DNA from: Candidatus Scybalocola faecavium
Lineage (GTDB): Bacteria; Bacillota; Clostridia; Lachnospirales; Lachnospiraceae
DNA length: 64,000 nucleotides
Direction of reading: 5' to 3'
Assembly: GCA_018713145.1 (NCBI GenBank)
Contig: DVFP01000011.1
Span: 22,606-86,605, forward strand
Shown: positions 1 to 64,000 of the stretch, in pieces
Layout of the letters: each line of letters begins with the position of its first letter
Position numbering within the stretch: the stretch's first letter is position 1
Program-made: the position numbers and the translations under genes
Notes under the pieces: model-generated
What the model was told of the DNA's origin: nothing
Databases searched by the model: none
Seen by the model: only the letters and a program-made list of their open reading frames with translations

Positions 1-941
1 ACGCCGGTACCATCTGTAAGAGTAACGTAATTATCACAGGTAACATAATAAGCCTTTTTATTCAGCCGGGCAAACGGGAAAAGAGGCTCATACTCTTTGT
101 ATTCCAGCTCTTTGCCTTTATAGGTTTCAAGGATCTCATAATCCTCTTCCAGGATCTTTTCTACAAGGGCTTCCGCCATGTAATAGGTATACTCGCCCTT
201 TTTCACTTTGACATAATTTTCATCAGGATTTACACATAAAGCCACGTTGGATGGCAGTGTCCACGGGGTGGTCGTCCATGCAAGGATATAGGCATCCTCA
301 TCCTTCACCTTAAAGCGTACCACTGCGGAACGTTCTTTTACATCCTTATAGCCCTGAGCTACTTCGTGGCTGGACAAAGGCGTCCCGCACCGGGGGCAGT
401 AAGGTACGATCTTGTAGCCTTTATATAACAGGCCTTTTTCCCAGATCTTCTTTAATGCCCACCATTCGGATTCAATAAAATCGTTGTAATAAGTTACATA
501 GGGATGCTCCATATCTGCCCAGTATCCAACTCTGGCAGAGAAATCCTCCCACATGCCCTTATACTTCCATACACTTTCCTTGCAATGCTCGATAAACGGC
601 TCCAGACCATATTCCTCGATCTGCTCCTTACCGTCTAATCCCAGCTTTTTCTCCACTTCCAGCTCTACAGGCAGGCCGTGAGTATCCCATCCGGCCTTTC
701 TTGGCACCTGATAGCCTTTCATGGTCTTATAGCGGGGGATCATATCTTTGATCACCCGGGTTAATACGTGACCGATATGGGGCTTGCCGTTTGCTGTTGG
801 CGGGCCGTCATAAAAGGTAAATTCGGGACAGTTTGCTCTGGATTCAATGCTCTTTTCAAAGATGTGCTCATCTGCCCAGAACTTTTCCACGTCCTTTTCC
901 CGCTGTACAAAATTAAGATTTGTGTCTACTTTTTGGTACAC
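1..941 (-). CDS. ileS: Isoleucyl-tRNA synthetase (type 2 IleRS), N-terminal part; runs off window start
   Basis: Not in ORF track; hand translation from GTG at 941 (RBS AAGGAGG upstream) gives [11 protein letters not shown]...[16 protein letters not shown]...[10 protein letters not shown]...[13 protein letters not shown]...[11 protein letters not shown]; preceded by Ile T-box. Confidence 0.96.
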
Positions 942-971
942 CGTTATTTTCCTCCTTGTCTAAACTTATAA

Positions 972-1205
972 ATAAAAAAGGCTTCCGTCCCAGAAAAGGA
1001 CGAAAGCCAGTTATTTCGCAACCACCTTATTCCAGCATACATTGATATGCGTTTCTTTTAACGGTGAAAAGCCGGCGGGGCTTACTTCTGCTTTCAGCCT
1101 GCAACTCCGGAGTGATTTTCATTAAGGGCTACTGATACCGGCCTTCCACCGCCGCCGGCTCGCTTTTACCTTCACCGCGAAACTACTCTCTCCATCAAAG
1201 TTTTT
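972..1205 (-). promoter_or_regulatory. T-box riboswitch, Ile (AUC specifier), with intrinsic terminator
   Basis: Minus strand: AGTA/GA motif, GCGAG and GGTGGAA loops, GAAAATCAC specifier (ATC at 1114-1116), AAGGTGGTTGCGAAA T-box variant, terminator GGCTTTCGTCC...GGACGGAAGCC-TTTTTT. Confidence 0.88.
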
Positions 1206-1222
1206 ACCATGTCTTATCATAA

Positions 1223-1421
1223 GATGTTGGGGTCAAATTAAAATTTGCCCCATGATACCACGGATTTCTCCGCACTTCGTGCTCCCGAAATCCTAAACAC
1301 CTCAATTCCGCTCATTTTTCTGCGAAAAATGGCTCCTTTTCGGTGTTTTGCGGGTCAAGTAGATATGTTTTTTCATGCCAGCACGAAAAAACATATCTAC
1401 TTGACCCTGGTATCATCATAA
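1223..1421 (-). repeat. Dispersed hairpin-rich non-coding element, copy A (MITE/REP-like)
   Basis: Core GCAAAACACCGAAAAGGAGCCATTTTTCGCAGAAAAATG shared with the 24.3-kb copy; inverted repeats ATGATACCA (1252-1260)/TGGTATCAT (1408-1416); 23-bp perfect stem 1352-1407; ATCATAA repeated at 1216-1222 and 1415-1421. Confidence 0.85.
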
Positions 1422-1443
1422 TATAGATTCTTCCCTATGTCAA
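1415..1443 (-). promoter_or_regulatory. Sigma-A promoter for ileS leader
   Basis: TTGACA-17 bp-TATGAT on minus strand. Confidence 0.7.
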
Positions 1444-1709
1444 CCGACGAAATCCACAAATCTTAGCGTTATTCCCAAACTCCTCCTAAAGGGATCCCGA
1501 TGTGTACCGAAACCATTGGCCCTGTAAAAATTCTTTGATTTAAGTCATAAGGTATTTTTCCCGGCAGCATCCGTAAAAAAAATGTAAGAATTTCGTTGGT
1601 AACCTTAAAATGTTTTTTCCTTTCTTTAATGATATAATATATGTAAAGTATGCCATTTTACGTCCAGATCAATGCATACCAGGAAGTTTCATAAGGAGGA
1701 TTTAAGACT

Positions 1710-3110
1710 ATGAAAAGTAAGCAAAAGGTGATACTCATCATCTGCATCATCATTGGCGTCATTGTCATTGCCGCTGCTGCCCTTTACTACTTTGTCTTTC
1801 GGGGGAGCAAAACAAGCACAGACAGTCAGGTAGCCTATGTGGATCCTGTCTCTGTCATTGCCGGCCTTGGCAGCGGCAACGGCAATCAGAACCGTTTTTC
1901 CGGTGTGGTGGAATCTCAGGAAACCACTAAAGTAGAAAAAAATGCAGACAAAAAGATCAAAGATATTTTCGTTTCCGCCGGAGATGAGGTTTCTGTAGGG
2001 ACCCCCCTGTTTGAATACGATACAGAAGATACTGCCCTGACTTTAGAGCAGGAACGAATTAATCTGGAAAGCATCCAAAACGATATTACCGGTTATTATA
2101 ACCAGATTGCCGAACTGCAGAAAGAAAAGAACAAAGCATCTGCTGATGAACAGTTAAATTACACCATGCAGATCCAGACCGCCCAGACCAACGCCAAACG
2201 GGCTGAATATAATAAGCGGGCAAAGGAAGCTGAAATCGAAAAGCTGGAAAACGACCTGACAAACGCCACAGTGACCAGCACCATGGACGGCATTGTCCAG
2301 GAAGTCAACGAAAACACAGCCTATGACAACATGGGCAATCCAAAACCTTTTATGACGATCATGGCCTCCGGGGAATACCGGATCAAAGGCAAGGTAAATG
2401 AACAAAATGTATGGAACCTGTCCCAGGGCCAGCCGGTGATCATCCGTTCCCGTGTGGATGAGACCCAGACCTGGACCGGAACCATCAGCGAGATTGATAC
2501 AAGCAATACATACGACAGCGGAGACGATTCCAGCGGTGTTGTCTATATGGGCGGTTCAGGAAGCAGCGGCCAAACCTCTACCAGCTATGCCTTTTATGTT
2601 ACACCGGATATTTCCAGTGATTTTATGCTGGGACAGCATGTGTTTATCGAATTGGACAACGGCCAGGAAAACCAGCGGGAAGGTCTGTGGATTTCCGCCA
2701 TGTATCTTGAACTTGAAGGAAACGATGCCTACGCCTGGGTTGCCGGCAGCAATAACAAGCTGGAGCGGCGCAATCTCAAGCTGGGTGATTATGACAGCGC
2801 CATGGATGAATATCAGATCCTGGACGGTCTTACAGCTGAAGATTACATTGCATTTCCGGGAAATCTTCTCCAGGAAGGCATGGACTGCGTCCTTAACGAC
2901 GGCATGCATACAAACTCCTCTGACGACATGGGAAACATGGACGACGGTTCCATGATGGACGACGGCGCTATCATGGATGACGGCTCCACCATGGACGATG
3001 GTTCCATGGATGACGGCGCTATCATGGACGACGGTTCCATGACCGATGACGGCTCCATATCTGACGCAGGCGCAGACGGCGCCGCTTCAGATGCAGACGC
3101 AGCACAGTGA
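1710..3110 (+). CDS. Efflux membrane-fusion/adaptor protein (MacA/YknX-like) with Met/Asp-rich repeat tail
   Basis: N-terminal TM, lipoyl half-motifs (IFVSAGDEVSVGTPLFEYD; VTSTMDGIVQEV), coiled-coil hairpin, C-terminal ERR..LG...YQILDGL; RBS AAGGAGG. Confidence 0.9.
   Translation: MKSKQKVILIICIIIGVIVIAAAALYYFVFRGSKTSTDSQVAYVDPVSVIAGLGSGNGNQNRFSGVVESQETTKVEKNADKKIKDIFVSAGDEVSVGTPLFEYDTEDTALTLEQERINLESIQNDITGYYNQIAELQKEKNKASADEQLNYTMQIQTAQTNAKRAEYNKRAKEAEIEKLENDLTNATVTSTMDGIVQEVNENTAYDNMGNPKPFMTIMASGEYRIKGKVNEQNVWNLSQGQPVIIRSRVDETQTWTGTISEIDTSNTYDSGDDSSGVVYMGGSGSSGQTSTSYAFYVTPDISSDFMLGQHVFIELDNGQENQREGLWISAMYLELEGNDAYAWVAGSNNKLERRNLKLGDYDSAMDEYQILDGLTAEDYIAFPGNLLQEGMDCVLNDGMHTNSSDDMGNMDDGSMMDDGAIMDDGSTMDDGSMDDGAIMDDGSMTDDGSISDAGADGAASDADAAQ
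2938..3061 (+). repeat. Coding 18-nt tandem repeat (MDDGSM/MDDGAI/MDDGST), about 7 units
   Basis: ATGGACGACGGTTCCATG-type units visible in DNA and protein. Confidence 0.9.
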
Positions 3111-3124
3111 AACGGGGGCTTAAT

Positions 3125-3886
3125 ATGATTCTTGAATTAAAAAATATCTATAAAGATTATATTCAGGGAAAAATGACGGTTCCTGTACTTAAGGATATTT
3201 CCCTGAGTGTGGAAAAAGGCGAATATCTGGCCATTATGGGGCCCTCCGGCTCCGGAAAGACCACATTGATGAACATCATCGGCTGCCTGGATCAGCCTAC
3301 CTCCGGCCAGTATTTTCTGGATGGAGAAGATGTTTTAAGTTACAAAGATAAAGCCTTATCCGATGTACGGCTAAAAAGTATCGGTTTTGTTTTCCAAAGC
3401 TTTTACCTTCTCCCCCGCCAAAGCGCCCTGGATAACGTAAGTCTCCCTTTGATCTATTCCGGTATCAGCAAAAAGGAGCGCAAGGAAAAGGCTTTCCGCG
3501 CCCTGGAACGGGTAGGTCTGGCAGACCGGGTGGATTTTAAACCTACTCAGCTTTCCGGAGGGCAAAAACAGCGGGTGGCCATTGCCAGGGCTATTGTAAA
3601 TAACCCAAAGATCCTGCTGGCTGATGAACCGACCGGAGCCTTAGACAGCAAGTCTGGACAACAGATCATGGAGCTTTTTCAAAAGCTTAACGATGAGGGT
3701 GTGACTATAGTTATGATCACCCATGATGCAGAAATTGCCGGCTTTGCCCGGAGAAAGATCCTGATCCGCGACGGACAGATTGTTCCGGACTTAAGCCAAT
3801 CCGCCCTTCATGCACACCACACTCCGGTCCATGAAACATATTCTCCGGAGGACACTATGGAAAAGGAGGCTGGTGAAGCTCTATGA
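3125..3886 (+). CDS. ABC transporter ATP-binding protein (MacB/LolD-type)
   Basis: [37 protein letters not shown]; ATG 3125 preferred over GTG 3107. Confidence 0.95.
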
Positions 3887-6435
3887 ATATGAAACGAAAA
3901 CAAGTGATCATTCCCATCTGTGTTGTGCTGATCATCTGCCTTATCGGCGGAGGGGTGTTTGCTGTAACCCAGATCCAAAAAAACAACAAGATCGTGGAAG
4001 TTGTCCCTGTGACGAGTGTATCTACCTACAATTATGACGGATATTCCAGCTCCTACGGCATGGTCACCTCGGATGTCAGCCAGACCGTTTATCTTGAAAG
4101 CAACGCTACAGTAAAGGATATTTACGTTCAGGCAGGAGATACCGTCACTGTGGGAACTCCTTTAATGCAGTATGATACAGAGCTCCTTGAACTAGACATT
4201 GAAACGAAAAAACTGGATATTCAAGGGATTGATATGAACATCCAGCAGGCCAATAAAGATATACAAAGCCTGAAAAAGGGCGTTGTTCCTTCCGGCGGGA
4301 TCACTTTTGACCCATCTGTAAACACACCGGATGTGGACATTGAGGAAAATGACACAAATCTCACCTCCGCTGCCCCAAAGGTGATCGCAGCTTCCGCTCA
4401 GCTTCCCTCAGACACCCAGGGAGCCGACAGCCTTCAGCTGCAAACAGATCCCCAAAGCCCGCCGGATCCCCAGCCTCAGGAAAGCGTTCCATCCCAGACA
4501 GATCCCCAGGCGCCTGGGGATTCTCAGGACGGCAGCCAGGGCGGTGAAACTTCCGGAAATACCAGCGAAACTTCAGCGCCTCAGGAATCCGAAAGCACTG
4601 GTGATCATCAGGGAGCTTCGGGATCGGAAAATGCCGGCGAAAGCCAGACCCCTCCGGAAACAGAGCCTCAGGAGCCTGAAAGAGAGACGGTACTGGACAA
4701 GGATTTTGATTTTTCCAAGTATGAAGGTATTGTCAATGATGACGGCGCCATGATCGTGCCCTGTACCTTAGAGACAAAGATCACACCGGAATTTATCAAC
4801 CTGCTCCGTGGGAAAAATGCAGACGGATCCGATATGGAACAGATCCCGGATCCTGAAAATCCCGGTCAGACCATTCCTGTCCCTGCCAAAAAACTTTTGA
4901 TCACCTTTGATGGCGATACTCAGCCAATCCTTTTAGACGGAAGCAAATTTAACGAGCCATTTATCAACACCCAAAACGAGTGCACGCTCAGCCAGTTGAT
5001 AGAGCTTAACGGACAGATGCCTGTCCATGAGATCTCTGTGCTGGATCACACATTTTTTGAGACTTATCCCCAGGCCGCTCAAAGCAGCCGACCGGTGCTC
5101 ATCAGCGCCACATCCCAGACCCAGCTTACGCCGGAATTTATTTACATGATCCTCGGGCGCAATAGTGATGGTACTGAAAAAGAAAACGCCACCCCTGTGA
5201 ATGTCGTGGTATGGCTCAGCGACACAGAGGAAACCTGCACGTTAGACCCTGCTCACCTTGCCCTGCCCTATGTTACCTCTGTGGCTACCTCTCTGTCAGA
5301 CTTTATGGCCAATGATCTGGAACTTTCCCAGGAGCCTGTAAAAGAGCTGAACAAGGACACTGCCCTGGATCTTTCCCATGATCACCGGGATGTTTACGAA
5401 ATCTACTGTGACGAATCTACTGTGATCACTAAAGATTTTATTAACAAGATCCGGGAAGAAGGCATTGCAGTTATTTTAAAGATCGATGGTCATGCCAGCT
5501 GGATCACCTTAGACGGAAGCAAGCTGGAGGAGCCCTCAGAAAATGCCATTGATACCCCTATCGGTGAGTTTATCGCCAACGGCATTGCCCTAAATGAAGC
5601 CCCTGAGGAAGGCTCTGATCTTCCAGGCGACTGGGGCGGCGGAGACTGGGGCGGCGGTATTGATATTGGAGGCGGCGGACCTTCCTACACTGCTGATGAG
5701 ATCAAGGATATGCTCACCCAAAAGCAGCTGGAGCTGAGCCGTCTTGAGACACAAAAGCGCCAGGCACAGCTGGATCTGGCTAAGCTGCAAAAACAGTTAA
5801 ATAATGCTACAGTAACCAGTATTGTCAACGGTGTCGTCACGGATCTTAAAACGCTGGACGAAAATACAAGCACCTCCGAGCCGTTTATGACCATTAACAG
5901 CACTGACGGGCTTTATCTGACCGGAACTATCAACGAGCTGGATCTTGGGACCCTGACTGTGGGCCAGACGATCTCCGCCATGTCCTGGAATACCGGCGCC
6001 ACTTTTGACGCCACGATCAAAGAGGTTTCTCCATATCCTGCCTCCAGCTCGGATACTTATGGAAAGAATCCTAATTCTTCCAACTATCCGTTTATCGCCC
6101 TTATTGATAATCCGCCGGAAGGACTTATGGAAAATGAAAATGTGGAGATTACCACCGGAAACAACTCCGGACTTATGGATCCTTCCCTTACCGGTGCAAA
6201 TATCTATTTGTCCAAAGCCTACATCCTGACAGAGGATAACGGCCAGTCTTACGTTTACGCGGCAGGCAGCGACGGACGGCTGGAGCGGCGTCCTGTCGTC
6301 ACCGGAAAAGTCCTTGGCGGTTATATTGAGATCACTAACGGTGCTGTGACTACTGAGGATTATGTAGCCTTTCCTTATGGCAAGGATGTGCGGGAAGGCG
6401 TAAAGACAAAGATCAATGAAGATATGTATTATTAG
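3883..6435 (+). CDS. Second, greatly enlarged membrane-fusion/adaptor protein with low-complexity linker and three internal ~100-aa repeats
   Basis: TM + lipoyl half (IYVQAGDTVTVGTPLMQYD), large insertion, then coiled coil + VTSIVNGVV and C-terminal adaptor domain similar to 1710..3110. Confidence 0.82.
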   Translation: MNMKRKQVIIPICVVLIICLIGGGVFAVTQIQKNNKIVEVVPVTSVSTYNYDGYSSSYGMVTSDVSQTVYLESNATVKDIYVQAGDTVTVGTPLMQYDTELLELDIETKKLDIQGIDMNIQQANKDIQSLKKGVVPSGGITFDPSVNTPDVDIEENDTNLTSAAPKVIAASAQLPSDTQGADSLQLQTDPQSPPDPQPQESVPSQTDPQAPGDSQDGSQGGETSGNTSETSAPQESESTGDHQGASGSENAGESQTPPETEPQEPERETVLDKDFDFSKYEGIVNDDGAMIVPCTLETKITPEFINLLRGKNADGSDMEQIPDPENPGQTIPVPAKKLLITFDGDTQPILLDGSKFNEPFINTQNECTLSQLIELNGQMPVHEISVLDHTFFETYPQAAQSSRPVLISATSQTQLTPEFIYMILGRNSDGTEKENATPVNVVVWLSDTEETCTLDPAHLALPYVTSVATSLSDFMANDLELSQEPVKELNKDTALDLSHDHRDVYEIYCDESTVITKDFINKIREEGIAVILKIDGHASWITLDGSKLEEPSENAIDTPIGEFIANGIALNEAPEEGSDLPGDWGGGDWGGGIDIGGGGPSYTADEIKDMLTQKQLELSRLETQKRQAQLDLAKLQKQLNNATVTSIVNGVVTDLKTLDENTSTSEPFMTINSTDGLYLTGTINELDLGTLTVGQTISAMSWNTGATFDATIKEVSPYPASSSDTYGKNPNSSNYPFIALIDNPPEGLMENENVEITTGNNSGLMDPSLTGANIYLSKAYILTEDNGQSYVYAAGSDGRLERRPVVTGKVLGGYIEITNGAVTTEDYVAFPYGKDVREGVKTKINEDMYY

Positions 6436-6444
6436 GAGGTTGCC

Positions 6445-7797
6445 ATGTTAGAAAATATTAGACTCTCGTTTCAGGGGGTATGGTCTCATAAGATGCGCTC
6501 CTTCCTGACGATGCTGGGCATTATCATTGGTATTGCTTCTATCATTGCTATTGTCTCCACCATTAAAGGGACCAACGAGCAGATCAAGCAAAACCTGGTC
6601 GGTGCCGGAAATAACACCATAGACATTAAGCTTATGGAAAATAATTATGAGTATTACCCGGACAATTACAATATTCCATCTTCCATCCCCATTCTGGATG
6701 AAACTTTAAGAGAGGAACTTATGGAGATCCCTGAGGTAGAAAACATTTCCTATTACCTTCACAGGAATTATGCCGACAGTCTCTATTATCAAAATACATC
6801 CTACTCAAATATGCAGATCTACGGCATTGACTCCCATTACTTTGATGCCTGCGGATATATGAGCATTAAGGGGCGTACCTTTGTGGACGATGACTTTTCC
6901 CAGGGCCGGAAGGTGGTGGTGCTGGATAAGGATTCTGCTGCAACCATTTTTCCCAGCGAGGAACCTTTAGGCAAAACATTGGAGATCAACGGAGAACCCT
7001 TTACTGTAGTTGGCGTAGTGGATAAAGCTTCCTCCTTTAAGCCGGTGATCAATACGATCGAAGATTACTATCAGTATACGGGAAATCAAATGACCACGGT
7101 TTACATTCCCTATGAAACCTGGCCGGTGATCTACTGCTACGATGAGATCCCCAATGTGGTGGTCCGCGCCGTGGATACAGATTCTATGAGCACCGCCGGT
7201 CAGAAGGCTGAGGATGCCATTAATGAATTTATCGGTGTTTCCACCACCGGCTCCAACGCTGTTCCTTCCGCCGAGGATGCCTTGTCCTCAGAAGGAACAA
7301 TGACAGACACTATGACAGACGGCAGTATGTCCGACACATCCAGCCAGCCCTATACTTATCGGGGAACGGATATTATGGAGACTGCCAGAAACCTTCAGGA
7401 GCTGAGTGCTTCCACAAACCAGCAGCTGATCTGGATCGCCAGCATCTCCCTTCTTGTAGGCGGTATCGGCGTTATGAACATCATGCTTGTTTCTGTCACC
7501 GAACGTACTCAGGAGATCGGCCTTAAAAAGGCCATCGGCGCCAGGAAAAACCGTATCCTGGCCCAGTTCCTTACAGAGGCTGCCGTACTGACCAGCCTTG
7601 GCGGAGTGATCGGTATCATTGCCGGCATCGTCCTGGCAGAGGTGATCTCCCGGATCTCCTCCACACCGGTGGCGATCAGCGTTAGTGCCATTATCGGTTC
7701 TGTTGTCTTTTCAGTTGTCATCGGAATCGTGTTTGGATTGCTTCCTTCCATAAAAGCAGCCAACTTAAATCCCATTGACGCACTGCGCCACGAATAA
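6445..7797 (+). CDS. ABC transporter permease (MacB/FtsX family)
   Basis: KMRSFLTMLGIIIGI, GGIGVMNIMLVSVTERTQEIGLKKAIGA, NPIDALRHE. Confidence 0.95.
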   Translation: MLENIRLSFQGVWSHKMRSFLTMLGIIIGIASIIAIVSTIKGTNEQIKQNLVGAGNNTIDIKLMENNYEYYPDNYNIPSSIPILDETLREELMEIPEVENISYYLHRNYADSLYYQNTSYSNMQIYGIDSHYFDACGYMSIKGRTFVDDDFSQGRKVVVLDKDSAATIFPSEEPLGKTLEINGEPFTVVGVVDKASSFKPVINTIEDYYQYTGNQMTTVYIPYETWPVIYCYDEIPNVVVRAVDTDSMSTAGQKAEDAINEFIGVSTTGSNAVPSAEDALSSEGTMTDTMTDGSMSDTSSQPYTYRGTDIMETARNLQELSASTNQQLIWIASISLLVGGIGVMNIMLVSVTERTQEIGLKKAIGARKNRILAQFLTEAAVLTSLGGVIGIIAGIVLAEVISRISSTPVAISVSAIIGSVVFSVVIGIVFGLLPSIKAANLNPIDALRHE

Positions 7798-7818
7798 CTT
7801 TATCCCATGTATACCTTC

Positions 7819-7862
7819 AGGCTTCCGGCCGGTGATCCCATCACCATCCGGAAGCCTTTTTT
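7819..7862 (+). terminator. Rho-independent terminator
   Basis: AGGCTTCCGG...CCGGAAGCCT followed by T run. Confidence 0.8.
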
Positions 7863-7896
7863 AGTGAGCGGCATTGCCGCTCAGTGAAAAATCCTA

Positions 7897-7947
7897 TTGA
7901 CTTCTTCCCCGATCTGATATATGATATTGATATCAAAATAATATCAA
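7897..7947 (+). promoter_or_regulatory. Sigma-A promoter overlapped by TGATAT/ATATCA repeats (putative operator)
   Basis: TTGACT(7897)-17-TATGAT(7920); TGATAT at 7915, 7922, 7928 and ATATCA at 7930, 7941. Confidence 0.65.
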
Positions 7948-7975
7948 ATTGTTTTAAGGAATAGGAGAGGATTAT

Positions 7976-8986
7976 ATGGAAGAACAATTTGTATCCAAAA
8001 AAGTGTATGAAGAAAAAAAGGCCCCGTCCGTCAACGGCTTTGTTATGCTGTTTGTGACCATCCTGATTATTTTGGCATGTATTGCAGCCATTATCGGCGG
8101 AGGTGTCCTTCTGGCAGCAGAAAACATAGTCCCCGGTGCCATACTGCTTACGGCAGGGATCATCATCCTGTGTCTGTCCTGCTTTATTTTCCCGGGCTTT
8201 AAGGTGATCGGACCTAATGAAGCTCTTGTTTTAACACTGTTTGGTAATTATTACGGCACCTTAAGGACAGAAGGATTTTTCTACATCAATCCTTTTTGCA
8301 CGGCAGTGAATCCTACGGTTACATCCTTAAGCTCCGGTATTACCCAGCTGGCTGCTGCCGGCCGGGTCAGCGTTTCCAGCACAGGCTCTACCTTAAGCAA
8401 AAAGGTTTCTCTTAAGGCCATGACCTTAGATAATAACCAGCAAAAGGTTAATGATGAGCTGGGAAATCCCATTATCATCGGCACTGTTGTCATATGGCAG
8501 GTTATTAATCCGGTAAAGGCAGTTTTTAATGTACAGAATTATAAAACCTTTCTGTCCATCCAGTGCGACTCTATCGTCCGCAACACTGCCCGCCGCTACC
8601 CTTACGACACCAGCGACGGTGGAGATGAAAAGTCCTTAAGAGGAAGCAGCCAGGAAGTGGCAGACATTATGAAAAAAGAGCTTCAGGAAAAGGTAGCGAT
8701 TGCCGGACTGAAGATCCTTGAGGTAAGAATCGCCAATCTGTCCTATGCCCCTGAGATTGCGTCCGCTATGCTCCAGCGCCAGCAGGCCGCAGCTATCATC
8801 GATGCCCGCCAGAAGATTGTTGAAGGCGCTGTAAGTATGGTGGAAATGGCTTTGACAAAACTCAGTGAGAATGATATTGTAGAGCTTGATGAAGAACGCA
8901 AGGCCGCTATGGTAAGCAACCTTCTGGTTGTTTTATGCGGTAATAAGGACGCTCAGCCTGTTGTCAACAGCGGCAGTATCTATTAA
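7976..8986 (+). CDS. SPFH/band-7 domain membrane protein
   Basis: Two TM segments, [50 protein letters not shown]. Confidence 0.9.
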
Positions 8987-9133
8987 GCAGTTTTATCGTA
9001 GCCGTACAGCCGGTTGGACTGTTGCATCTGATTCTCAAATGATCCGTGATAACGCAGCAGCTTGTACCAGAAAGGGAGGTCCCCTTGCGGGGGATACCTC
9101 TACGGGCAGAAGGGATCCGGGAAAGGGGGAACC

Positions 9134-9316
9134 ATGGAAGAACGCACGCCAAAGGAAAAGGCTAAAAAACAGGTGCCCTTACGTCTATCCTCTACCCTAT
9201 ATGCCGAACTGGCAGCCTGGGCAGAAGATGAATTTCGCTCAGTAAACGGACAAATTGAATATTTATTGACAGAATGTGTGAAATACCGTAAGAAGCACGG
9301 CAAGAAAGATGAATAA
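9134..9316 (+). CDS. Arc-like ribbon-helix-helix DNA-binding protein
   Basis: [35 protein letters not shown]; ATG 9134 after AAAGGGGG RBS. Confidence 0.85.
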
Positions 9317-9331
9317 GTTTTAAAGAAGAAA

Positions 9332-9424
9332 AATGGCCCGCTGCACAGGGAAAATGCAGCGGGCCATTAACATTTGGCAGGAAATGCCCGGCAAGCACAG
9401 AAGCGGCTTACCGGGCAGGCTTTT
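9332..9424. terminator. Two hairpins between convergent genes (likely bidirectional terminator)
   Basis: AATGGCCCGCTGCA...TGCAGCGGGCCATT and TGCCCGG...CCGGGCA. Confidence 0.7.
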
Positions 9425-9435
9425 ATCGGACATTT

Positions 9436-10005
9436 TTAAAGTTCTACAAAAGCAGGCTCATGTCCGGTCCATGGCAGAAACTTTTCCAACACATCCTTTG
9501 TCTTTAGTTTAATACTGGACGTATTCGCACAGGGATGGCACACAATGTACTCTCCTTCTGCCACTTCCTTATCCATAACCAGATTTACTTTATGACCGGT
9601 ATCCTGGATCAGCCCCATGACAGTGGCGCTTCCGGGATACACGCCAAGATACTCTGCCATAAATTCTTCTTCCCCAAAGGACAGCCGGGCAATACCCAGT
9701 TGATGGGAAAGATCCTTTGTTTTAAATTTTTTGTCTCCCGGCATCATAAGAAGATAAAACCGGGTTTTTTGAGTATTTCTCAAAAACAGATTTTTACAGG
9801 CCGGAAAGCCTAAAGCGTCATCCGCTCTCTGGCAGTCCTCCATGGTCATCACCGGCTGGTGATCCACCCGCTCATAGGGGATTCCCAGCTGATCCAGCAC
9901 ATCATAGGTCTTTATTTCTTCAGGGCGGCGTCCTGAGACATCCTCAGGGCGCCCCTCATATATGGTCAGTTCTTTACTCAACACCTGTTCCTCCAAGATC
10001 TCCAT
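9436..10005 (-). CDS. YbaK/ProXp-ala (PrdX-like) trans-editing aminoacyl-tRNA deacylase
   Basis: CKNLFL, RLSF, LGVYPGSATVMGL, CHPCANTSSI. Confidence 0.85.
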   Translation of the reverse strand: MEILEEQVLSKELTIYEGRPEDVSGRRPEEIKTYDVLDQLGIPYERVDHQPVMTMEDCQRADDALGFPACKNLFLRNTQKTRFYLLMMPGDKKFKTKDLSHQLGIARLSFGEEEFMAEYLGVYPGSATVMGLIQDTGHKVNLVMDKEVAEGEYIVCHPCANTSSIKLKTKDVLEKFLPWTGHEPAFVEL

Positions 10006-10034
10006 CGATTAGGTCGCACCTGGCATTGGCCGGA

Positions 10035-12635
10035 TTATGCCTGAGCATTTTTCCGTATGCTGGCAGTCAGGCCATTGCCATCAGAATCAATAAGAATCAC
10101 ATCACCTGCACGGACTTCATCGCCTAAGATCATACGGCCGGCCAGAGTCTCCACATGCTTCTGAAGGAAACGCTTCAGAGGACGGGCGCCATATACAGGA
10201 TCATAGCCATGCTCTGTAATATAAACAGATGCTTTGTCTGTAAGTTCAATGGACAGCTCCCGGTTAGCAATACGCTTGTTCAGGTTGTCGATCATAATGT
10301 TGATAATATGATTGATATTATCCTTAGTCAACGGCTTAAACATAATGATCTCGTCCAGACGGTTCAAGAACTCCGGCCGGAAGTGGGCCCTTAAGTCGTT
10401 CATTACCATTTCCTGACTCTGATCGCTAATATCACCCTGATCGTCAATGCCATCCAGCAGGTAAGATGAACCAATGTTGGAGGTCATAATAAGGATCGTA
10501 TTCTTAAAGTCCACGGTACGGCCCTGGGAATCTGTGATACGGCCATCGTCCAATACCTGAAGCAGGACGTTAAATACATCCGGATGAGCTTTTTCGATCT
10601 CATCAAACAGGACAACACAATAAGGTTTGCGCCGTACAGCTTCAGTGAGCTGACCGCCTTCCTCATAGCCTACATATCCCGGAGGTGCTCCGATGAGTCT
10701 GGACACAGAAAACTTCTCCATGTACTCACTCATATCAATACGCACCATATTATTCTCGTCATCAAAAAGAGCCTCTGCCAGTGTCTTAGCCAGCTCTGTC
10801 TTACCTACACCGGTAGGCCCAAGGAACATAAAGGATCCGATAGGCTTTGTCTCGTCCTTAATGCCTGCCTTGGAACGGATAATGGCCTCTGTCACTTTAG
10901 TCACAGCCTCGTCCTGGCCGATAACCCGCTTATGGAGCACCTTATCCAGATTCAAAATCTTGTTCCGCTCACTTTCTGTAAGCTTCGTTACAGGAATACC
11001 GGTCCACCGGGACACGATCTTGGCGATCTCATCCTCTGTAACCTGTTCACGGACAAGTGTGTCTTCCCGGTCGTGGATCTTAGCCTCTTCCTCTTCCAGC
11101 TGTTTTTTCAGTTGAGGCAGACGGCCATACTGAAGCTCAGCCGCCTTATTCAGGTCATACTCTCTCTGAGCCTTCTCAATCTGTTTATTCAGATCTTCGA
11201 TCTCCTGGCGGATCGTCTGTACACCTTCCACAGCCTTCTTATCTTCATCCCATTTTGCCTTCTGGAGCTGGAAATCCTCACGGAGCTGGGCCAGCTCTTC
11301 CTGGATATGAGCCAGACGCTCCTGGCTTAAATGGTCATCCTCTTTCTTAAGGGCCGCCTCTTCGATCTCCAACTGCATGATCTTTCTCCGGACCTCATCC
11401 AGCTCTGTAGGCATAGAATCCAATTCTGTCTTAATCAGGGCACAGGCCTCATCTACCAGGTCAATAGCCTTATCCGGAAGGAAACGGTCGGAAATATAAC
11501 GGTTGGATAATACTGCAGCAGCTACCAGGGCACTGTCCGTAATCTTAACCCCGTGGAATACCTCATACCGCTCTTTCAATCCACGAAGGATGGAAATCGT
11601 ATCTTCCACGGTAGGCTCATCCACCATGACCGGCTGGAAACGCCGCTCCAAAGCTTTATCCTTTTCAATATACTGACGATACTCATCCAATGTCGTGGCG
11701 CCGATACAGTGGAGCTCACCTCTGGCAAGCATAGGTTTTAACATATTGCCAGCATCCATAGCCCCCTCTGTCTTGCCTGCGCCCACGATCAGATGAAGCT
11801 CATCTACAAACAGGATGATCTTGCCTTCGCTCTTGCGCACTTCCTCAAGGACGGCCTTCAGACGTTCCTCAAACTCGCCCCGGTACTTGGCGCCGGCCAC
11901 AAGGGCACCCATATCCAGTGAAAAGATCTGCTTATCTTTAAGTCCCTCAGGCACATCTCCCCGAACAATACGCTGGGCAAGACCTTCAATAACAGCGGTC
12001 TTACCAACACCAGGCTCACCGATGAGCACCGGGTTATTCTTTGTTTTACGGGAAAGGATTCGGATAATGTTTCGGATCTCACTGTCACGGCCGATGACCG
12101 GATCCAGCTTTTGATTTCTCGCTTTTTCCACCAGATTCTCACCGTACTTGGCCAGACTGTCGTAGGTATCCTCCGGATTATCCGTTGTCACCCGCTGATT
12201 GCCCCGCACACTGGATAAAGCCAGCAGGAAATTATCTCTTGTAATATTAAAGTTTTTAAACAGGGTCTTTAACTCTCTGTTTGGCACAGCCAGCAGGGCC
12301 AGGAAAAGATGCTCCACAGAAATGTACTCATCATCCATCTGCTTAGCTTCTGTCTCTGCCTGGATCAAAGCCCGGTTCAGAGCATCACTCATATATACCT
12401 GAACCTGACCGGATACCTTCACTCGCTTTGCCACAAGCTTTTCTGCCTGATTTACAAAGCCCTGGGTGTTAATATTCATCTTATTAATTAATTTTAAAAT
12501 AAGACTGTCATCCATCGTCAAAAGACTGTACAGCAAATGTTCCTGGTCAATCTCCTGATTGCCATACTCATATGCGATCTTCTGACAATTCTGAACAGCC
12601 TGCAATGATTTCTGGGTAAACTTATTCACATCCAT
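10035..12635 (-). CDS. clpB: ATP-dependent disaggregase ClpB
   Basis: Two AAA+ modules ([16 protein letters not shown]) with coiled-coil M domain; ATG 12635 after AAGGAGG. Confidence 0.97.
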
Positions 12636-12757
12636 AAAGCTGCCTCCTTTTCTATCAGTTAAAGTCAGCCTTCTCTCTTCCAAAGATCTGTGACAATATG
12701 TTCACTGTCCCTGGGGAAGATCACAGCCAACTTGTATGTTACATTTGTTCTACATGT

Positions 12758-12786
12758 ACTATAACAGACTTTGAGGATAAATGCAA
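12758..12786 (-). promoter_or_regulatory. Sigma-A promoter of clpB (extended -10)
   Basis: TTGCAT-17-TATAGT with TG extension on minus strand. Confidence 0.6.
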
Positions 12787-13056
12787 TACCTTTTTTTAAA
12801 AAAAGTAAATATTTTCGTGTTTTAAAAAAAATAAATATTTTCTTCGATAAATCCGGATTTGTTTACAATGATACGATATATAACATATCGCCGCTTTACA
12901 GCTATTAAAATATAAACAAACGGCAGAAAATCTGAATATCTCCTGCCGTTTTCCTATTCATCCGGGCAGCTTTTCCCCCAGGGAAATGTCTGTCCGGTAT
13001 TTTCTTTTGTATCGGTCTGCTGTCCCGTCAGATCCGGCGGGACAGTGACCTGCCGC

Positions 13057-14655
13057 TTAAGATTCCTGTCCGTAATCCGCTGAACCAGGCTCCTGTAAGG
13101 TCGTGCGTTCACCCAGGTCCGGAAGATGATGGTCTGTTTCCAGCCATGGCTGATAAACGGTGGCTGCTCCCGGCTGTTCAATAGGCGTTGACATGATCTT
13201 ATTAAATTCATCCCAGATCAGCTGACGGGTCAGGGGAACACCATGTTTGCCGTTCATGGCATTTTGAGACGCCAGCTCATCCGTATAATCCCTGAATTTA
13301 TAAACCGTATAAACTCCTGTATTGTGATTATAGTGGGTGTATAAAGGCTCCAGGCCATAATCTACAAAGGATAGCTGTGCATTATCTCCTTCCCCTTTAA
13401 GCTGGATCGTAACCTCAGCCATGGCGCCGATCAGCCGTGGAAATTCATCCTGGGTGGAAATAAAATTCCCCATGGAATAATATACAAGCATCTGATGGCC
13501 ATCCTCGCCTGTAAGAAGGGAATAAGGCTCAAGGACATGGGGATGGGAGGCAATGGTAATATCCACTCCGTTATCCAGGAGGAACTCTACCCACTCCTTT
13601 GTCTCATCACTGGGTGTATAGGTATATTCTACGCCGCAGTGCAGGAAAAACACAACGCAATCACTGATCTCCTTGGCTTTTGCAATATCTGCCGCCACTT
13701 TGTCTTTATCCAGAATATCCACCAGATACGGCTGATCCTCAGGAAGCACAAAACCATTTAATCCATAGGTATAGTTCAGCATGGCAAAAGTAATGCCATT
13801 ACATTCCACAGTCTTGATCGTATCCTGATCCTCCTGGCTTTCATGGATCCCAAGCACAGTAATTTCCGGATGCTTTGTTTTCCAGAAATCCAGCGTATCC
13901 AGGATCCCCTGTACGTTCCGGTCAAAGGTATGATTCGTAGCATGGGTAACGACGTCAAATCCGGCATCTACCAGTGCGTCCCCAATCTCCACAGGGCCTG
14001 CAAAGCAGGGATAGCCTGAATAATCGTTCCGGTTATAGGTAAAGATCGTCTCCTGATTGACCACTGCCAGGTCCGCAGCGGAAATTTCGTCTTTTACATG
14101 CTCATAAAGATGGTCAAAATTATAAGTACCGTCAGACTGAAGCCCGGATTTAAAAATACCGGAATGGATCAGGTCATCTCCCACTGCCAGAAGCTTTACT
14201 GTCTTTAAGCTTTCAGCGCCTAAAGCTGCCTGACCTTCGCCGGTGCCTAAACCGGTTTCCCCTGTGCCGGCATCCTGACCTTCTGTCAGACCTTCCGATG
14301 TATCTGAAGTCAGCAATGATCCGCTTTCTCCGCCGCCGGATTGTAACGACTCCCCGGTTTCCTGCACCATCGCCTGCCTTATACCGCCGTCCTGATCCGG
14401 TCCCATGGTGGCCGCCTTTACCGGGCCTACAATACAGCCAAGGAGCATTCCCAGAACAATAAACGCTCCGAAACGAAGCCATTTTCCCCGGCTGCTGTGT
14501 TCAAAAAATACTGACTTTCCGGTACGTGAATGGTTTGATTTCCTTGACGGGTCTGACCAATGGGGGCCTGCATCCCTGTCTTTTAAGTATCTGCGATCCC
14601 GTGTTCCGGGACCTTCTTTACCCTGTCCGGGTCTCTTTTCATTCATAACTATCAC
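13057..14655 (-). CDS. CapA-family (PGA_cap) metallophosphoesterase, membrane anchored
   Basis: AVGDDLIH, VNQET, HATNHTFD, FLHCGVEY, ASHPHVLEP, YSMGNFIS; TM near N-terminus. Confidence 0.9.
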   Translation of the reverse strand: MIVMNEKRPGQGKEGPGTRDRRYLKDRDAGPHWSDPSRKSNHSRTGKSVFFEHSSRGKWLRFGAFIVLGMLLGCIVGPVKAATMGPDQDGGIRQAMVQETGESLQSGGGESGSLLTSDTSEGLTEGQDAGTGETGLGTGEGQAALGAESLKTVKLLAVGDDLIHSGIFKSGLQSDGTYNFDHLYEHVKDEISAADLAVVNQETIFTYNRNDYSGYPCFAGPVEIGDALVDAGFDVVTHATNHTFDRNVQGILDTLDFWKTKHPEITVLGIHESQEDQDTIKTVECNGITFAMLNYTYGLNGFVLPEDQPYLVDILDKDKVAADIAKAKEISDCVVFFLHCGVEYTYTPSDETKEWVEFLLDNGVDITIASHPHVLEPYSLLTGEDGHQMLVYYSMGNFISTQDEFPRLIGAMAEVTIQLKGEGDNAQLSFVDYGLEPLYTHYNHNTGVYTVYKFRDYTDELASQNAMNGKHGVPLTRQLIWDEFNKIMSTPIEQPGAATVYQPWLETDHHLPDLGERTTLQEPGSADYGQES

Positions 14656-14960
14656 CTCATTTGTATACCATACAGTCCATTTTCCGGGAACAGAAAATAT
14701 AAACTGTATTCATCTTCATTCGTCTTGTATCCCTGTCTTTGATTATAAAGAATCTATCCTCTATTGTCGAGCCAAATTTACATATTTTTATCATAATGAT
14801 CCAGCTACAGGCCATATCAGCGGCCATAATCTCCGCAGAGGGCCCGGGGGACAGGATGACATGGCTGAATCCTTGTTTCCCCGCCAATAGAACCTTGCTT
14901 TTTCCATAAAATCGCTGTAGAATAAAATTTATACTCAGCCATTGAAAGAGGGAGAAAAAC

Positions 14961-16427
14961 ATGAGCAGATACAATCTGACCCTACTTACGGACCTGTATG
15001 AACTGACCATGATGCAGGGCTATTTTGAGAATCAGACCAATGAAACCGTTGTGTTTGATGTTTTCTACCGCACCAATCCCAGCGGAGGTGCTTATGCTAT
15101 TACTGCTGGTCTTGAACAGGTCATCGACTATATTAAAGACCTCCATTTTGACACAGAAGATATACAATACTTACGCGACACAGGATTTTTCCATGAAGAC
15201 TTTTTAAACTATCTGTCCGGCTTCCGTTTTTCAGGAGATATTTATGCCATTCCCGAAGGCACTGTTGTATTTCCCAAGGAGCCGCTCTTAAAGGTAGTTG
15301 CCCCTATTATTGAGGCTCAGCTCATTGAAACAGCCCTTTTAAATATTATCAATCATCAAAGCTTAATTGCCACAAAGGCCTCCCGGGTAGTTTACGCTGC
15401 CGGCGGCGGTGTTATGGAATTCGGCCTGCGCCGGGCCCAGGGACCGGATGCCGGGACCTACGGGGCCAGAGCGGCGGTAATTGCCGGATGTGTAGGCACT
15501 TCTAACGTCCTTGCCGGAAAAATGTTTAATATTCCTATTAAAGGCACCCATGCCCACAGCTGGATCATGAGCTTTAAAACCGAACTGGAAGCCTTCCGGG
15601 CCTATGCACGGCTTTACCCGGATAACTGTCTCCTCTTGGTAGATACTTATGAAACATTAAAGTCCGGTGTTCCTCACGCCATCCAGGTGTTTAGCGAAAT
15701 GCGGGATGCCGGCCTTCCAAAGCCAAAGCTTTACGGCATCCGTTTAGACAGCGGCGACTTGGCCTATCTGTCTAAAAAAGCCAGAAAAATGCTGGATGCC
15801 GCCGGATTTACAGACGCGGTGATCTCTGCTTCCAGCGATCTGGATGAATACTTGATCGAAAGCCTGAAAAGCCAGGGCGCTCAGATCACATCCTGGGGCG
15901 TTGGCACCAACCTGATCACATCCAAAGACTGCCCTGCCTTTGGCGGCGTGTACAAGCTGGCTGCAGTCCAGGGGCCTGACGGCAGCTTTATTCCGAAGAT
16001 CAAAGTATCTGAAAATATTGAAAAAGTAACGGATCCGGGAAATAAAGTCATCTTCCGTCTCTATGACAGAGAAACAGGCAAGATCCGCGGAGATCTTATC
16101 GCCCTTGACGGAGAAACGTATGACTCCAGGGATGATCTTATGATCTTTGATCCTATTGCCACATGGAAGCGCACATACTTAGACGGAGGCACCTATACAG
16201 TCCGCCAGCTCCTTGTGCCTGTTTTTGTCAAGGGCCAGTGCGTCTACACCTCCCCCTCGGTTATGGAGATCCAGGCTTATTGCCGGAAAGAGCTGGACAC
16301 CTTATGGGATGAATCCCGCCGTCTTGCTAACCCTCAGACCGTTTATGTAGACCTGTCCCGGCCATTGTGGGAGCTTAAAAACCATCTTCTGGATAATATC
16401 CATAACTTCCGGGATAAAAAGGGCTGA
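14961..16427 (+). CDS. pncB: Nicotinate phosphoribosyltransferase
   Basis: LLTDLYELTM, EFGLRRAQG, GTHAHSW, LVDTY, GIRLDSGDL, GGVYKL. Confidence 0.95.
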   Translation: MSRYNLTLLTDLYELTMMQGYFENQTNETVVFDVFYRTNPSGGAYAITAGLEQVIDYIKDLHFDTEDIQYLRDTGFFHEDFLNYLSGFRFSGDIYAIPEGTVVFPKEPLLKVVAPIIEAQLIETALLNIINHQSLIATKASRVVYAAGGGVMEFGLRRAQGPDAGTYGARAAVIAGCVGTSNVLAGKMFNIPIKGTHAHSWIMSFKTELEAFRAYARLYPDNCLLLVDTYETLKSGVPHAIQVFSEMRDAGLPKPKLYGIRLDSGDLAYLSKKARKMLDAAGFTDAVISASSDLDEYLIESLKSQGAQITSWGVGTNLITSKDCPAFGGVYKLAAVQGPDGSFIPKIKVSENIEKVTDPGNKVIFRLYDRETGKIRGDLIALDGETYDSRDDLMIFDPIATWKRTYLDGGTYTVRQLLVPVFVKGQCVYTSPSVMEIQAYCRKELDTLWDESRRLANPQTVYVDLSRPLWELKNHLLDNIHNFRDKKG

Positions 16428-16458
16428 TCTGTCAGTCATCCCACAGCTTTTATAACCA

Positions 16459-16509
16459 TAAAAGGTGCAAAAGCAGTCTTATAAAAGCTCTGCTCCTGCA
16501 CCTTTTTTA
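16459..16509. terminator. Bidirectional terminator
   Basis: AAAAGGTGCA...TGCACCTTTTTT between convergent genes. Confidence 0.7.
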
Positions 16510-16553
16510 TATGCCTATAAAGCCTGTTTCATAATGCCTGGATTGTACGGCCA

Positions 16554-17096
16554 TTATTTAATCAGCCGTGAAATCTCCTTAAATACCGGACTTCCCGCCT
16601 TCCGTGTCAGCTCAAACAATATGGATTCTGTCGTTGTGAGAAGGATCCCCTCACTTTGAGCCCGCATCAAGGCTACTTCCTTATCAGAAGCCTTGCGGGA
16701 ACTGATGCAGTCTGTGACCAGCACCGGTGTATACCCCGCTGCCTTCAGATCAATACATGTCTGGAGCACACAAATATGGGCTTCTATACCGCAAACGATC
16801 ACCGTTTTCTTACCAAGCGCTTCCATCTTGCTGCGCACTGCCTCATCCTCGAAACAGCTAAAAGTAATCTTGTCAAAGTATTCACTGATGCCTGCTGCCT
16901 CAGTAATCGAAGGAATGGTCATGCCAATACCCTTTGTGTACTGCTGGGTCATGACCATAGGAACGCCTAAAGTCCTTAAACCTTTTAACAAAGTACAGCT
17001 TTTCTTTTCCAGTTCATCATGTTCATAAATCACCGGCATCAGCCGTTCCTGATAATCAACGATCAATGCCATCGTATCTTCAAGTAATAAACGCAT
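16554..17096 (-). CDS. Isochorismatase-family cysteine hydrolase (YcaC/ISOC-like)
   Basis: VDYQERL, TQQYTKG, KITFSC, GIEAHICVLQT. Confidence 0.88.
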   Translation of the reverse strand: MRLLLEDTMALIVDYQERLMPVIYEHDELEKKSCTLLKGLRTLGVPMVMTQQYTKGIGMTIPSITEAAGISEYFDKITFSCFEDEAVRSKMEALGKKTVIVCGIEAHICVLQTCIDLKAAGYTPVLVTDCISSRKASDKEVALMRAQSEGILLTTTESILFELTRKAGSPVFKEISRLIK

Positions 17097-17231
17097 ATTA
17101 AAACCTCCTGTATGTTATCCGGTCTGATCCGACCAAACTTATAAATACAGTATACCTGATAAACGGGAATGTTGGCAATGATAGAAATGCGTAACCATTC
17201 CAACAAACCGGCTCCAGCCAAAATCCGTTTT

Positions 17232-17972
17232 TTAAAACCAGCAGCACATACATAAAAGCTGGGCTGCGCAAAAACATCCGCACATTTTATTCAGGTTCAT
17301 GGCATACTGCTGGAACTCCCGGCCCTGCTGCTCATAGGCAGAAGCACTTCCCTGAAATGTCTGCAGTGTCTGGCGGTAAAGGACATTTCCCGGATCCTTT
17401 TCAATGGCTTTTCGGATCTGTTCCATCGCCATAAGCTGATTTCCACGGCCGAAATTAGCTAATGCGCTAAGATAGTACCACCGGGCGTCCCGCTGATCGC
17501 TCAGGATGGTATTTAATGTTTCGGTGGCACGGGCGTACTCTCCGATATTGATCAAATCTACCGCCTGACGTATATCGGCGCTGTCCCCCGGGTCACTGGC
17601 AGCTTTGGGCGCCTGGTACGTTCTGCGCCCAAAGCCAAAGAAATCTTCAAAATCAAAATCTCCAAAGCCGCCATATCCGCCATCTGACCGGTTCCCATAA
17701 GATCCTGTTCCATAAGGTCCGTAATACCTCCCCTGACTGCTGCCATACGGATCACTTTGGCGCTGATAGGACTGCTGCCTTTTCTCATATTTTTCCGGAT
17801 TATTCAGCATATCATAGGCTTCATTGATCTCATTCATCTTTTCAGCCGCCTGAGGATCATCCGGATGAAGGTCCGGGTGATACTCCTTGGCCTTTTGCCG
17901 GTACGCCTTTTTTATTTCATCCTTTGTTGCATCCCTGGAAACTCCAAGGACCTTATACGGATCGTCTACCAT
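17232..17972 (-). CDS. J-domain protein with G/Y/F-rich linker, TPR and Cys-rich tail
   Basis: DPYKVLGV...YHPD, TPR-like WYYLSALA...AIEKDPGN, C-terminal CGCFC....CMCC. Confidence 0.88.
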
Positions 17973-18789
17973 GCTCCTGCTCCTTTCCGCCGTATTTTCT
18001 TAAATATTCCTGCCACACTCCTGCATATAAAATATTTCTCAGCAAATGAATATCCTGGACCAAAGGAAGCTTTTCAAAGATCCGGGTCACGTTCCCAATA
18101 GACATTTCCAATATTTCCGCCATATCTTCCGGTTGTTTGTGCATACGGACCAGAGGATTATAACACTTCTTTTTCAAATCCTCTTTATAGTCCATCGCTG
18201 CATCCATAAGGTAAATAAACCGTCCAAGCTCATAACCAAGGCTCCTGAGACTGTTGCTCCAAAAATCCTCCTCATAAACAAACAGCTCAGACATCATCTT
18301 CCCTGAACAATTGACCGCATCGTCCGGCTGCGGACAAAAAGACTTTTCTACCTTGTTTAATGCGTCTATTCCTTCCCAAATGGCCTGACACTGACGCGGA
18401 TACTTTTCATTTGCCTTTTCATACCAGGGCTTCAGTGCATCGGCATACCAGCGCATTAAATGCTTTTTCTCATCCTGCCAGTCATCCAGACACTTATAAT
18501 AAGTCAGCACAACGGTCATATCGGCCGCATATTCTGTATATTTGTTTCGGACTTCCATTTTGGGGCGAAACCGGTTGATTCCGCATCGAAATTCTGACGC
18601 TGTCTCTTCCGGCTCGTAAAGAGATGACAAAAACAGTATGAGAAAGGTCATATCATAGCTTAAACTAAGTCTTTCGATCTGTCCGAAAGACTTTTTCAAA
18701 GTATTGCACAGACCGCAGTACACACTTTGATAGCGCTGGATTTCCTCCGGACTGAGTCCGGCTTTATTACAATTTATATATCCATACAT
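17953..18789 (-). CDS. DUF5685-type hypothetical protein, overlapping the J-domain gene
   Basis: MYGY...YCGLC...LSYDMTFL...DDWQDE...[10 protein letters not shown]; ATG 18789 after AGGAG. Confidence 0.75.
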
Positions 18790-19117
18790 CTGATCACTTC
18801 TCCTGTATTTTATAGGCTCCAAACCAACTTCATCCTAACACATCCCCTGCCTTTGTCAATGGATTTTATACTTTCTTAATTTTAAAATAATTTCCAGGAA
18901 AGATTTTACCCAAATTCCCGGAAATAAATTTCCCGGTGCCTTACATTTTCCCAAAATCCCGGAGCAAAAACAAATGAAAAAAGACGACCCAGTGTGTGAC
19001 CAGAGTGTAAAAAATCTCTGTTTTACTGAATCGCCTTTTTTCGTCAGGCAGGAAAAATTATTTTTTTAATTATATTTTTTTCTTTCCCGGTTTTTTTACA
19101 TAAAATCTTTTTTTGCA

Positions 19118-19981
19118 TCATGAGTTTTTCGCAGCAGCTTCAAATCCGTAGGTCGCTTCCCCTTCCGGCCAGGAGCCTGTGATCTCATAAATATATCCCG
19201 GTTCTGCCATAAAAGCCAGCCCGTCCTCAAGCTCCTCCACCGGAACAGACTCTCCTTCCGGAACAGAGTCCTTGCTCGCTTCTCTCTGTCCCACTTCCCA
19301 GCGTGACACCACGATCTGTTCCGGCGGATAAGCAGATACAACCGTCATCTGAGTTTCACCTTCCAGCTCAAACTGGATCAGCCCCTCACTTTGAAGGACA
19401 TGGGCAGTGTCCGCAATAACGACCTGGGACTCTCCATTTTCATCGGTAAATTCCCATGTGTATCCAAACTGGTCACAAATGGCTGTAACTACAGCATCAG
19501 TCTGCCGATAGCTTAAAGATAATTCAGGGGGCTGGGAGGTATCCGGATCCGGTAAAAACTGGTCCACCATTTCCTGATACTTTTCTATATACTCCTGATT
19601 TTCCTTTTCCACCCGAACAAGCTTTGTGATTCCCGGATACTGTCCCGGATAAGATTCCAGCATGATCCCGTTTCCGTAAACATCCACCACATCCCCGTTA
19701 TTAAGATCATCTTCCGAAATAGCATTGCCGTCCTCATCAAGGATTTCATCCGGGATGTTTCCCGTAAATGGACTGTCCTGCTCAATGGATACAAACAGCA
19801 CGCCATTGTCATTTTTTAAATAGACTGCTCTCAGGGCATCCTGGGCCTGGGTTTCCTCAGCTTCCTGACTATCCTGGCTGTCCTGGGTCTGAGCACTGCT
19901 TTGAGCTGTAGTGTCATTTCCGCAGCCAGCGGCGCAAAGAGCAAGACCAAGGCTCAAAAGCGCTATAAACTTTTTCAACAT
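19118..19981 (-). CDS. Putative lipoprotein
   Basis: Signal peptide with lipobox-like AAGC, Ser/Gln linker, IMLESYPGQ motif. Confidence 0.8.
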   Translation of the reverse strand: MLKKFIALLSLGLALCAAGCGNDTTAQSSAQTQDSQDSQEAEETQAQDALRAVYLKNDNGVLFVSIEQDSPFTGNIPDEILDEDGNAISEDDLNNGDVVDVYGNGIMLESYPGQYPGITKLVRVEKENQEYIEKYQEMVDQFLPDPDTSQPPELSLSYRQTDAVVTAICDQFGYTWEFTDENGESQVVIADTAHVLQSEGLIQFELEGETQMTVVSAYPPEQIVVSRWEVGQREASKDSVPEGESVPVEELEDGLAFMAEPGYIYEITGSWPEGEATYGFEAAAKNS

Positions 19982-20260
19982 TTATCACATTCCTCCTTCT
20001 TTTATGGGTGATCCGGGGGCTTACAGAAAATCCCTTAAGGATTCCTGCATCCGTTACTCATAGTTTTCCTTATTTTTCAAAGATTATCCCCCAGGCCCAT
20101 CATAACATACACGATTGCTGCTGTCCAGACAGTAGTAAAGTCCGTAACTATTCTGCCAGAGAACTGTGAAAAAGAGGAGGCAACATGCTCCGATTCTCAC
20201 AGTCCTTCTCATTATCAACCGTTTCTTACACTAATTTACTCAACCGCTCCAACTTGTTTT

Positions 20261-20881
20261 TTAACTTAATATCATAATCTTTTGCCAGTTTCCGAATCCA
20301 TATGGTGTCCTCTTTCCTATAGGGTTCTTTAAAAAACGTCTTATGAATTTTGATAATTGACTTCGAAATGTCCAATTCAGTTCTGAGGCCGTATTTACCG
20401 CATCAAAATCTTTTACCGTTTGGTTCTCATCAGATATTCCCATCAAGTATCTTAAAATCAGCACATCAGCAAAAGTAAACGGCATAATATCATCTTCAAA
20501 TTGAAGAAGTGACATATACGGGCCGCCCTGCTTTGTATCATCTGTCACAATCGAATATGCTCCCAATGTCTGAGCCAAAGAGATTGCGTACACCTCGCCT
20601 AAATCCCCGGTTCCATATAAATATCTGTTCTCCCTGACATTATTTTCAAATATTTTATAGACAGCCTGCTCTTTAAGTTTCTGGTCTGAGTATATTTCTA
20701 TCCTTCCGGAAATAATATCAGCATCAACCTTTTCCAACACATCCTTCCCATGGTGATCAAGCTCCACTTTCCGAATCTGCTCATATATAAAAACGCCTTC
20801 ATCAAAAAGATCAAATAGTATATTTTGAATTCCTGCCCTGTAAAGATGTATGATTACGTTTGTGTCCAAAGAGGCTCTCAA
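20261..20881 (-). CDS. PIN-domain protein (putative toxin), C-terminus possibly frameshifted
   Basis: SLDTNVII, DLGEVYAISLA, IVTDD acidic PIN residues; 4-bp overlap with upstream peptidase; AT-rich. Confidence 0.8.
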   Translation of the reverse strand: MRASLDTNVIIHLYRAGIQNILFDLFDEGVFIYEQIRKVELDHHGKDVLEKVDADIISGRIEIYSDQKLKEQAVYKIFENNVRENRYLYGTGDLGEVYAISLAQTLGAYSIVTDDTKQGGPYMSLLQFEDDIMPFTFADVLILRYLMGISDENQTVKDFDAVNTASELNWTFRSQLSKFIRRFLKNPIGKRTPYGFGNWQKIMILS

Positions 20882-21696
20882 TCTTCCAAACCTCCTATTA
20901 ATTCATCCAAATCATCAGCAGTTTCCGAAAAAGTCACCAATCGATCGCTTATATCCTCTATATTAAGTTGATAGCAGTCCAACACCTTCTCCAAAGTTTC
21001 TTTAGGAATTGCATTATGATTATAATTATATATCACATAATCTATATATTCATGGGGAATATCTATCTCATTGCCAGCAATGTTCAATCTTGCATTACCG
21101 CCAATGCTTCGAAGCAGATTCCCAACCCGTTTTTCAGCCTTTTCAGTTTCCAGACATACTTTTTGCCTGCTATCAATCTTTCCTAAAGACTCAAGCCGAT
21201 TTAGTGCCACATCATAGCTGACATTAAACTCAGACATCATTCGCGCTATATCCATACCGGATAACCCGCTTTTCTCAAAATCCGGCAGTTCCAAATCAAT
21301 AAATCGTTCAATCTCGTCCGAAGGCATCAACAAACAAGCAGCAAAATAGTTTGCTTCCTTCTCTTTTTCATCATCACTCTGCCCAGCAATTGTAGCATGA
21401 TTATCAATAAAAGATTGCTCCCCATTGAGATGGAGTACAATATGCCCTATTTCGTGCGCTAAAGTAAATATTTCTCTGGAAAGTCTACTGCTCGTATTAA
21501 TAAAAATAATAATATCATTATCTCTTTTGAGAGTAAAACCAAGATCAGAATTCTCGCCCAGAGGATACCTGATCAATTTATACTCCATACGTTCACATTC
21601 TTTAAACAAGTTTACAATCCCATACCGACTGATCTTACATTTTTCACGGAAGAAATCTGCTTGCCTGCGTATTTCCCTTTTCCTGCTATTAACCAT
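20878..21696 (-). CDS. ImmA/IrrE-family zinc metallopeptidase
   Basis: FTLAHEIGH and EKEANYFAACLLMP. Confidence 0.92.
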   Translation of the reverse strand: MVNSRKREIRRQADFFREKCKISRYGIVNLFKECERMEYKLIRYPLGENSDLGFTLKRDNDIIIFINTSSRLSREIFTLAHEIGHIVLHLNGEQSFIDNHATIAGQSDDEKEKEANYFAACLLMPSDEIERFIDLELPDFEKSGLSGMDIARMMSEFNVSYDVALNRLESLGKIDSRQKVCLETEKAEKRVGNLLRSIGGNARLNIAGNEIDIPHEYIDYVIYNYNHNAIPKETLEKVLDCYQLNIEDISDRLVTFSETADDLDELIGGLED

Positions 21697-21712
21697 AAAA
21701 CCCCTCCTTATG

Positions 21713-22039
21713 TCATATTTCTCGCTGCAATCTCATATACATGTGTTTGTTTGCATAAAACAGATCCAGCATATCAAATATTTTTTCAGAGGATCCCACA
21801 TCTGTACCAGAGCGATACGCAACTTCCGGCTCTTCATCAAGGACTCTTGTAATATCACCGACTGTCACACCCAGCACTTTAGCGATCTTTGTCAGAAGAT
21901 CCAGCGTAATACTATTTAACCCGTTTTCAATGCGAGCATACTTCTGTCTGCTAATTCCAATCAGATCAGCAACCTGTTCCTGAGTATAGCTCTTTGCCTT
22001 CCTTAATTCCTTAATACGTCCACACAACAAAGTATTCAT
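21713..22039 (-). CDS. XRE-family HTH regulator
   Basis: RIKELRKAKSYTQEQVADLIGISRQKYARIENG. Confidence 0.92.
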   Translation of the reverse strand: MNTLLCGRIKELRKAKSYTQEQVADLIGISRQKYARIENGLNSITLDLLTKIAKVLGVTVGDITRVLDEEPEVAYRSGTDVGSSEKIFDMLDLFYANKHMYMRLQREI

Positions 22040-22186
22040 GTTTATCTCTCCTTTTGAATTTATTGTATCATGATATGAAACAATGTCAACATAGGATGTT
22101 ATGATTTTATAACATTTTTATACTTGTATTATATGTTCCATGAGATATAATGATATTAGGAACAAATGAGATCGGAGGACATAAAA

Positions 22187-22792
22187 ATGGATTTGAAAGC
22201 TTTTACCTGGACCCGCACACCAGCGGATTATGCCATTGGGGACCATATGATCCAGATCACAACAAACCCCCATACAGATTTATGGCAAAGGACTTATTAT
22301 CATTTTCAAAATGATAATGCGCCGGTTTTTCAAATGGAAACAGACGAAAAATATTTCAGCTTTATCGTCAAAACAGATTTTAATGAAAGCCATCACCGTT
22401 TTGACCAGTGCGGCATTGTCATGTACCTGGACGGTGAAAATTGGCTGAAAGCTTCTGTAGAATACGAAAACGAAGACTACCAGCATCTTGGAAGTGTTGC
22501 CACCAATCACGGATATTCCGACTGGGCCACAACGGCTATTGACGCTTCTGTAAAATCTATGTGGTATCGTTTCAGCCGCCGGGAAGATGACTACTGTATT
22601 GAATGTTCTTATGACGGCGAGCATTTTTCCCAAATGCGGATCTGCCATATGTTTAAAGGGGACGGAAAGATCCGCTTTGGCATTTACGCCTGCTCACCGG
22701 AGGATTCCTCATTTACCGCATATTTCAGCCATATGCAGCTTACTCAGTGTCAGTGGAAAGCCCATGACGGCCAGCAGCCGGATGAAATCTAA
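22187..22792 (+). CDS. DUF1349-family (concanavalin-like fold) protein
   Basis: TDLWQRTYY, FDQCG, WLKASVEY, GYSDW, GIYACSP; ATG 22187 after GGAGG. Confidence 0.8.
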   Translation: MDLKAFTWTRTPADYAIGDHMIQITTNPHTDLWQRTYYHFQNDNAPVFQMETDEKYFSFIVKTDFNESHHRFDQCGIVMYLDGENWLKASVEYENEDYQHLGSVATNHGYSDWATTAIDASVKSMWYRFSRREDDYCIECSYDGEHFSQMRICHMFKGDGKIRFGIYACSPEDSSFTAYFSHMQLTQCQWKAHDGQQPDEI

Positions 22793-22879
22793 GCTGCGGG
22801 CAGGCGAATACCAACATTTATAAACGTTGCTGCAGAAAAGATAACGCTTGAAACCATGTGCCAGATATGATATATTAAA

Positions 22880-22982
22880 TATAGAAAAAGGGAAAACCAT
22901 AGAAGCGGCCTACCCTCAAATCGTAATTAGCAGTTACTTAGTAACAGCCGCCACTATTCGCAGTAGTTGGCGGCTATTTTCG
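22880..22982 (+). ncRNA. Putative antisense antitoxin RNA of a type I TA locus
   Basis: Promoter-like TTGAAA...TATATT upstream; ends in hairpin AGCCGCCACTA...TAGTTGGCGGCT-ATTTT that overlaps the 3' end of the minus-strand hydrophobic peptide. Confidence 0.5.
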
Positions 22983-23033
22983 TCTATCCTTGAAAATCTC
23001 GTAAAAAAGACCGACAAGGGCAACAATGAATAT
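22974..23033 (-). pseudogene. Remnant of a small holin-like type I toxin (IFIVALVGLFYEIFKDRRK*), no in-frame start
   Basis: Single TM helix plus basic tail read by hand; upstream codons lack ATG/GTG/TTG near an RBS. Confidence 0.55.
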
Positions 23034-23139
23034 TGCAAGCCGCCTTTTGGCTCTATGGTTTCCCGTATTGAGAGTATAACACATCATCGTTTATCAGACA
23101 ATTGGTTCTGGATAAAATTTTTACGCAGTAAATAAACCA

Positions 23140-23285
23140 TTGACAACACAAAAAATCTGTGATACCTTAATTATGTTCAAAACAGAAGTTTTCCTGTTAT
23201 TGAACGATGCAAATTTATAGATACAAATTTATATTGGTAACGTTAAGTAAAGGGGCGCACCACCGCGGGTGCGGCCCTTTTTGTG
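23140..23285 (+). promoter_or_regulatory. Promoter plus leader terminator resembling the thiS-motif (HMP-PP) riboswitch
   Basis: TTGACA-17-TACCTT; AAGGGGCGCACCACCGCGGGTGCGGCCCTTTTT terminator directly upstream of thiS; no TPP aptamer present. Confidence 0.68.
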
Positions 23286-23324
23286 CGTTTTTTTAGGAAA
23301 TTTCAGGAAGGAGGCGCAAAAACC

Positions 23325-23519
23325 ATGAAAGTCAATGGTGAAAACATCCCCTTAAATGAACCCCTCTGCCTTACCGATTTTCTTGCTCAGAAAGGCTTTA
23401 ACACCGGACGGGTGGCTGTGGAACGGAATGGAGACATTGTTCCAAAGGGCGCTTATGACACAACCATCCTGTCCGATGCAGACACCCTGGAGGTTGTCCA
23501 TTTTGTAGGAGGCGGCTGA
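23325..23519 (+). CDS. thiS: Sulfur carrier protein ThiS
   Basis: MKVNG...[10 protein letters not shown]...[10 protein letters not shown]; RBS AAGGAGG. Confidence 0.95.
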
Positions 23520-24166
23520 TGAAAGGACAAAACATACCCACAAAGGAAATGCTGGCCCGGACCCTTATAGAGCGCCACACCCGGCCGGTGTATGAAGCCA
23601 TGGCCGGTGCCCGGGTAGGGATCGCGGGCCTGGGAGGTCTGGGTTCAAATATTGCCGTTATGCTCACACGGCTTGGTATCGGCCATCTTGTTCTGGCGGA
23701 CTTTGACCAGGTGGATCTTTCCAACCTAAACCGCCAGCACTATATGATCCGCCATCTTGGCATGGAAAAAACAAAAGCTCTGGCCGAACAGCTTTACCAG
23801 ATCAATCCCTATATTGACCTGACTCTCCATACGGTCAGGATCACCCAGGACAATGCCCTTTCCGTGTTTAGGGACTGCCCTATGATCTGCGAAGCCTTTG
23901 ACCAGCCCCAGGCCAAGGCCGATCTGGTCAATACAGTGCTTGAACAGGCGCCGGACAAGATCATTGTGGCCGCCTCGGGCCTGGCAGGCTACGGCAGCGC
24001 TAATGACATAAAAACCCGCCGGGTCATGAAAAATCTTTATGTGTGCGGGGATAATAAAAGCGGCATTGAGGACGGCATGTGCCTTATGGCTCCCAGAGCA
24101 GCCCTGTGCGCCGCCCATCAGGCCAACATGGTGCTCCGGCTGATCTTAAATATTTCAGAGCCGTAA
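23519..24166 (+). CDS. thiF: ThiS adenylyltransferase ThiF
   Basis: GIAGLGGLGS, DFDQVDLSNLNRQ; coupled to thiS. Confidence 0.93.
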   Translation: MKGQNIPTKEMLARTLIERHTRPVYEAMAGARVGIAGLGGLGSNIAVMLTRLGIGHLVLADFDQVDLSNLNRQHYMIRHLGMEKTKALAEQLYQINPYIDLTLHTVRITQDNALSVFRDCPMICEAFDQPQAKADLVNTVLEQAPDKIIVAASGLAGYGSANDIKTRRVMKNLYVCGDNKSGIEDGMCLMAPRAALCAAHQANMVLRLILNISEP

Positions 24167-24265
24167 TATATTTTCAGGCGCAAAATGGCCTGCCCAGAGC
24201 CTGCCAAAAGAGCAGCACAGGCTATCAAACGCGATTCTGAGGATGCTTTGTGCCTTAAGGCAATT

Positions 24266-24520
24266 TATAATATGAGACAAGCGACAAAAGGTCATGCGGG
24301 CCGCGCTTGCGCAGGCAAGCGTGACTTTTTGTCGCGCAAAACACCGAAAAGGAGCCATTTTTCGCAGAAAAATGGGCGGATTTGAGGTGTTTTTAGGATT
24401 GCGGGGCGCTAAACGAACGTCCGGTGGACGTTCGTTTAGCGCCGACCGTAGCGGTAGCGAAGACCGCAAAGCGCGGAGCAATCCGTGTCTCATGCCCATT
24501 TGTCGGGCAACTCATAATAT
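24266..24520 (+). repeat. Dispersed hairpin-rich non-coding element, copy B
   Basis: TATAAT at both ends (24266, 24515); inverted repeats ATGAGACA (24272)/TGTCTCAT (24486); core shared with copy A; extra palindrome CGCTAAACGAACGTCC-GGT-GGACGTTCGTTTAGCG. Confidence 0.85.
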
Positions 24521-24538
24521 ACTAGGAGGATAACAATT

Positions 24539-25306
24539 ATGAACGATTCATTAATCATTGGAGGACACACATTTAACTCACGTTTTATTTTAGGTTCCGG
24601 AAAATTCTCTCTGGAAATGACCAAAGCCGTCATTGAAAACGGCGGCGTGGAAATGGCCACTCTGGCCCTTCGCCGTGCCAATGCCGGAGGCGAGGAAAAT
24701 ATCCTGGACTATATGCCTAAAGGCATTACCCTGCTGCCCAACACCTCCGGAGCCAGAGACGCCCAGGAAGCTGTGCGCATTGCCCGCCTTGCCAGAGAAC
24801 TTGGCTGCGGTGATTTTGTAAAAGTGGAAGTGATCCACGATTCCAAATACCTGATGCCGGATAACCGGGAAACCATTAAGGCTACGGAAATCCTCGCCAA
24901 AGAAGGATTCATCGTTATGCCTTACATGATGCCGGACCTGGCTGCCGCAAGAGCGCTGGCCGACGCCGGCGCTGCCGCTGTTATGCCTCTTGGCGCGCCT
25001 ATCGGGAGCAACAAAGGGCTTTTAACGAAAGACTTTGTAAAAATGCTTGTAGAAGAAATCGACCTGCCTATCATTGTTGATGCAGGCATTGGCCGTCCTT
25101 CCCAGGCCTGCGAAGCTATGGAAATCGGTGCTGCCGCAGTGATGGCTAACACGGCCATTGCTACTGCCGGGGATGTGGCTGCTATGGCCCGGGCATTTAA
25201 GCTGGCTATTGAAGCCGGCCGTCTGGCTTATCTTGCCGGTCCCGGCCGCGTCCTTGAACACAAAGGCGAAGCATCCAGCCCCCTCACCGGATTTTTACAA
25301 GATTAA
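24539..25306 (+). CDS. thiG: Thiazole synthase
   Basis: [39 protein letters not shown]. Confidence 0.97.
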
Positions 25307-25369
25307 GCTTTATATTTTACCACAGGACCATTAAGGAAATGAAACGGTTAGAAACAGGAGGCCTTTACA

Positions 25370-26560
25370 TTGAATACACAAAAAGTTGACCATATGACCT
25401 ACATGGACGGCATGGAAGCCATTGACCATTCCATTATGGACACAGTGCTGGCTGCCACTGCAGATTATGACTATAACAAATATACCGAGGGGGATGTGCT
25501 TGCCGCTTTAAGCCACGACGAGATCACTTTGGAAGATTACAAAGCACTCCTCTCCCCTGCGGCCCTGCCCCATCTTGAGGACATTGCCCGCCGGGCAAAA
25601 ATAGAAACCCGCAAGCATTTTGGCAACAGTGTGGCTCTTTTTACTCCACTTTACATTGCCAATTACTGTGAAAACAACTGTATTTACTGTGGATTTAACT
25701 GTAAAAACAGGATTCACCGGGCACGGCTGACGATGGAAGAGATCGATCGGGAACTGTCTACCATTGCAAAAACCGGGTTAAAAGACATCCTTATCCTTAC
25801 AGGGGAATCCCGCCATATGTCTGATGTAGAATACATTGGGGAAGCCCTTAAGATCGCCCAGAAATACTTTTCATCCATTTCCCTGGAGATCTATCCTTTA
25901 AATACAGACGAATACGCTTATCTTCACCGGTGCGGCGCAGACTATGTATGTGTTTACCAGGAAACCTACAACCCGGATAAATATGAGCAAATGCATCTTT
26001 CCGGACCTAAGCGTATTTTCCCATACCGCTTTAACGCTCAGGAGCGGGCGCTCATGGGCGGTATGCGGGGCGTGGCCTTTGGCGCTCTTTTAGGCCTGGA
26101 TGATTTCCGCAAGGATGCCTTTGCCACAGGCCTTCACGCCAGCCTGATCCAGCATAAGTACCCTCATGCAGAGATTTCCTTCTCCACGCCAAGACTGCGT
26201 CCTTACATTAATAACGAAGAAAATAATCCGAAGGATGTTCATGAGCCTCAGCTCCTTCAGGTCATGATGGCCTATCGCCTGTTCCTGCCTTACGCCGGCA
26301 TTACCATTTCCACAAGAGAGCGGGCCGGTTTCCGGGATAATGTGATCGGTCTTGCGGCCACAAAGATTTCCGCAGGGGTCAGCGTTGGCGTTGGCGGCCA
26401 TGAGGAGGAAGCAAAGGGAGACGAACAGTTTGAAATTTCCGATCCAAGAAGCGTCGATGAGGTAGATGCAGCCATCCGGGCTCACGGTCTCCAGCCGGTC
26501 TACAGCGACTATGTGTGGACCGAAGATTTTCCGGAGGACTTAAGAAACCATGCCTGCTAA
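25370..26560 (+). CDS. thiH: 2-iminoacetate synthase (radical SAM tyrosine lyase)
   Basis: PLYIANYCENNCIYCGF, YQETY, ISTRE, QFEISDPRS. Confidence 0.95.
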   Translation: MNTQKVDHMTYMDGMEAIDHSIMDTVLAATADYDYNKYTEGDVLAALSHDEITLEDYKALLSPAALPHLEDIARRAKIETRKHFGNSVALFTPLYIANYCENNCIYCGFNCKNRIHRARLTMEEIDRELSTIAKTGLKDILILTGESRHMSDVEYIGEALKIAQKYFSSISLEIYPLNTDEYAYLHRCGADYVCVYQETYNPDKYEQMHLSGPKRIFPYRFNAQERALMGGMRGVAFGALLGLDDFRKDAFATGLHASLIQHKYPHAEISFSTPRLRPYINNEENNPKDVHEPQLLQVMMAYRLFLPYAGITISTRERAGFRDNVIGLAATKISAGVSVGVGGHEEEAKGDEQFEISDPRSVDEVDAAIRAHGLQPVYSDYVWTEDFPEDLRNHAC

Positions 26561-27251
26561 AGAAAACGGCGCCCAGGGGCGCCCTGCCGCAGCCATGGCA
26601 TCGGCTCCGGCAGCGGGCACAAAAAATCCGGCGGCTCCGATCCCGGCAGCCCCGGCAAGCCGGATCCTGTGCGTTACGGCCCGGAAACTATGTCCGTCCG
26701 GGATCCCATCCTTTTTAGAACAGGTAGAGCGGATCGCCCAGGCCGGGCCTTTAGGGATCATCTTGCGGGAGAAGGATCTGACAGAAGAAGCTTATTTTAA
26801 GCTTCTTCTCCAATGCCGGGATATTTGCCGGCTTTACCAGGTTCCGCTTTTTGCCCACACCTTTGTAGACGCAGCTAAAAAGGCAGGGATTTTACGGATC
26901 CATCTCTCCCTGCCTGTATTTATCAAGCTTGGCAGGCGGCCTCAGGGCTTTCATACGGTAGGCACAAGCATCCACTCTTTAGATGAGGCAAAAAAGGCTG
27001 TAGATCTTGGCGCCGACTATCTTACTGCAGGCCATATTTTTGAAACCGACTGCAAAGCCGGGCTGCCTGGCCGGGGGCTGGCATTTTTAGAGGAAATCTG
27101 CCATTTCAGTCCGGTTCCCGTGTATGCCATCGGAGGCATCACCCCCAAAAATATGCCGGACATTTTAAAAGCCGGAGCCGCAGGCGGCTGTATGATGTCC
27201 TCTCTTATGACAGCAAAAGATCCCGGAGCGCTTATGCTCATCCCTTGCTGA
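26550..27251 (+). CDS. Thiamine phosphate synthase/TenI-family protein
   Basis: ILREKDL, GTSIHS, GADYLTAGHIFETDCK, YAIGGI; last gene of thi operon; ThiE versus TenI not resolvable by eye. Confidence 0.85.
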   Translation: MPAKENGAQGRPAAAMASAPAAGTKNPAAPIPAAPASRILCVTARKLCPSGIPSFLEQVERIAQAGPLGIILREKDLTEEAYFKLLLQCRDICRLYQVPLFAHTFVDAAKKAGILRIHLSLPVFIKLGRRPQGFHTVGTSIHSLDEAKKAVDLGADYLTAGHIFETDCKAGLPGRGLAFLEEICHFSPVPVYAIGGITPKNMPDILKAGAAGGCMMSSLMTAKDPGALMLIPC

Positions 27252-29265
27252 CGATCCGATAGTAAGCCCGGGATGTACCAAAATATACGAGGGTATAAAA
27301 TACGGCAAAAATGACAAAACAGAGAAGAGTCACGCCGGCCATAAACACCTTGTCATACAATCCAAACATAGCCAGGAGCAGGGAAATGATCTTAAATGCC
27401 ACTGCGATGTGGATGCCGGCTCCGATAAGCGGGGCAAAAAACACAGTCAACACCTGGGAATGGATGATCTTTGACACTTCCTTGCGGGTCATGCCCACTT
27501 TCTGAAGAATGTCAAACCGGCCCTGATCCTCGTAACCTTCAGTCACCTGTTTGTAGTACATGATCAGCACTGCCGCGCACAGGCACACAATACCAAGAAG
27601 GATGCCTAAGAAAAACAGTCCGCTGTACAGTCCCATAAAAGAATCCTGGGAGCTGGCGCGGCATTCCATACTGACCTCAGGCATAGATGGATCGGCGGCA
27701 GTCATTTCAGATACAGCCTGTGAGAAGCGGTCAAATACGGCGATCTGCTGGTCCTTATCTCCATTCGTATCAAAGCCAAAGAAGGTCTGCTTATAGCTGG
27801 CAATCTCCTGGCTGTCATAGCCGTACTGGGACAGCATAGCATCAAACCGCTCTATAGCCACAGAAAGATCCGGCACAAAAATAAACATAGAGGCCATGAC
27901 CTGCTGGGTATCAATGCCGTTGGCCATAAATGAGTCCAGATTTTCCTTAATTTTTACTGTGCCATAGCCTTCAATATTTAAAGTATCTCCCGTATAGTCG
28001 GTTTTGGTACAGTACAGCAGGATCTCATCCTCTGCCAGAGTTACGTCTGTTCCCATAAGACGGTTATAATCATCCAGGGAGATCACAAACAGCTGGCGCA
28101 CAGCCGCATAATCAAAAGGCGTCAGCAGGTTGCTCTGGTCAAAAGACAAGGTATCCCCTACAAGAGCAGCGCTAAGATCCAGATCTTTATAAACTAAAGT
28201 ATTTTCCCGGGTCAGGCCGTACTCTGCCAAAATGCTGTCTGCCGTGTCCGCCATTTTCCGGGACACAGCGTCATCCACAGTGTTCATATCCATGGTGATC
28301 TGCCGGGTAAACCGGTGATTTAAAAGATCATTGGTGCCAAAGTATAAAGACGCAGTTGACGAGATCATTACCAGCACTGCCGTGCTTAAGATGCAGATAG
28401 CCGCCAGCCCGGCTCCGTTGCGCTTCATCCGGTAGCTCATGGATGAAATGGAAATAAAATGGCTTGTTTTATAATAATACCTCTTATTCATTTTCAGGAT
28501 CCGGCATAAAACCACCGACCCGGCAATAAACAGCAGATACGTGCCGACAATGACAAAGATCACAGCCACAAAAAACATGAGCAGGGCCGATAATGGTTCT
28601 TCAATGGTAATGGCCAGAAAATACCCTGCAAGTAAAACAATCAATCCTAAAATCGCCAGGACCCAGTTGGCCTTTGGCGGCTTTTCACCTACATTTTCAC
28701 TTTTTAAAAGTTCCACAGGCTTTGCCCGGTAAACCTGGCGAAGGCCGTTTAAAAACAGCAGGACAAAAATGACAATAAAAATAGTTACATCGGTCTGTAT
28801 AGCCTTAGGGCTTACAGCTAAGGAAAAGCCTGCACTGCTGTGAAGCATATAAGCCATGATGATCTGGGCAGCTTTGGAAAATAAAACGCCAAAAACAATC
28901 CCCGCTGCCAGGGCGATCAGGGTAATGATGACGCTTTCCCAAAACAGGACAAGGACAAGATTTTTCCGCCCCATGCCAAGGATGCTGTAAAGGCCAAACT
29001 CTTTTTTTCTGCGGCGCATTAAAAAGGAATTGGTATAAAACAGGAAAAATGTGGCAAATACGGCAATAATGCCTACGCCCATCATAATAAACATCTGTAC
29101 ATCTCCGCCTCCCGGCAGGCTGGTAACGCTTTTGTCCGTGGCCAGGAAGATAATGATATATTCCATCATGACCATGCCAATGCAGCTTAAAATATAGGGA
29201 AGATAGATTTTCCGGTTTTTGTAAATGCCTGTTGCGGCCAGTTTCCAGTAAAAAAACATTTTCAT
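27238..29265 (-). CDS. BceB-like ABC permease (antimicrobial peptide resistance)
   Basis: YTNSFLMRRRKKEFGLYSILGM, about 10 TMs with large extracellular loop. Confidence 0.92.
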   Translation of the reverse strand: MKMFFYWKLAATGIYKNRKIYLPYILSCIGMVMMEYIIIFLATDKSVTSLPGGGDVQMFIMMGVGIIAVFATFFLFYTNSFLMRRRKKEFGLYSILGMGRKNLVLVLFWESVIITLIALAAGIVFGVLFSKAAQIIMAYMLHSSAGFSLAVSPKAIQTDVTIFIVIFVLLFLNGLRQVYRAKPVELLKSENVGEKPPKANWVLAILGLIVLLAGYFLAITIEEPLSALLMFFVAVIFVIVGTYLLFIAGSVVLCRILKMNKRYYYKTSHFISISSMSYRMKRNGAGLAAICILSTAVLVMISSTASLYFGTNDLLNHRFTRQITMDMNTVDDAVSRKMADTADSILAEYGLTRENTLVYKDLDLSAALVGDTLSFDQSNLLTPFDYAAVRQLFVISLDDYNRLMGTDVTLAEDEILLYCTKTDYTGDTLNIEGYGTVKIKENLDSFMANGIDTQQVMASMFIFVPDLSVAIERFDAMLSQYGYDSQEIASYKQTFFGFDTNGDKDQQIAVFDRFSQAVSEMTAADPSMPEVSMECRASSQDSFMGLYSGLFFLGILLGIVCLCAAVLIMYYKQVTEGYEDQGRFDILQKVGMTRKEVSKIIHSQVLTVFFAPLIGAGIHIAVAFKIISLLLAMFGLYDKVFMAGVTLLCFVIFAVFYTLVYFGTSRAYYRIVSKG

Positions 29266-30026
29266 CGTCTGTCACCACCTGTCGCGATCATGGTCAATGT
29301 TCGGGAAATCTTCTCATACAGTTCTTCATTGGTATTTTCTCCCCGGTAGATCTGATGGAACAATTCCCCGTCTTTAATAAACAGGATCCGTCCTGCATGG
29401 CTGGCTGCCTTCACCGAGTGGGTCACCATAAGGATGGTCTGGCCGTCCCGGTTAATGGAGGCAAACAGATCCAAAAGCTCGTCAGATGACCTGGAATCAA
29501 GAGCCCCGGTAGGTTCATCCGCCAAGATCAGCCGGGGATGAGTGATCAGGGCCCGGGCCACTGCCGCCCTTTGCTTCTGGCCCCCGGAAACCTCATAAGG
29601 ATATTTTTTCAGCAAAGACTCAATGCCAAGCTTTGACGCCAAAGGCTTTAACTCCTTTTCCATCTGGGCATATTTTTGTCCCGCCAGAACTAATGGCAGC
29701 AAAATATTATCCTCCAGGGAAAAGGTGTCTAACAGATTAAAATCCTGAAATACAAATCCCAGGTTATCCCGGCGGAAGGCAGACAGATCCTTTTCCCGGA
29801 TCTTTGACACTGGCTTGCCATCCAGAGTTACCTCCCCGTGGGTGGGCTTATCCAGCGTTGCTAAAATATTTAAAAGGGTCGTCTTACCTGAGCCGGACTC
29901 ACCCATGATTGCCACATATTCCCCGGTTTCCACCGTTAGTGACACGTTATGCAGGGCCCGCACCTGATTTCCTCCAAAGCGGGTCGTATAAATTTTTTCC
30001 AGATTATTGACTTCCAAGATCGACAT
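29262..30026 (-). CDS. BceA-like ABC ATPase
   Basis: [31 protein letters not shown]. Confidence 0.95.
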   Translation of the reverse strand: MSILEVNNLEKIYTTRFGGNQVRALHNVSLTVETGEYVAIMGESGSGKTTLLNILATLDKPTHGEVTLDGKPVSKIREKDLSAFRRDNLGFVFQDFNLLDTFSLEDNILLPLVLAGQKYAQMEKELKPLASKLGIESLLKKYPYEVSGGQKQRAAVARALITHPRLILADEPTGALDSRSSDELLDLFASINRDGQTILMVTHSVKAASHAGRILFIKDGELFHQIYRGENTNEELYEKISRTLTMIATGGDRR

Positions 30027-30100
30027 ATACTTAAAACCTCCTGATATTCTTTGATCATGGACCTATGATAACAAAACAGCCGCATTGCCATCCATCGAAA

Positions 30101-30140
30101 GGCATGACAATACGGCATGACAATGTGACAATTTTGTAAG
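30101..30140 (-). promoter_or_regulatory. BceR-type response-regulator binding site
   Basis: TGACA-ATTT-TGTAA (TNACA-N4-TGTAA type) plus two further GGCATGACAA repeats upstream of the ATPase gene. Confidence 0.7.
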
Positions 30141-30166
30141 AGGCTCCATGTTTTCTTTATAAGAGG

Positions 30167-31153
30167 CTACTCTGTCTGAGGATCATAGTGATTTAGGTCG
30201 ATCACAAACCGGGAACCCTTCCCTACAGTGGATGTCACTGAAATTTTATGGCCCAATTTTCCGGCAGACCGCCGGCAAAGGTACAGGCCCAGCCCGGTAG
30301 ACTTTTTCTCCGACCGGCCATTGTACCCGGTAAAGCCTTTTTCAAAAATCCGGGGCATATCTTCCGGCGCAATACCGATTCCTGTATCTTCCACGATCAG
30401 ATGATTTTCATCATCTACTGAAATGGTCACGCTCCCCTTCTCTGTATACTTAATCGCATTGGATAAAAGCTGCTCCAGGATAAATCCCAGCCATTTTTCA
30501 TCCGTCAGAGCCGTTTTATCTGTTCCCGCGTAAGACAGGCGGATCCGGCTTCGGATAAACTGTCCCGCAAATTTCCGGATCGCCTGGCGGATGATCTTAT
30601 CCAGACTGCATTCCTCGATCACCAGATCTGAGGCATTTTCATCCAGACGCACATAGTACAAAACCATTTCCACATACTGTTCAATACGGAAAAGTTCAGA
30701 CAAAAGCTCCTGGTTGGCCTGGGTATCCTCACTTTGAAGGATCACCCGCATCACCGCAATGGGCGCTTTGATCTGATGGACCCAAGTGGCATAATAATCG
30801 GCAGTTTCTGCCTGGCTTGTCTGCCATCGCCCATACTCCTCGTCCCGAAGTCTTCCAAGAGCTTTTAAAAGCTGCTGGTAATCCTCCTCCTTAGGATCTG
30901 TAGGCGCCGGCAGGTCATTCCATAAGAGCTGGATACTGTCCCGGATACGGCTTAATTCCTTGTGCCTTTTATAAAATGCCAGAAACCCCGACACAAACAG
31001 CACGATGCCCGCCATAAGGCACAAAACCGCCGGATACCAGATCACCTCCAACGGTTCCCGAAACATTAAAAAGATCACAGCATAGATCCCTACGCACAGC
31101 CCCATGCCCCACAGGCACCGGCGGCACTGGCACAAATACTTCCACAAAAGCAT
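30167..31153 (-). CDS. BceS-like intramembrane-sensing histidine kinase
   Basis: Two close TMs, WVHQIKAP, QLLSNAIKY, DTGIGI, FEKGFTG, STGLGLYL. Confidence 0.93.
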   Translation of the reverse strand: MLLWKYLCQCRRCLWGMGLCVGIYAVIFLMFREPLEVIWYPAVLCLMAGIVLFVSGFLAFYKRHKELSRIRDSIQLLWNDLPAPTDPKEEDYQQLLKALGRLRDEEYGRWQTSQAETADYYATWVHQIKAPIAVMRVILQSEDTQANQELLSELFRIEQYVEMVLYYVRLDENASDLVIEECSLDKIIRQAIRKFAGQFIRSRIRLSYAGTDKTALTDEKWLGFILEQLLSNAIKYTEKGSVTISVDDENHLIVEDTGIGIAPEDMPRIFEKGFTGYNGRSEKKSTGLGLYLCRRSAGKLGHKISVTSTVGKGSRFVIDLNHYDPQTE

Positions 31154-31188
31154 AGTTTCACTCTCCTTCCGGTTAGCCGGGCGGCCGC

Positions 31189-31860
31189 CTACTGGATGAT
31201 ATAGCCTCCGCCTACCTTTGTGGTAATAAATCCGGTCAGTCCGGCCTGATCCAGCTTTTTCCGCAGTCTGGCAATATTTACTGTCAGTGTGTTTTCTTCC
31301 ACATACACATCACTTTCCCACAAACGCATCATTAATGTATCCCGGCTCACCACCTTGCCCTTATTTTCCATTAAGGTCTGAAGGATGCGAAATTCATTTT
31401 TGCTCAGATCGATCTTCCGGTCCTGATACACAAGGGTCGTATCATTTAAGTTTAAAATCGCCCCCTTATGTTCCAGCACCGGGATCTTCCCCGCCATATC
31501 GTAGGTGCGCCGCAGCACGGCCTGGATCTTGGCGGTCAGCACATTTAAGTCAAAGGGCTTGGCGATAAAATCATCCCCGCCCATATTCATAGCCATAACA
31601 ATGTTCATATTATCTGACGCAGATGAAATAAAGATCACCGGAACATTGGAAATCTTTCGGATCTCGCTGCACCAGTGGTAGCCGTTGTAAAAAGGCAGCA
31701 TAATATCCACCAAAACCAAATGGGGATCAAATGCGGTAAACTCTGTGAGCACATGGGCCAGATCCTTCACATACTCTACCGTATTTCCCCAGGACTCCAG
31801 GTGCTTTTTCATGGCCTTAGCCATGGATGTATCGTCTTCAATGATCAAAATTTTGTACAT
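31189..31860 (-). CDS. BceR-like OmpR-family response regulator
   Basis: IIEDD, LVDIMLP, GGDDFIAKPF, TLTVNIARLRKKL. Confidence 0.95.
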   Translation of the reverse strand: MYKILIIEDDTSMAKAMKKHLESWGNTVEYVKDLAHVLTEFTAFDPHLVLVDIMLPFYNGYHWCSEIRKISNVPVIFISSASDNMNIVMAMNMGGDDFIAKPFDLNVLTAKIQAVLRRTYDMAGKIPVLEHKGAILNLNDTTLVYQDRKIDLSKNEFRILQTLMENKGKVVSRDTLMMRLWESDVYVEENTLTVNIARLRKKLDQAGLTGFITTKVGGGYIIQ

Positions 31861-31999
31861 ACTGTTACCTCCGATAATACAGACCTTACATCCCCTTTTG
31901 TATATTTATCTCCATTCCATTGAATGTTCATTTCAAAACATTCCTTTACGTTTTCTCGCTTTTATCGGATCCAGCGCCTCCAAAATAGGACAAAAAGAT

Positions 32000-33175
32000 T
32001 TACAATACTCTTTCCATAGAGATATACGTCCCTTCATGGGTAACTGCAAAACCATTCTTCCTCCAAAAATGACTGCTTTGGGGATTGCCCCGGTCTACAG
32101 CCAGACGCAGCTTTTTATATTCCATCTTTTTCAAGGCACCGGCACATTCTTCAATGATCCCCGATCCCACGCCACGGCCCTGAAAATCCGTATCCACCAT
32201 AAACAGCCCAATATAGGCTGTCCCCGGATCCGGATAATCGCGGATCAGATCCATAACCGCAGCCAGTCGGTCCTTTTCAAAAAATCCAATATAAAACTTA
32301 TCCGTCATACCTTTCCCCGGCGGCAGCGCCTCCATATCCTCCATAATACTCTCCCGGGTCACAAACGGCGGATGGTATTGATAAAACAGTGTATTCCCCC
32401 GGCTCAGCTCCAGGATCTGGTCCACATGGTCCTTTGTTAATGCCCGGACCTGAAAGGTTTGAGATAGTTGTTTAACGCGCATTTTGGTCTTAAGATACGC
32501 GCTCTGGGGTGCAAAAAGTCCCCAATCTTTAAAATTAACTGTTTCAAGTTCCTTAAGATGACTATAATCATTCAGGCGGTCTATATGAAAACAGGCATCA
32601 CTGGAATCGTATATAAGAACGGTTTGCGCCGTATTTTCAAACCAGTTCAGGCAATCCACATCCTTATCCGGGCGCTGGAGAAGTACATTGATCAACACTC
32701 TTAACGTGATGCCATGAGAAACGATAAGTACATCTCTCTTTTCCCAAGGTCTTTGCAGATAATACTCTGCAAAATGGCATACTCTCTTTTTTACATCCTG
32801 ATAACATTCTCCCTGGGGTGCAGAAAGCACAGACAAACGATTTCCCAGATTGATTTCAGGAAATTTTAGCGCCTGCTCATCAAAAGGCATTCCTTCCAGT
32901 ATCCCAAGATCCATTTCTTTCAAATCTTCAGACTCTGTAAATAAAGTATCATCTTGCCTAATACAGCTAAGAATTTCCTGCAATGTCTGTCTGGCTCTAA
33001 GTAATGGGCTGCAGTACGCTTCTACCGTCTTTCCCAGCAGCTCTTCTGCCAATCTCTGTCCTGCTCTTTTGGCCTGTAATCTTCCTTTTTCCGTCAATTC
33101 AAAATCTGTTGTTGATATAAGACTGCCTTTAATATTTCCCACACTTTCAGCATGCCGAATTAAATATATATTCAT
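32000..33175 (-). CDS. Fusion of histidine phosphatase (PGM family) and GNAT acetyltransferase
   Basis: N-half LIRHAES, SPLLRARQT, EMDLG, VSHG; C-half IGLFMVDTDFQGRGVGS, FWRKNGF; ATG 33175 after GGAGG. Confidence 0.85.
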   Translation of the reverse strand: MNIYLIRHAESVGNIKGSLISTTDFELTEKGRLQAKRAGQRLAEELLGKTVEAYCSPLLRARQTLQEILSCIRQDDTLFTESEDLKEMDLGILEGMPFDEQALKFPEINLGNRLSVLSAPQGECYQDVKKRVCHFAEYYLQRPWEKRDVLIVSHGITLRVLINVLLQRPDKDVDCLNWFENTAQTVLIYDSSDACFHIDRLNDYSHLKELETVNFKDWGLFAPQSAYLKTKMRVKQLSQTFQVRALTKDHVDQILELSRGNTLFYQYHPPFVTRESIMEDMEALPPGKGMTDKFYIGFFEKDRLAAVMDLIRDYPDPGTAYIGLFMVDTDFQGRGVGSGIIEECAGALKKMEYKKLRLAVDRGNPQSSHFWRKNGFAVTHEGTYISMERVL

Positions 33176-33353
33176 TATTCCTCCTGTAATTCTATAACCT
33201 GCCAATTAAAAATCAGTCCTATGACTACACACTTTCGCCGTATTTCGATTATACTATGTCTGCCATGGGATTTGCAATAGAAAGTCAGGGGGAAGTAAGG
33301 AGGCTGTCGTAGTTTACGACTGTTCACAGGCCGTAACGTCCAGCTCAGAAAGC

Positions 33354-33404
33354 AGAACAAACATTCGATTATATCTATACATTTTCCCTGTCCGGTGATA
33401 TAAT
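33354..33404 (+). promoter_or_regulatory. Possible LexA (SOS) box and extended -10 promoter
   Basis: AGAACAAACATTCG (GAAC-N4-GTTC with one mismatch) upstream of TGATATAAT. Confidence 0.45.
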
Positions 33405-33479
33405 AGCCACAAAGCATAGCGATTAAGCCATCGGAATCGTTACACCCACAGCTGCTGTTAAACCTACGAAAGGAATCGG

Positions 33480-34391
33480 ATGCTTATGATCCTTAGTGTC
33501 AGCCGCCGGACAGACATTCCGGCATTTTACGCGCCCTGGTTTTTTAACCGGATCCGTAAAGGGTATGTCCTTGTAAGAAATCCGGTAAATTTTCACCAGA
33601 TCAGCCGGATCCGCCTGTCTCCCCAGGTCATTGACGGTATAGTGTTCTGGACAAGGAATCCGGCCCCTATGCTCCCGCGCCTGGCGGAATTAAAAGATTA
33701 TATGTATTATTTCCAATTTACCCTGACCCCCTATGACCCGGATATTGAACCTTATATGCCATCAAAAAAGGATGTGATCCTGCCTGCCTTTTGTGCCCTG
33801 TCTGAGGCTATCGGCCCGGACCGGGTGATCTGGCGCTACGATCCCATCCTTCTTAATCCCAAATATACGATTTCCTATCACACGAAAGCTTTTGAACGGC
33901 TGGCAAAGGCGCTCAAGGGATATACTAAAAAGTGTGTCATCAGCTTTGTTGACAGCTACCGGAACACGGCCCGTCATGAAAAAAGCCTCGCCCTGGATCC
34001 CCTTGGGCCCGGAGAAATGATGATCCTGGCCAAAGAGTTTCAGGGAATTGCCCAGGCCTGTGGGATCACACTGTCTACCTGCGCCGAAGACATTGACCTT
34101 AATCTCTTTGGGATCTCCCACGGCAGCTGCATTGATCCGGCTTTATTTGAAAAGCTCCTTGGCCGCCCTCTGGCTGTAAAAAAAGATCCCGGCCAGCGCC
34201 CTTTTTGCGGCTGCGCCGCCAGTGTGGATATTGGTGTGTATAATTCCTGCCCCCACCAGTGCCGTTACTGTTATGCCAACTATAACGAAGCTTTAGTCAG
34301 CAAAAACACCGCCCTCCACCATCCGAAGGCCCCTCTGCTTGTTGGAGAGATCGGACCGGAAGACCGGGTGTATGAAAGGAAGAATTTTTGA
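33480..34391 (+). CDS. DUF1848-family protein (radical-SAM-like, C-terminal CxxxCxxC)
   Basis: ILSVSRRTDIPAFY, WRYDPI, DIGVYNSCPHQCRYCYAN. Confidence 0.88.
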   Translation: MLMILSVSRRTDIPAFYAPWFFNRIRKGYVLVRNPVNFHQISRIRLSPQVIDGIVFWTRNPAPMLPRLAELKDYMYYFQFTLTPYDPDIEPYMPSKKDVILPAFCALSEAIGPDRVIWRYDPILLNPKYTISYHTKAFERLAKALKGYTKKCVISFVDSYRNTARHEKSLALDPLGPGEMMILAKEFQGIAQACGITLSTCAEDIDLNLFGISHGSCIDPALFEKLLGRPLAVKKDPGQRPFCGCAASVDIGVYNSCPHQCRYCYANYNEALVSKNTALHHPKAPLLVGEIGPEDRVYERKNF

Positions 34392-34440
34392 TAGATGCAT
34401 TATATTAAAGTATGAAAAATCGAAACTAAGGGTGATTATT

Positions 34441-34844
34441 ATGCGGAGAATGGCATCACGGAGAATGAATTAGTTAAAATTTTTGAAAGGGCAAATAAAA
34501 GATTTTTAAAGGAAAATACAGCATTTATTTTGAGTAATGTAGCGGAAAGAAGTCTATGTAGTACATTGGCGCAATGTCTTTATCTGGAAATTAGACACAG
34601 CAAATACTCTAGGTATTATGTTGATATTGAATACAATAGAAATAATGGTCGAGTAAAGACTATTTATAATGATGATTTAAAGATAGTAACTATTATATGT
34701 TATCTTATTGTATATAGTCGAGGAGAGATTGTTGCAAAAGATAACCTTATTGCATTAGAAATGAAAGAAAAGCTAAGCGGGCTACAACTAAACAGAACGA
34801 ATCGTAAAATTATGAATAGTTGCTATCTAAAGTCAGAAATATGA
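34441..34844 (+). pseudogene. Degenerate fragment of a PD-(D/E)xK-like hypothetical protein
   Basis: ERSL...VDIEYNR...(Y)LIV(Y)SRG...DNLIALEMK; no clean start, sequence loses character after EMK; AT-rich. Confidence 0.45.
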
Positions 34845-34857
34845 AAGGTTGTATTGT

Positions 34858-35350
34858 ATGGATAATATTCAAAATGAAACTTTTTATAACCAAGTAATAG
34901 AATTGTTCTAAAATGCCAAGAAAAACTTGTCTACTGCAGTAAATATGACAATGGTCTATTCCTATTATGAAGCAGGGAGGATGATTGTTGAAGAAGAACA
35001 AGGCGGAAAAGAACGTGCAGCATATGGAAAGTATATATTGAAAGAATTGTCTCAAAGATTGACACAGAAACTTGGAAGGGGATATTCATACGATAATTTA
35101 AAACTGATGCGTAAATTTTATCTGGTTTACTCCAAAGACTCAATTGGGGTAACGCCGTTTCTCCAATCTGAAAAACTTCCAGTTACACAGGAAGGGAAAA
35201 ATTCTATCTGAGCTGGTCTCATTATCTCATCCTTATGCGGATAAATAATATTGACGAACGTCATTTTTATGAAATAGAGTCGTATAGAAATGGGTGGAGC
35301 AAAGATGAACTGGCGCGTCAGTATGGAAGTTCACTTTATGAGCGGCTTAA
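34858..35350 (+). pseudogene. Frameshifted, truncated YhcG/DUF1016 N-terminal domain
   Basis: AVNMTMVYSYYEAGRMIVEEEQGGKERAAYG...NLKLMRKFY, then in another frame LSWSHYLILM...ERHFYE...WS...L.RQ..S.LYER; C-terminal nuclease domain absent. Confidence 0.8.
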
Positions 35351-35730
35351 CTGGTTTATCCGATTAAATCTCATTGAAGAAAAAGAAGGGAATTATTTTT
35401 TGACAGTTCCTGAAATGTCTAAGATAAAGTTTGATAATGAAAGGCGAAGAAGCAGGTATGGTGCAACAACAACAGGACTGTTTTGGGGGCAAACATCACC
35501 TGATAAAGTGCTAGAAGTTTGGGACAAAATTAAAAATGGGGAGACTAGCTTCTCAAGTTTGAAAAGTAAAGGATATAGAAATGCAATAGAGGTTTTAACT
35601 ACTACTCTCGGCATAAAACGAATAGATGATGAATTAGTTATCTTAAAATATTTAAATGAAATCTTTGAAACTATTAATAAAAGTGATACGATTTGAAATG
35701 ATAATGCTATATATAAAGAGGAGTGATCTT

Positions 35731-37278
35731 ATGGCAATACCAACAAATATAAAGACATTGCTCTCTGGTAATGTTGTTGAGTGGGCTCGAATAGAATTTA
35801 AAGAAACATGGGATGCAGAGGCTTCTCTAAAAACCGTCTGTGCATTTGCCAATGATCTTGATAACTGGGGCGGGGGCTATATTGTTATTGGAGTGGAAGA
35901 AAACAATGGACATCCTGTTTACCCTCTTAAGGGAGTACCTGCAGACAAAATAGATTTTTATCAGAAAAGCATTTTGGCGAAATGTAAATTAATCAGGCCT
36001 GCATATATGCCGATAGCGGAAGTTGTTGATTATGAAAATAAGAAATTTATTGTTCTTTGGTGTCCGGGAGGAGACAGCAGACCTTATTCTTCTCCTAAAA
36101 CAATGGCGAAAGATAATAAAGAGCGTATTCATTATATCCGAAAAATGTCGAATACAGTGGAGCCCTCAGATGATGAAGAGAAAGACTTATTTAATCTTGC
36201 TAACCGGATACCTTTCGATGATCGCGTGAATCATCAGGCGGATATTTCAGATTTGAACATTACACTTATTCAAAACTATTTAAAAGAAGTAAAAAGCTCT
36301 TTGTACGAAAAGTCGAAGACAGGGGACTTTATTGAAGTATGTAATGATATGAACATAATCTGCAATCTTCCAGAATACACAAAGCCGAAAAATGTCGGAT
36401 TGATGTTTTTTAATATGGAACCTGATAAGTTCTTCCCGTATACCCAGATAGATGTTGTCCAGTTCCCCGAAGGCTTGGGCGGAAATAATATCATAGAACA
36501 GACCTTTAAAGGACCGATTCATCAACAACTCCGAGAAGCTTTACAATATATCAGAAATACAATTATTACAGAACGCGTTGTTAAACATTCAGATAGAGCA
36601 GAAGCGGACAGATTTTTTAATTATCCGTTTGCGGCAATAGAAGAAGCTTTATCAAATGCAGTATATCACCGTGCTTATGATGAACGAGAGCCTATCGAGG
36701 TGCGTGTGGAAAAAGACAGGATAGAAATATTAAGTTTTCCTGGGCCTGACAGATCTGTGACTATTGAGGGGCTAAAATCCTACCGAGTGTCTAATCGTCG
36801 TTATAGAAATCGCCGGATAGGTGATTTCTTGAAAGAACTTCATTTGACTGAGGGAAGAAATACAGGATTTAAGAAAATATTGGACGCATTAGAAACGAAT
36901 GGTTCGCCTAAACCTGAATTTGAGACGGATGAGGCACATAGCTATTTTATTTCAAGATTATTTATACATGAAGGGTTCTTGAAAGAAAATCAGGCAACCG
37001 GAAATGTGCCGTTAAACAAACCGGTATCTGATAATGAACAGAAATCTGTAGATAGAATGATTCACATATTTAAAAGTAATCTTTCAGATAAAGAAAAAGA
37101 GAAAATGCTGCCAATTATAGATTATTTGAAGGTGAATGATATAATAAATCCGCAAATGGCTAGAAAATTAACCGGAAAATCCAAAACTACAGTGTTCAGA
37201 TATTTACAGCGACTTATGGAATTGGATATTATAAAAAGCGAAGGCGATTCTGTGTCTACGGTTTATCGAAGAAAATAA
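35731..37278 (+). CDS. AlbA_2 (Schlafen-like) + HATPase_c_4-like + C-terminal HTH protein
   Basis: IEFKE, CAFAN...GGYIVIGV, YPFAAIEEALSNAVYHR, YRNRRIGDFLKEL...EGRNTG, C-terminal HTH; ATG 35731 after GAGGAG. Confidence 0.88.
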   Translation: MAIPTNIKTLLSGNVVEWARIEFKETWDAEASLKTVCAFANDLDNWGGGYIVIGVEENNGHPVYPLKGVPADKIDFYQKSILAKCKLIRPAYMPIAEVVDYENKKFIVLWCPGGDSRPYSSPKTMAKDNKERIHYIRKMSNTVEPSDDEEKDLFNLANRIPFDDRVNHQADISDLNITLIQNYLKEVKSSLYEKSKTGDFIEVCNDMNIICNLPEYTKPKNVGLMFFNMEPDKFFPYTQIDVVQFPEGLGGNNIIEQTFKGPIHQQLREALQYIRNTIITERVVKHSDRAEADRFFNYPFAAIEEALSNAVYHRAYDEREPIEVRVEKDRIEILSFPGPDRSVTIEGLKSYRVSNRRYRNRRIGDFLKELHLTEGRNTGFKKILDALETNGSPKPEFETDEAHSYFISRLFIHEGFLKENQATGNVPLNKPVSDNEQKSVDRMIHIFKSNLSDKEKEKMLPIIDYLKVNDIINPQMARKLTGKSKTTVFRYLQRLMELDIIKSEGDSVSTVYRRK

Positions 37279-37281
37279 ATA

Positions 37282-37326
37282 TTTTTTGGAACGCTTTTTG
37301 GAACGCTTTTGGAACGCTTTTGGAAC
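37282..37326. repeat. Tandem repeat (T4-6 GGAACGC) x4
   Basis: TTTTTTGGAACGC TTTTTGGAACGC TTTTGGAACGC TTTTGGAAC. Confidence 0.9.
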
Positions 37327-37545
37327 ATTGAGGACAGTAAAGCAAAAGATATTCTAAAATGGAATATTCATGTCAATACTTTGTATCGCATTACGACTAA
37401 TATTTTGTGACTTTTCGTGAACAAATTGTGAAAAGTCCAATATAGGGCAGTGCCATTTTCTGATTTTGACATTTTCGTTACGAATGATTTTTTTGAGGGT
37501 GGCTAATATTTAACATATCAAAAGTCACAAAGGAGAGATTTTACC

Positions 37546-39531
37546 ATGGATCATTTTGAACTACATTCAGACTATGCCCCTACCGGCGACCAGCCCCAGG
37601 CCATTGAAAAGCTTGTGAAAGGGTTTAAGGAGGGCAATCAATTTGAAACTTTGCTGGGCGTTACCGGCTCAGGAAAAACATTTACCATGGCCAATGTGAT
37701 CGCCCAGCTGAACAAGCCGACGCTCATCCTGGCCCACAATAAAACACTGGCAGCACAGCTTTACGGGGAATTTAAGGAATTTTTCCCAAATAACGCTGTG
37801 GAATATTTTGTCTCCTACTATGATTACTATCAGCCGGAAGCTTATGTGCCGTCATCGGACACATATATCGAAAAAGACTCCGCTATTAATGACGAGATCG
37901 ACAAACTGCGCCACTCTGCAACAGCCGCCCTGTCTGAGCGGAGCGATGTGATCATTGTGTCATCCGTATCCTGCATTTACGGCTTGGGAAGTCCTATCGA
38001 CTACAAAAAAATGGTTATTTCCCTGCGGCCGGGCATGATCAAAGACCGGGATGAGGTGATCCGCAAGCTGATCGATCTTCAGTATACCCGAAATGACATG
38101 GATTTTAAGCGGGGAACTTTCCGTGTCCATGGCGATGTGGTAGAGATTTTTCCGGCGGCTGCCACAGATACCGCAGTGCGTGTGGAATTTTTCGGGGATG
38201 AAGTGGACCGTATTGGCGAATTTGACCCTCTCACCGGAGAGGTCAAGGCCTATTTAAAACACACTGCCATTTACCCTGCTTCCCATTATGTTGTTCCGCC
38301 GGAGCAAATGGAACGGGCCATTAAAGATATTGAGGCAGAGCTTGCGGAGCGGGTAAAATATTTTAAAAGTGAGGATAAGCTGCTGGAGGCACAGCGCATT
38401 TCCGAACGGACAAATTTTGATATTGAAATGATGCGGGAAACAGGATTTTGCTCCGGCATTGAAAATTATTCCATGCATCTGGCAGGATTGAAACCGGGAC
38501 AGCCTCCCTATACCCTGATCGACTATTTTCCTGACGATTTTCTTATTATCGTGGATGAGTCCCATATGACCATTCCCCAGGTCCGGGGCATGTACGCCGG
38601 AGACCAATCCCGAAAGACGACCCTGGTGGACTATGGGTTCCGGCTGCCCTCTGCCAAGGATAACCGTCCGTTAAACTTTGAAGAATTTGAATCCAAGATC
38701 GACCAGATGCTTTTTGTATCTGCCACGCCCAGTGTTTATGAGAAAGAGCATGAGCTTTTGCGGGCCGAGCAGATCATTCGTCCCACCGGCCTTCTGGATC
38801 CTGAGATCAGCGTCCGTCCGGTGGAAGGACAGATCGACGATCTTGTTTCTGAGGTCAATAAAGAAACGGCCAAAGGCAATAAAGTCCTTATTACTACTCT
38901 GACCAAGCGTATGGCCGAGGATTTGACAGACTATATGAAGGAGCTGGGAATCCGGGTCAAGTACCTCCATTCGGACATTGACACTCTGGAGCGCACCGAA
39001 ATCGTCCGGGATCTGCGTATGAATGTTTTTGATGTGCTGGTAGGTATCAACCTTCTCAGGGAAGGTCTGGATATTCCTGAAATTACTTTAGTGGCCATCC
39101 TGGATGCGGACAAGGAAGGCTTCCTCCGTTCAGAAACTTCTCTGATCCAGACCATCGGCCGGGCTGCCCGAAATACAGACGGTCATGTGATCATGTATGC
39201 GGATACCATTACAGAATCTATGGATAAAGCCATCAGTGAAACCAACCGCCGCCGGGCGATCCAGCAAAAATATAATGAAGAGCATGGCATTACGCCTCAG
39301 ACCATCAAAAAGGCCGTTCGGGATCTGATCAGTATTTCCAAGGCTGCGGATAAGGATGAAAAAGAATTGTCTAAAGATCTGGAATCTATGACAAAGAAAG
39401 AATTAAAAGAGCTGGCAGCAAAACTGACCAAAAAGATGCATTCCGCTGCCGCGGATTTAAACTTCGAGCTGGCCGCCCAGCTGCGTGATGAAATGCTTGA
39501 AGTGAAAAAGTATTTAAATGATTTTGAATAA
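37546..39531 (+). CDS. uvrB: Excinuclease ABC subunit B
   Basis: [41 protein letters not shown]-terminal UVR domain. Confidence 0.98.
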
Positions 39532-39535
39532 TAAA

Positions 39536-39610
39536 ATGAGACAAGGGACAAAAGGTCATGGGAACTGCCCATGCAGCCATGAAATGCACGACCTTTTGTC
39601 CCTTGTATCA
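39536..39610 (+). repeat. Internally deleted copy C of the dispersed element (probably also acts as terminator)
   Basis: ATGAGACAAGGGACAAAAGGTCATG matches left end of copy B (ATGAGACAAGCGACAAAAGGTCATG); closes with GACCTTTTGTCCCTTGTATCA. Confidence 0.75.
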
Positions 39611-39612
39611 AT

Positions 39613-40461
39613 CTATTGGTGATGACCGACCAAACGGCCACGCCAGTATACAAGTCTCTGATCCCGATTAGGTGCGTCCTCCCATTGTTCCAGACAGATG
39701 ATCAGCCCTTTCATACTGGAAGGGTTGCCGCCGGATGCGGATTTCTCCCACCATCTGGCGGCTTCTTTTAAATCCCCCCGGCTTTGAAGGTCTGCGGCAT
39801 AATCCTGCGTTCTCCTTACAGCCCTGGCGATTTTTTCCCATATCTCTTCCTGAAACTCCTGTTCATAATAATACTCGATTTCAGGAATATCCACTTCCAA
39901 GGCCCTCAGATTGCCGCCAATGGCCGCCAGCCGATACATCCGCTCAGCGGCCTCATAGATTGTAAAGCACGTTCCCGGGATAATACCGCCAGAAGGATCC
40001 ATATTCTCTTTCCAGTCGGTAAAATCCGCCTCCTGATATGTTTCATCCGCCTGTTTTAAAATATCTTCCGGCCTGGGATCTTTAGGGTCATACCCCTGCC
40101 ATGTACATGGAAGTCCCTCCATAATATCCAGGTACGCTTTCATCGGAAGATCCACAGCCAGCTGATTTAAAAACTGCTCCTGACGCTTCTTTCTGGAAGA
40201 GTCTCCGCCAGGATTATACATCAGGGCAAGACGCAGAACTGTTTCCGGATTTTGGACATTTCTTTTAAAATGCCCCGCTTCTCTTTTCATCAAGCGCGTT
40301 GGGATATTTCCCTGCCAGAAGTTTTCCGCAAGCCATTCGTCCTCCCGGCAGTCAATCCCATAATAATAAAACAGCCCTTGAATAAGATCCGAAAATTCTC
40401 CCCCATTTTCCGGCAAAGGATTTTCCCTAAGCCGTTTTTGAATTTCATATGGATCCGTCAT
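39613..40461 (-). CDS. Hypothetical protein with Sel1/TPR-like C-terminal motifs
   Basis: 282-aa ORF 6 bp downstream of proS; EAAERMYRLAAIGGN and EAARWWEKSASGGN. Confidence 0.7.
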   Translation of the reverse strand: MTDPYEIQKRLRENPLPENGGEFSDLIQGLFYYYGIDCREDEWLAENFWQGNIPTRLMKREAGHFKRNVQNPETVLRLALMYNPGGDSSRKKRQEQFLNQLAVDLPMKAYLDIMEGLPCTWQGYDPKDPRPEDILKQADETYQEADFTDWKENMDPSGGIIPGTCFTIYEAAERMYRLAAIGGNLRALEVDIPEIEYYYEQEFQEEIWEKIARAVRRTQDYAADLQSRGDLKEAARWWEKSASGGNPSSMKGLIICLEQWEDAPNRDQRLVYWRGRLVGHHQ

Positions 40462-40467
40462 TCTTTA

Positions 40468-41901
40468 TTAATAAGCCTTACCCCAGTAAACCATGGCCTT
40501 TGCAGGACGCCCGCAGCATACGCACACATCAGAGATATGCTCCTGCTTAAATGGCATACATCTGGAGGTTGCTGTGGTTTCTTCCTTGATCTTATCCTCA
40601 CATGCCTGGTCACCGCACCACATAGCCTTTACAAAGCCTGGCTTATTGGCAATAATATCTTTAAATTCTTCATAGTTGGCTGCTGTATAAGTATGGCTGT
40701 CCCGATGAGCTCTTGCCCGCTCCAGCATTTCCTTCTGCATAGTTTCCAGAGTATTGGCAACACTTTCTTCCAAAGTATCCAGAGATACAACCTGCTTTTC
40801 CCGGTTATCCCGGCGGACGATAACAGCCTGGTTTGCTTCAATATCCTTAGGACCGATCTCAATACGCACAGGAATCCCCCGCATCTCTGCTTCAGCGAAC
40901 TTCCATCCGGGACTCTTTTCAGAATCATCCACTTTTACCTTAAAATCAGCCAAACGGCTCTTTAATTCATAAGCCTTATCTAATACCCCTTCCTTATGCT
41001 GGGCAATAGGAACGATCATCACCTGTACCGGCGCGATCCTTGGAGGAAGCACAAGACCGCTGTTGTCTCCGTGAACCATAATAATAGCACCGATCAGACG
41101 GGTCGTCATTCCCCAGGAAGTCTGGTGAACATACTGAAGTTTATTGTCTTTATCTGTATACTGGATACCAAAGGCTTTGGCAAAACCATCCCCAAAGTTA
41201 TGGCTTGTCCCGGACTGAAGGGCTTTTCCGTCATGCATTAAAGCTTCGATAGTATAAGTAGCTTCCGCGCCGGCAAACTTTTCCTTATCTGTTTTCCGGC
41301 CCCGGATCACAGGGATTGCCAGAACTTCCTCACAGAAGTCTGCATACAGGTGGAGCATCTGCTCCGTTCTCTCCTGAGCTTCCTCAGCTGTGGCATGGGC
41401 AGTATGGCCTTCCTGCCATAAAAACTCTCTGGAGCGGAGGAAAGGACGGGTCTCTTTCTCCCAGCGGACAACTGAGCACCACTGATTGTAGATCTTAGGC
41501 AGATCTCTGTAAGACTGGATTTCCTTAGCATAAAAATCGCAAAACAGTGTTTCAGATGTAGGACGCACACACATGCGCTCAGGCAGTTCTTCCAGTCCGC
41601 CATGAGTCACCCATGCTACCTCAGGGGCAAAGCCTTCCACATGATCCTTTTCCTTCTGAAGCAGACTTTCAGGAATAAACATAGGCAGGTATACATTTTC
41701 CACACCGGTTTCTTTAAAACGGCGGTCCAGCTCATGCTGGATATTTTCCCAGAGAGCATAGCCTGCCGGCTTAAATACCATACACCCCTTTACACTTGTA
41801 TAATCCATTAAATCCGCTTTTTTTACCACATCCGTGTACCATTTGGCAAAATCCTCTTCCATGGATGTGATGGCTTCCACTAATTTCTTATCCTTCGCCA
41901 T
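40468..41901 (-). CDS. proS: Prolyl-tRNA synthetase, archaeal/eukaryote-like short form
   Basis: [37 protein letters not shown]-terminal Zn module and GKAY; Pro T-box upstream. Confidence 0.97.
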
Positions 41902-41947
41902 GATATTCTCCTTCCTTTTCTACGTGGCCCTGACGGGTAACATCCCT

Positions 41948-42051
41948 CCACTAGGCTCGCCCCGCGCCTGACGGCTTGACCTCGCCAAGGGTCGGGATGT
42001 GCGTTCCCACTAACCTCAGCCCGCGCCTGGCGGCTTGGCTTCGCTAAGTGG
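41948..42051. repeat. Two tandem ~43-bp GC-rich palindromic units in the proS leader
   Basis: CCACTAGGCTCGCCCCGCGCCTGACGGCTTGACCTCGCCAAG and CCACTAACCTCAGCCCGCGCCTGGCGGCTTGGCTTCGCTAAG. Confidence 0.8.
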
Positions 42052-42056
42052 TCACA

Positions 42057-42422
42057 GCAAAAAAGCTTTTTGGCGCTTGCTTGCCGGTTGGGCCGGAAAT
42101 GCAAGGGACCAAAAAGCTTATACGTTTCTTTTCACTGCAGACTTACATCGATTTTCGTCTTTTGACTGGTGTGATGGGTCTGCGTGATACGCTTTCGGCG
42201 GTACCACCCTTATTAACCGCGGATATTTTCCGCAGTTCTCTCGTTCATCCGTTAACGCCGGTGTACGTCATGCTCATCACATGAAGCTCCGGGGCCGGTT
42301 CCGCTGCCGTTTATTAAGGATCTCTCACCTGTGATCCTCTCTCTGTGGATAACTGCGCTGCGTACTATTCCCTTTCATCGCTGATTAAGGCCTATTGTAT
42401 GCTAAATATCCCTGTTTGTCAA
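42057..42422 (-). promoter_or_regulatory. Sigma-A promoter and Pro T-box riboswitch (CCG specifier)
   Basis: TTGACA-17-TACAAT; AGAGA/GGTGAGA loops; GAACCGG specifier (42296-42298); AAGGGTGGTACCGCC; terminator AAGCTTTTTGG...CCAAAAAGCTTTTTT. Confidence 0.9.
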
Positions 42423-42487
42423 CCCGGAAATCTACAACAGTTGGCTGACTGAATGTTACACTATTCAGACAGGTCTGCGCATTTACT

Positions 42488-42579
42488 GCGCCGACCGGAG
42501 CCAAGCAAAGACCTGAGGCGCGCTAAGTGCGGGGCAATCCGTGTCTCATGCCATTTGTCGTACAACTCATCATTTATAA
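42488..42579 (+). repeat. Right-end fragment (copy D) of the dispersed element
   Basis: GCGCCGACCG...AAGACC...GCGGGGCAATCCGTGTCTCATGCCATTTGTCGTACAACTCAT matches 24439-24515. Confidence 0.8.
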
Positions 42580-42640
42580 CCAGAGAAAGATTTTCCCTGT
42601 ACCGAAAAAATCCCCCGTTATCCTGAACAGTTATCCCTCA

Positions 42641-42955
42641 CTAATAAAGGACCTGGTAGACCACTTTTCCTTTAGGATCGTCCTTGCGGATCTCCCGAAG
42701 CCGGTTAACAGACGTTACCTTTAAATAATACACAAAATCCCCGCATTGAGCCATAAGCAGGGTCCCTTTTAACTCTGACGGAACTACTGTCACCTGGTCC
42801 AGGGGACAACCTGCTGCCTTATAAAAAATATCCCGGATTCTTTGAGCCTGGTCTTCTCCACAGGACAGTACAGTTTCTACACTTCCCGTTTCTCCACTTG
42901 CCGGGCTTCTCCTCCCATTTTCCCCGCTTCCATCCTGTCTGTTCATGCTCTTCAC
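42641..42955 (-). CDS. Small hypothetical protein (possible immunity/accessory)
   Basis: 104-aa ORF with AGGAGG RBS downstream of the peptidase effector candidate. Confidence 0.6.
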   Translation of the reverse strand: MKSMNRQDGSGENGRRSPASGETGSVETVLSCGEDQAQRIRDIFYKAAGCPLDQVTVVPSELKGTLLMAQCGDFVYYLKVTSVNRLREIRKDDPKGKVVYQVLY

Positions 42956-43028
42956 CTCCTAAAGTTCACCAATTTTCTGCCGCTGATCTTCACAGCCGGA
43001 CAAAACCCAAAAGTCCGGGCCGAAAAAT

Positions 43029-43991
43029 CTATATCACCTTATCAGAAAAACTGCGGGCATCCGCCTCAACACTTTGCTTCCGGTACGCGCTGTAACCATC
43101 CTCCTCTGTGGTCTTATAATCATTAAAATTATCCCGCCAGGCAGTAACCGTCTCATTGCTGACAATGTAGTTTTCCGGATGATCCACAACTGCATGCTGA
43201 TAACCGTGGCGCATTTCATGGCACAGGGTACTTATGATCTGGTCATAGCCGCTGTCCTTTTCCACCCAGTCCCGGTTCAGGTACATTTCCATATAGCCAT
43301 TGCCATAATAACTCAGGTAGCCGTTTAAAATATACCCCGGTTCAGCATCTAAATGCTCAATATGTATTTCCCGGACATTAATCCCTAAAATATCATTCAG
43401 CGTGTGAAACAGTTCTGTCAGTATTTCCACCCGCTCATCGTAATCCGCTTTTTTCCAGTATTTTTTTGTATACCGCTCCTCTTTCAGCACAGTCTTAATA
43501 GACTCAGCCATGGCCTTGTCCTGACGGACCTCCTTGGCGCGGTCACTGTCTCCCCATCCCCACTCAGGCGCTGTCTCATTGATCCAGTTCCAAAACCAGG
43601 TTCCAAAGCCTGCCAAAGCACCGCCGATGCCAATGCCGGCAATGACAGCACTTTCCGTTTCCTGACCGCCATCAGCACCATGCCCGGGTCCGCCCACGCC
43701 TGCCCCGGAAAGATCCGAAGCGCTTTCGGTGACCCGGTTTTCGCAGGCAAAGTAATACTCCAAGGCTCTCTCCAGCCCATCCTCCATGGCTGCAAATTTA
43801 CGGATCTGATCCTGAAGATCCCCCTGAATATCTGTGATTCTCCGGCGCATCTTCTCAAAGGCGGCAGAATGGCTGTCCATAGCAGCATCCACATTCCCGA
43901 TTCCGCTTTCCACACTGGAAAGCTTTGCTTTGATTTCTTCCATTTGTGAAAGATTTCCCTTAATGCCTGATGAACTCACTTTAATGTTCAT
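43029..43991 (-). CDS. WXG100-like N-terminus fused to HExxH zinc metallopeptidase (type VII effector candidate)
   Basis: ~90-aa helical hairpin ending YFACE (YxxxE), Gly-rich hydrophobic linker, LCHEMRHGYQH and VEADAR. Confidence 0.7.
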   Translation of the reverse strand: MNIKVSSSGIKGNLSQMEEIKAKLSSVESGIGNVDAAMDSHSAAFEKMRRRITDIQGDLQDQIRKFAAMEDGLERALEYYFACENRVTESASDLSGAGVGGPGHGADGGQETESAVIAGIGIGGALAGFGTWFWNWINETAPEWGWGDSDRAKEVRQDKAMAESIKTVLKEERYTKKYWKKADYDERVEILTELFHTLNDILGINVREIHIEHLDAEPGYILNGYLSYYGNGYMEMYLNRDWVEKDSGYDQIISTLCHEMRHGYQHAVVDHPENYIVSNETVTAWRDNFNDYKTTEEDGYSAYRKQSVEADARSFSDKVI

Positions 43992-44667
43992 CCCGGTCCA
44001 CCTCCCCCTTTGCGGCTTCTAAAATGGCCTGGCGCTGAAATCGGATCAGCCATGAGCCTACCATATTCACCAGGTCCGGCCGGGTAAAATATCCCCACTG
44101 TATACGCGTCCTGTCATATTGGCAAAGCCATGGCCGCCCATGAATACTTTCTATAATAAATCTGGATTTTATCCCGCTCCCGTCCCGGCAGGAAATATGG
44201 ATCCGGGGACCGGAACTTTCGGGAAATATGTCATGATTTTCTTTAAATATCCGCTTCACATCCTGATCATTTTCGGCCCCCTGGTCCCTATGATCAATCT
44301 GGGTCTCCTCTCCGGTGCCGCAGTCCCACAACACATCCGCCAAAGCGCCTATGGCCAGTTTCAAGCTGGGAAGATACAAAAGCCGACACCGCTCATCATC
44401 CTCCCGTGTCATGGTAATCCCCATATTTCCCACATAAAATCCTGTATTCTTTATGGATCCGTCTGTTTTTTCCCCAACACACTCCACCGCATAACGGGCC
44501 TTAAGCCAGCACTCCAGAGCCATACAGGCCCCGGCGTCCACAACATAGCCATCCTCCTTATAAAGCAGGCCGCACCCAGCTAAAATTTCCTGTTTTTCCT
44601 CTAAAGACAGGCCCTCCTTCTTTACGGCCCGCAGCATTTTTTTGTCAATCACCGCGCTTACTGACAC
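43981..44667 (-). CDS. Hypothetical protein overlapping the peptidase gene (possible secretion chaperone)
   Basis: GTG 44667 after GGAGGAGG; 11-bp overlap with next gene; no recognised motif. Confidence 0.6.
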   Translation of the reverse strand: MSVSAVIDKKMLRAVKKEGLSLEEKQEILAGCGLLYKEDGYVVDAGACMALECWLKARYAVECVGEKTDGSIKNTGFYVGNMGITMTREDDERCRLLYLPSLKLAIGALADVLWDCGTGEETQIDHRDQGAENDQDVKRIFKENHDIFPESSGPRIHISCRDGSGIKSRFIIESIHGRPWLCQYDRTRIQWGYFTRPDLVNMVGSWLIRFQRQAILEAAKGEVDRDEH

Positions 44668-44696
44668 TTTTATCGCCTCCTCCAAGACTCAGCCCT

Positions 44697-44730
44697 ATTT
44701 GACCCATGATGCCACGAATTTCTCCGCACT
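44697..44730 (-). repeat. Right-end fragment (copy E) of the dispersed element
   Basis: Minus strand AGTGCGGAGAAATTCGTGGCATCATGGGTCAAAT versus copy A AGTGCGGAGAAATCCGTGGTATCATGGGGCAAAT. Confidence 0.75.
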
Positions 44731-45790
44731 ACTTGCCCCTGGCATCATCATAATATGCTTCCAGCTGTCTTAAAATTTCCAGGATCATGACCATCCCCAA
44801 AGGCCCAAGGAAGATCCCCCACACGCCAAACAAAGATAATCCTGTAAACGTTGCCATAAGCATATAAAATTCATTGATCCCTAAATTATTCCCCATAAGC
44901 CGGGGCTCCAGGAACTCACGCACCAAGGTACACAAAATATATAAAATGATCAATATAACCCCGAATAGATACCTGCCGCTGAGAAATACAGCCGCCGCCC
45001 ATGGCAAAAGAATAGTTCCGCTGCCAATAACCGGAAGCGCATCTAAAACAGCAATCATGATCCCTAAAAGCACACTGTAGCTGCTGCCGGCTAATTTCAA
45101 TCCTGCGCTTAATATCACGGCAATGACTGTAATAATAATGATCTGGCATTTAAAAAATCCTGCGCTGGTCTGGCAGATCCGGGATGTAAGGGATGTAATC
45201 TCCCGGGCAAATAAATTCTCCGAAAGCTGACGGGAGATCCGTTCCTTATTTTTCATTAAAAGAATCGCCCCCACAATGGCCACAACAAAAATAATAAAAA
45301 ATGTTCCGATCCCCTTTGCCGCACCCACCGCCAGTCCGGCGGCAGCTTCCGGAAGCTTTTCCCGGATCATGTTCATAAAATTTTCACCCCACTGGCACAT
45401 GGAGGAATAGACCAATTCCTGAGAACGGCCTGCCAAAGATGCAATAAGGCCGCACAGTTTTTGCCACATCTGGTCCAACCACTGTCCGGCCCTGTCCATA
45501 TCCTGCGCCAAGCGCCCTGTCTGCTTCACCAAATACCATATCCCGCCGCCGGTTCCGGCCATGATCCCAAGCGCAAGACCTCCCACAAGGACAACGCTGC
45601 TTAATGTTTTAGGAACATGAAGCTTTTTAGACAGCCACAAGGCTGCCGGATACAAAAGCCGACAGATAAAATAGGCAAACACAAAAGGCAGGACCAGGGG
45701 CAGGAGGAATTTTAAAACCACATAAACAATGACTGCCACCAGGGTCACTAAAAATAGCTTTTTATATTTTTGAGGGAGCTTTCCATTCAT
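44729..45790 (-). CDS. ytvI: Sporulation integral membrane protein YtvI (AI-2E/PerM family)
   Basis: LPFVFAY, DALPVIGSGTILLPW, VREFLEPRLMG..LG, GIFLGP. Confidence 0.82.
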   Translation of the reverse strand: MNGKLPQKYKKLFLVTLVAVIVYVVLKFLLPLVLPFVFAYFICRLLYPAALWLSKKLHVPKTLSSVVLVGGLALGIMAGTGGGIWYLVKQTGRLAQDMDRAGQWLDQMWQKLCGLIASLAGRSQELVYSSMCQWGENFMNMIREKLPEAAAGLAVGAAKGIGTFFIIFVVAIVGAILLMKNKERISRQLSENLFAREITSLTSRICQTSAGFFKCQIIIITVIAVILSAGLKLAGSSYSVLLGIMIAVLDALPVIGSGTILLPWAAAVFLSGRYLFGVILIILYILCTLVREFLEPRLMGNNLGINEFYMLMATFTGLSLFGVWGIFLGPLGMVMILEILRQLEAYYDDARGK

Positions 45791-45823
45791 AGCTTCACAT
45801 CCTGTCTGGAAAAAATCTTTCCT

Positions 45824-45854
45824 ATAGTATGTGAGGCAAAATATTTTCTATGTA
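45824..45854 (-). promoter_or_regulatory. Possible sigma-E (mother cell) promoter of ytvI
   Basis: Minus strand ACATAG...CATACTAT with sigma-E-like spacing; ytvI is sigma-E controlled in B. subtilis. Confidence 0.45.
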
Positions 45855-45920
45855 CATCCTCCAGACGGTATATTTTTCAAAATTTTTATACAGCCTTTTT
45901 CTCCCCGCCACTCAATGCCT

Positions 45921-46616
45921 TCATAAAAACATTAAAAACGGCTGTGCGTCCGGCTCTGCCGTAAAGGTCACACGCCTTCCGTCAGCCGGATGGTCAAAGG
46001 ACAACGCGCTGGAAAAAAGGCCGATCTGAAAAAATCCATCACCGGCCATCCCATATCTTCGGTCCCCTGCCAGAGGATGACCTGCATGGGACATCTGAAC
46101 CCGGATCTGGTGATGGCGTCCGGTTTCCAGGCGGACTTTTACCAGGCTGTAGCTTTCACTATCTTTTTGTGCGGTTTTTATGACCTGATAAGACAAAACC
46201 GCCTTCTTTGCGTCCCCCGGCACCGGCTTTATTTTTTTGGAAACCACCTGGGAAGTATTTGTCTTTTTATCCCGGATCAAAAGATCCTCCATGGTCCCTT
46301 CCTGCGCTTCCATAAGGCCGTGGACCACTGCCATATAATTTTTTTCTGCTGTCTTTTGGGCAATCTGACGGCTTAAATCACCTGCCGCAGTCGGTGTCTT
46401 TCCATAAACCATAACCCCGCCTACCGGCTTGTCCAGCCGGTGGACAACGGCAATATATGGATTTTTCACTTTATCCCTGGCTACCAGGAGATTTTTTAAA
46501 TAACTCACCATATCCATAGCCGGAGATCGTTCCTGCTGGGAAGGCATTCCCGGCGGCTTGACCACCACAAAGATTTCCTTATCCTCGTATAAAATTTTAA
46601 CCTGGGTCAACAACAT
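45921..46616 (-). CDS. RluA-family pseudouridine synthase
   Basis: VVVKPPG, VHRLDKPVGG, LETGRHHQIRVQ, GDRRYG. Confidence 0.93.
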   Translation of the reverse strand: MLLTQVKILYEDKEIFVVVKPPGMPSQQERSPAMDMVSYLKNLLVARDKVKNPYIAVVHRLDKPVGGVMVYGKTPTAAGDLSRQIAQKTAEKNYMAVVHGLMEAQEGTMEDLLIRDKKTNTSQVVSKKIKPVPGDAKKAVLSYQVIKTAQKDSESYSLVKVRLETGRHHQIRVQMSHAGHPLAGDRRYGMAGDGFFQIGLFSSALSFDHPADGRRVTFTAEPDAQPFLMFL

Positions 46617-46656
46617 CCCCCCTGATCCCTATGTCCACTTATGTCAGAACCGGTGT

Positions 46657-46890
46657 TTATTCAAACCCCTTTTGTTTCATATACTCTACCACATCCCTGG
46701 CCTTTTTCAGCTGACGTATATCCTTGATAGGAATGGTAATATCAAACCGTTCTTCAAACTTTCCTACAATACACATCACATCAAAAGAATTAAGGGCCAA
46801 ATCTTCCAAAAAATCCGTGTCCATAGTAATATTATTCTTTCCAGTTACATCATATACGATTTCTTTAATTACGTCCAGCATAAAGATCAT
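46657..46890 (-). CDS. Acyl carrier protein
   Basis: 77-aa acidic protein with DLALNSFDV phosphopantetheine site and EERFDITI. Confidence 0.88.
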   Translation of the reverse strand: MIFMLDVIKEIVYDVTGKNNITMDTDFLEDLALNSFDVMCIVGKFEERFDITIPIKDIRQLKKARDVVEYMKQKGFE

Positions 46891-46939
46891 CTTCTTTCAT
46901 TTACTTTTTTCTTCTTTTGGCTCCCGCCAAAACTGCAGC

Positions 46940-48592
46940 TTACTGATTTCTCTTAATTTTATGGGCTGCTGTATGTTCAAATCCTGTCTCCTGGATATTG
47001 ACCATCTGGATGTGCTTATATAACGGCAGGCTTTTATTTATATCATCCACATAAGCCTGAAGTTTTTCAAGGATCTCGTAGCTGCTCATCCCTTCTGTCC
47101 GCTCAGGATCCGGATAAATGGCTGCGGCAATCTTTACATCATCGGCAGAATTTCCGCAGGGAGCACCATAAACAAGGACCTCCTTGACCAAAGGCATTTT
47201 CTTAAGTACCTGCTCAAGCTCCTCGGCTGCCACCTTTTTACCGTTTTTCATAACAATCAGATTTTTCTTGCGGCCGGTAATATGCAGATACCCCTTTTTG
47301 TCCATATAGCCCATGTCCTCTGTATGGAACCATCCGTCCTCATCAATCGCTTTTCTGGTCAGCTCCTCAGCGCCATAATAGCCGTTCATCAGGGAATAGC
47401 CTTTAACAAGGATCTCTCCATCGTCAAATTTAATCTGCCATCCTGGATACAAAACCCCTACAGAATCCAATGTAAAATCCCGGTTCCGATTGCAGGAAAT
47501 CGTAGGCGAGCACTCGGTGATTCCATATCCCTGCAAAACAACAATGCCAAAATGGAGGAGCTCTGAAGCCACAGCTACATCCAAATGGGCTCCGCCGCAT
47601 AAAATAACATCCAAACATTCAAACATAGTTCCCGTCAGACACGGACGAACCTCTGACAAAATCAAAGACCCTGGCTTATGGACAGCTCCCTCCAGCTTAA
47701 TCAAACGCTGGATACGAGTCTTTTTCCCGCTTTTTTCCAAAACCCCCCACAAAAGCCGGTGAATGATCTCAACAATCAAAGGTACCGCAACAATCATCTG
47801 AGGCTTAAACAAAGTCATTTCCTGGATCATTCTTTTCGTATCGCAGCTCATGCATACGCTTACGCCCTGAACTAAAGGCCCCATCATCCCCCCGGTTAAA
47901 CCATAGGTATGATATAACGGAAGTGAATTAAAAACCCGGTCTCTGGAATCCAAAAGCGTCAAAGCATCTGCCGCATTATATAAGATTGCCCTGTGGGACA
48001 GGCGCACAGGCTTAGCTGTGCTGGTCGTACCGGAAGTATACACGATAGACGCGTCCGTTTTGCCGTCCGGGCGAAAGCCTTCCAGCCAGTCTTTGGCTTT
48101 CTGTGTTTCTCCTGAATTTAAAAATTCCCTTAAAGTCTGCCCTTCACTGGTATTTTCTCCAAGAATCACCAGCTTTTGGATACGTGGATCTTCCCGGCAT
48201 GCCCGGACAGCCAGCTCCTCCATGGATGGGGATGCAAAAACCGCCTCTGTATCTGCCTGCAGGATCATTTTTACAATAATATCATCGGTATGCTCTGTAT
48301 CAATACACACTGCCGTACCGCCGCTGACAGCGATCCCAAAATATACAGACAGCCAGTCATAGGAATTTTCCCCAAGGATCGCCACATGCCTGCCTGCCAG
48401 TCCATTTTCAAACAATGCTCTGGCCACTGCAAAGGCATCTTCCTTCATCTGCTCATAGGACACCACCTTGGCGGCGCCTTTCCGGTCATAGGTGGTTACT
48501 GCAGCACGGCCTTCAAAACTCACTGCAGTATCCTGCAAAAAGTCTTTGAAATTTTCATAATAATGGCTTTCTTTTGATGAAATCGTTTTCAC
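46940..48592 (-). CDS. AMP-binding enzyme (long-chain acyl-CoA/acyl-ACP ligase type)
   Basis: YTSGTTSTAK, LPLYHTYG, QGYGITECSP, GWFHTEDMG, ITGRKKNLI, HKIKR. Confidence 0.92.
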   Translation of the reverse strand: MKTISSKESHYYENFKDFLQDTAVSFEGRAAVTTYDRKGAAKVVSYEQMKEDAFAVARALFENGLAGRHVAILGENSYDWLSVYFGIAVSGGTAVCIDTEHTDDIIVKMILQADTEAVFASPSMEELAVRACREDPRIQKLVILGENTSEGQTLREFLNSGETQKAKDWLEGFRPDGKTDASIVYTSGTTSTAKPVRLSHRAILYNAADALTLLDSRDRVFNSLPLYHTYGLTGGMMGPLVQGVSVCMSCDTKRMIQEMTLFKPQMIVAVPLIVEIIHRLLWGVLEKSGKKTRIQRLIKLEGAVHKPGSLILSEVRPCLTGTMFECLDVILCGGAHLDVAVASELLHFGIVVLQGYGITECSPTISCNRNRDFTLDSVGVLYPGWQIKFDDGEILVKGYSLMNGYYGAEELTRKAIDEDGWFHTEDMGYMDKKGYLHITGRKKNLIVMKNGKKVAAEELEQVLKKMPLVKEVLVYGAPCGNSADDVKIAAAIYPDPERTEGMSSYEILEKLQAYVDDINKSLPLYKHIQMVNIQETGFEHTAAHKIKRNQ

Positions 48593-48594
48593 TT

Positions 48595-50106
48595 TTATAC
48601 CTCCTGTATATTCGTCCCTTGTTCCGGGAAAAGATCTTTTGCATGGGAAAACAGATCCGATGAATGGATGACGCCGATAAACGCATCAACGATCATGGAA
48701 TCGAACTGAGTATTTTTTCCCTTTTTAAGTTCGGAAACCGCCTGATCCACAGAAAGGCTGTCCCTATATGTACGTTTTGATGTCATGGCATCAAAAGCAT
48801 CTGCCACACTGATGATACGGGCCATTTCCGGAATGTCATTTCCGGACAGGCCTTTGGGATAGCCATTTCCGTTATACCATTCATGATGATATTCCACCAT
48901 CGGCAGTATATCCCTAAACGATGAAAGCGAAGCCAAAAGCTGTTTTCCCCTTTCAGGATGTCTTTTAATGACACAATACTCCTCATCCGTCAATCTGGAC
49001 GGCTTTCTTAAGATTGCATCCGGAACACCGATCTTTCCAATATCATGAAATAATCCTCCGATGCGGACACGTTCCACATATTCTTCTGTCCTTCCCAGAG
49101 CCCGGGCAATATTTACGCCATAAAAGGATACCCTGTCCGAATGTCCCCGGGTATAATCGTCTTTGGCATCAACCATTTTACGAATCAGGTCAATGGTTTC
49201 CATATAGGCCTGATTCAGCTCATCATTTTGAACCTTCAAAAGCTCCTGATAAATCCGGTTTCCCATAACGGCTCCCACCTGCTTTGCATACACAGAAAAC
49301 AGCTGGAGCATTTCCTGGGGCGGTTCACCGGATGTCCGCATTAAAAGTACGCCAAAAGCTGTGCCGCTCTCCATCCGCAAAGGAGCCATGCACAGTTCCC
49401 CTTCACGCACGATCAGGGCGTCCGGATCCTTACGGACTTTTTCAAAAGCCCGGATCCCTTCCGCCTCCTGATCTTCAAAGGCGCCCCATCCGAAAAAGCG
49501 GCCCGAAAGTCCGATTTTCTTAAGCTTATCCGCTCCAAGGGCAGTAACATCCACATAAATCAATCCTTCCGGCCACTGAGTCACCTCTCTGATCTGGGCG
49601 ATGGTCCGGACTAAAAGACTTTCCATATTTGAGATACGGCTTAAAACCGGAATTTTTTCAAGGATCGACCGAAGGCCGTCCCGGTATCCCCGGATAATAC
49701 GCATCTGCCGTATGGATTTGGCACAGGATTCCACCAAAAGCTCCAACTGGTCAAACCGGTCGCTTTTTTCATAATATCCCTGAATATCCAGCTCCCGAAT
49801 GGTCTTTAAAGGCGGCGCCATGCTTTTGTGTCCGGTGAGAAGGATAATAAACAGATCTTTATTAAACTTCCTCACCTGACGTACCACCTCATCCCCGTTA
49901 ATGGGATTCATCAAAAAATCCAGGAGCAAAATATCATAATGTCCTTCCCTGATCTTTTCAATGGCTGCATAAGGGTTATTTTCCATATCCACATGGAAGC
50001 CCAATGCCTGGAAATACGACTGCAGGGTCAGGGTCATGATCTTATCGTCATCTAAAGTCAGAATTGAAAACTCTTTATCCGGACTTGAAGCTTTATTTTT
50101 CCGCAT
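48595..50106 (-). CDS. Response regulator with REC, GAF-like region and HD-GYP phosphodiesterase
   Basis: LDDD...LLLDFLM...LLTGH; TRGHSDRV, LFHDIGKIG, HHEWYNGNGYPKGL, VADAFDAMTS. Confidence 0.93.
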   Translation of the reverse strand: MRKNKASSPDKEFSILTLDDDKIMTLTLQSYFQALGFHVDMENNPYAAIEKIREGHYDILLLDFLMNPINGDEVVRQVRKFNKDLFIILLTGHKSMAPPLKTIRELDIQGYYEKSDRFDQLELLVESCAKSIRQMRIIRGYRDGLRSILEKIPVLSRISNMESLLVRTIAQIREVTQWPEGLIYVDVTALGADKLKKIGLSGRFFGWGAFEDQEAEGIRAFEKVRKDPDALIVREGELCMAPLRMESGTAFGVLLMRTSGEPPQEMLQLFSVYAKQVGAVMGNRIYQELLKVQNDELNQAYMETIDLIRKMVDAKDDYTRGHSDRVSFYGVNIARALGRTEEYVERVRIGGLFHDIGKIGVPDAILRKPSRLTDEEYCVIKRHPERGKQLLASLSSFRDILPMVEYHHEWYNGNGYPKGLSGNDIPEMARIISVADAFDAMTSKRTYRDSLSVDQAVSELKKGKNTQFDSMIVDAFIGVIHSSDLFSHAKDLFPEQGTNIQEV

Positions 50107-51985
50107 TTTCTCTTACCTCGTCTTTGGGTACAAACGTCACACAGGATAAGGGCAGGGAAATTCCAAAAATACTCCCGCCTTCCGGATTGTCTTTGTACCA
50201 CATACTTCCTCCAAATTTTGCATGAATCACAGAATTGGAAATAAAAATCCCAAGACCGGTTCCCTTTGTTCCTTTACTGGTTACCATTTGATGGAACAGC
50301 TTGGCCTGAGTATTTTTAGAAATACCGGTACCATAATCCTTCACCATCAACTGAAATTGATCCTCATCCCATTGGGTTTCAATAACAATATCATGTCTGC
50401 CTTCCGGTTTCTGGGCATCAATAGCGTTGGAAACCAGATTTCCCATAACCTGGACAAGATTGTTAATATCGCCGTGGATAAGGATGCCTTTCTCATTTAT
50501 TTTAGGATCCTCTATCAGATGACATTGGTTTTTAAGCAGCTCATGACGGAGCAAAAGCTGTACCCGCCGAACGGCATCCTCAAGGGAAAAATCCACATTT
50601 TCAGAAACAGAAATATTGGCAGCCTGCCCTTTTACGGCAGTGATAATATCTGACATATAGGCCCCTGCTTCCTTCATCCTTGAAAGCCATTCTTCCATTT
50701 CCCCGTAAATTTCCCGGTAATCATCCTCTGTAACCTCCGGATCTCCCAAGCTCTGCCTGCATTCTTCAATCAGCTGCTCCACTGCCAGAATACTTCCCGA
50801 AATACTCATGATCGGGGTTTTCAGGTTATGCGCCAACCCGCCTACCATCTGGCCAAGAAAAGCCAGACGCTCATTTTCCATCATCTTCATCTGGTTATCC
50901 GCCATTTTCTGCATGTTCAGCTTAATCTGAGTCATATCTCTGAAAATGGATACATAGCCGCCCAGCGTCCCCTTCACAAAGACCGGCGCCACTTCCACCA
51001 TAAACCAGTACCGTTTCAGCTCCTTATCCCGTTTCAGATCAAGGGGCTGCTCATAGGTGATCCTTGTATGGCGCCGTTCACAGGAATGGAGCGCGGACAT
51101 AAGATTATACAAAGGGGTTTTATTTTCTATATCTTCATTGCTGACAAAATCCGACAAACAGGTATTTTCCCGGATCTTATAGGACTTGCCGAAAATCTCC
51201 ACAAAAGGCTGATTATAATTAACCACCCGTCCGTCCTTTCCTGTTACCAGATAGCAATCACTGATCCAGTTTAGGAGCTGCTGCATAGCTACGGGACGAA
51301 TATCAAAAAAGTGGAGCCTGTAGATCACGATCCCATGAAATGCCAGCGTCAGGGCAAAGCTTACCGGGGTTAAAACAATGCTTGCATCCAGGGCATGAAA
51401 AGTTACAAAAAGATTAACGATAAGCGGGCACAGGCTTCCCACTACAAACAGCACTGCCTGCCACACATGAAGCCTGGATCTGCTTTTTATCGCAAACCGG
51501 ATGATCAGCAAAAGCGACACCGCTACACAAGCATAAGTATAAAAGCTGTGGACATAAAAATACGGTCCAAACACCACACCTGAATTGTCCAGAGCAAATC
51601 TACGGTAATATAAATGATGCACCGGATTAGAAAATACCATGATCGTGCTTATGGCAGGGATAATAAAAATACACCAGACACCTTTGGGAAGAGTATCACT
51701 ATAGGCCCTTACATAGCATATAGAAAACAACAATGAACATGCCGGTATAAATGCGCCGCACATAGTGGTGGATGCGTCCAGCAGCTGCAGGATCGTCATC
51801 TTATCCGGAGGGATAAAGCCCATGATAAAGATCACCAGAAGCCAAAAAAGCAGCAGCGCTGTTGCTGTATAATAACATTTGTGCATCATCATGATCTGCT
51901 GACCTCTGCGCAAAGTAATAATAAATGCCACAGTGACCGCCATGGCCGCCACCAGGATGATCATATAAGGGGTTGAAATTTCCAC
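50093..51985 (-). CDS. Membrane histidine kinase with N-terminal 7TM region and PAS-like domain
   Basis: About 7 TM segments incl. SNPVHHLYY (HisKA_7TM-like), VVNYNQPF PAS, LAHNLKTP, NLVSNAIDA, DYGTG, GTGLG; GTG 51985 after AGGAGG (track start 52024). Confidence 0.9.
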   Translation of the reverse strand: MEISTPYMIILVAAMAVTVAFIITLRRGQQIMMMHKCYYTATALLLFWLLVIFIMGFIPPDKMTILQLLDASTTMCGAFIPACSLLFSICYVRAYSDTLPKGVWCIFIIPAISTIMVFSNPVHHLYYRRFALDNSGVVFGPYFYVHSFYTYACVAVSLLLIIRFAIKSRSRLHVWQAVLFVVGSLCPLIVNLFVTFHALDASIVLTPVSFALTLAFHGIVIYRLHFFDIRPVAMQQLLNWISDCYLVTGKDGRVVNYNQPFVEIFGKSYKIRENTCLSDFVSNEDIENKTPLYNLMSALHSCERRHTRITYEQPLDLKRDKELKRYWFMVEVAPVFVKGTLGGYVSIFRDMTQIKLNMQKMADNQMKMMENERLAFLGQMVGGLAHNLKTPIMSISGSILAVEQLIEECRQSLGDPEVTEDDYREIYGEMEEWLSRMKEAGAYMSDIITAVKGQAANISVSENVDFSLEDAVRRVQLLLRHELLKNQCHLIEDPKINEKGILIHGDINNLVQVMGNLVSNAIDAQKPEGRHDIVIETQWDEDQFQLMVKDYGTGISKNTQAKLFHQMVTSKGTKGTGLGIFISNSVIHAKFGGSMWYKDNPEGGSIFGISLPLSCVTFVPKDEVRENAEK

Positions 51986-52110
51986 CGCATTTCCTCCTGT
52001 TAAAAATTTAATCCTGCCCGGCATCAGCCCTCTTTATGGCCGCCTGTGAAACAGACAGCCTTAAAGAGCACGGATCCGTTATCTATCCTTTCGCCGGACT
52101 TTTTCCTATT

Positions 52111-55100
52111 TTACGGCACAAATGCCGCCAGAATCCGCTCCACATCCGGCATCTCCCATGTAAATCCCAGACGGGACAAAGCTTCCTCTGTCCTACGGCA
52201 TACCGGGGAAATACGCATGGGCACCTGAGTAAACCGGTCATACTGGGTCAGCAGCATGGAGATCGACAGATCATTTGTATTTCCGGCCAGCTGACGCAAA
52301 TGCGCCTCAAAAACATCCCGGCTTACAAGCTTAAGCTCAAGTCCCATACCGGCCGCTATCTCAGACACGGTTTTCATTTTAGGATTAAAAACATGATAGA
52401 CCATGCGCTCTCCCTTTTCCATCAGGGTCACTGCCGCAGCGGCACAGTCATCTACCGCTGTTGTATCCAAAGGAAGATGCGCTAAAATATCCGGGATCAT
52501 CCCCGCCTTAAGGATTCCTGACACAAGTCCCCAAAAAGCATTACTTTCTGGATTCTTCTGAAATACGCCGTCACTGCTGCGTCCTACCAGGCGTCCGATC
52601 CGCAAAATCTTTACATCCATCCCATCCTCCGCAGCTTTCCGGACAAGAGTTTCACCCTGAAATTTCCCTTTCAGGTAAATATTGTCCTCCCAGTTTTGTC
52701 CAATATTAAAATCATCCTCTGAAAATTCCCGGACAAGCTCCGGCTGGTTCCGGACAAATTCACTGCCGAGACTCACTGTGGAAATATAGACCATTTTCCC
52801 GCCGGCCGCCTCAGCCAGCTCTAAAACATGGCGTGTCCCCTCCCGGTTTGTCATCACCGGTTCATCTGAATCCGCATAGTGACGCACATCTGCTGCGGCA
52901 TGGATCACCACTCCCACGTTTTCCGTCACCGTGGACCATTGTTCCGGAGACAGACCTAATCTCGGACACACAATATCTCCTTGAAGAACCTCGATCCTTT
53001 TTTTAGCCCGGGCCAAAAAACCTCTGCCAAAATACCACTCCATAGTATCCTCAAACCGCCGGGGATCAGAACCCCGGACAAGGCAGTAAATCTTTTTATA
53101 GCCGCGCTGGATCAGCTCCTGCAGCACGTGAGCCCCGAAAAATCCCGTAGCCCCGGTCAGAAATACACACCGGGGATCTTTAACCGCTTTGACAGGCGCC
53201 GGGCTCATCTCCGTGCCGGCCTTATCCTTAAAGAAAAAAGCTTTTTGCTGATTTAACGTAGGGTTCCCATAAAACTGGGACAAAGTCATGGACAAACCAT
53301 GATTATAATAACGGCTTAACAGGTTCAGGGCTGTCAAAGACGTACCGCCCTGCTCGAAAAAGGACTGATCCCCTTGAATTTCATCCAGTTTCAATGCATC
53401 CTTCCAAAAACCCTCTAAAGTCCGGCCATCTACAGCCTGGGGATCCGGGTTCTTACGATCTGCCTCCTCTAAAGGCAAATGTACCGGTTTCGCCGGCACC
53501 GGAGCCGGTATGGAAGTCTCCCGGATCTTTTCAAGGGCTTTAAGATCTGTCTTGCCCGTATCAGTTACCGGAAGATGATCCAATACTTGGATGGATGAAG
53601 GCACCATGTACCCGGGAAGCTCAGATTCCAGCCATTGCCGCAGCGCGCCTGTATCCACCGTTTCACCGGGCTTAGGGGTCACAAATGCCCTCAGGGCCTT
53701 AAAATCTCCCTCAGACACAGCCACCACCGCCGCTTGTCCGATCAGTCCGGAGCTTATGATCTTCCCCTGGATCTCCGCCAGCTCTACCCGCTGGCCGTTT
53801 AATTTAATCTGATGATCCCCACGGCCTGCAAAGTCAATACGCCCGTCAGGCAAAAGGCGTACCAGATCACCGCTGCGGTATATGATTTCCCCCGGCCGGA
53901 AAGGATCTTTAACAAACAGCTCCTTTGTCAGATCCGGCCGGCCTACATATCCGGCAGACACACAGGCGCCGCCAAAATACAGTTCTCCTATCCCTGTCGG
54001 CATGACGCGTTTCATATGCTCATCCAGCACATAGATCCAACAGTTGGGAAAAATCTGTCCCACTGTGATCTTATCCGTATGGGTCACATCATCCATTGTA
54101 CAGTAAACAGTAACTTCCGTCGGTCCGTACAAATTATAGATCGTATGGCATCCTGCCGCCCGAAGCTTGTCAAGAAGGGCCGGAGGAAATACTTCCCCGC
54201 ACATCAGCACTGTGTCTATATGAGACAAAGCCTTGACAAAATCCGGATTTTCCATAAAAAGTACAGCTCTTGACGGGGTAAATTCCACGATCCCAACGTG
54301 ATGTTCCCGGATCAGGCGGGCACATTTCCACGGCAGGACCATTTCATCCTCATCCGCCATAACAATATAATTGCCCATAGCTAAAGTCAGCAAAGTTTCT
54401 GTAATAAAAATATCAAAAATAACATTGGCCGTACACAAAAAGCCTGTGTGGCCTCCAGGCAGCTTACCTTTCATAACCGCGTACAAATTGGCAATGGAAT
54501 GATGACGGATCATAACGCCTTTAGGCTGGCCGGTAGAGCCGGAAGTAAACAAAATAAAGCATACATCCTCTCCGCTTCTGCCTGCAGCCGGTTCCGGCTG
54601 CCGAAAATCGCCTTCCTCCACAGCTTTTTCAATGTCCACAAAGGCGCCATCCATTCCCTCCGGCAGTTCTTCAAGGGTTTTCCTGTCACACAAGGTCACT
54701 TTCACCCCGGACTGATCCATCATGGATTCCAGCCGTTTTTTGGGAAATGTAGGCAGCATAGGCACATAAGCGCATCCGATTTTTAAAACAGCCATCATAG
54801 CCGTCAAAAGCCGGGGACCTCTCCGGCACAAAATTCCTATGTGATCTCCCTGCTTTAACCCCATATCCTGGAGACGGGAAGCCAATGCATCCCAATCTGC
54901 TTTAAGCTCGCCCAGAGTAAACGTTTCATCTCTAAAGATCAATGCCGCCTGATCCGGAGCCAGCTCTGCTGCCATATCCACCATTGCATCCACCGGCACA
55001 TCCGCAAACGCGGCGCTGAGATTTTCAGTAAGGCTGTCAAGCCTGAATCTGTCCGCTCCGGATATTTTTGGAATATTCCCTAATGTGCGTTTTTCATCTC

Positions 55101-58100
55101 TGGCAAGTCCTGCTGCAATAGCGCCTATACACCGGGCATAAAACTCCCCGGTCTGAGGAAGGAACAAGGTGTCAGCATACTCCAGCCTGAAATTCCATCT
55201 GCCTTTTTCTTTGTAAACTTCCAGGTTAAGATCCATCTTAGCACTGCTTGAAGGCAGCTCTTCGCTTTGGACTTCCATATGGTCAAACGTTGTGCCTTCA
55301 AGATTTACCGGACGCATAGATAAAATGGCATGATACATGTCATTTCCTTTTCTGCCTGCCATTTTCGCCAGCGACTCTAAATCCGCCCTGTTGTGATCCA
55401 GTATCCCGGTGACGGTTTTCTTAATCTGCTCCATATATTCCAGACAGGTAAGCTCTGCCCCGGCCCGGATCCTTATCGGAAGAGTATTGACAAACATTCC
55501 GGCCATATCCTTCAGTTCACGGCTGCCGCGGACAGATACCGGCGTCCCTGCGCACACATCGTCCTGACGGCTGACAGAAGCTAAAAGGATGCCAAAAGCG
55601 GCCGTAAACAGCATAAAAGGCGTAAAGCCGTGATCCTGACAGAACCGGTCGCAAAGCCGGCTGTCTGCTTCTGTCATTTTATAAAAAACGGTACGTCCCT
55701 GATAATCAAACGTCTGACTTCTCGGAAAATCTGTTGGTATCCGTACAGGCTCAGGCATGTCCTTAAGCAGATCCCGCCAAAAATCCTGGTCTTCACGGGA
55801 AAGCTGCGCGTTTAGCCGGGACAAAGTCCAGGCATAATCTATATAAGAAAGATGGCCGGCCTCCCGGGCCTTTCCTTCATAAAAATCATTGAGCCGGGAA
55901 ATGAGCATGGCTGCACTTTCCCCGTCACTAATGATATGATGCATATCGATAAAAATTATTGACTCCTGCCCCTCCGTCCACAGGCCCACCCGCATTAAAG
56001 GGGGACGGGTCAGATCAAAGGGTCTGACAAAAGCTTTCTTTGCCTCATCTAAAGGCAAATGACTGAAATCTTCCACGTAAGCTTCCACCCTGGCCCACAG
56101 TTTTTGCCCGATACCATTCTCTCCAGGCTCAAACCCCATGCGAAGCACCGGCTCGCTTTGCACCAAAGCAAAAAAAGCCTGTTCCAGTTTTTCTTGCCGG
56201 ATTTCTCCCCGGACTTTAAAGGCACAGGGCATATTATAGCTGCAGCTGTCCGGGTGCATCATGGTTTCAAAATAAACGCCCATCTGCTGAGGGGTCAGGG
56301 GATAAAGATCCCTTTTCGGCGCTTTCATCAGGCCAAGGACTCCCTCATTATTGCCGGAAACCGACCACGCTTTCGGTGATTCGCCAAGATGCCGTGCCAA
56401 TCCTGCAGCATTGCGGCAGGAATAAAGATCACTGATGCGCAGCCGCCTGCCTAAAATATTTTCCAGCTCTGTCAGCACCTGGAGCCCGTTGAGCGAATCC
56501 CCGCCATAAAGGAAATAGTCCCCGGACACAGGCATATCCGGCCGATTTAATACCTTTCGGAATACCTCCAGTATCTTTCCGGCAAGACTTGACGGATCTG
56601 CCTCCTGTTCCTGCGCATAAAGCTCCGGCAGAGGAAGGCGCGAGGCGTCCAGCTTTCCATTGGCATTTAAAGGGATGGATGGGACATGGATATAAGCCCC
56701 AGGGATCATGTAATCCGGCAGGACACTGGAAGCAAAAGCCATAAGCTCCTGCTCCGGCACAGGCTTATCGGCTGTATAATACGCCACAGGTACTTTTGAC
56801 AGGCCTTCTCCTGCCAGGCGCACTGCGGCCAGCTGTATTTTCGGATAGGTCATAAGCTTTGCACTGATCTCTCCAAGCTCTACCCGCTGTCCCCGAAGTT
56901 TAACCTGGCTGTCCTCCCGGCCGCGGATCACGATTTCTCCGTTTTGTGTCCAGCAGCCAATATCCCCGGTGCAATACATCCGCTCTCCCGGTTCAAAGGG
57001 ACTGTCCGTAAACGCCGCTTTAGTCTTTTCCGGATCATGATAATACCCTTCTCCCACACACAGGCCGGCCACATATAATTCTCCGTACACGCCTATAGGC
57101 ATAGGATTTTTATATTTATCCAGAATATAGCAGCGGCAGTTATCCATCGGACTTCCTACTGTAATCCGGGCGGTTCGGTTTAACAACCCGATGGCAACAC
57201 CTACCGTCGTCTCAGAAGGTCCGTACTGATTGTAAACCCTGGCTCCTGTATAAGATGCCAGCTGCGCCAAAAGGCTTCCCGGAAAATTCTCACCGCCGCA
57301 CACAATAGACTCAATACGGCTTAACGCTTTGCAAAAGCTTTCGTCCTTCATGTAAGCCTGAAGTCTTGAAGGGGTTGTTGTTAAAAATCCTACGGCATAA
57401 TCCCGGATCAGCCCGGCCAGAGCCCTGGGATCCTCCACATCATCGCTTCCGGCCAAAACCACCGTCCGACCGTTGAGAAGAGCCCCGATACTTTCGATCA
57501 AAAAGGCATCAAAGCCTGTATTACATATGGATAAAACAGCCCCGGAAGCATAGCAGGGACTCATGGCCATGGCAAAATTTAAAAAAGACTCCTGACGGAT
57601 CATCACGCCTTTGGGCCTGCCGGTACTCCCGGAAGTATAGATCAGATAGGCCAAAGCATTTTTATCCCGGCAGATGACAGCATGGCTTTCCTTTTTCCGG
57701 GAAACCTCGCTGGCATTTAAAAGCTCTGCCATATTAATACATGGGGTATCTTTCTTAAACCGGTCCAACATCTGAGTCCATGCCGGACTGGTGAGGATCA
57801 CCCCAGGCGTACAATCCTGATAGATTTCCGCCATCCGTCCCGGGGGACAGTTTTCCGGCAGGATCACCCAGGGCATCCCGGCAAATGCGCATCCGGCCAT
57901 AGCCGCAATGAGCAGGACAGACCTGGGCATTGCCAGAAGGACAACACTTTCCCGGCCCGGGCAATAATGCCGGATAGCATCTGCCACTGTACAGCCATAA
58001 TCCCACAAGGTTTTATAGGTAAAGCGCCGTCCTTTTTCAATCACAGCAACTCTTTCCGGAACACTAAAACAAACCTCTTCCATCTTTTGTCCCAGACTTA

Positions 58101-59517
58101 ACGGTGGAAGATACCGCTCCGTGCGGTTAAACCCAAACAGTACCTTTTCCTTCTCCTCCGCCCCTAAAAAAGACAGGTGGGCAATCGGCTTTTTCGGCTG
58201 GGCAAAGGCTTCATTGAGGATATTCATTAAATACATATGGAAATGCTCAATTTCCTGCTGTGAAAAAAGCTGGGCCAGATAATCATAATTCACAGAATAT
58301 CGCTTTTCATCCTCAATATTATTTAAGTGGATGCATATGTGCTCTGCCTGATAACCGGAATAGTGCCACTGTCCGGAAAATTCCACGGATGTATTATGAT
58401 TTTTATAGGCCTGACTGTTATGAAAGGACAAAACCAGATGGTACAAACGATGGACGGACGGGTTTTCACTTTTGCATATAGCAAAAATTTCCCCATAAGA
58501 CAGCTTTTGGTGGCGAAGCAGTTCCAGCCAGTCCTCTTCCAGATGACCGGCAAATTCCTCAAAGCTCCACGATTCATCAATACTGGAAAAAAATGGCAGT
58601 GTACTGACAAACATTCCCGTTGTTTTTCGGTCCGTGTAAGAACTTCGGTTATGGACCGGAGCTCCCATGCAAAAGCTCCTGATTCCCCGGGTGCGTTTTA
58701 AATAAATAGCCACTGCCATGTAAAACACCGCAAAAGGCGCGATCCGATGGGATGTACAAAATGCGTTCAGCTCATGATTCATGATCTCTGTCAGATAAAA
58801 GGTACGGCGGTAGCCTACCGGACTTACATCCGCTCCCTGTTCCTCCTTTAAGGAAACCGGAGGCGTCACATCCTTTAAAATCCTTTTCCAATAGTCCACA
58901 TCCCGATCATGGATCTTTGAATGAAGATACTTTTCCTCATCCTCCACATGAAGGCGGTAACTGGGAGACGGCTCGATCTGTGGAGTTTTTCCCTCCAAAA
59001 GCTCCAAATAAGCTACGGCGATCTTGTTGATCAAAGCCACCAGGGACCAGCCGTCTGAGATTAAATGATGGGTCTTTATAAGCACCTCACCCTCATGTTC
59101 TCCGATCTTTACAATAACAAACTGAAATAGGGGACTGTCTGTTAATGGCATGACCTCTCTGGCCACACTTTTCTCCCAGTGAAGGATTCCTTCCTGATTT
59201 GTAGCGGAAAAATCCAACACCGGAAACTGTATCCGCTGCCAGGGCACCTCATACTGCCAGGGTTCCCCCTGGGCATCTGTTATGATCCGTGTCCTTAAGG
59301 CGGGATCTGACTCTGCCACAAGATTAAGACATTCCTGAAGGCAAGCAACATTAAAAGTCCCCCGGATATGAAATGTCTCACATATATTATTCATCGGCGT
59401 TCCCTTATAGGCCTTCTCCAGATTCCATATATTTTTCTGACTGGCAGACAAAGGGAATCCCTCTTCCTCCCGTATAAGCTCCTTGTGCACTTTCTCTACC
59501 TTCCTTATCCAATGCAT
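52111..59517 (-). CDS. Two-module NRPS C-A-T-C-A-T-R with terminal thioester reductase
   Basis: HHLISDG (~59060), YTSGSTGRPKG (~57630), GGDSL (~56500), HHIISDG (~55930), FTSGSTGQPKG (~54540), GGTSL (~53345), LTGATGFFG (~53145), YLKGK. Confidence 0.96.
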   Translation of the reverse strand: MHWIRKVEKVHKELIREEEGFPLSASQKNIWNLEKAYKGTPMNNICETFHIRGTFNVACLQECLNLVAESDPALRTRIITDAQGEPWQYEVPWQRIQFPVLDFSATNQEGILHWEKSVAREVMPLTDSPLFQFVIVKIGEHEGEVLIKTHHLISDGWSLVALINKIAVAYLELLEGKTPQIEPSPSYRLHVEDEEKYLHSKIHDRDVDYWKRILKDVTPPVSLKEEQGADVSPVGYRRTFYLTEIMNHELNAFCTSHRIAPFAVFYMAVAIYLKRTRGIRSFCMGAPVHNRSSYTDRKTTGMFVSTLPFFSSIDESWSFEEFAGHLEEDWLELLRHQKLSYGEIFAICKSENPSVHRLYHLVLSFHNSQAYKNHNTSVEFSGQWHYSGYQAEHICIHLNNIEDEKRYSVNYDYLAQLFSQQEIEHFHMYLMNILNEAFAQPKKPIAHLSFLGAEEKEKVLFGFNRTERYLPPLSLGQKMEEVCFSVPERVAVIEKGRRFTYKTLWDYGCTVADAIRHYCPGRESVVLLAMPRSVLLIAAMAGCAFAGMPWVILPENCPPGRMAEIYQDCTPGVILTSPAWTQMLDRFKKDTPCINMAELLNASEVSRKKESHAVICRDKNALAYLIYTSGSTGRPKGVMIRQESFLNFAMAMSPCYASGAVLSICNTGFDAFLIESIGALLNGRTVVLAGSDDVEDPRALAGLIRDYAVGFLTTTPSRLQAYMKDESFCKALSRIESIVCGGENFPGSLLAQLASYTGARVYNQYGPSETTVGVAIGLLNRTARITVGSPMDNCRCYILDKYKNPMPIGVYGELYVAGLCVGEGYYHDPEKTKAAFTDSPFEPGERMYCTGDIGCWTQNGEIVIRGREDSQVKLRGQRVELGEISAKLMTYPKIQLAAVRLAGEGLSKVPVAYYTADKPVPEQELMAFASSVLPDYMIPGAYIHVPSIPLNANGKLDASRLPLPELYAQEQEADPSSLAGKILEVFRKVLNRPDMPVSGDYFLYGGDSLNGLQVLTELENILGRRLRISDLYSCRNAAGLARHLGESPKAWSVSGNNEGVLGLMKAPKRDLYPLTPQQMGVYFETMMHPDSCSYNMPCAFKVRGEIRQEKLEQAFFALVQSEPVLRMGFEPGENGIGQKLWARVEAYVEDFSHLPLDEAKKAFVRPFDLTRPPLMRVGLWTEGQESIIFIDMHHIISDGESAAMLISRLNDFYEGKAREAGHLSYIDYAWTLSRLNAQLSREDQDFWRDLLKDMPEPVRIPTDFPRSQTFDYQGRTVFYKMTEADSRLCDRFCQDHGFTPFMLFTAAFGILLASVSRQDDVCAGTPVSVRGSRELKDMAGMFVNTLPIRIRAGAELTCLEYMEQIKKTVTGILDHNRADLESLAKMAGRKGNDMYHAILSMRPVNLEGTTFDHMEVQSEELPSSSAKMDLNLEVYKEKGRWNFRLEYADTLFLPQTGEFYARCIGAIAAGLARDEKRTLGNIPKISGADRFRLDSLTENLSAAFADVPVDAMVDMAAELAPDQAALIFRDETFTLGELKADWDALASRLQDMGLKQGDHIGILCRRGPRLLTAMMAVLKIGCAYVPMLPTFPKKRLESMMDQSGVKVTLCDRKTLEELPEGMDGAFVDIEKAVEEGDFRQPEPAAGRSGEDVCFILFTSGSTGQPKGVMIRHHSIANLYAVMKGKLPGGHTGFLCTANVIFDIFITETLLTLAMGNYIVMADEDEMVLPWKCARLIREHHVGIVEFTPSRAVLFMENPDFVKALSHIDTVLMCGEVFPPALLDKLRAAGCHTIYNLYGPTEVTVYCTMDDVTHTDKITVGQIFPNCWIYVLDEHMKRVMPTGIGELYFGGACVSAGYVGRPDLTKELFVKDPFRPGEIIYRSGDLVRLLPDGRIDFAGRGDHQIKLNGQRVELAEIQGKIISSGLIGQAAVVAVSEGDFKALRAFVTPKPGETVDTGALRQWLESELPGYMVPSSIQVLDHLPVTDTGKTDLKALEKIRETSIPAPVPAKPVHLPLEEADRKNPDPQAVDGRTLEGFWKDALKLDEIQGDQSFFEQGGTSLTALNLLSRYYNHGLSMTLSQFYGNPTLNQQKAFFFKDKAGTEMSPAPVKAVKDPRCVFLTGATGFFGAHVLQELIQRGYKKIYCLVRGSDPRRFEDTMEWYFGRGFLARAKKRIEVLQGDIVCPRLGLSPEQWSTVTENVGVVIHAAADVRHYADSDEPVMTNREGTRHVLELAEAAGGKMVYISTVSLGSEFVRNQPELVREFSEDDFNIGQNWEDNIYLKGKFQGETLVRKAAEDGMDVKILRIGRLVGRSSDGVFQKNPESNAFWGLVSGILKAGMIPDILAHLPLDTTAVDDCAAAAVTLMEKGERMVYHVFNPKMKTVSEIAAGMGLELKLVSRDVFEAHLRQLAGNTNDLSISMLLTQYDRFTQVPMRISPVCRRTEEALSRLGFTWEMPDVERILAAFVP

Positions 59518-59579
59518 TTGCGTTTACACCGTTTGGACAAATATCCCCAAAATATTCTTCCCACGCGCCGCATACCCCT

Positions 59580-59700
59580 ATTATATGCTGTGAAAAATAC
59601 AAATGCAATCAATTCTTTCGCTATATATGATATTTTATTTCAATTTTTGTGACGATTTATGTGACTATTTTTTGATGCATTGTGACTATCTATGTGACGT
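59580..59700 (-). promoter_or_regulatory. NRPS operon promoter with upstream paired direct repeats
   Basis: TTGCAT-17-TATAAT (59608-59580); TGTGAC at 59648, 59660, 59681, 59693. Confidence 0.7.
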
Positions 59701-59788
59701 ATTTTAACCTTATGCAATACGGGACGATTATGGCGCATTTTCGTATCAAAGACAAAAAATACTCCCATCAAGTAAAAAAATTTTCTTC

Positions 59789-60102
59789 TTGACAAACACA
59801 AACAGATGTATTACACTTTAACAAGATAAATAATTAAATCAAAACCGATGAGAAAGAGAAGTAAGCTTTCAAACAAGATCCCAGAGAGCTGCCGGCGGTG
59901 GAAAGGCAGTATCACGTTAAAAGCTGAATGGACTTTTGAGGGCAGTCCGAAATGTAAAAAGTAGGCGCTGCCGGGAACCAAACCCGTTATCAATAAGGTG
60001 TGTATGTTTGTACATAAAAAAGTGGGCGAAAGTCAAGTTGAGTGGCACCGCGGAATGAATTTACCGTCTCAAGCATAAGTTTATGCTTGGGGCTTTTTTA
60101 TT
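59789..60102 (+). promoter_or_regulatory. Sigma-A promoter and Trp T-box riboswitch (UGG specifier)
   Basis: TTGACA-17-TACACT; AGAGAG/GGTGGAA loops; GAATGGAC specifier (59929-59931); TTGAGTGGCACCGCG; terminator CTCAAGCATAA...TTATGCTTGGG-CTTTTTT. Confidence 0.92.
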
Positions 60103-60215
60103 TGCTTCTGTTCACAAGGTGGACAGTAACACAGCCGTCCCGTAAAAAGCGTTAAAACGCTTCCATCCACTCCCGTCCGTCTCCTGCCGGTTTTGTATCT
60201 TTAGGAGGTTTTATT

Positions 60216-61307
60216 ATGAATAAGAAAATGATCGCAGCTTTATTAACCCTTTCCTTAAGCGCATGTGCCCTGACCGGATGCCAGTCCGCTTCCGGCAATG
60301 TCCAGGATTCAGGATCCGCCTCCGGCAGTGCCCAGGATTCAGAGTCCGCCTCCGGCAGCGCCCAGGCCTCAGAATCCGCCTCCGGCAGCGGGGAAAGCTA
60401 CACCATCTGCATTTCCCAATATGCTCAGCACGGCTCCCTGGACAACTGCCGGGAAGGCTTCTTAGAGGGCCTGGCACAGGAAGGGATCGTGGAAGGAGAA
60501 AACCTGACCGTTCAGTATCAAAATGCTCAGGCCGATTCTGGTATGTGCAGCCAGATCGCCTCCCAGTTTGTAGCTGATGACCCGGATCTGATCTGCGCCA
60601 TTGCTACGCCCAGCGCTTTAAGCTGCTATAACGCGGCCAGAGATACAGACATTCCTGTGATCTACACCGCAGTTACAGACCCGGAAACTGCAGAACTTGT
60701 AGACGAAAATCAAATGCCTGTGGGAAATATTACCGGAACCAGCGATAAACTTCCGGTAGATGCCCAATTAGATCTGATCCGTTCCATCCTTCCGGACGCA
60801 AAAACCATTGGCATTATGTATACCACCAGTGAACTGAACTCTGTCGCTACTATTGAAGAATATAAGGAAAAGGCTCCGGACTATGGATTTGAGATCGTAG
60901 ACATGGGCATTTCCACCAGCGCGGACATTCCTTTAGCCGCAGATAACCTTCTGTCCAAAGTAGACTGTCTCAACAACCTGACAGACAACACTGTGGTTCA
61001 GGGACTTCCCACCATCCTGGCAAAGGCTGCGGATCAAAACATCCCTGTCTTTGGCAGCGAGATCGAGCAGGTAAAGATCGGCTGCCTGGCCGCCGCCGGC
61101 ATCGACTACATTGAGCTTGGAAAAAAGACCGGACAAATGGCTGCCCGGATTTTAAAAGGCGAAGCATCTGCCAGTGAAATGCCTTATGAAACCTTTGAAG
61201 ATTACAGCACCTATTTTAACCAGGCTGTAGCTGATAATCTCGGTCTTTCCATAGACAGCGGCATCCTGGAAAATGCGGAAATCTTTACTGAAATCACAGA
61301 GGAGTGA
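60216..61307 (+). CDS. ABC transporter substrate-binding lipoprotein, TrpX-like (tryptophan)
   Basis: Lipobox LTGC, QYAQHGSLD, IATPSA, YTAVTDP, NITGTSD; under Trp T-box. Confidence 0.9.
   Translation: MNKKMIAALLTLSLSACALTGCQSASGNVQDSGSASGSAQDSESASGSAQASESASGSGESYTICISQYAQHGSLDNCREGFLEGLAQEGIVEGENLTVQYQNAQADSGMCSQIASQFVADDPDLICAIATPSALSCYNAARDTDIPVIYTAVTDPETAELVDENQMPVGNITGTSDKLPVDAQLDLIRSILPDAKTIGIMYTTSELNSVATIEEYKEKAPDYGFEIVDMGISTSADIPLAADNLLSKVDCLNNLTDNTVVQGLPTILAKAADQNIPVFGSEIEQVKIGCLAAAGIDYIELGKKTGQMAARILKGEASASEMPYETFEDYSTYFNQAVADNLGLSIDSGILENAEIFTEITEE
60285..60390 (+). repeat. Coding 30-nt tandem repeat (SASGSAQDSE), about 3.5 units, lipoprotein linker
   Basis: TCCGCCTCCGGCAGTGCCCAGGATTCAGAG-type units. 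Confidence 0.9.
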
Positions 61308-61312
61308 AAAAC

Positions 61313-62194
61313 ATGTCCATTGTTTTAGGTATTTTAGAACAGGGCCTGATCTACGGGATCATGGCCCTTGGGGTATATATTACTTATAAAATCCTTGACT
61401 TTCCGGATCTTACCGTAGACGGCAGCTTCCCCCTGGGAGCTGCTGTGGCGGCTGTGCTTATAAAAAACGGCGTTAATCCTTATCTTTCTCTGGCAGCCGC
61501 CTTTGCAGCCGGCGTCCTTGCCGGCATCTGTACGGGACTGATCCATGTAAAACTTAAGGTTCGGGATCTTTTAGCCGGGATTATTATGATGACTGCCCTG
61601 TATACCATTAACCTGAAGATCGCCGGTCAGGCCAATATCCCTTTATTTACCAGTCAGACGATTTTTGACAATGACCTTTTAAACGCCATTGTTCCCCAAG
61701 CCCTTAAGCCCTACATAACTCTGATCATTATTTTAATCATCAGTCTCATTGCTAAATATGTGCTGGATCTTTATTTAAAGACCCGGTCCGGCTATCTGCT
61801 CCGGGCAGTCGGCGACAATGATACCCTTGTCACCTGCCTGGCTAAGGATAAAGGTCTTGTTAAAATCGTAGGACTGGCCATTTCCAACGGCCTGGTGGCC
61901 TTAGGGGGCGCGGTCTTTGCCCATGAGGAAGGATACTTTGATATTTCCAGCGGCACAGGCACCATGGTCATCGGACTGGCCAGCGTGATCATCGGCACCA
62001 ACCTGTTTAAAAATGTGACCATTCTTCGGGTCACATCCTCTGTGCTGATCGGCTCTGTATTATATAAAGCCTGTGTAGCTATTGCCTTAAACTTCCTGGA
62101 ACCGGATTTTGTCAAACTGATAACTGCAGTGCTTTTACTGGTGATCCTTGTGATCAGTCATGACCGTAAAAAGAAGGTGAAGATCAATGCTTGA
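61313..62194 (+). CDS. ABC transporter permease, TrpY-like
   Basis: ILDFPDLTVDGSFPLG, LRAVGDN, GTGTMVIGLASVIIG. Confidence 0.92.
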   Translation: MSIVLGILEQGLIYGIMALGVYITYKILDFPDLTVDGSFPLGAAVAAVLIKNGVNPYLSLAAAFAAGVLAGICTGLIHVKLKVRDLLAGIIMMTALYTINLKIAGQANIPLFTSQTIFDNDLLNAIVPQALKPYITLIIILIISLIAKYVLDLYLKTRSGYLLRAVGDNDTLVTCLAKDKGLVKIVGLAISNGLVALGGAVFAHEEGYFDISSGTGTMVIGLASVIIGTNLFKNVTILRVTSSVLIGSVLYKACVAIALNFLEPDFVKLITAVLLLVILVISHDRKKKVKINA

Positions 62195-62960
62195 ATTAAA
62201 AAATATCCATAAATATTATAATCCCGGCACAGTCAATGAAATGTGTTTATTTTCTGATTTCAGCCTGACGGTCAATGACGGAGACTTTATCTCCATTATC
62301 GGCAGCAACGGGTCAGGAAAAACTTCCCTTTTAAATATTATCTGCGGCAGTATTCCTATTGAAAGCGGGACCATCACCATTCACGGCAGGGATATTACCA
62401 AAGCCAAAGACTTTAAACGCTATGCCAGGATCGGCCGGGTATTTCAAAATCCTGCCATGGGTACCTGCCCATCCATGACCATCCTTGAAAACATGTCCCT
62501 GGCAGATAATAAAGGGAATTCCTTTAATCTTCGTCCGGGCACCAACAAAAAAAGGATCCAGGCCTACCGGGAAATGCTGGCCCAGCTTGGCCTGGGACTG
62601 GAAAATAAACTGGATACTAAGGTAGGCTCTCTTTCCGGCGGCCAGCGTCAGGCCATGGCCCTGCTCATGTCCACCATGACCCCCATTGAGTTTCTCATTC
62701 TGGATGAACACACCGCAGCTTTAGACCCAAAAACAGCAGACCTGATCATGGAGCTTACGGATAAAATCGTTAAAGAAAAACATCTTACTACCATGATGGT
62801 CACCCATAACCTGCGCTATGCGGTAGAATATGGAAACCGGCTTCTTATGATGCACCAGGGTTCCTATATTTTAGATAAATCCGGGCCGGATAAGGATGCC
62901 CTTACTGTAGACAGTCTCCTCACTGAATTTAACCAGATCAGTATTGAGTGCGGCAACTGA
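62187..62960 (+). CDS. ABC transporter ATPase, TrpZ-like
   Basis: GSNGSGKT, LSGGQRQA, LDEHTAALDP. Confidence 0.94.
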   Translation: MLELKNIHKYYNPGTVNEMCLFSDFSLTVNDGDFISIIGSNGSGKTSLLNIICGSIPIESGTITIHGRDITKAKDFKRYARIGRVFQNPAMGTCPSMTILENMSLADNKGNSFNLRPGTNKKRIQAYREMLAQLGLGLENKLDTKVGSLSGGQRQAMALLMSTMTPIEFLILDEHTAALDPKTADLIMELTDKIVKEKHLTTMMVTHNLRYAVEYGNRLLMMHQGSYILDKSGPDKDALTVDSLLTEFNQISIECGN

Positions 62961-63028
62961 ATCGATCCAAAGCCGCGCCTTTAAAAAGCTTTTTTGTGTT
63001 TCAAAAGCTCTTTTGTATCTCAAAAGGC

Positions 63029-63077
63029 AGAAAGCTCTGTGTCCCAACAGTATCGTGCTGGGACACAGAGCTTTTCT
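63029..63077. terminator. Hairpin between convergent genes
   Basis: AAAGCTCTGTGTCCCA...TGGGACACAGAGCTTT. Confidence 0.7.
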
Positions 63078-63124
63078 ATCCATGATTCAACAGTTCACCC
63101 GGATGAACTGTCATTTTTCAGTTT

Positions 63125-64000
63125 TTACTGGCCCAGGGTAATAACACCCCACTGGCCTTCATATTTTACCCATGCATTTCCCTGATATGCAGGACGGGCA
63201 TCCTCAAAGACAAAAGGGGATGCGGCCTGTCCGCTCTTATCAAAATAGCCCCACAAACCATCTTTGCGCACTGCCACATAGCCGCTGCTGTAGCCATAAG
63301 GTATGCCCTGGACAAATGAAAGGCCCTCTGTATTTGATGTGTCCACATAATCTGCCCCATCATACTCACAGGGGATAACCTCCGCCCCGTCCAGATTACA
63401 GTAGCCCCACCGGCCGTCCCGGCAAACTGCCATCATACCGTCCCAGGAGCATTTTCCTGTATTTTCATAAATAAAATCCGTCTTAAGCCCCTGGCTTCCA
63501 GCCAGAGCATACATGGGTGATTCCAGAGAATAACTTTCCCGTGTTCCGGAGATCACTGGCACAAGCACATTTTCTCCCACTTCATAGGGCGTCTCCTCCA
63601 CAGTATCTCCCTCGGATGTATGTACGATACGAAACACTAAATTTTGCTCTGTATCCCACAGATAATCATAAGAGGTAATGGTGTGGCTGTGGGCAGTCTC
63701 CTCGTTTAACGTATAATCCTCATTTAAAAGAAGACACCGGCCGTCCTCAAGTCCGGCATAAAGCTGCTGGGCACACTGGAGTATATAGCGGTACTGAGGC
63801 TGAAGGACTATATTTCCGGTATAATCTATCAGGCCGGCCAGACCGTTTTGATAGATCACATTTACAGGCTGAGAATAAACATCCTCCCCTGCTGTACATC
63901 CCAGCACCGGCATAATCGTATCTGCGGAAATTGACGGATTTAACGCCCAAACGATCACGCTGGCCGGATCGGCGGTTTCTTCTGCTGTTTCCGGCACTGT
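63125..64000 (-). CDS. WG-repeat (beta-repeat) protein, C-terminal part; starts beyond window
   Basis: GLIDYTGNIVLQPQY, GRWGYCNLDG, GLWGYFDKSG, GQWGVI. Confidence 0.85.
   Translation of the reverse strand, partial: TVPETAEETADPASVIVWALNPSISADTIMPVLGCTAGEDVYSQPVNVIYQNGLAGLIDYTGNIVLQPQYRYILQCAQQLYAGLEDGRCLLLNEDYTLNEETAHSHTITSYDYLWDTEQNLVFRIVHTSEGDTVEETPYEVGENVLVPVISGTRESYSLESPMYALAGSQGLKTDFIYENTGKCSWDGMMAVCRDGRWGYCNLDGAEVIPCEYDGADYVDTSNTEGLSFVQGIPYGYSSGYVAVRKDGLWGYFDKSGQAASPFVFEDARPAYQGNAWVKYEGQWGVITLGQ

Follow-up and report, generated by a model that had tools for sequence, protein, structure and literature searches.

In Xanthomonas, the rpf genes of the DSF system are clustered and encode a synthase, an acyl ligase, a membrane kinase and a REC-HD-GYP regulator, and according to the accessible text of PMC8042644 the output of this system is the breakdown of c-di-GMP. 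NRPSs of gut Clostridia, described by Guo et al. 2017 and exemplified by ruminopeptin (Schneider and Balskus 2018), make N-acyl dipeptide aldehydes (accessible parts of PMC12327764, PMC8518294 and PMC10794557). The NRPS of Clostridium saccharoperbutylacetonicum (Li et al. 2020) is described in the accessible part of PMC11063209 as the source of a dipeptidyl alcohol that is N-acylated and may be linked to the producer's physiology. The Pseudomonas virulence factor (Pvf) is a signal derived from an NRPS cluster, and its receptor and pathway are stated to be unknown in the accessible part of PMC10194917. Here we describe a locus in which an NRPS, a sensor histidine kinase, an HD-GYP regulator, an acyl ligase and an acyl carrier protein (ACP) are encoded side by side. 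We consider a self-signal circuit of the Rpf/DSF kind, built on an NRPS, to be the best reading of this five-gene cassette and give it a probability of about 0.6.

The window, i.e. the whole stretch of 64,000 nucleotides that was analysed, contains the features listed below. A sequence-only reading had proposed five genes on the same strand in the order NRPS, kinase, REC-HD-GYP regulator, ligase and ACP, with a 14-bp overlap between kinase and regulator and 2 bp between regulator and ligase. The ORF coordinates, all on the minus strand, agree with this, and Pfam and custom profiles agree with the proposed NRPS architecture C-A-T-C-A-T-R. The regulator was also recognized correctly as a REC-HD-GYP protein devoid of a DNA-binding domain; its middle domain DUF3369, which is missing from some orthologues, had not been listed.

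Features of the five-gene locus in the window
Feature	Position	Strand	Basis
Two-module NRPS, C-A-T-C-A-T-R, 2468 aa	52111..59517	minus	Pfam and custom profiles
Sensor histidine kinase HisKA_7TM-PAS-HisKA-HATPase, 643 aa	50093..52024	minus	Pfam and custom profiles
7TM sensor domain of the kinase, residues 23-244, predicted seven-helix bundle	51293..51958	minus	Pfam, model
REC-DUF3369-HD-GYP response regulator of 503 aa, lacking a DNA-binding domain	48595..50106	minus	Pfam
AMP-binding enzyme resembling long-chain fatty-acid ligases, 550 aa	46940..48592	minus	Pfam
Stand-alone acyl carrier protein (PP-binding), 77 aa	46657..46890	minus	Pfam
Non-coding region upstream of the NRPS	59518..59838	minus	Weak sigma-70-like sites, four GTCACA copies

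Ribosome-binding sites suggest that translation starts at GTG 59490 in the NRPS and at GTG 51985 in the kinase, the latter giving a protein of 630 aa. The motifs expected of active proteins could be read from the sequence: two HHxxxDG motifs, two carrier serines and the Rossmann and YxxxK motifs of the reductase in the NRPS, the His, N and G boxes in the kinase, and the receiver Asp, HD, HHExxxGxGYP and RxY(K/R) in the regulator are all intact. With 187.6 bits, the reductase scores under the cut-off of TIGR01746 (213.35), and the ligase has no match among solved structures at E 1e-35. The spacing of the five genes suggests a single operon, and no terminator-like sites were found at their junctions. 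In the region upstream of the NRPS, the GTCACA copies start at 59698, 59686, 59665 and 59653; they recur in the nearest relative only, and across 63 upstream regions no shared DNA motif was detected. No c-di-GMP riboswitch was found in this region with Rfam. The source genome (G000; 3.0 Mb, 81% complete) has a single copy of the cassette and a PPTase gene on another contig, and the closest named relative of the kinase (85% identity) is that of Candidatus Scybalocola faecigallinarum (L020). Two sets of neighbouring genes were rejected as parts of the cassette. A trpX-type ABC transporter, considered as exporter, is divergently oriented, follows a T-box leader and is not retained outside the genus, while the downstream genes rluA and ytvI (AI-2E family) are not conserved.

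The cassette is kept together in related bacteria. A full-length kinase orthologue was found in six of 60 relatives, always in the order NRPS, kinase, regulator and ligase, and the ACP gene is visible in five of these six, the contig of the remaining one ending inside the ligase gene. When 400 genomes of the family Lachnospiraceae were searched, with two or three candidates scored per genome, nine harboured a kinase orthologue at E 1e-35 or better and 24 an NRPS match at E 1e-120. Nine of these NRPS matches exceed 1,760 bits, the next one reaching 759, and the genomes with high-scoring NRPSs are identical with the nine that bear the kinase. In all of them the two genes are adjacent and all five genes are present, although the flanks of the cassette vary between genera. 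Judged from these genomes, the linkage of the five genes is not a matter of chance. Among the remaining 19 NRPS places, 11 were inspected and 7 of them end in a reductase. Neither a kinase of this type nor an HD-GYP gene was found in the 13.6-19.5 kb read at each of these 11 places, the neighbours being MATE(-HATPase), SpoIIE, STAS or LytTR genes. Since none of the seven other reductase-ending NRPS loci inspected has the kinase, the putative circuit marks one clade and not all peptide-aldehyde NRPSs of the gut.

Metagenomes gave a similar picture. From 545 matches 80 loci were retained, of which 61 belong to the close clade according to a kinase-core profile; L020 and L021 duplicate loci already included and were excluded from all counts. 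Considering loci with enough DNA, an NRPS gene is located directly upstream of the kinase gene in 41 of 42 close loci, an HD domain downstream of it in 48 of 48, ligase and ACP in 37 of 37 and a PPTase in 29 of 35, these counts not being independent since the loci include near-duplicates. The 19 more distant loci retain the NRPS (15/15) and mostly the HD domain (14/16), while a ligase is present in 2/14 and an ACP in 0/14. Thus, both the ligase and the ACP gene are a fixed part of the cassette in this clade; elsewhere they are accessory, and they do not belong to the conserved core. In genome contigs, an insensitive pattern scan yielded three loci. Eisenbergiella porci (L022), a cultured organism, has the full cassette. 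The L114 kinase, a protein from Eisenbergiella tayi, also belongs to this cassette. Eisenbergiella strains were reportedly among the sources of Guo 2017, and therefore the product of a member may already be known. The sequence-only reading had named rare adjacency of homologous NRPSs to the kinase/HD-GYP pair as an argument against it; orthologous NRPSs were found always to adjoin both genes. Its suggestion of a different role for gut peptide-aldehyde clusters is in line with the linkage in this clade and does not extend to the seven other reductase-ending loci.

Beyond the family, the kinase type was found in 45 of 398 other genomes of the class that were scored, two further genomes being unscored. 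Directly upstream of the 45 kinases there is an NRPS gene in 30 cases (three of them visible just as C-terminal fragments at contig ends), a PilZ-GNAT gene in 3, an alpha/beta hydrolase gene in 2, none of these in 9 and a contig end in 1. Twenty-seven kinase genes adjoin a REC-HD-GYP gene; in 26 of these cases the upstream gene is visible, and it encodes a synthase each time (23 NRPSs and 3 PilZ-GNAT proteins). Kinases lacking an upstream NRPS or GNAT gene never have an adjacent HD-GYP gene (0/11). Six genomes of one family harbour NRPS and kinase genes with no adjacent regulator gene. Thus, the class-wide core consists of synthase, kinase and REC-HD-GYP regulator, often with overlapping reading frames, and the synthase slot is occupied by one of several NRPS types or by a PilZ-GNAT protein. 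The terminal domain of the NRPSs of the class is a reductase, a thioesterase or one with no Pfam match, which we take to resemble acyl-ACP reductase, and some one-module cassettes carry a different, HAMP-linked membrane domain. It is possible, with odds slightly short of even in our estimate, that Clostridia as a class use acyl-amide quorum signals made by interchangeable synthases, each matched to a kinase sensor of GPCR fold, with c-di-GMP as the readout. Under such a class-wide reading, the synthases would comprise NRPSs of one or two modules that employ three release chemistries, as well as a PilZ-GNAT enzyme gated by c-di-GMP.

Regarding the product of the five-gene cassette, the pocket code of the first adenylation domain, DAITVGQVG(K), gave no substrate assignment, and that of the second, DITELCLVY(K), is glycine-like. 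Among solved structures, the best single-domain match of A2 comes from linear gramicidin synthetase A, namely its module 2, which has a similar pocket and presumably loads glycine. The predicted product is an N-acyl-X-glycinal or, if further reduced, an N-acyl-X-ethanolamide (glycinol); at the level of sequence, release as aldehyde and release as alcohol cannot be discriminated. The pairing of ligase and ACP with a PPTase suggests that they supply the starter C domain with acyl groups. Peptidyl glycinals can inhibit papain-type proteases, and thus a host-directed role of the product may coexist with a role in signalling.

Among solved structures, the HD-GYP domain is best matched by 5z7c, a 3'3'-cGAMP phosphodiesterase (E 4e-40), ahead of 4mcw, while the genomic context favours c-di-GMP as the messenger, since a GGDEF gene for a diguanylate cyclase lies directly upstream of the NRPS in three loci and PilZ domains occur in the synthase slot. 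In one genome (G231, 93% complete) the sole GGDEF match is located at a distance of 15 bp upstream from the NRPS; EAL matches were not found in this genome. A related gene is likewise directly upstream of the NRPS in L158, and an unrelated MASE6-GGDEF gene occupies this place in L115; these two are the positive ones among the 27 close loci from metagenomes whose upstream DNA is long enough. The source genome has eight GGDEF matches, five of them with intact motif, and two EAL matches. GGDEF matches were found in all 15 and in all 5 cassette- or kinase-bearing genomes probed, those of some small genomes being partial-length only. With the queries used, PilZ was not found in any of five genomes searched, nor a c-di-GMP effector in the source genome, which is 81% complete and also gave no c-di-GMP-I riboswitch; 2 of 5 genomes searched contain this riboswitch, away from the cassette. 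The model of a 543-aa slot protein shows a pair of PilZ domains resembling YcgR (Foldseek E 2e-11; Z 12.5, rmsd 3.4, 209 aligned) and a tandem GNAT (Z 12.6, rmsd 4.9, 271 aligned), LuxI and FeeM folds being absent among the matches listed. The RxxxR motif is invariant in 15 of 15 PilZ-GNAT slot proteins.

The AlphaFold model of the 7TM domain, built from 90 sequences, consists of seven helices with a pLDDT of 92. The best 50 matches listed, out of 48,161 chains, are all GPCRs or GPCR-like designs, with Z 15.4-17.5, rmsd of about 3.1-4.2, 203-223 aligned residues and 5-14% identity for the GPCR-type matches listed; helical bundles reach Z 13-14 by chance. Foldseek agreed weakly with a GPCR fold (best E 8e-4), and the 7TM profile had no match among PDB sequences. 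The domain is therefore predicted to adopt a GPCR-like fold, by which homology to GPCRs is not implied, and a pocket for a small molecule within the membrane is plausible from the model. The likeness of fold does not show a ligand. HisKA_7TM is described as a sensor domain in the accessible part of PMC5847659, which names no ligand.

We also asked whether the sensor changes with the synthase. In close relatives in which the synthase has changed, the 7TM domains share 37-58% identity and the kinase cores 73-96%. In the family f59, one and the same chromosomal slot holds either an NRPS or a PilZ-GNAT gene, and a comparison within one genus (L050 with NRPS vs L053 with PilZ-GNAT) gave 38% identity for 7TM and 25% for PAS as opposed to 96% for the core, 95% for REC and 97% for HD. 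NRPS pairs of this genus with the same synthase have 83-90% in 7TM and 76-92% in the core. Similarly, L041 and L044 from one genus differ in A code and release domain (C 78%, A 56%), and their identity is 44% in 7TM, 88% in PAS and 95% in the core. L041 and L048, which are from different families and share A code and thioesterase, have 60% in 7TM and 66% in the core, while L048 compared with its own genus has 37-40% and 74-83%, respectively. Five close pairs of the family f66 with changed A codes show 51-58% for 7TM and 77-86% for the core. The highest 7TM identity in any pair with a clearly changed synthase is 58%, the changed-synthase pairs representing about five or six independent events, and same-code pairs of the five-gene clade reach down to 49-59%, which overlaps the changed-code range.

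Inside the five-gene clade no such relation was detected. Partial Mantel tests on 36 cassettes, in which the other domains were controlled for, gave r = 0.015 (p 0.42) and -0.04 (p 0.72) for 7TM vs the A1 and A2 codes. Among close pairs, 22 that agree in their A2 code span 49-98% 7TM identity, and the value is 66% for one pair whose A2 code has changed. The 7TM tree (a quick tree) agrees with the HD tree and not with the A2 tree in the case of L096/L137. The HD domain correlates with the A2 code (r 0.31-0.45), which is best read as shared ancestry, since there is broad congruence between the trees of HD, A2 and 7TM. In this clade the A1 codes hardly vary and the A2 codes look like small-residue variants, so its product may change little. 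Further, the 3' end of the synthase gene and the sensor region are contiguous DNA, and joint exchange can thus be hitch-hiking. The co-phylogeny of A domains and 7TM sensor, proposed earlier as a check on a self-made signal coupled to c-di-GMP, was seen as joint change in the wider relatives and was not detected in the clade's own cassettes. The proposal as a whole is partly supported: in favour of it are the linkage, the c-di-GMP parts and the exchange in wider relatives, and against it is the undetected co-variation in the own clade.

We observed the order of the genes, their intact motifs, a linkage that holds in both directions, synthase and sensor being exchanged together in the wider relatives, and c-di-GMP parts that recur. 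For the Rpf/DSF-like circuit we infer a product, ligand binding, phosphotransfer, a substrate and a sign of the response. In such a circuit, ligase and ACP would supply the NRPS with a fatty acyl chain, and the NRPS would release an N-acyl-X-glycinal or -glycinol. This product would bind to the predicted GPCR-like 7TM domain of the kinase, the kinase would phosphorylate the adjoining regulator, and the HD-GYP domain of the phosphorylated regulator would alter the amount of a cyclic dinucleotide, most probably c-di-GMP. In the PilZ-GNAT relatives, c-di-GMP may feed back on signal synthesis. Alternatively, the arrow could be reversed: the kinase would read an outside cue from diet, host or a neighbour, HD-GYP would control the cluster, and the product would be an effector such as a protease-inhibiting aldehyde. 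We consider this unlikely, even if related products are reported as protease inhibitors in the accessible parts of PMC8518294 and PMC10794557. The thioesterase and GNAT variants would yield no aldehyde, and there is no DNA-binding output or riboswitch which would connect c-di-GMP to the NRPS promoter. The PilZ-GNAT variant does put a synthase downstream of c-di-GMP, the PAS and DUF3369 domains provide further inputs, and the five-gene clade, with its sensors not following the codes, suits a sensor of outside cues. However, such a sensor predicts neither replacement of 7TM upon a change of synthase, with core and regulator 95% identical, nor the tracking of the product by the sensor across families.

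Two other explanations concern the range of the product and the meaning of the linkage itself. The kinase could be a metabolic gauge which reads the product in the same cell, the acylated product being held in the membrane and reporting on the supply of acyl chains or amino acids. No cassette at any locus listed has an exporter gene, which is compatible with such a gauge and is also expected of a diffusible signal, because the product would be lipophilic. A dedicated ligase and ACP would couple the output to free fatty acids. Fast swapping of product and sensor in close relatives better fits strain-specific social signals, which are typical of agr-type systems, and we regard the gauge as doubtful, a little more so than the reversed arrow. 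Reactive aldehydes travel poorly, which counts in its favour. According to the accessible part of PMC12327764, attempts at isolation were unsuccessful, and this also fits a product that stays in the cell. Lastly, the genes could be neighbours with no functional link, inherited and recombined as one block. The broadly congruent domain trees inside the clade and partial correlations lacking sensor specificity would agree with this, but the linkage is two-way and survives when flanks, type of synthase and type of sensor change, and the frames often overlap. Linkage in family, class and metagenomes already largely excludes this explanation, which we consider very improbable.

If the class-wide reading is true, Clostridia would have a Gram-positive equivalent of AHL and DSF signalling, with HisKA_7TM domains as receptors for lipid amides, and a large part of the gut clusters now seen as sources of protease inhibitors would primarily make signals. 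For a well-known class of gut NRPS metabolites, which is discussed with regard to what it does to the host, the self-signal circuit would supply a purpose in the bacterium, a candidate receptor and an output that can be measured, and for the HisKA_7TM domain a first candidate ligand class. Moreover, natural matched and mismatched synthase-sensor pairs allow a direct test. The literature searched contains no description of an NRPS-kinase-HD-GYP unit in Clostridia; key primary NRPS papers were beyond reach and may show the genes. A GPCR fold for HisKA_7TM is likewise not described in the literature searched, which was judged mostly by title-level records.

PvfC is an NRPS, too; unlike what is stated for Pvf, the cassette encodes a candidate receptor and output together with the synthase. 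In agr and comQXPA, synthase and sensor half co-vary while kinase core and regulator are constant, and these systems use ribosomal peptides and DNA-binding regulators. The wider relatives of our cassette resemble them in the joint change of synthase and sensor at a constant core, which was undetected in the five-gene clade, and differ in using an NRPS and a regulator with no DNA-binding domain. With the dipeptide-aldehyde NRPSs of gut Clostridia the cassette shares the architecture C-A-T-C-A-T-R, including starter C domain, terminal reductase and intact motifs. These NRPSs are discussed, in the accessible parts of the papers, as sources of host protease inhibitors, whereas the clade described here is tied to a kinase and an HD-GYP protein. 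The product of the C. saccharoperbutylacetonicum NRPS, as far as the accessible text describes it, is in the same chemical class as that predicted here; a receptor or second messenger is not mentioned in that part of PMC11063209. The cassette resembles Rpf/DSF in having a REC-HD-GYP regulator adjoining the kinase and a linked putative fatty acyl ligase. The synthase, however, is an NRPS, the crotonase family of RpfF having no match at the locus, and the host is Gram-positive. RpfC is a hybrid kinase with receiver and HPt domains, whereas the kinase described here is, according to Pfam, a HisKA_7TM-PAS protein of 643 aa with no receiver domain. Since the ligase is accompanied by an ACP and, in many cases, by a PPTase, supply of acyl chains is a likelier function for it than turnover. 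By analogy, the cassette most likely works like Rpf/DSF, yet it is not a member of that system.

At several loci from other genomes or metagenomes, the synthase position directly upstream of the 7TM sensor kinase differs from that of the cassette. The protein found there in L053 consists of a YcgR-like PilZ pair and tandem GNAT domains, and a PilZ-GNAT protein likewise takes the place of the NRPS in L054 and L056. It is a candidate c-di-GMP-gated signal synthase, and 15 homologues were recovered. Where an alpha/beta hydrolase precedes the kinase (L079 and L088), the regulator is of the REC-HTH_3 type in place of HD-GYP. In L078 no regulator adjoins the NRPS and its tandem kinases at the locus. 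The genome with the BTAD-domain regulator (G231) is also the one whose sole GGDEF match is linked to the cassette.

Features of the window and of the compared loci
Feature	Location	Remarks
Clostridiales-1 RNA	window 1253-1415	
HTH_3, IrrE/M78 peptidase and 206-aa ORF	window 20261-22039	low-GC stretch
Clostridiales-1 RNA	window 24273-24492	
ORFs of 320 and 234 aa	window 43029-44685	downstream of ytvI
Four GTCACA copies	window 59653-59698	minus strand; upstream of NRPS; spacing 12, 21, 12
T-box leader, then TrpX-type ABC transporter	window 59839-62960	divergent from cassette
Ligase-T-C fusion protein, 1201 aa	G000:C28:62145-65750	outside cassette, same genome
BTAD-domain regulator	L023:14528-15730	directly 3' of ACP, in G231
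Reductase-ending gut NRPS	L032:5409-16174	outside cassette type
One-module NRPS	L049:5392-9714	
One-module NRPS	L051:4625-8938	
PilZ-GNAT protein, 543 aa	L053:3854-5485	in place of NRPS
NRPS, then two tandem 7TM kinases	L078:7581-15506	
Alpha/beta hydrolase	L079:9687-10664	upstream of same kinase type
Alpha/beta hydrolase	L088:8736-9695	upstream of same kinase type
In-frame fusion of DUF6320 gene start, NRPS C domain and kinase	L116:667-3672	

The kinase part of the L116 fusion lacks most of its 7TM region, and L144 resembles this fusion, which looks like the outcome of a deletion that removed synthase and sensor together, or like a misassembly. The one-module NRPSs, to which that of L089 is added, end in a 380-aa domain without Pfam match; it resembles acyl-ACP reductase and is possibly an unusual release domain. 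The ligase-T-C fusion of the source genome may be a fatty-acid-amide synthase.

Two of the four GTCACA copies are preserved in L011; the copies could serve as an operator. Elsewhere in the window, the 206-aa ORF has no clear Pfam match, its N-terminal start appearing PIN-like by eye, and the 320- and 234-aa ORFs have neither Pfam nor NCBIfam matches.

Other reductase-ending gut NRPSs are accompanied by MATE-HATPase fusions (L032, L031, L036, L037, L039), in L032 additionally by SpoIIE-HATPase and STAS genes. These surroundings possibly represent a second signalling layout, based on partner-switching.
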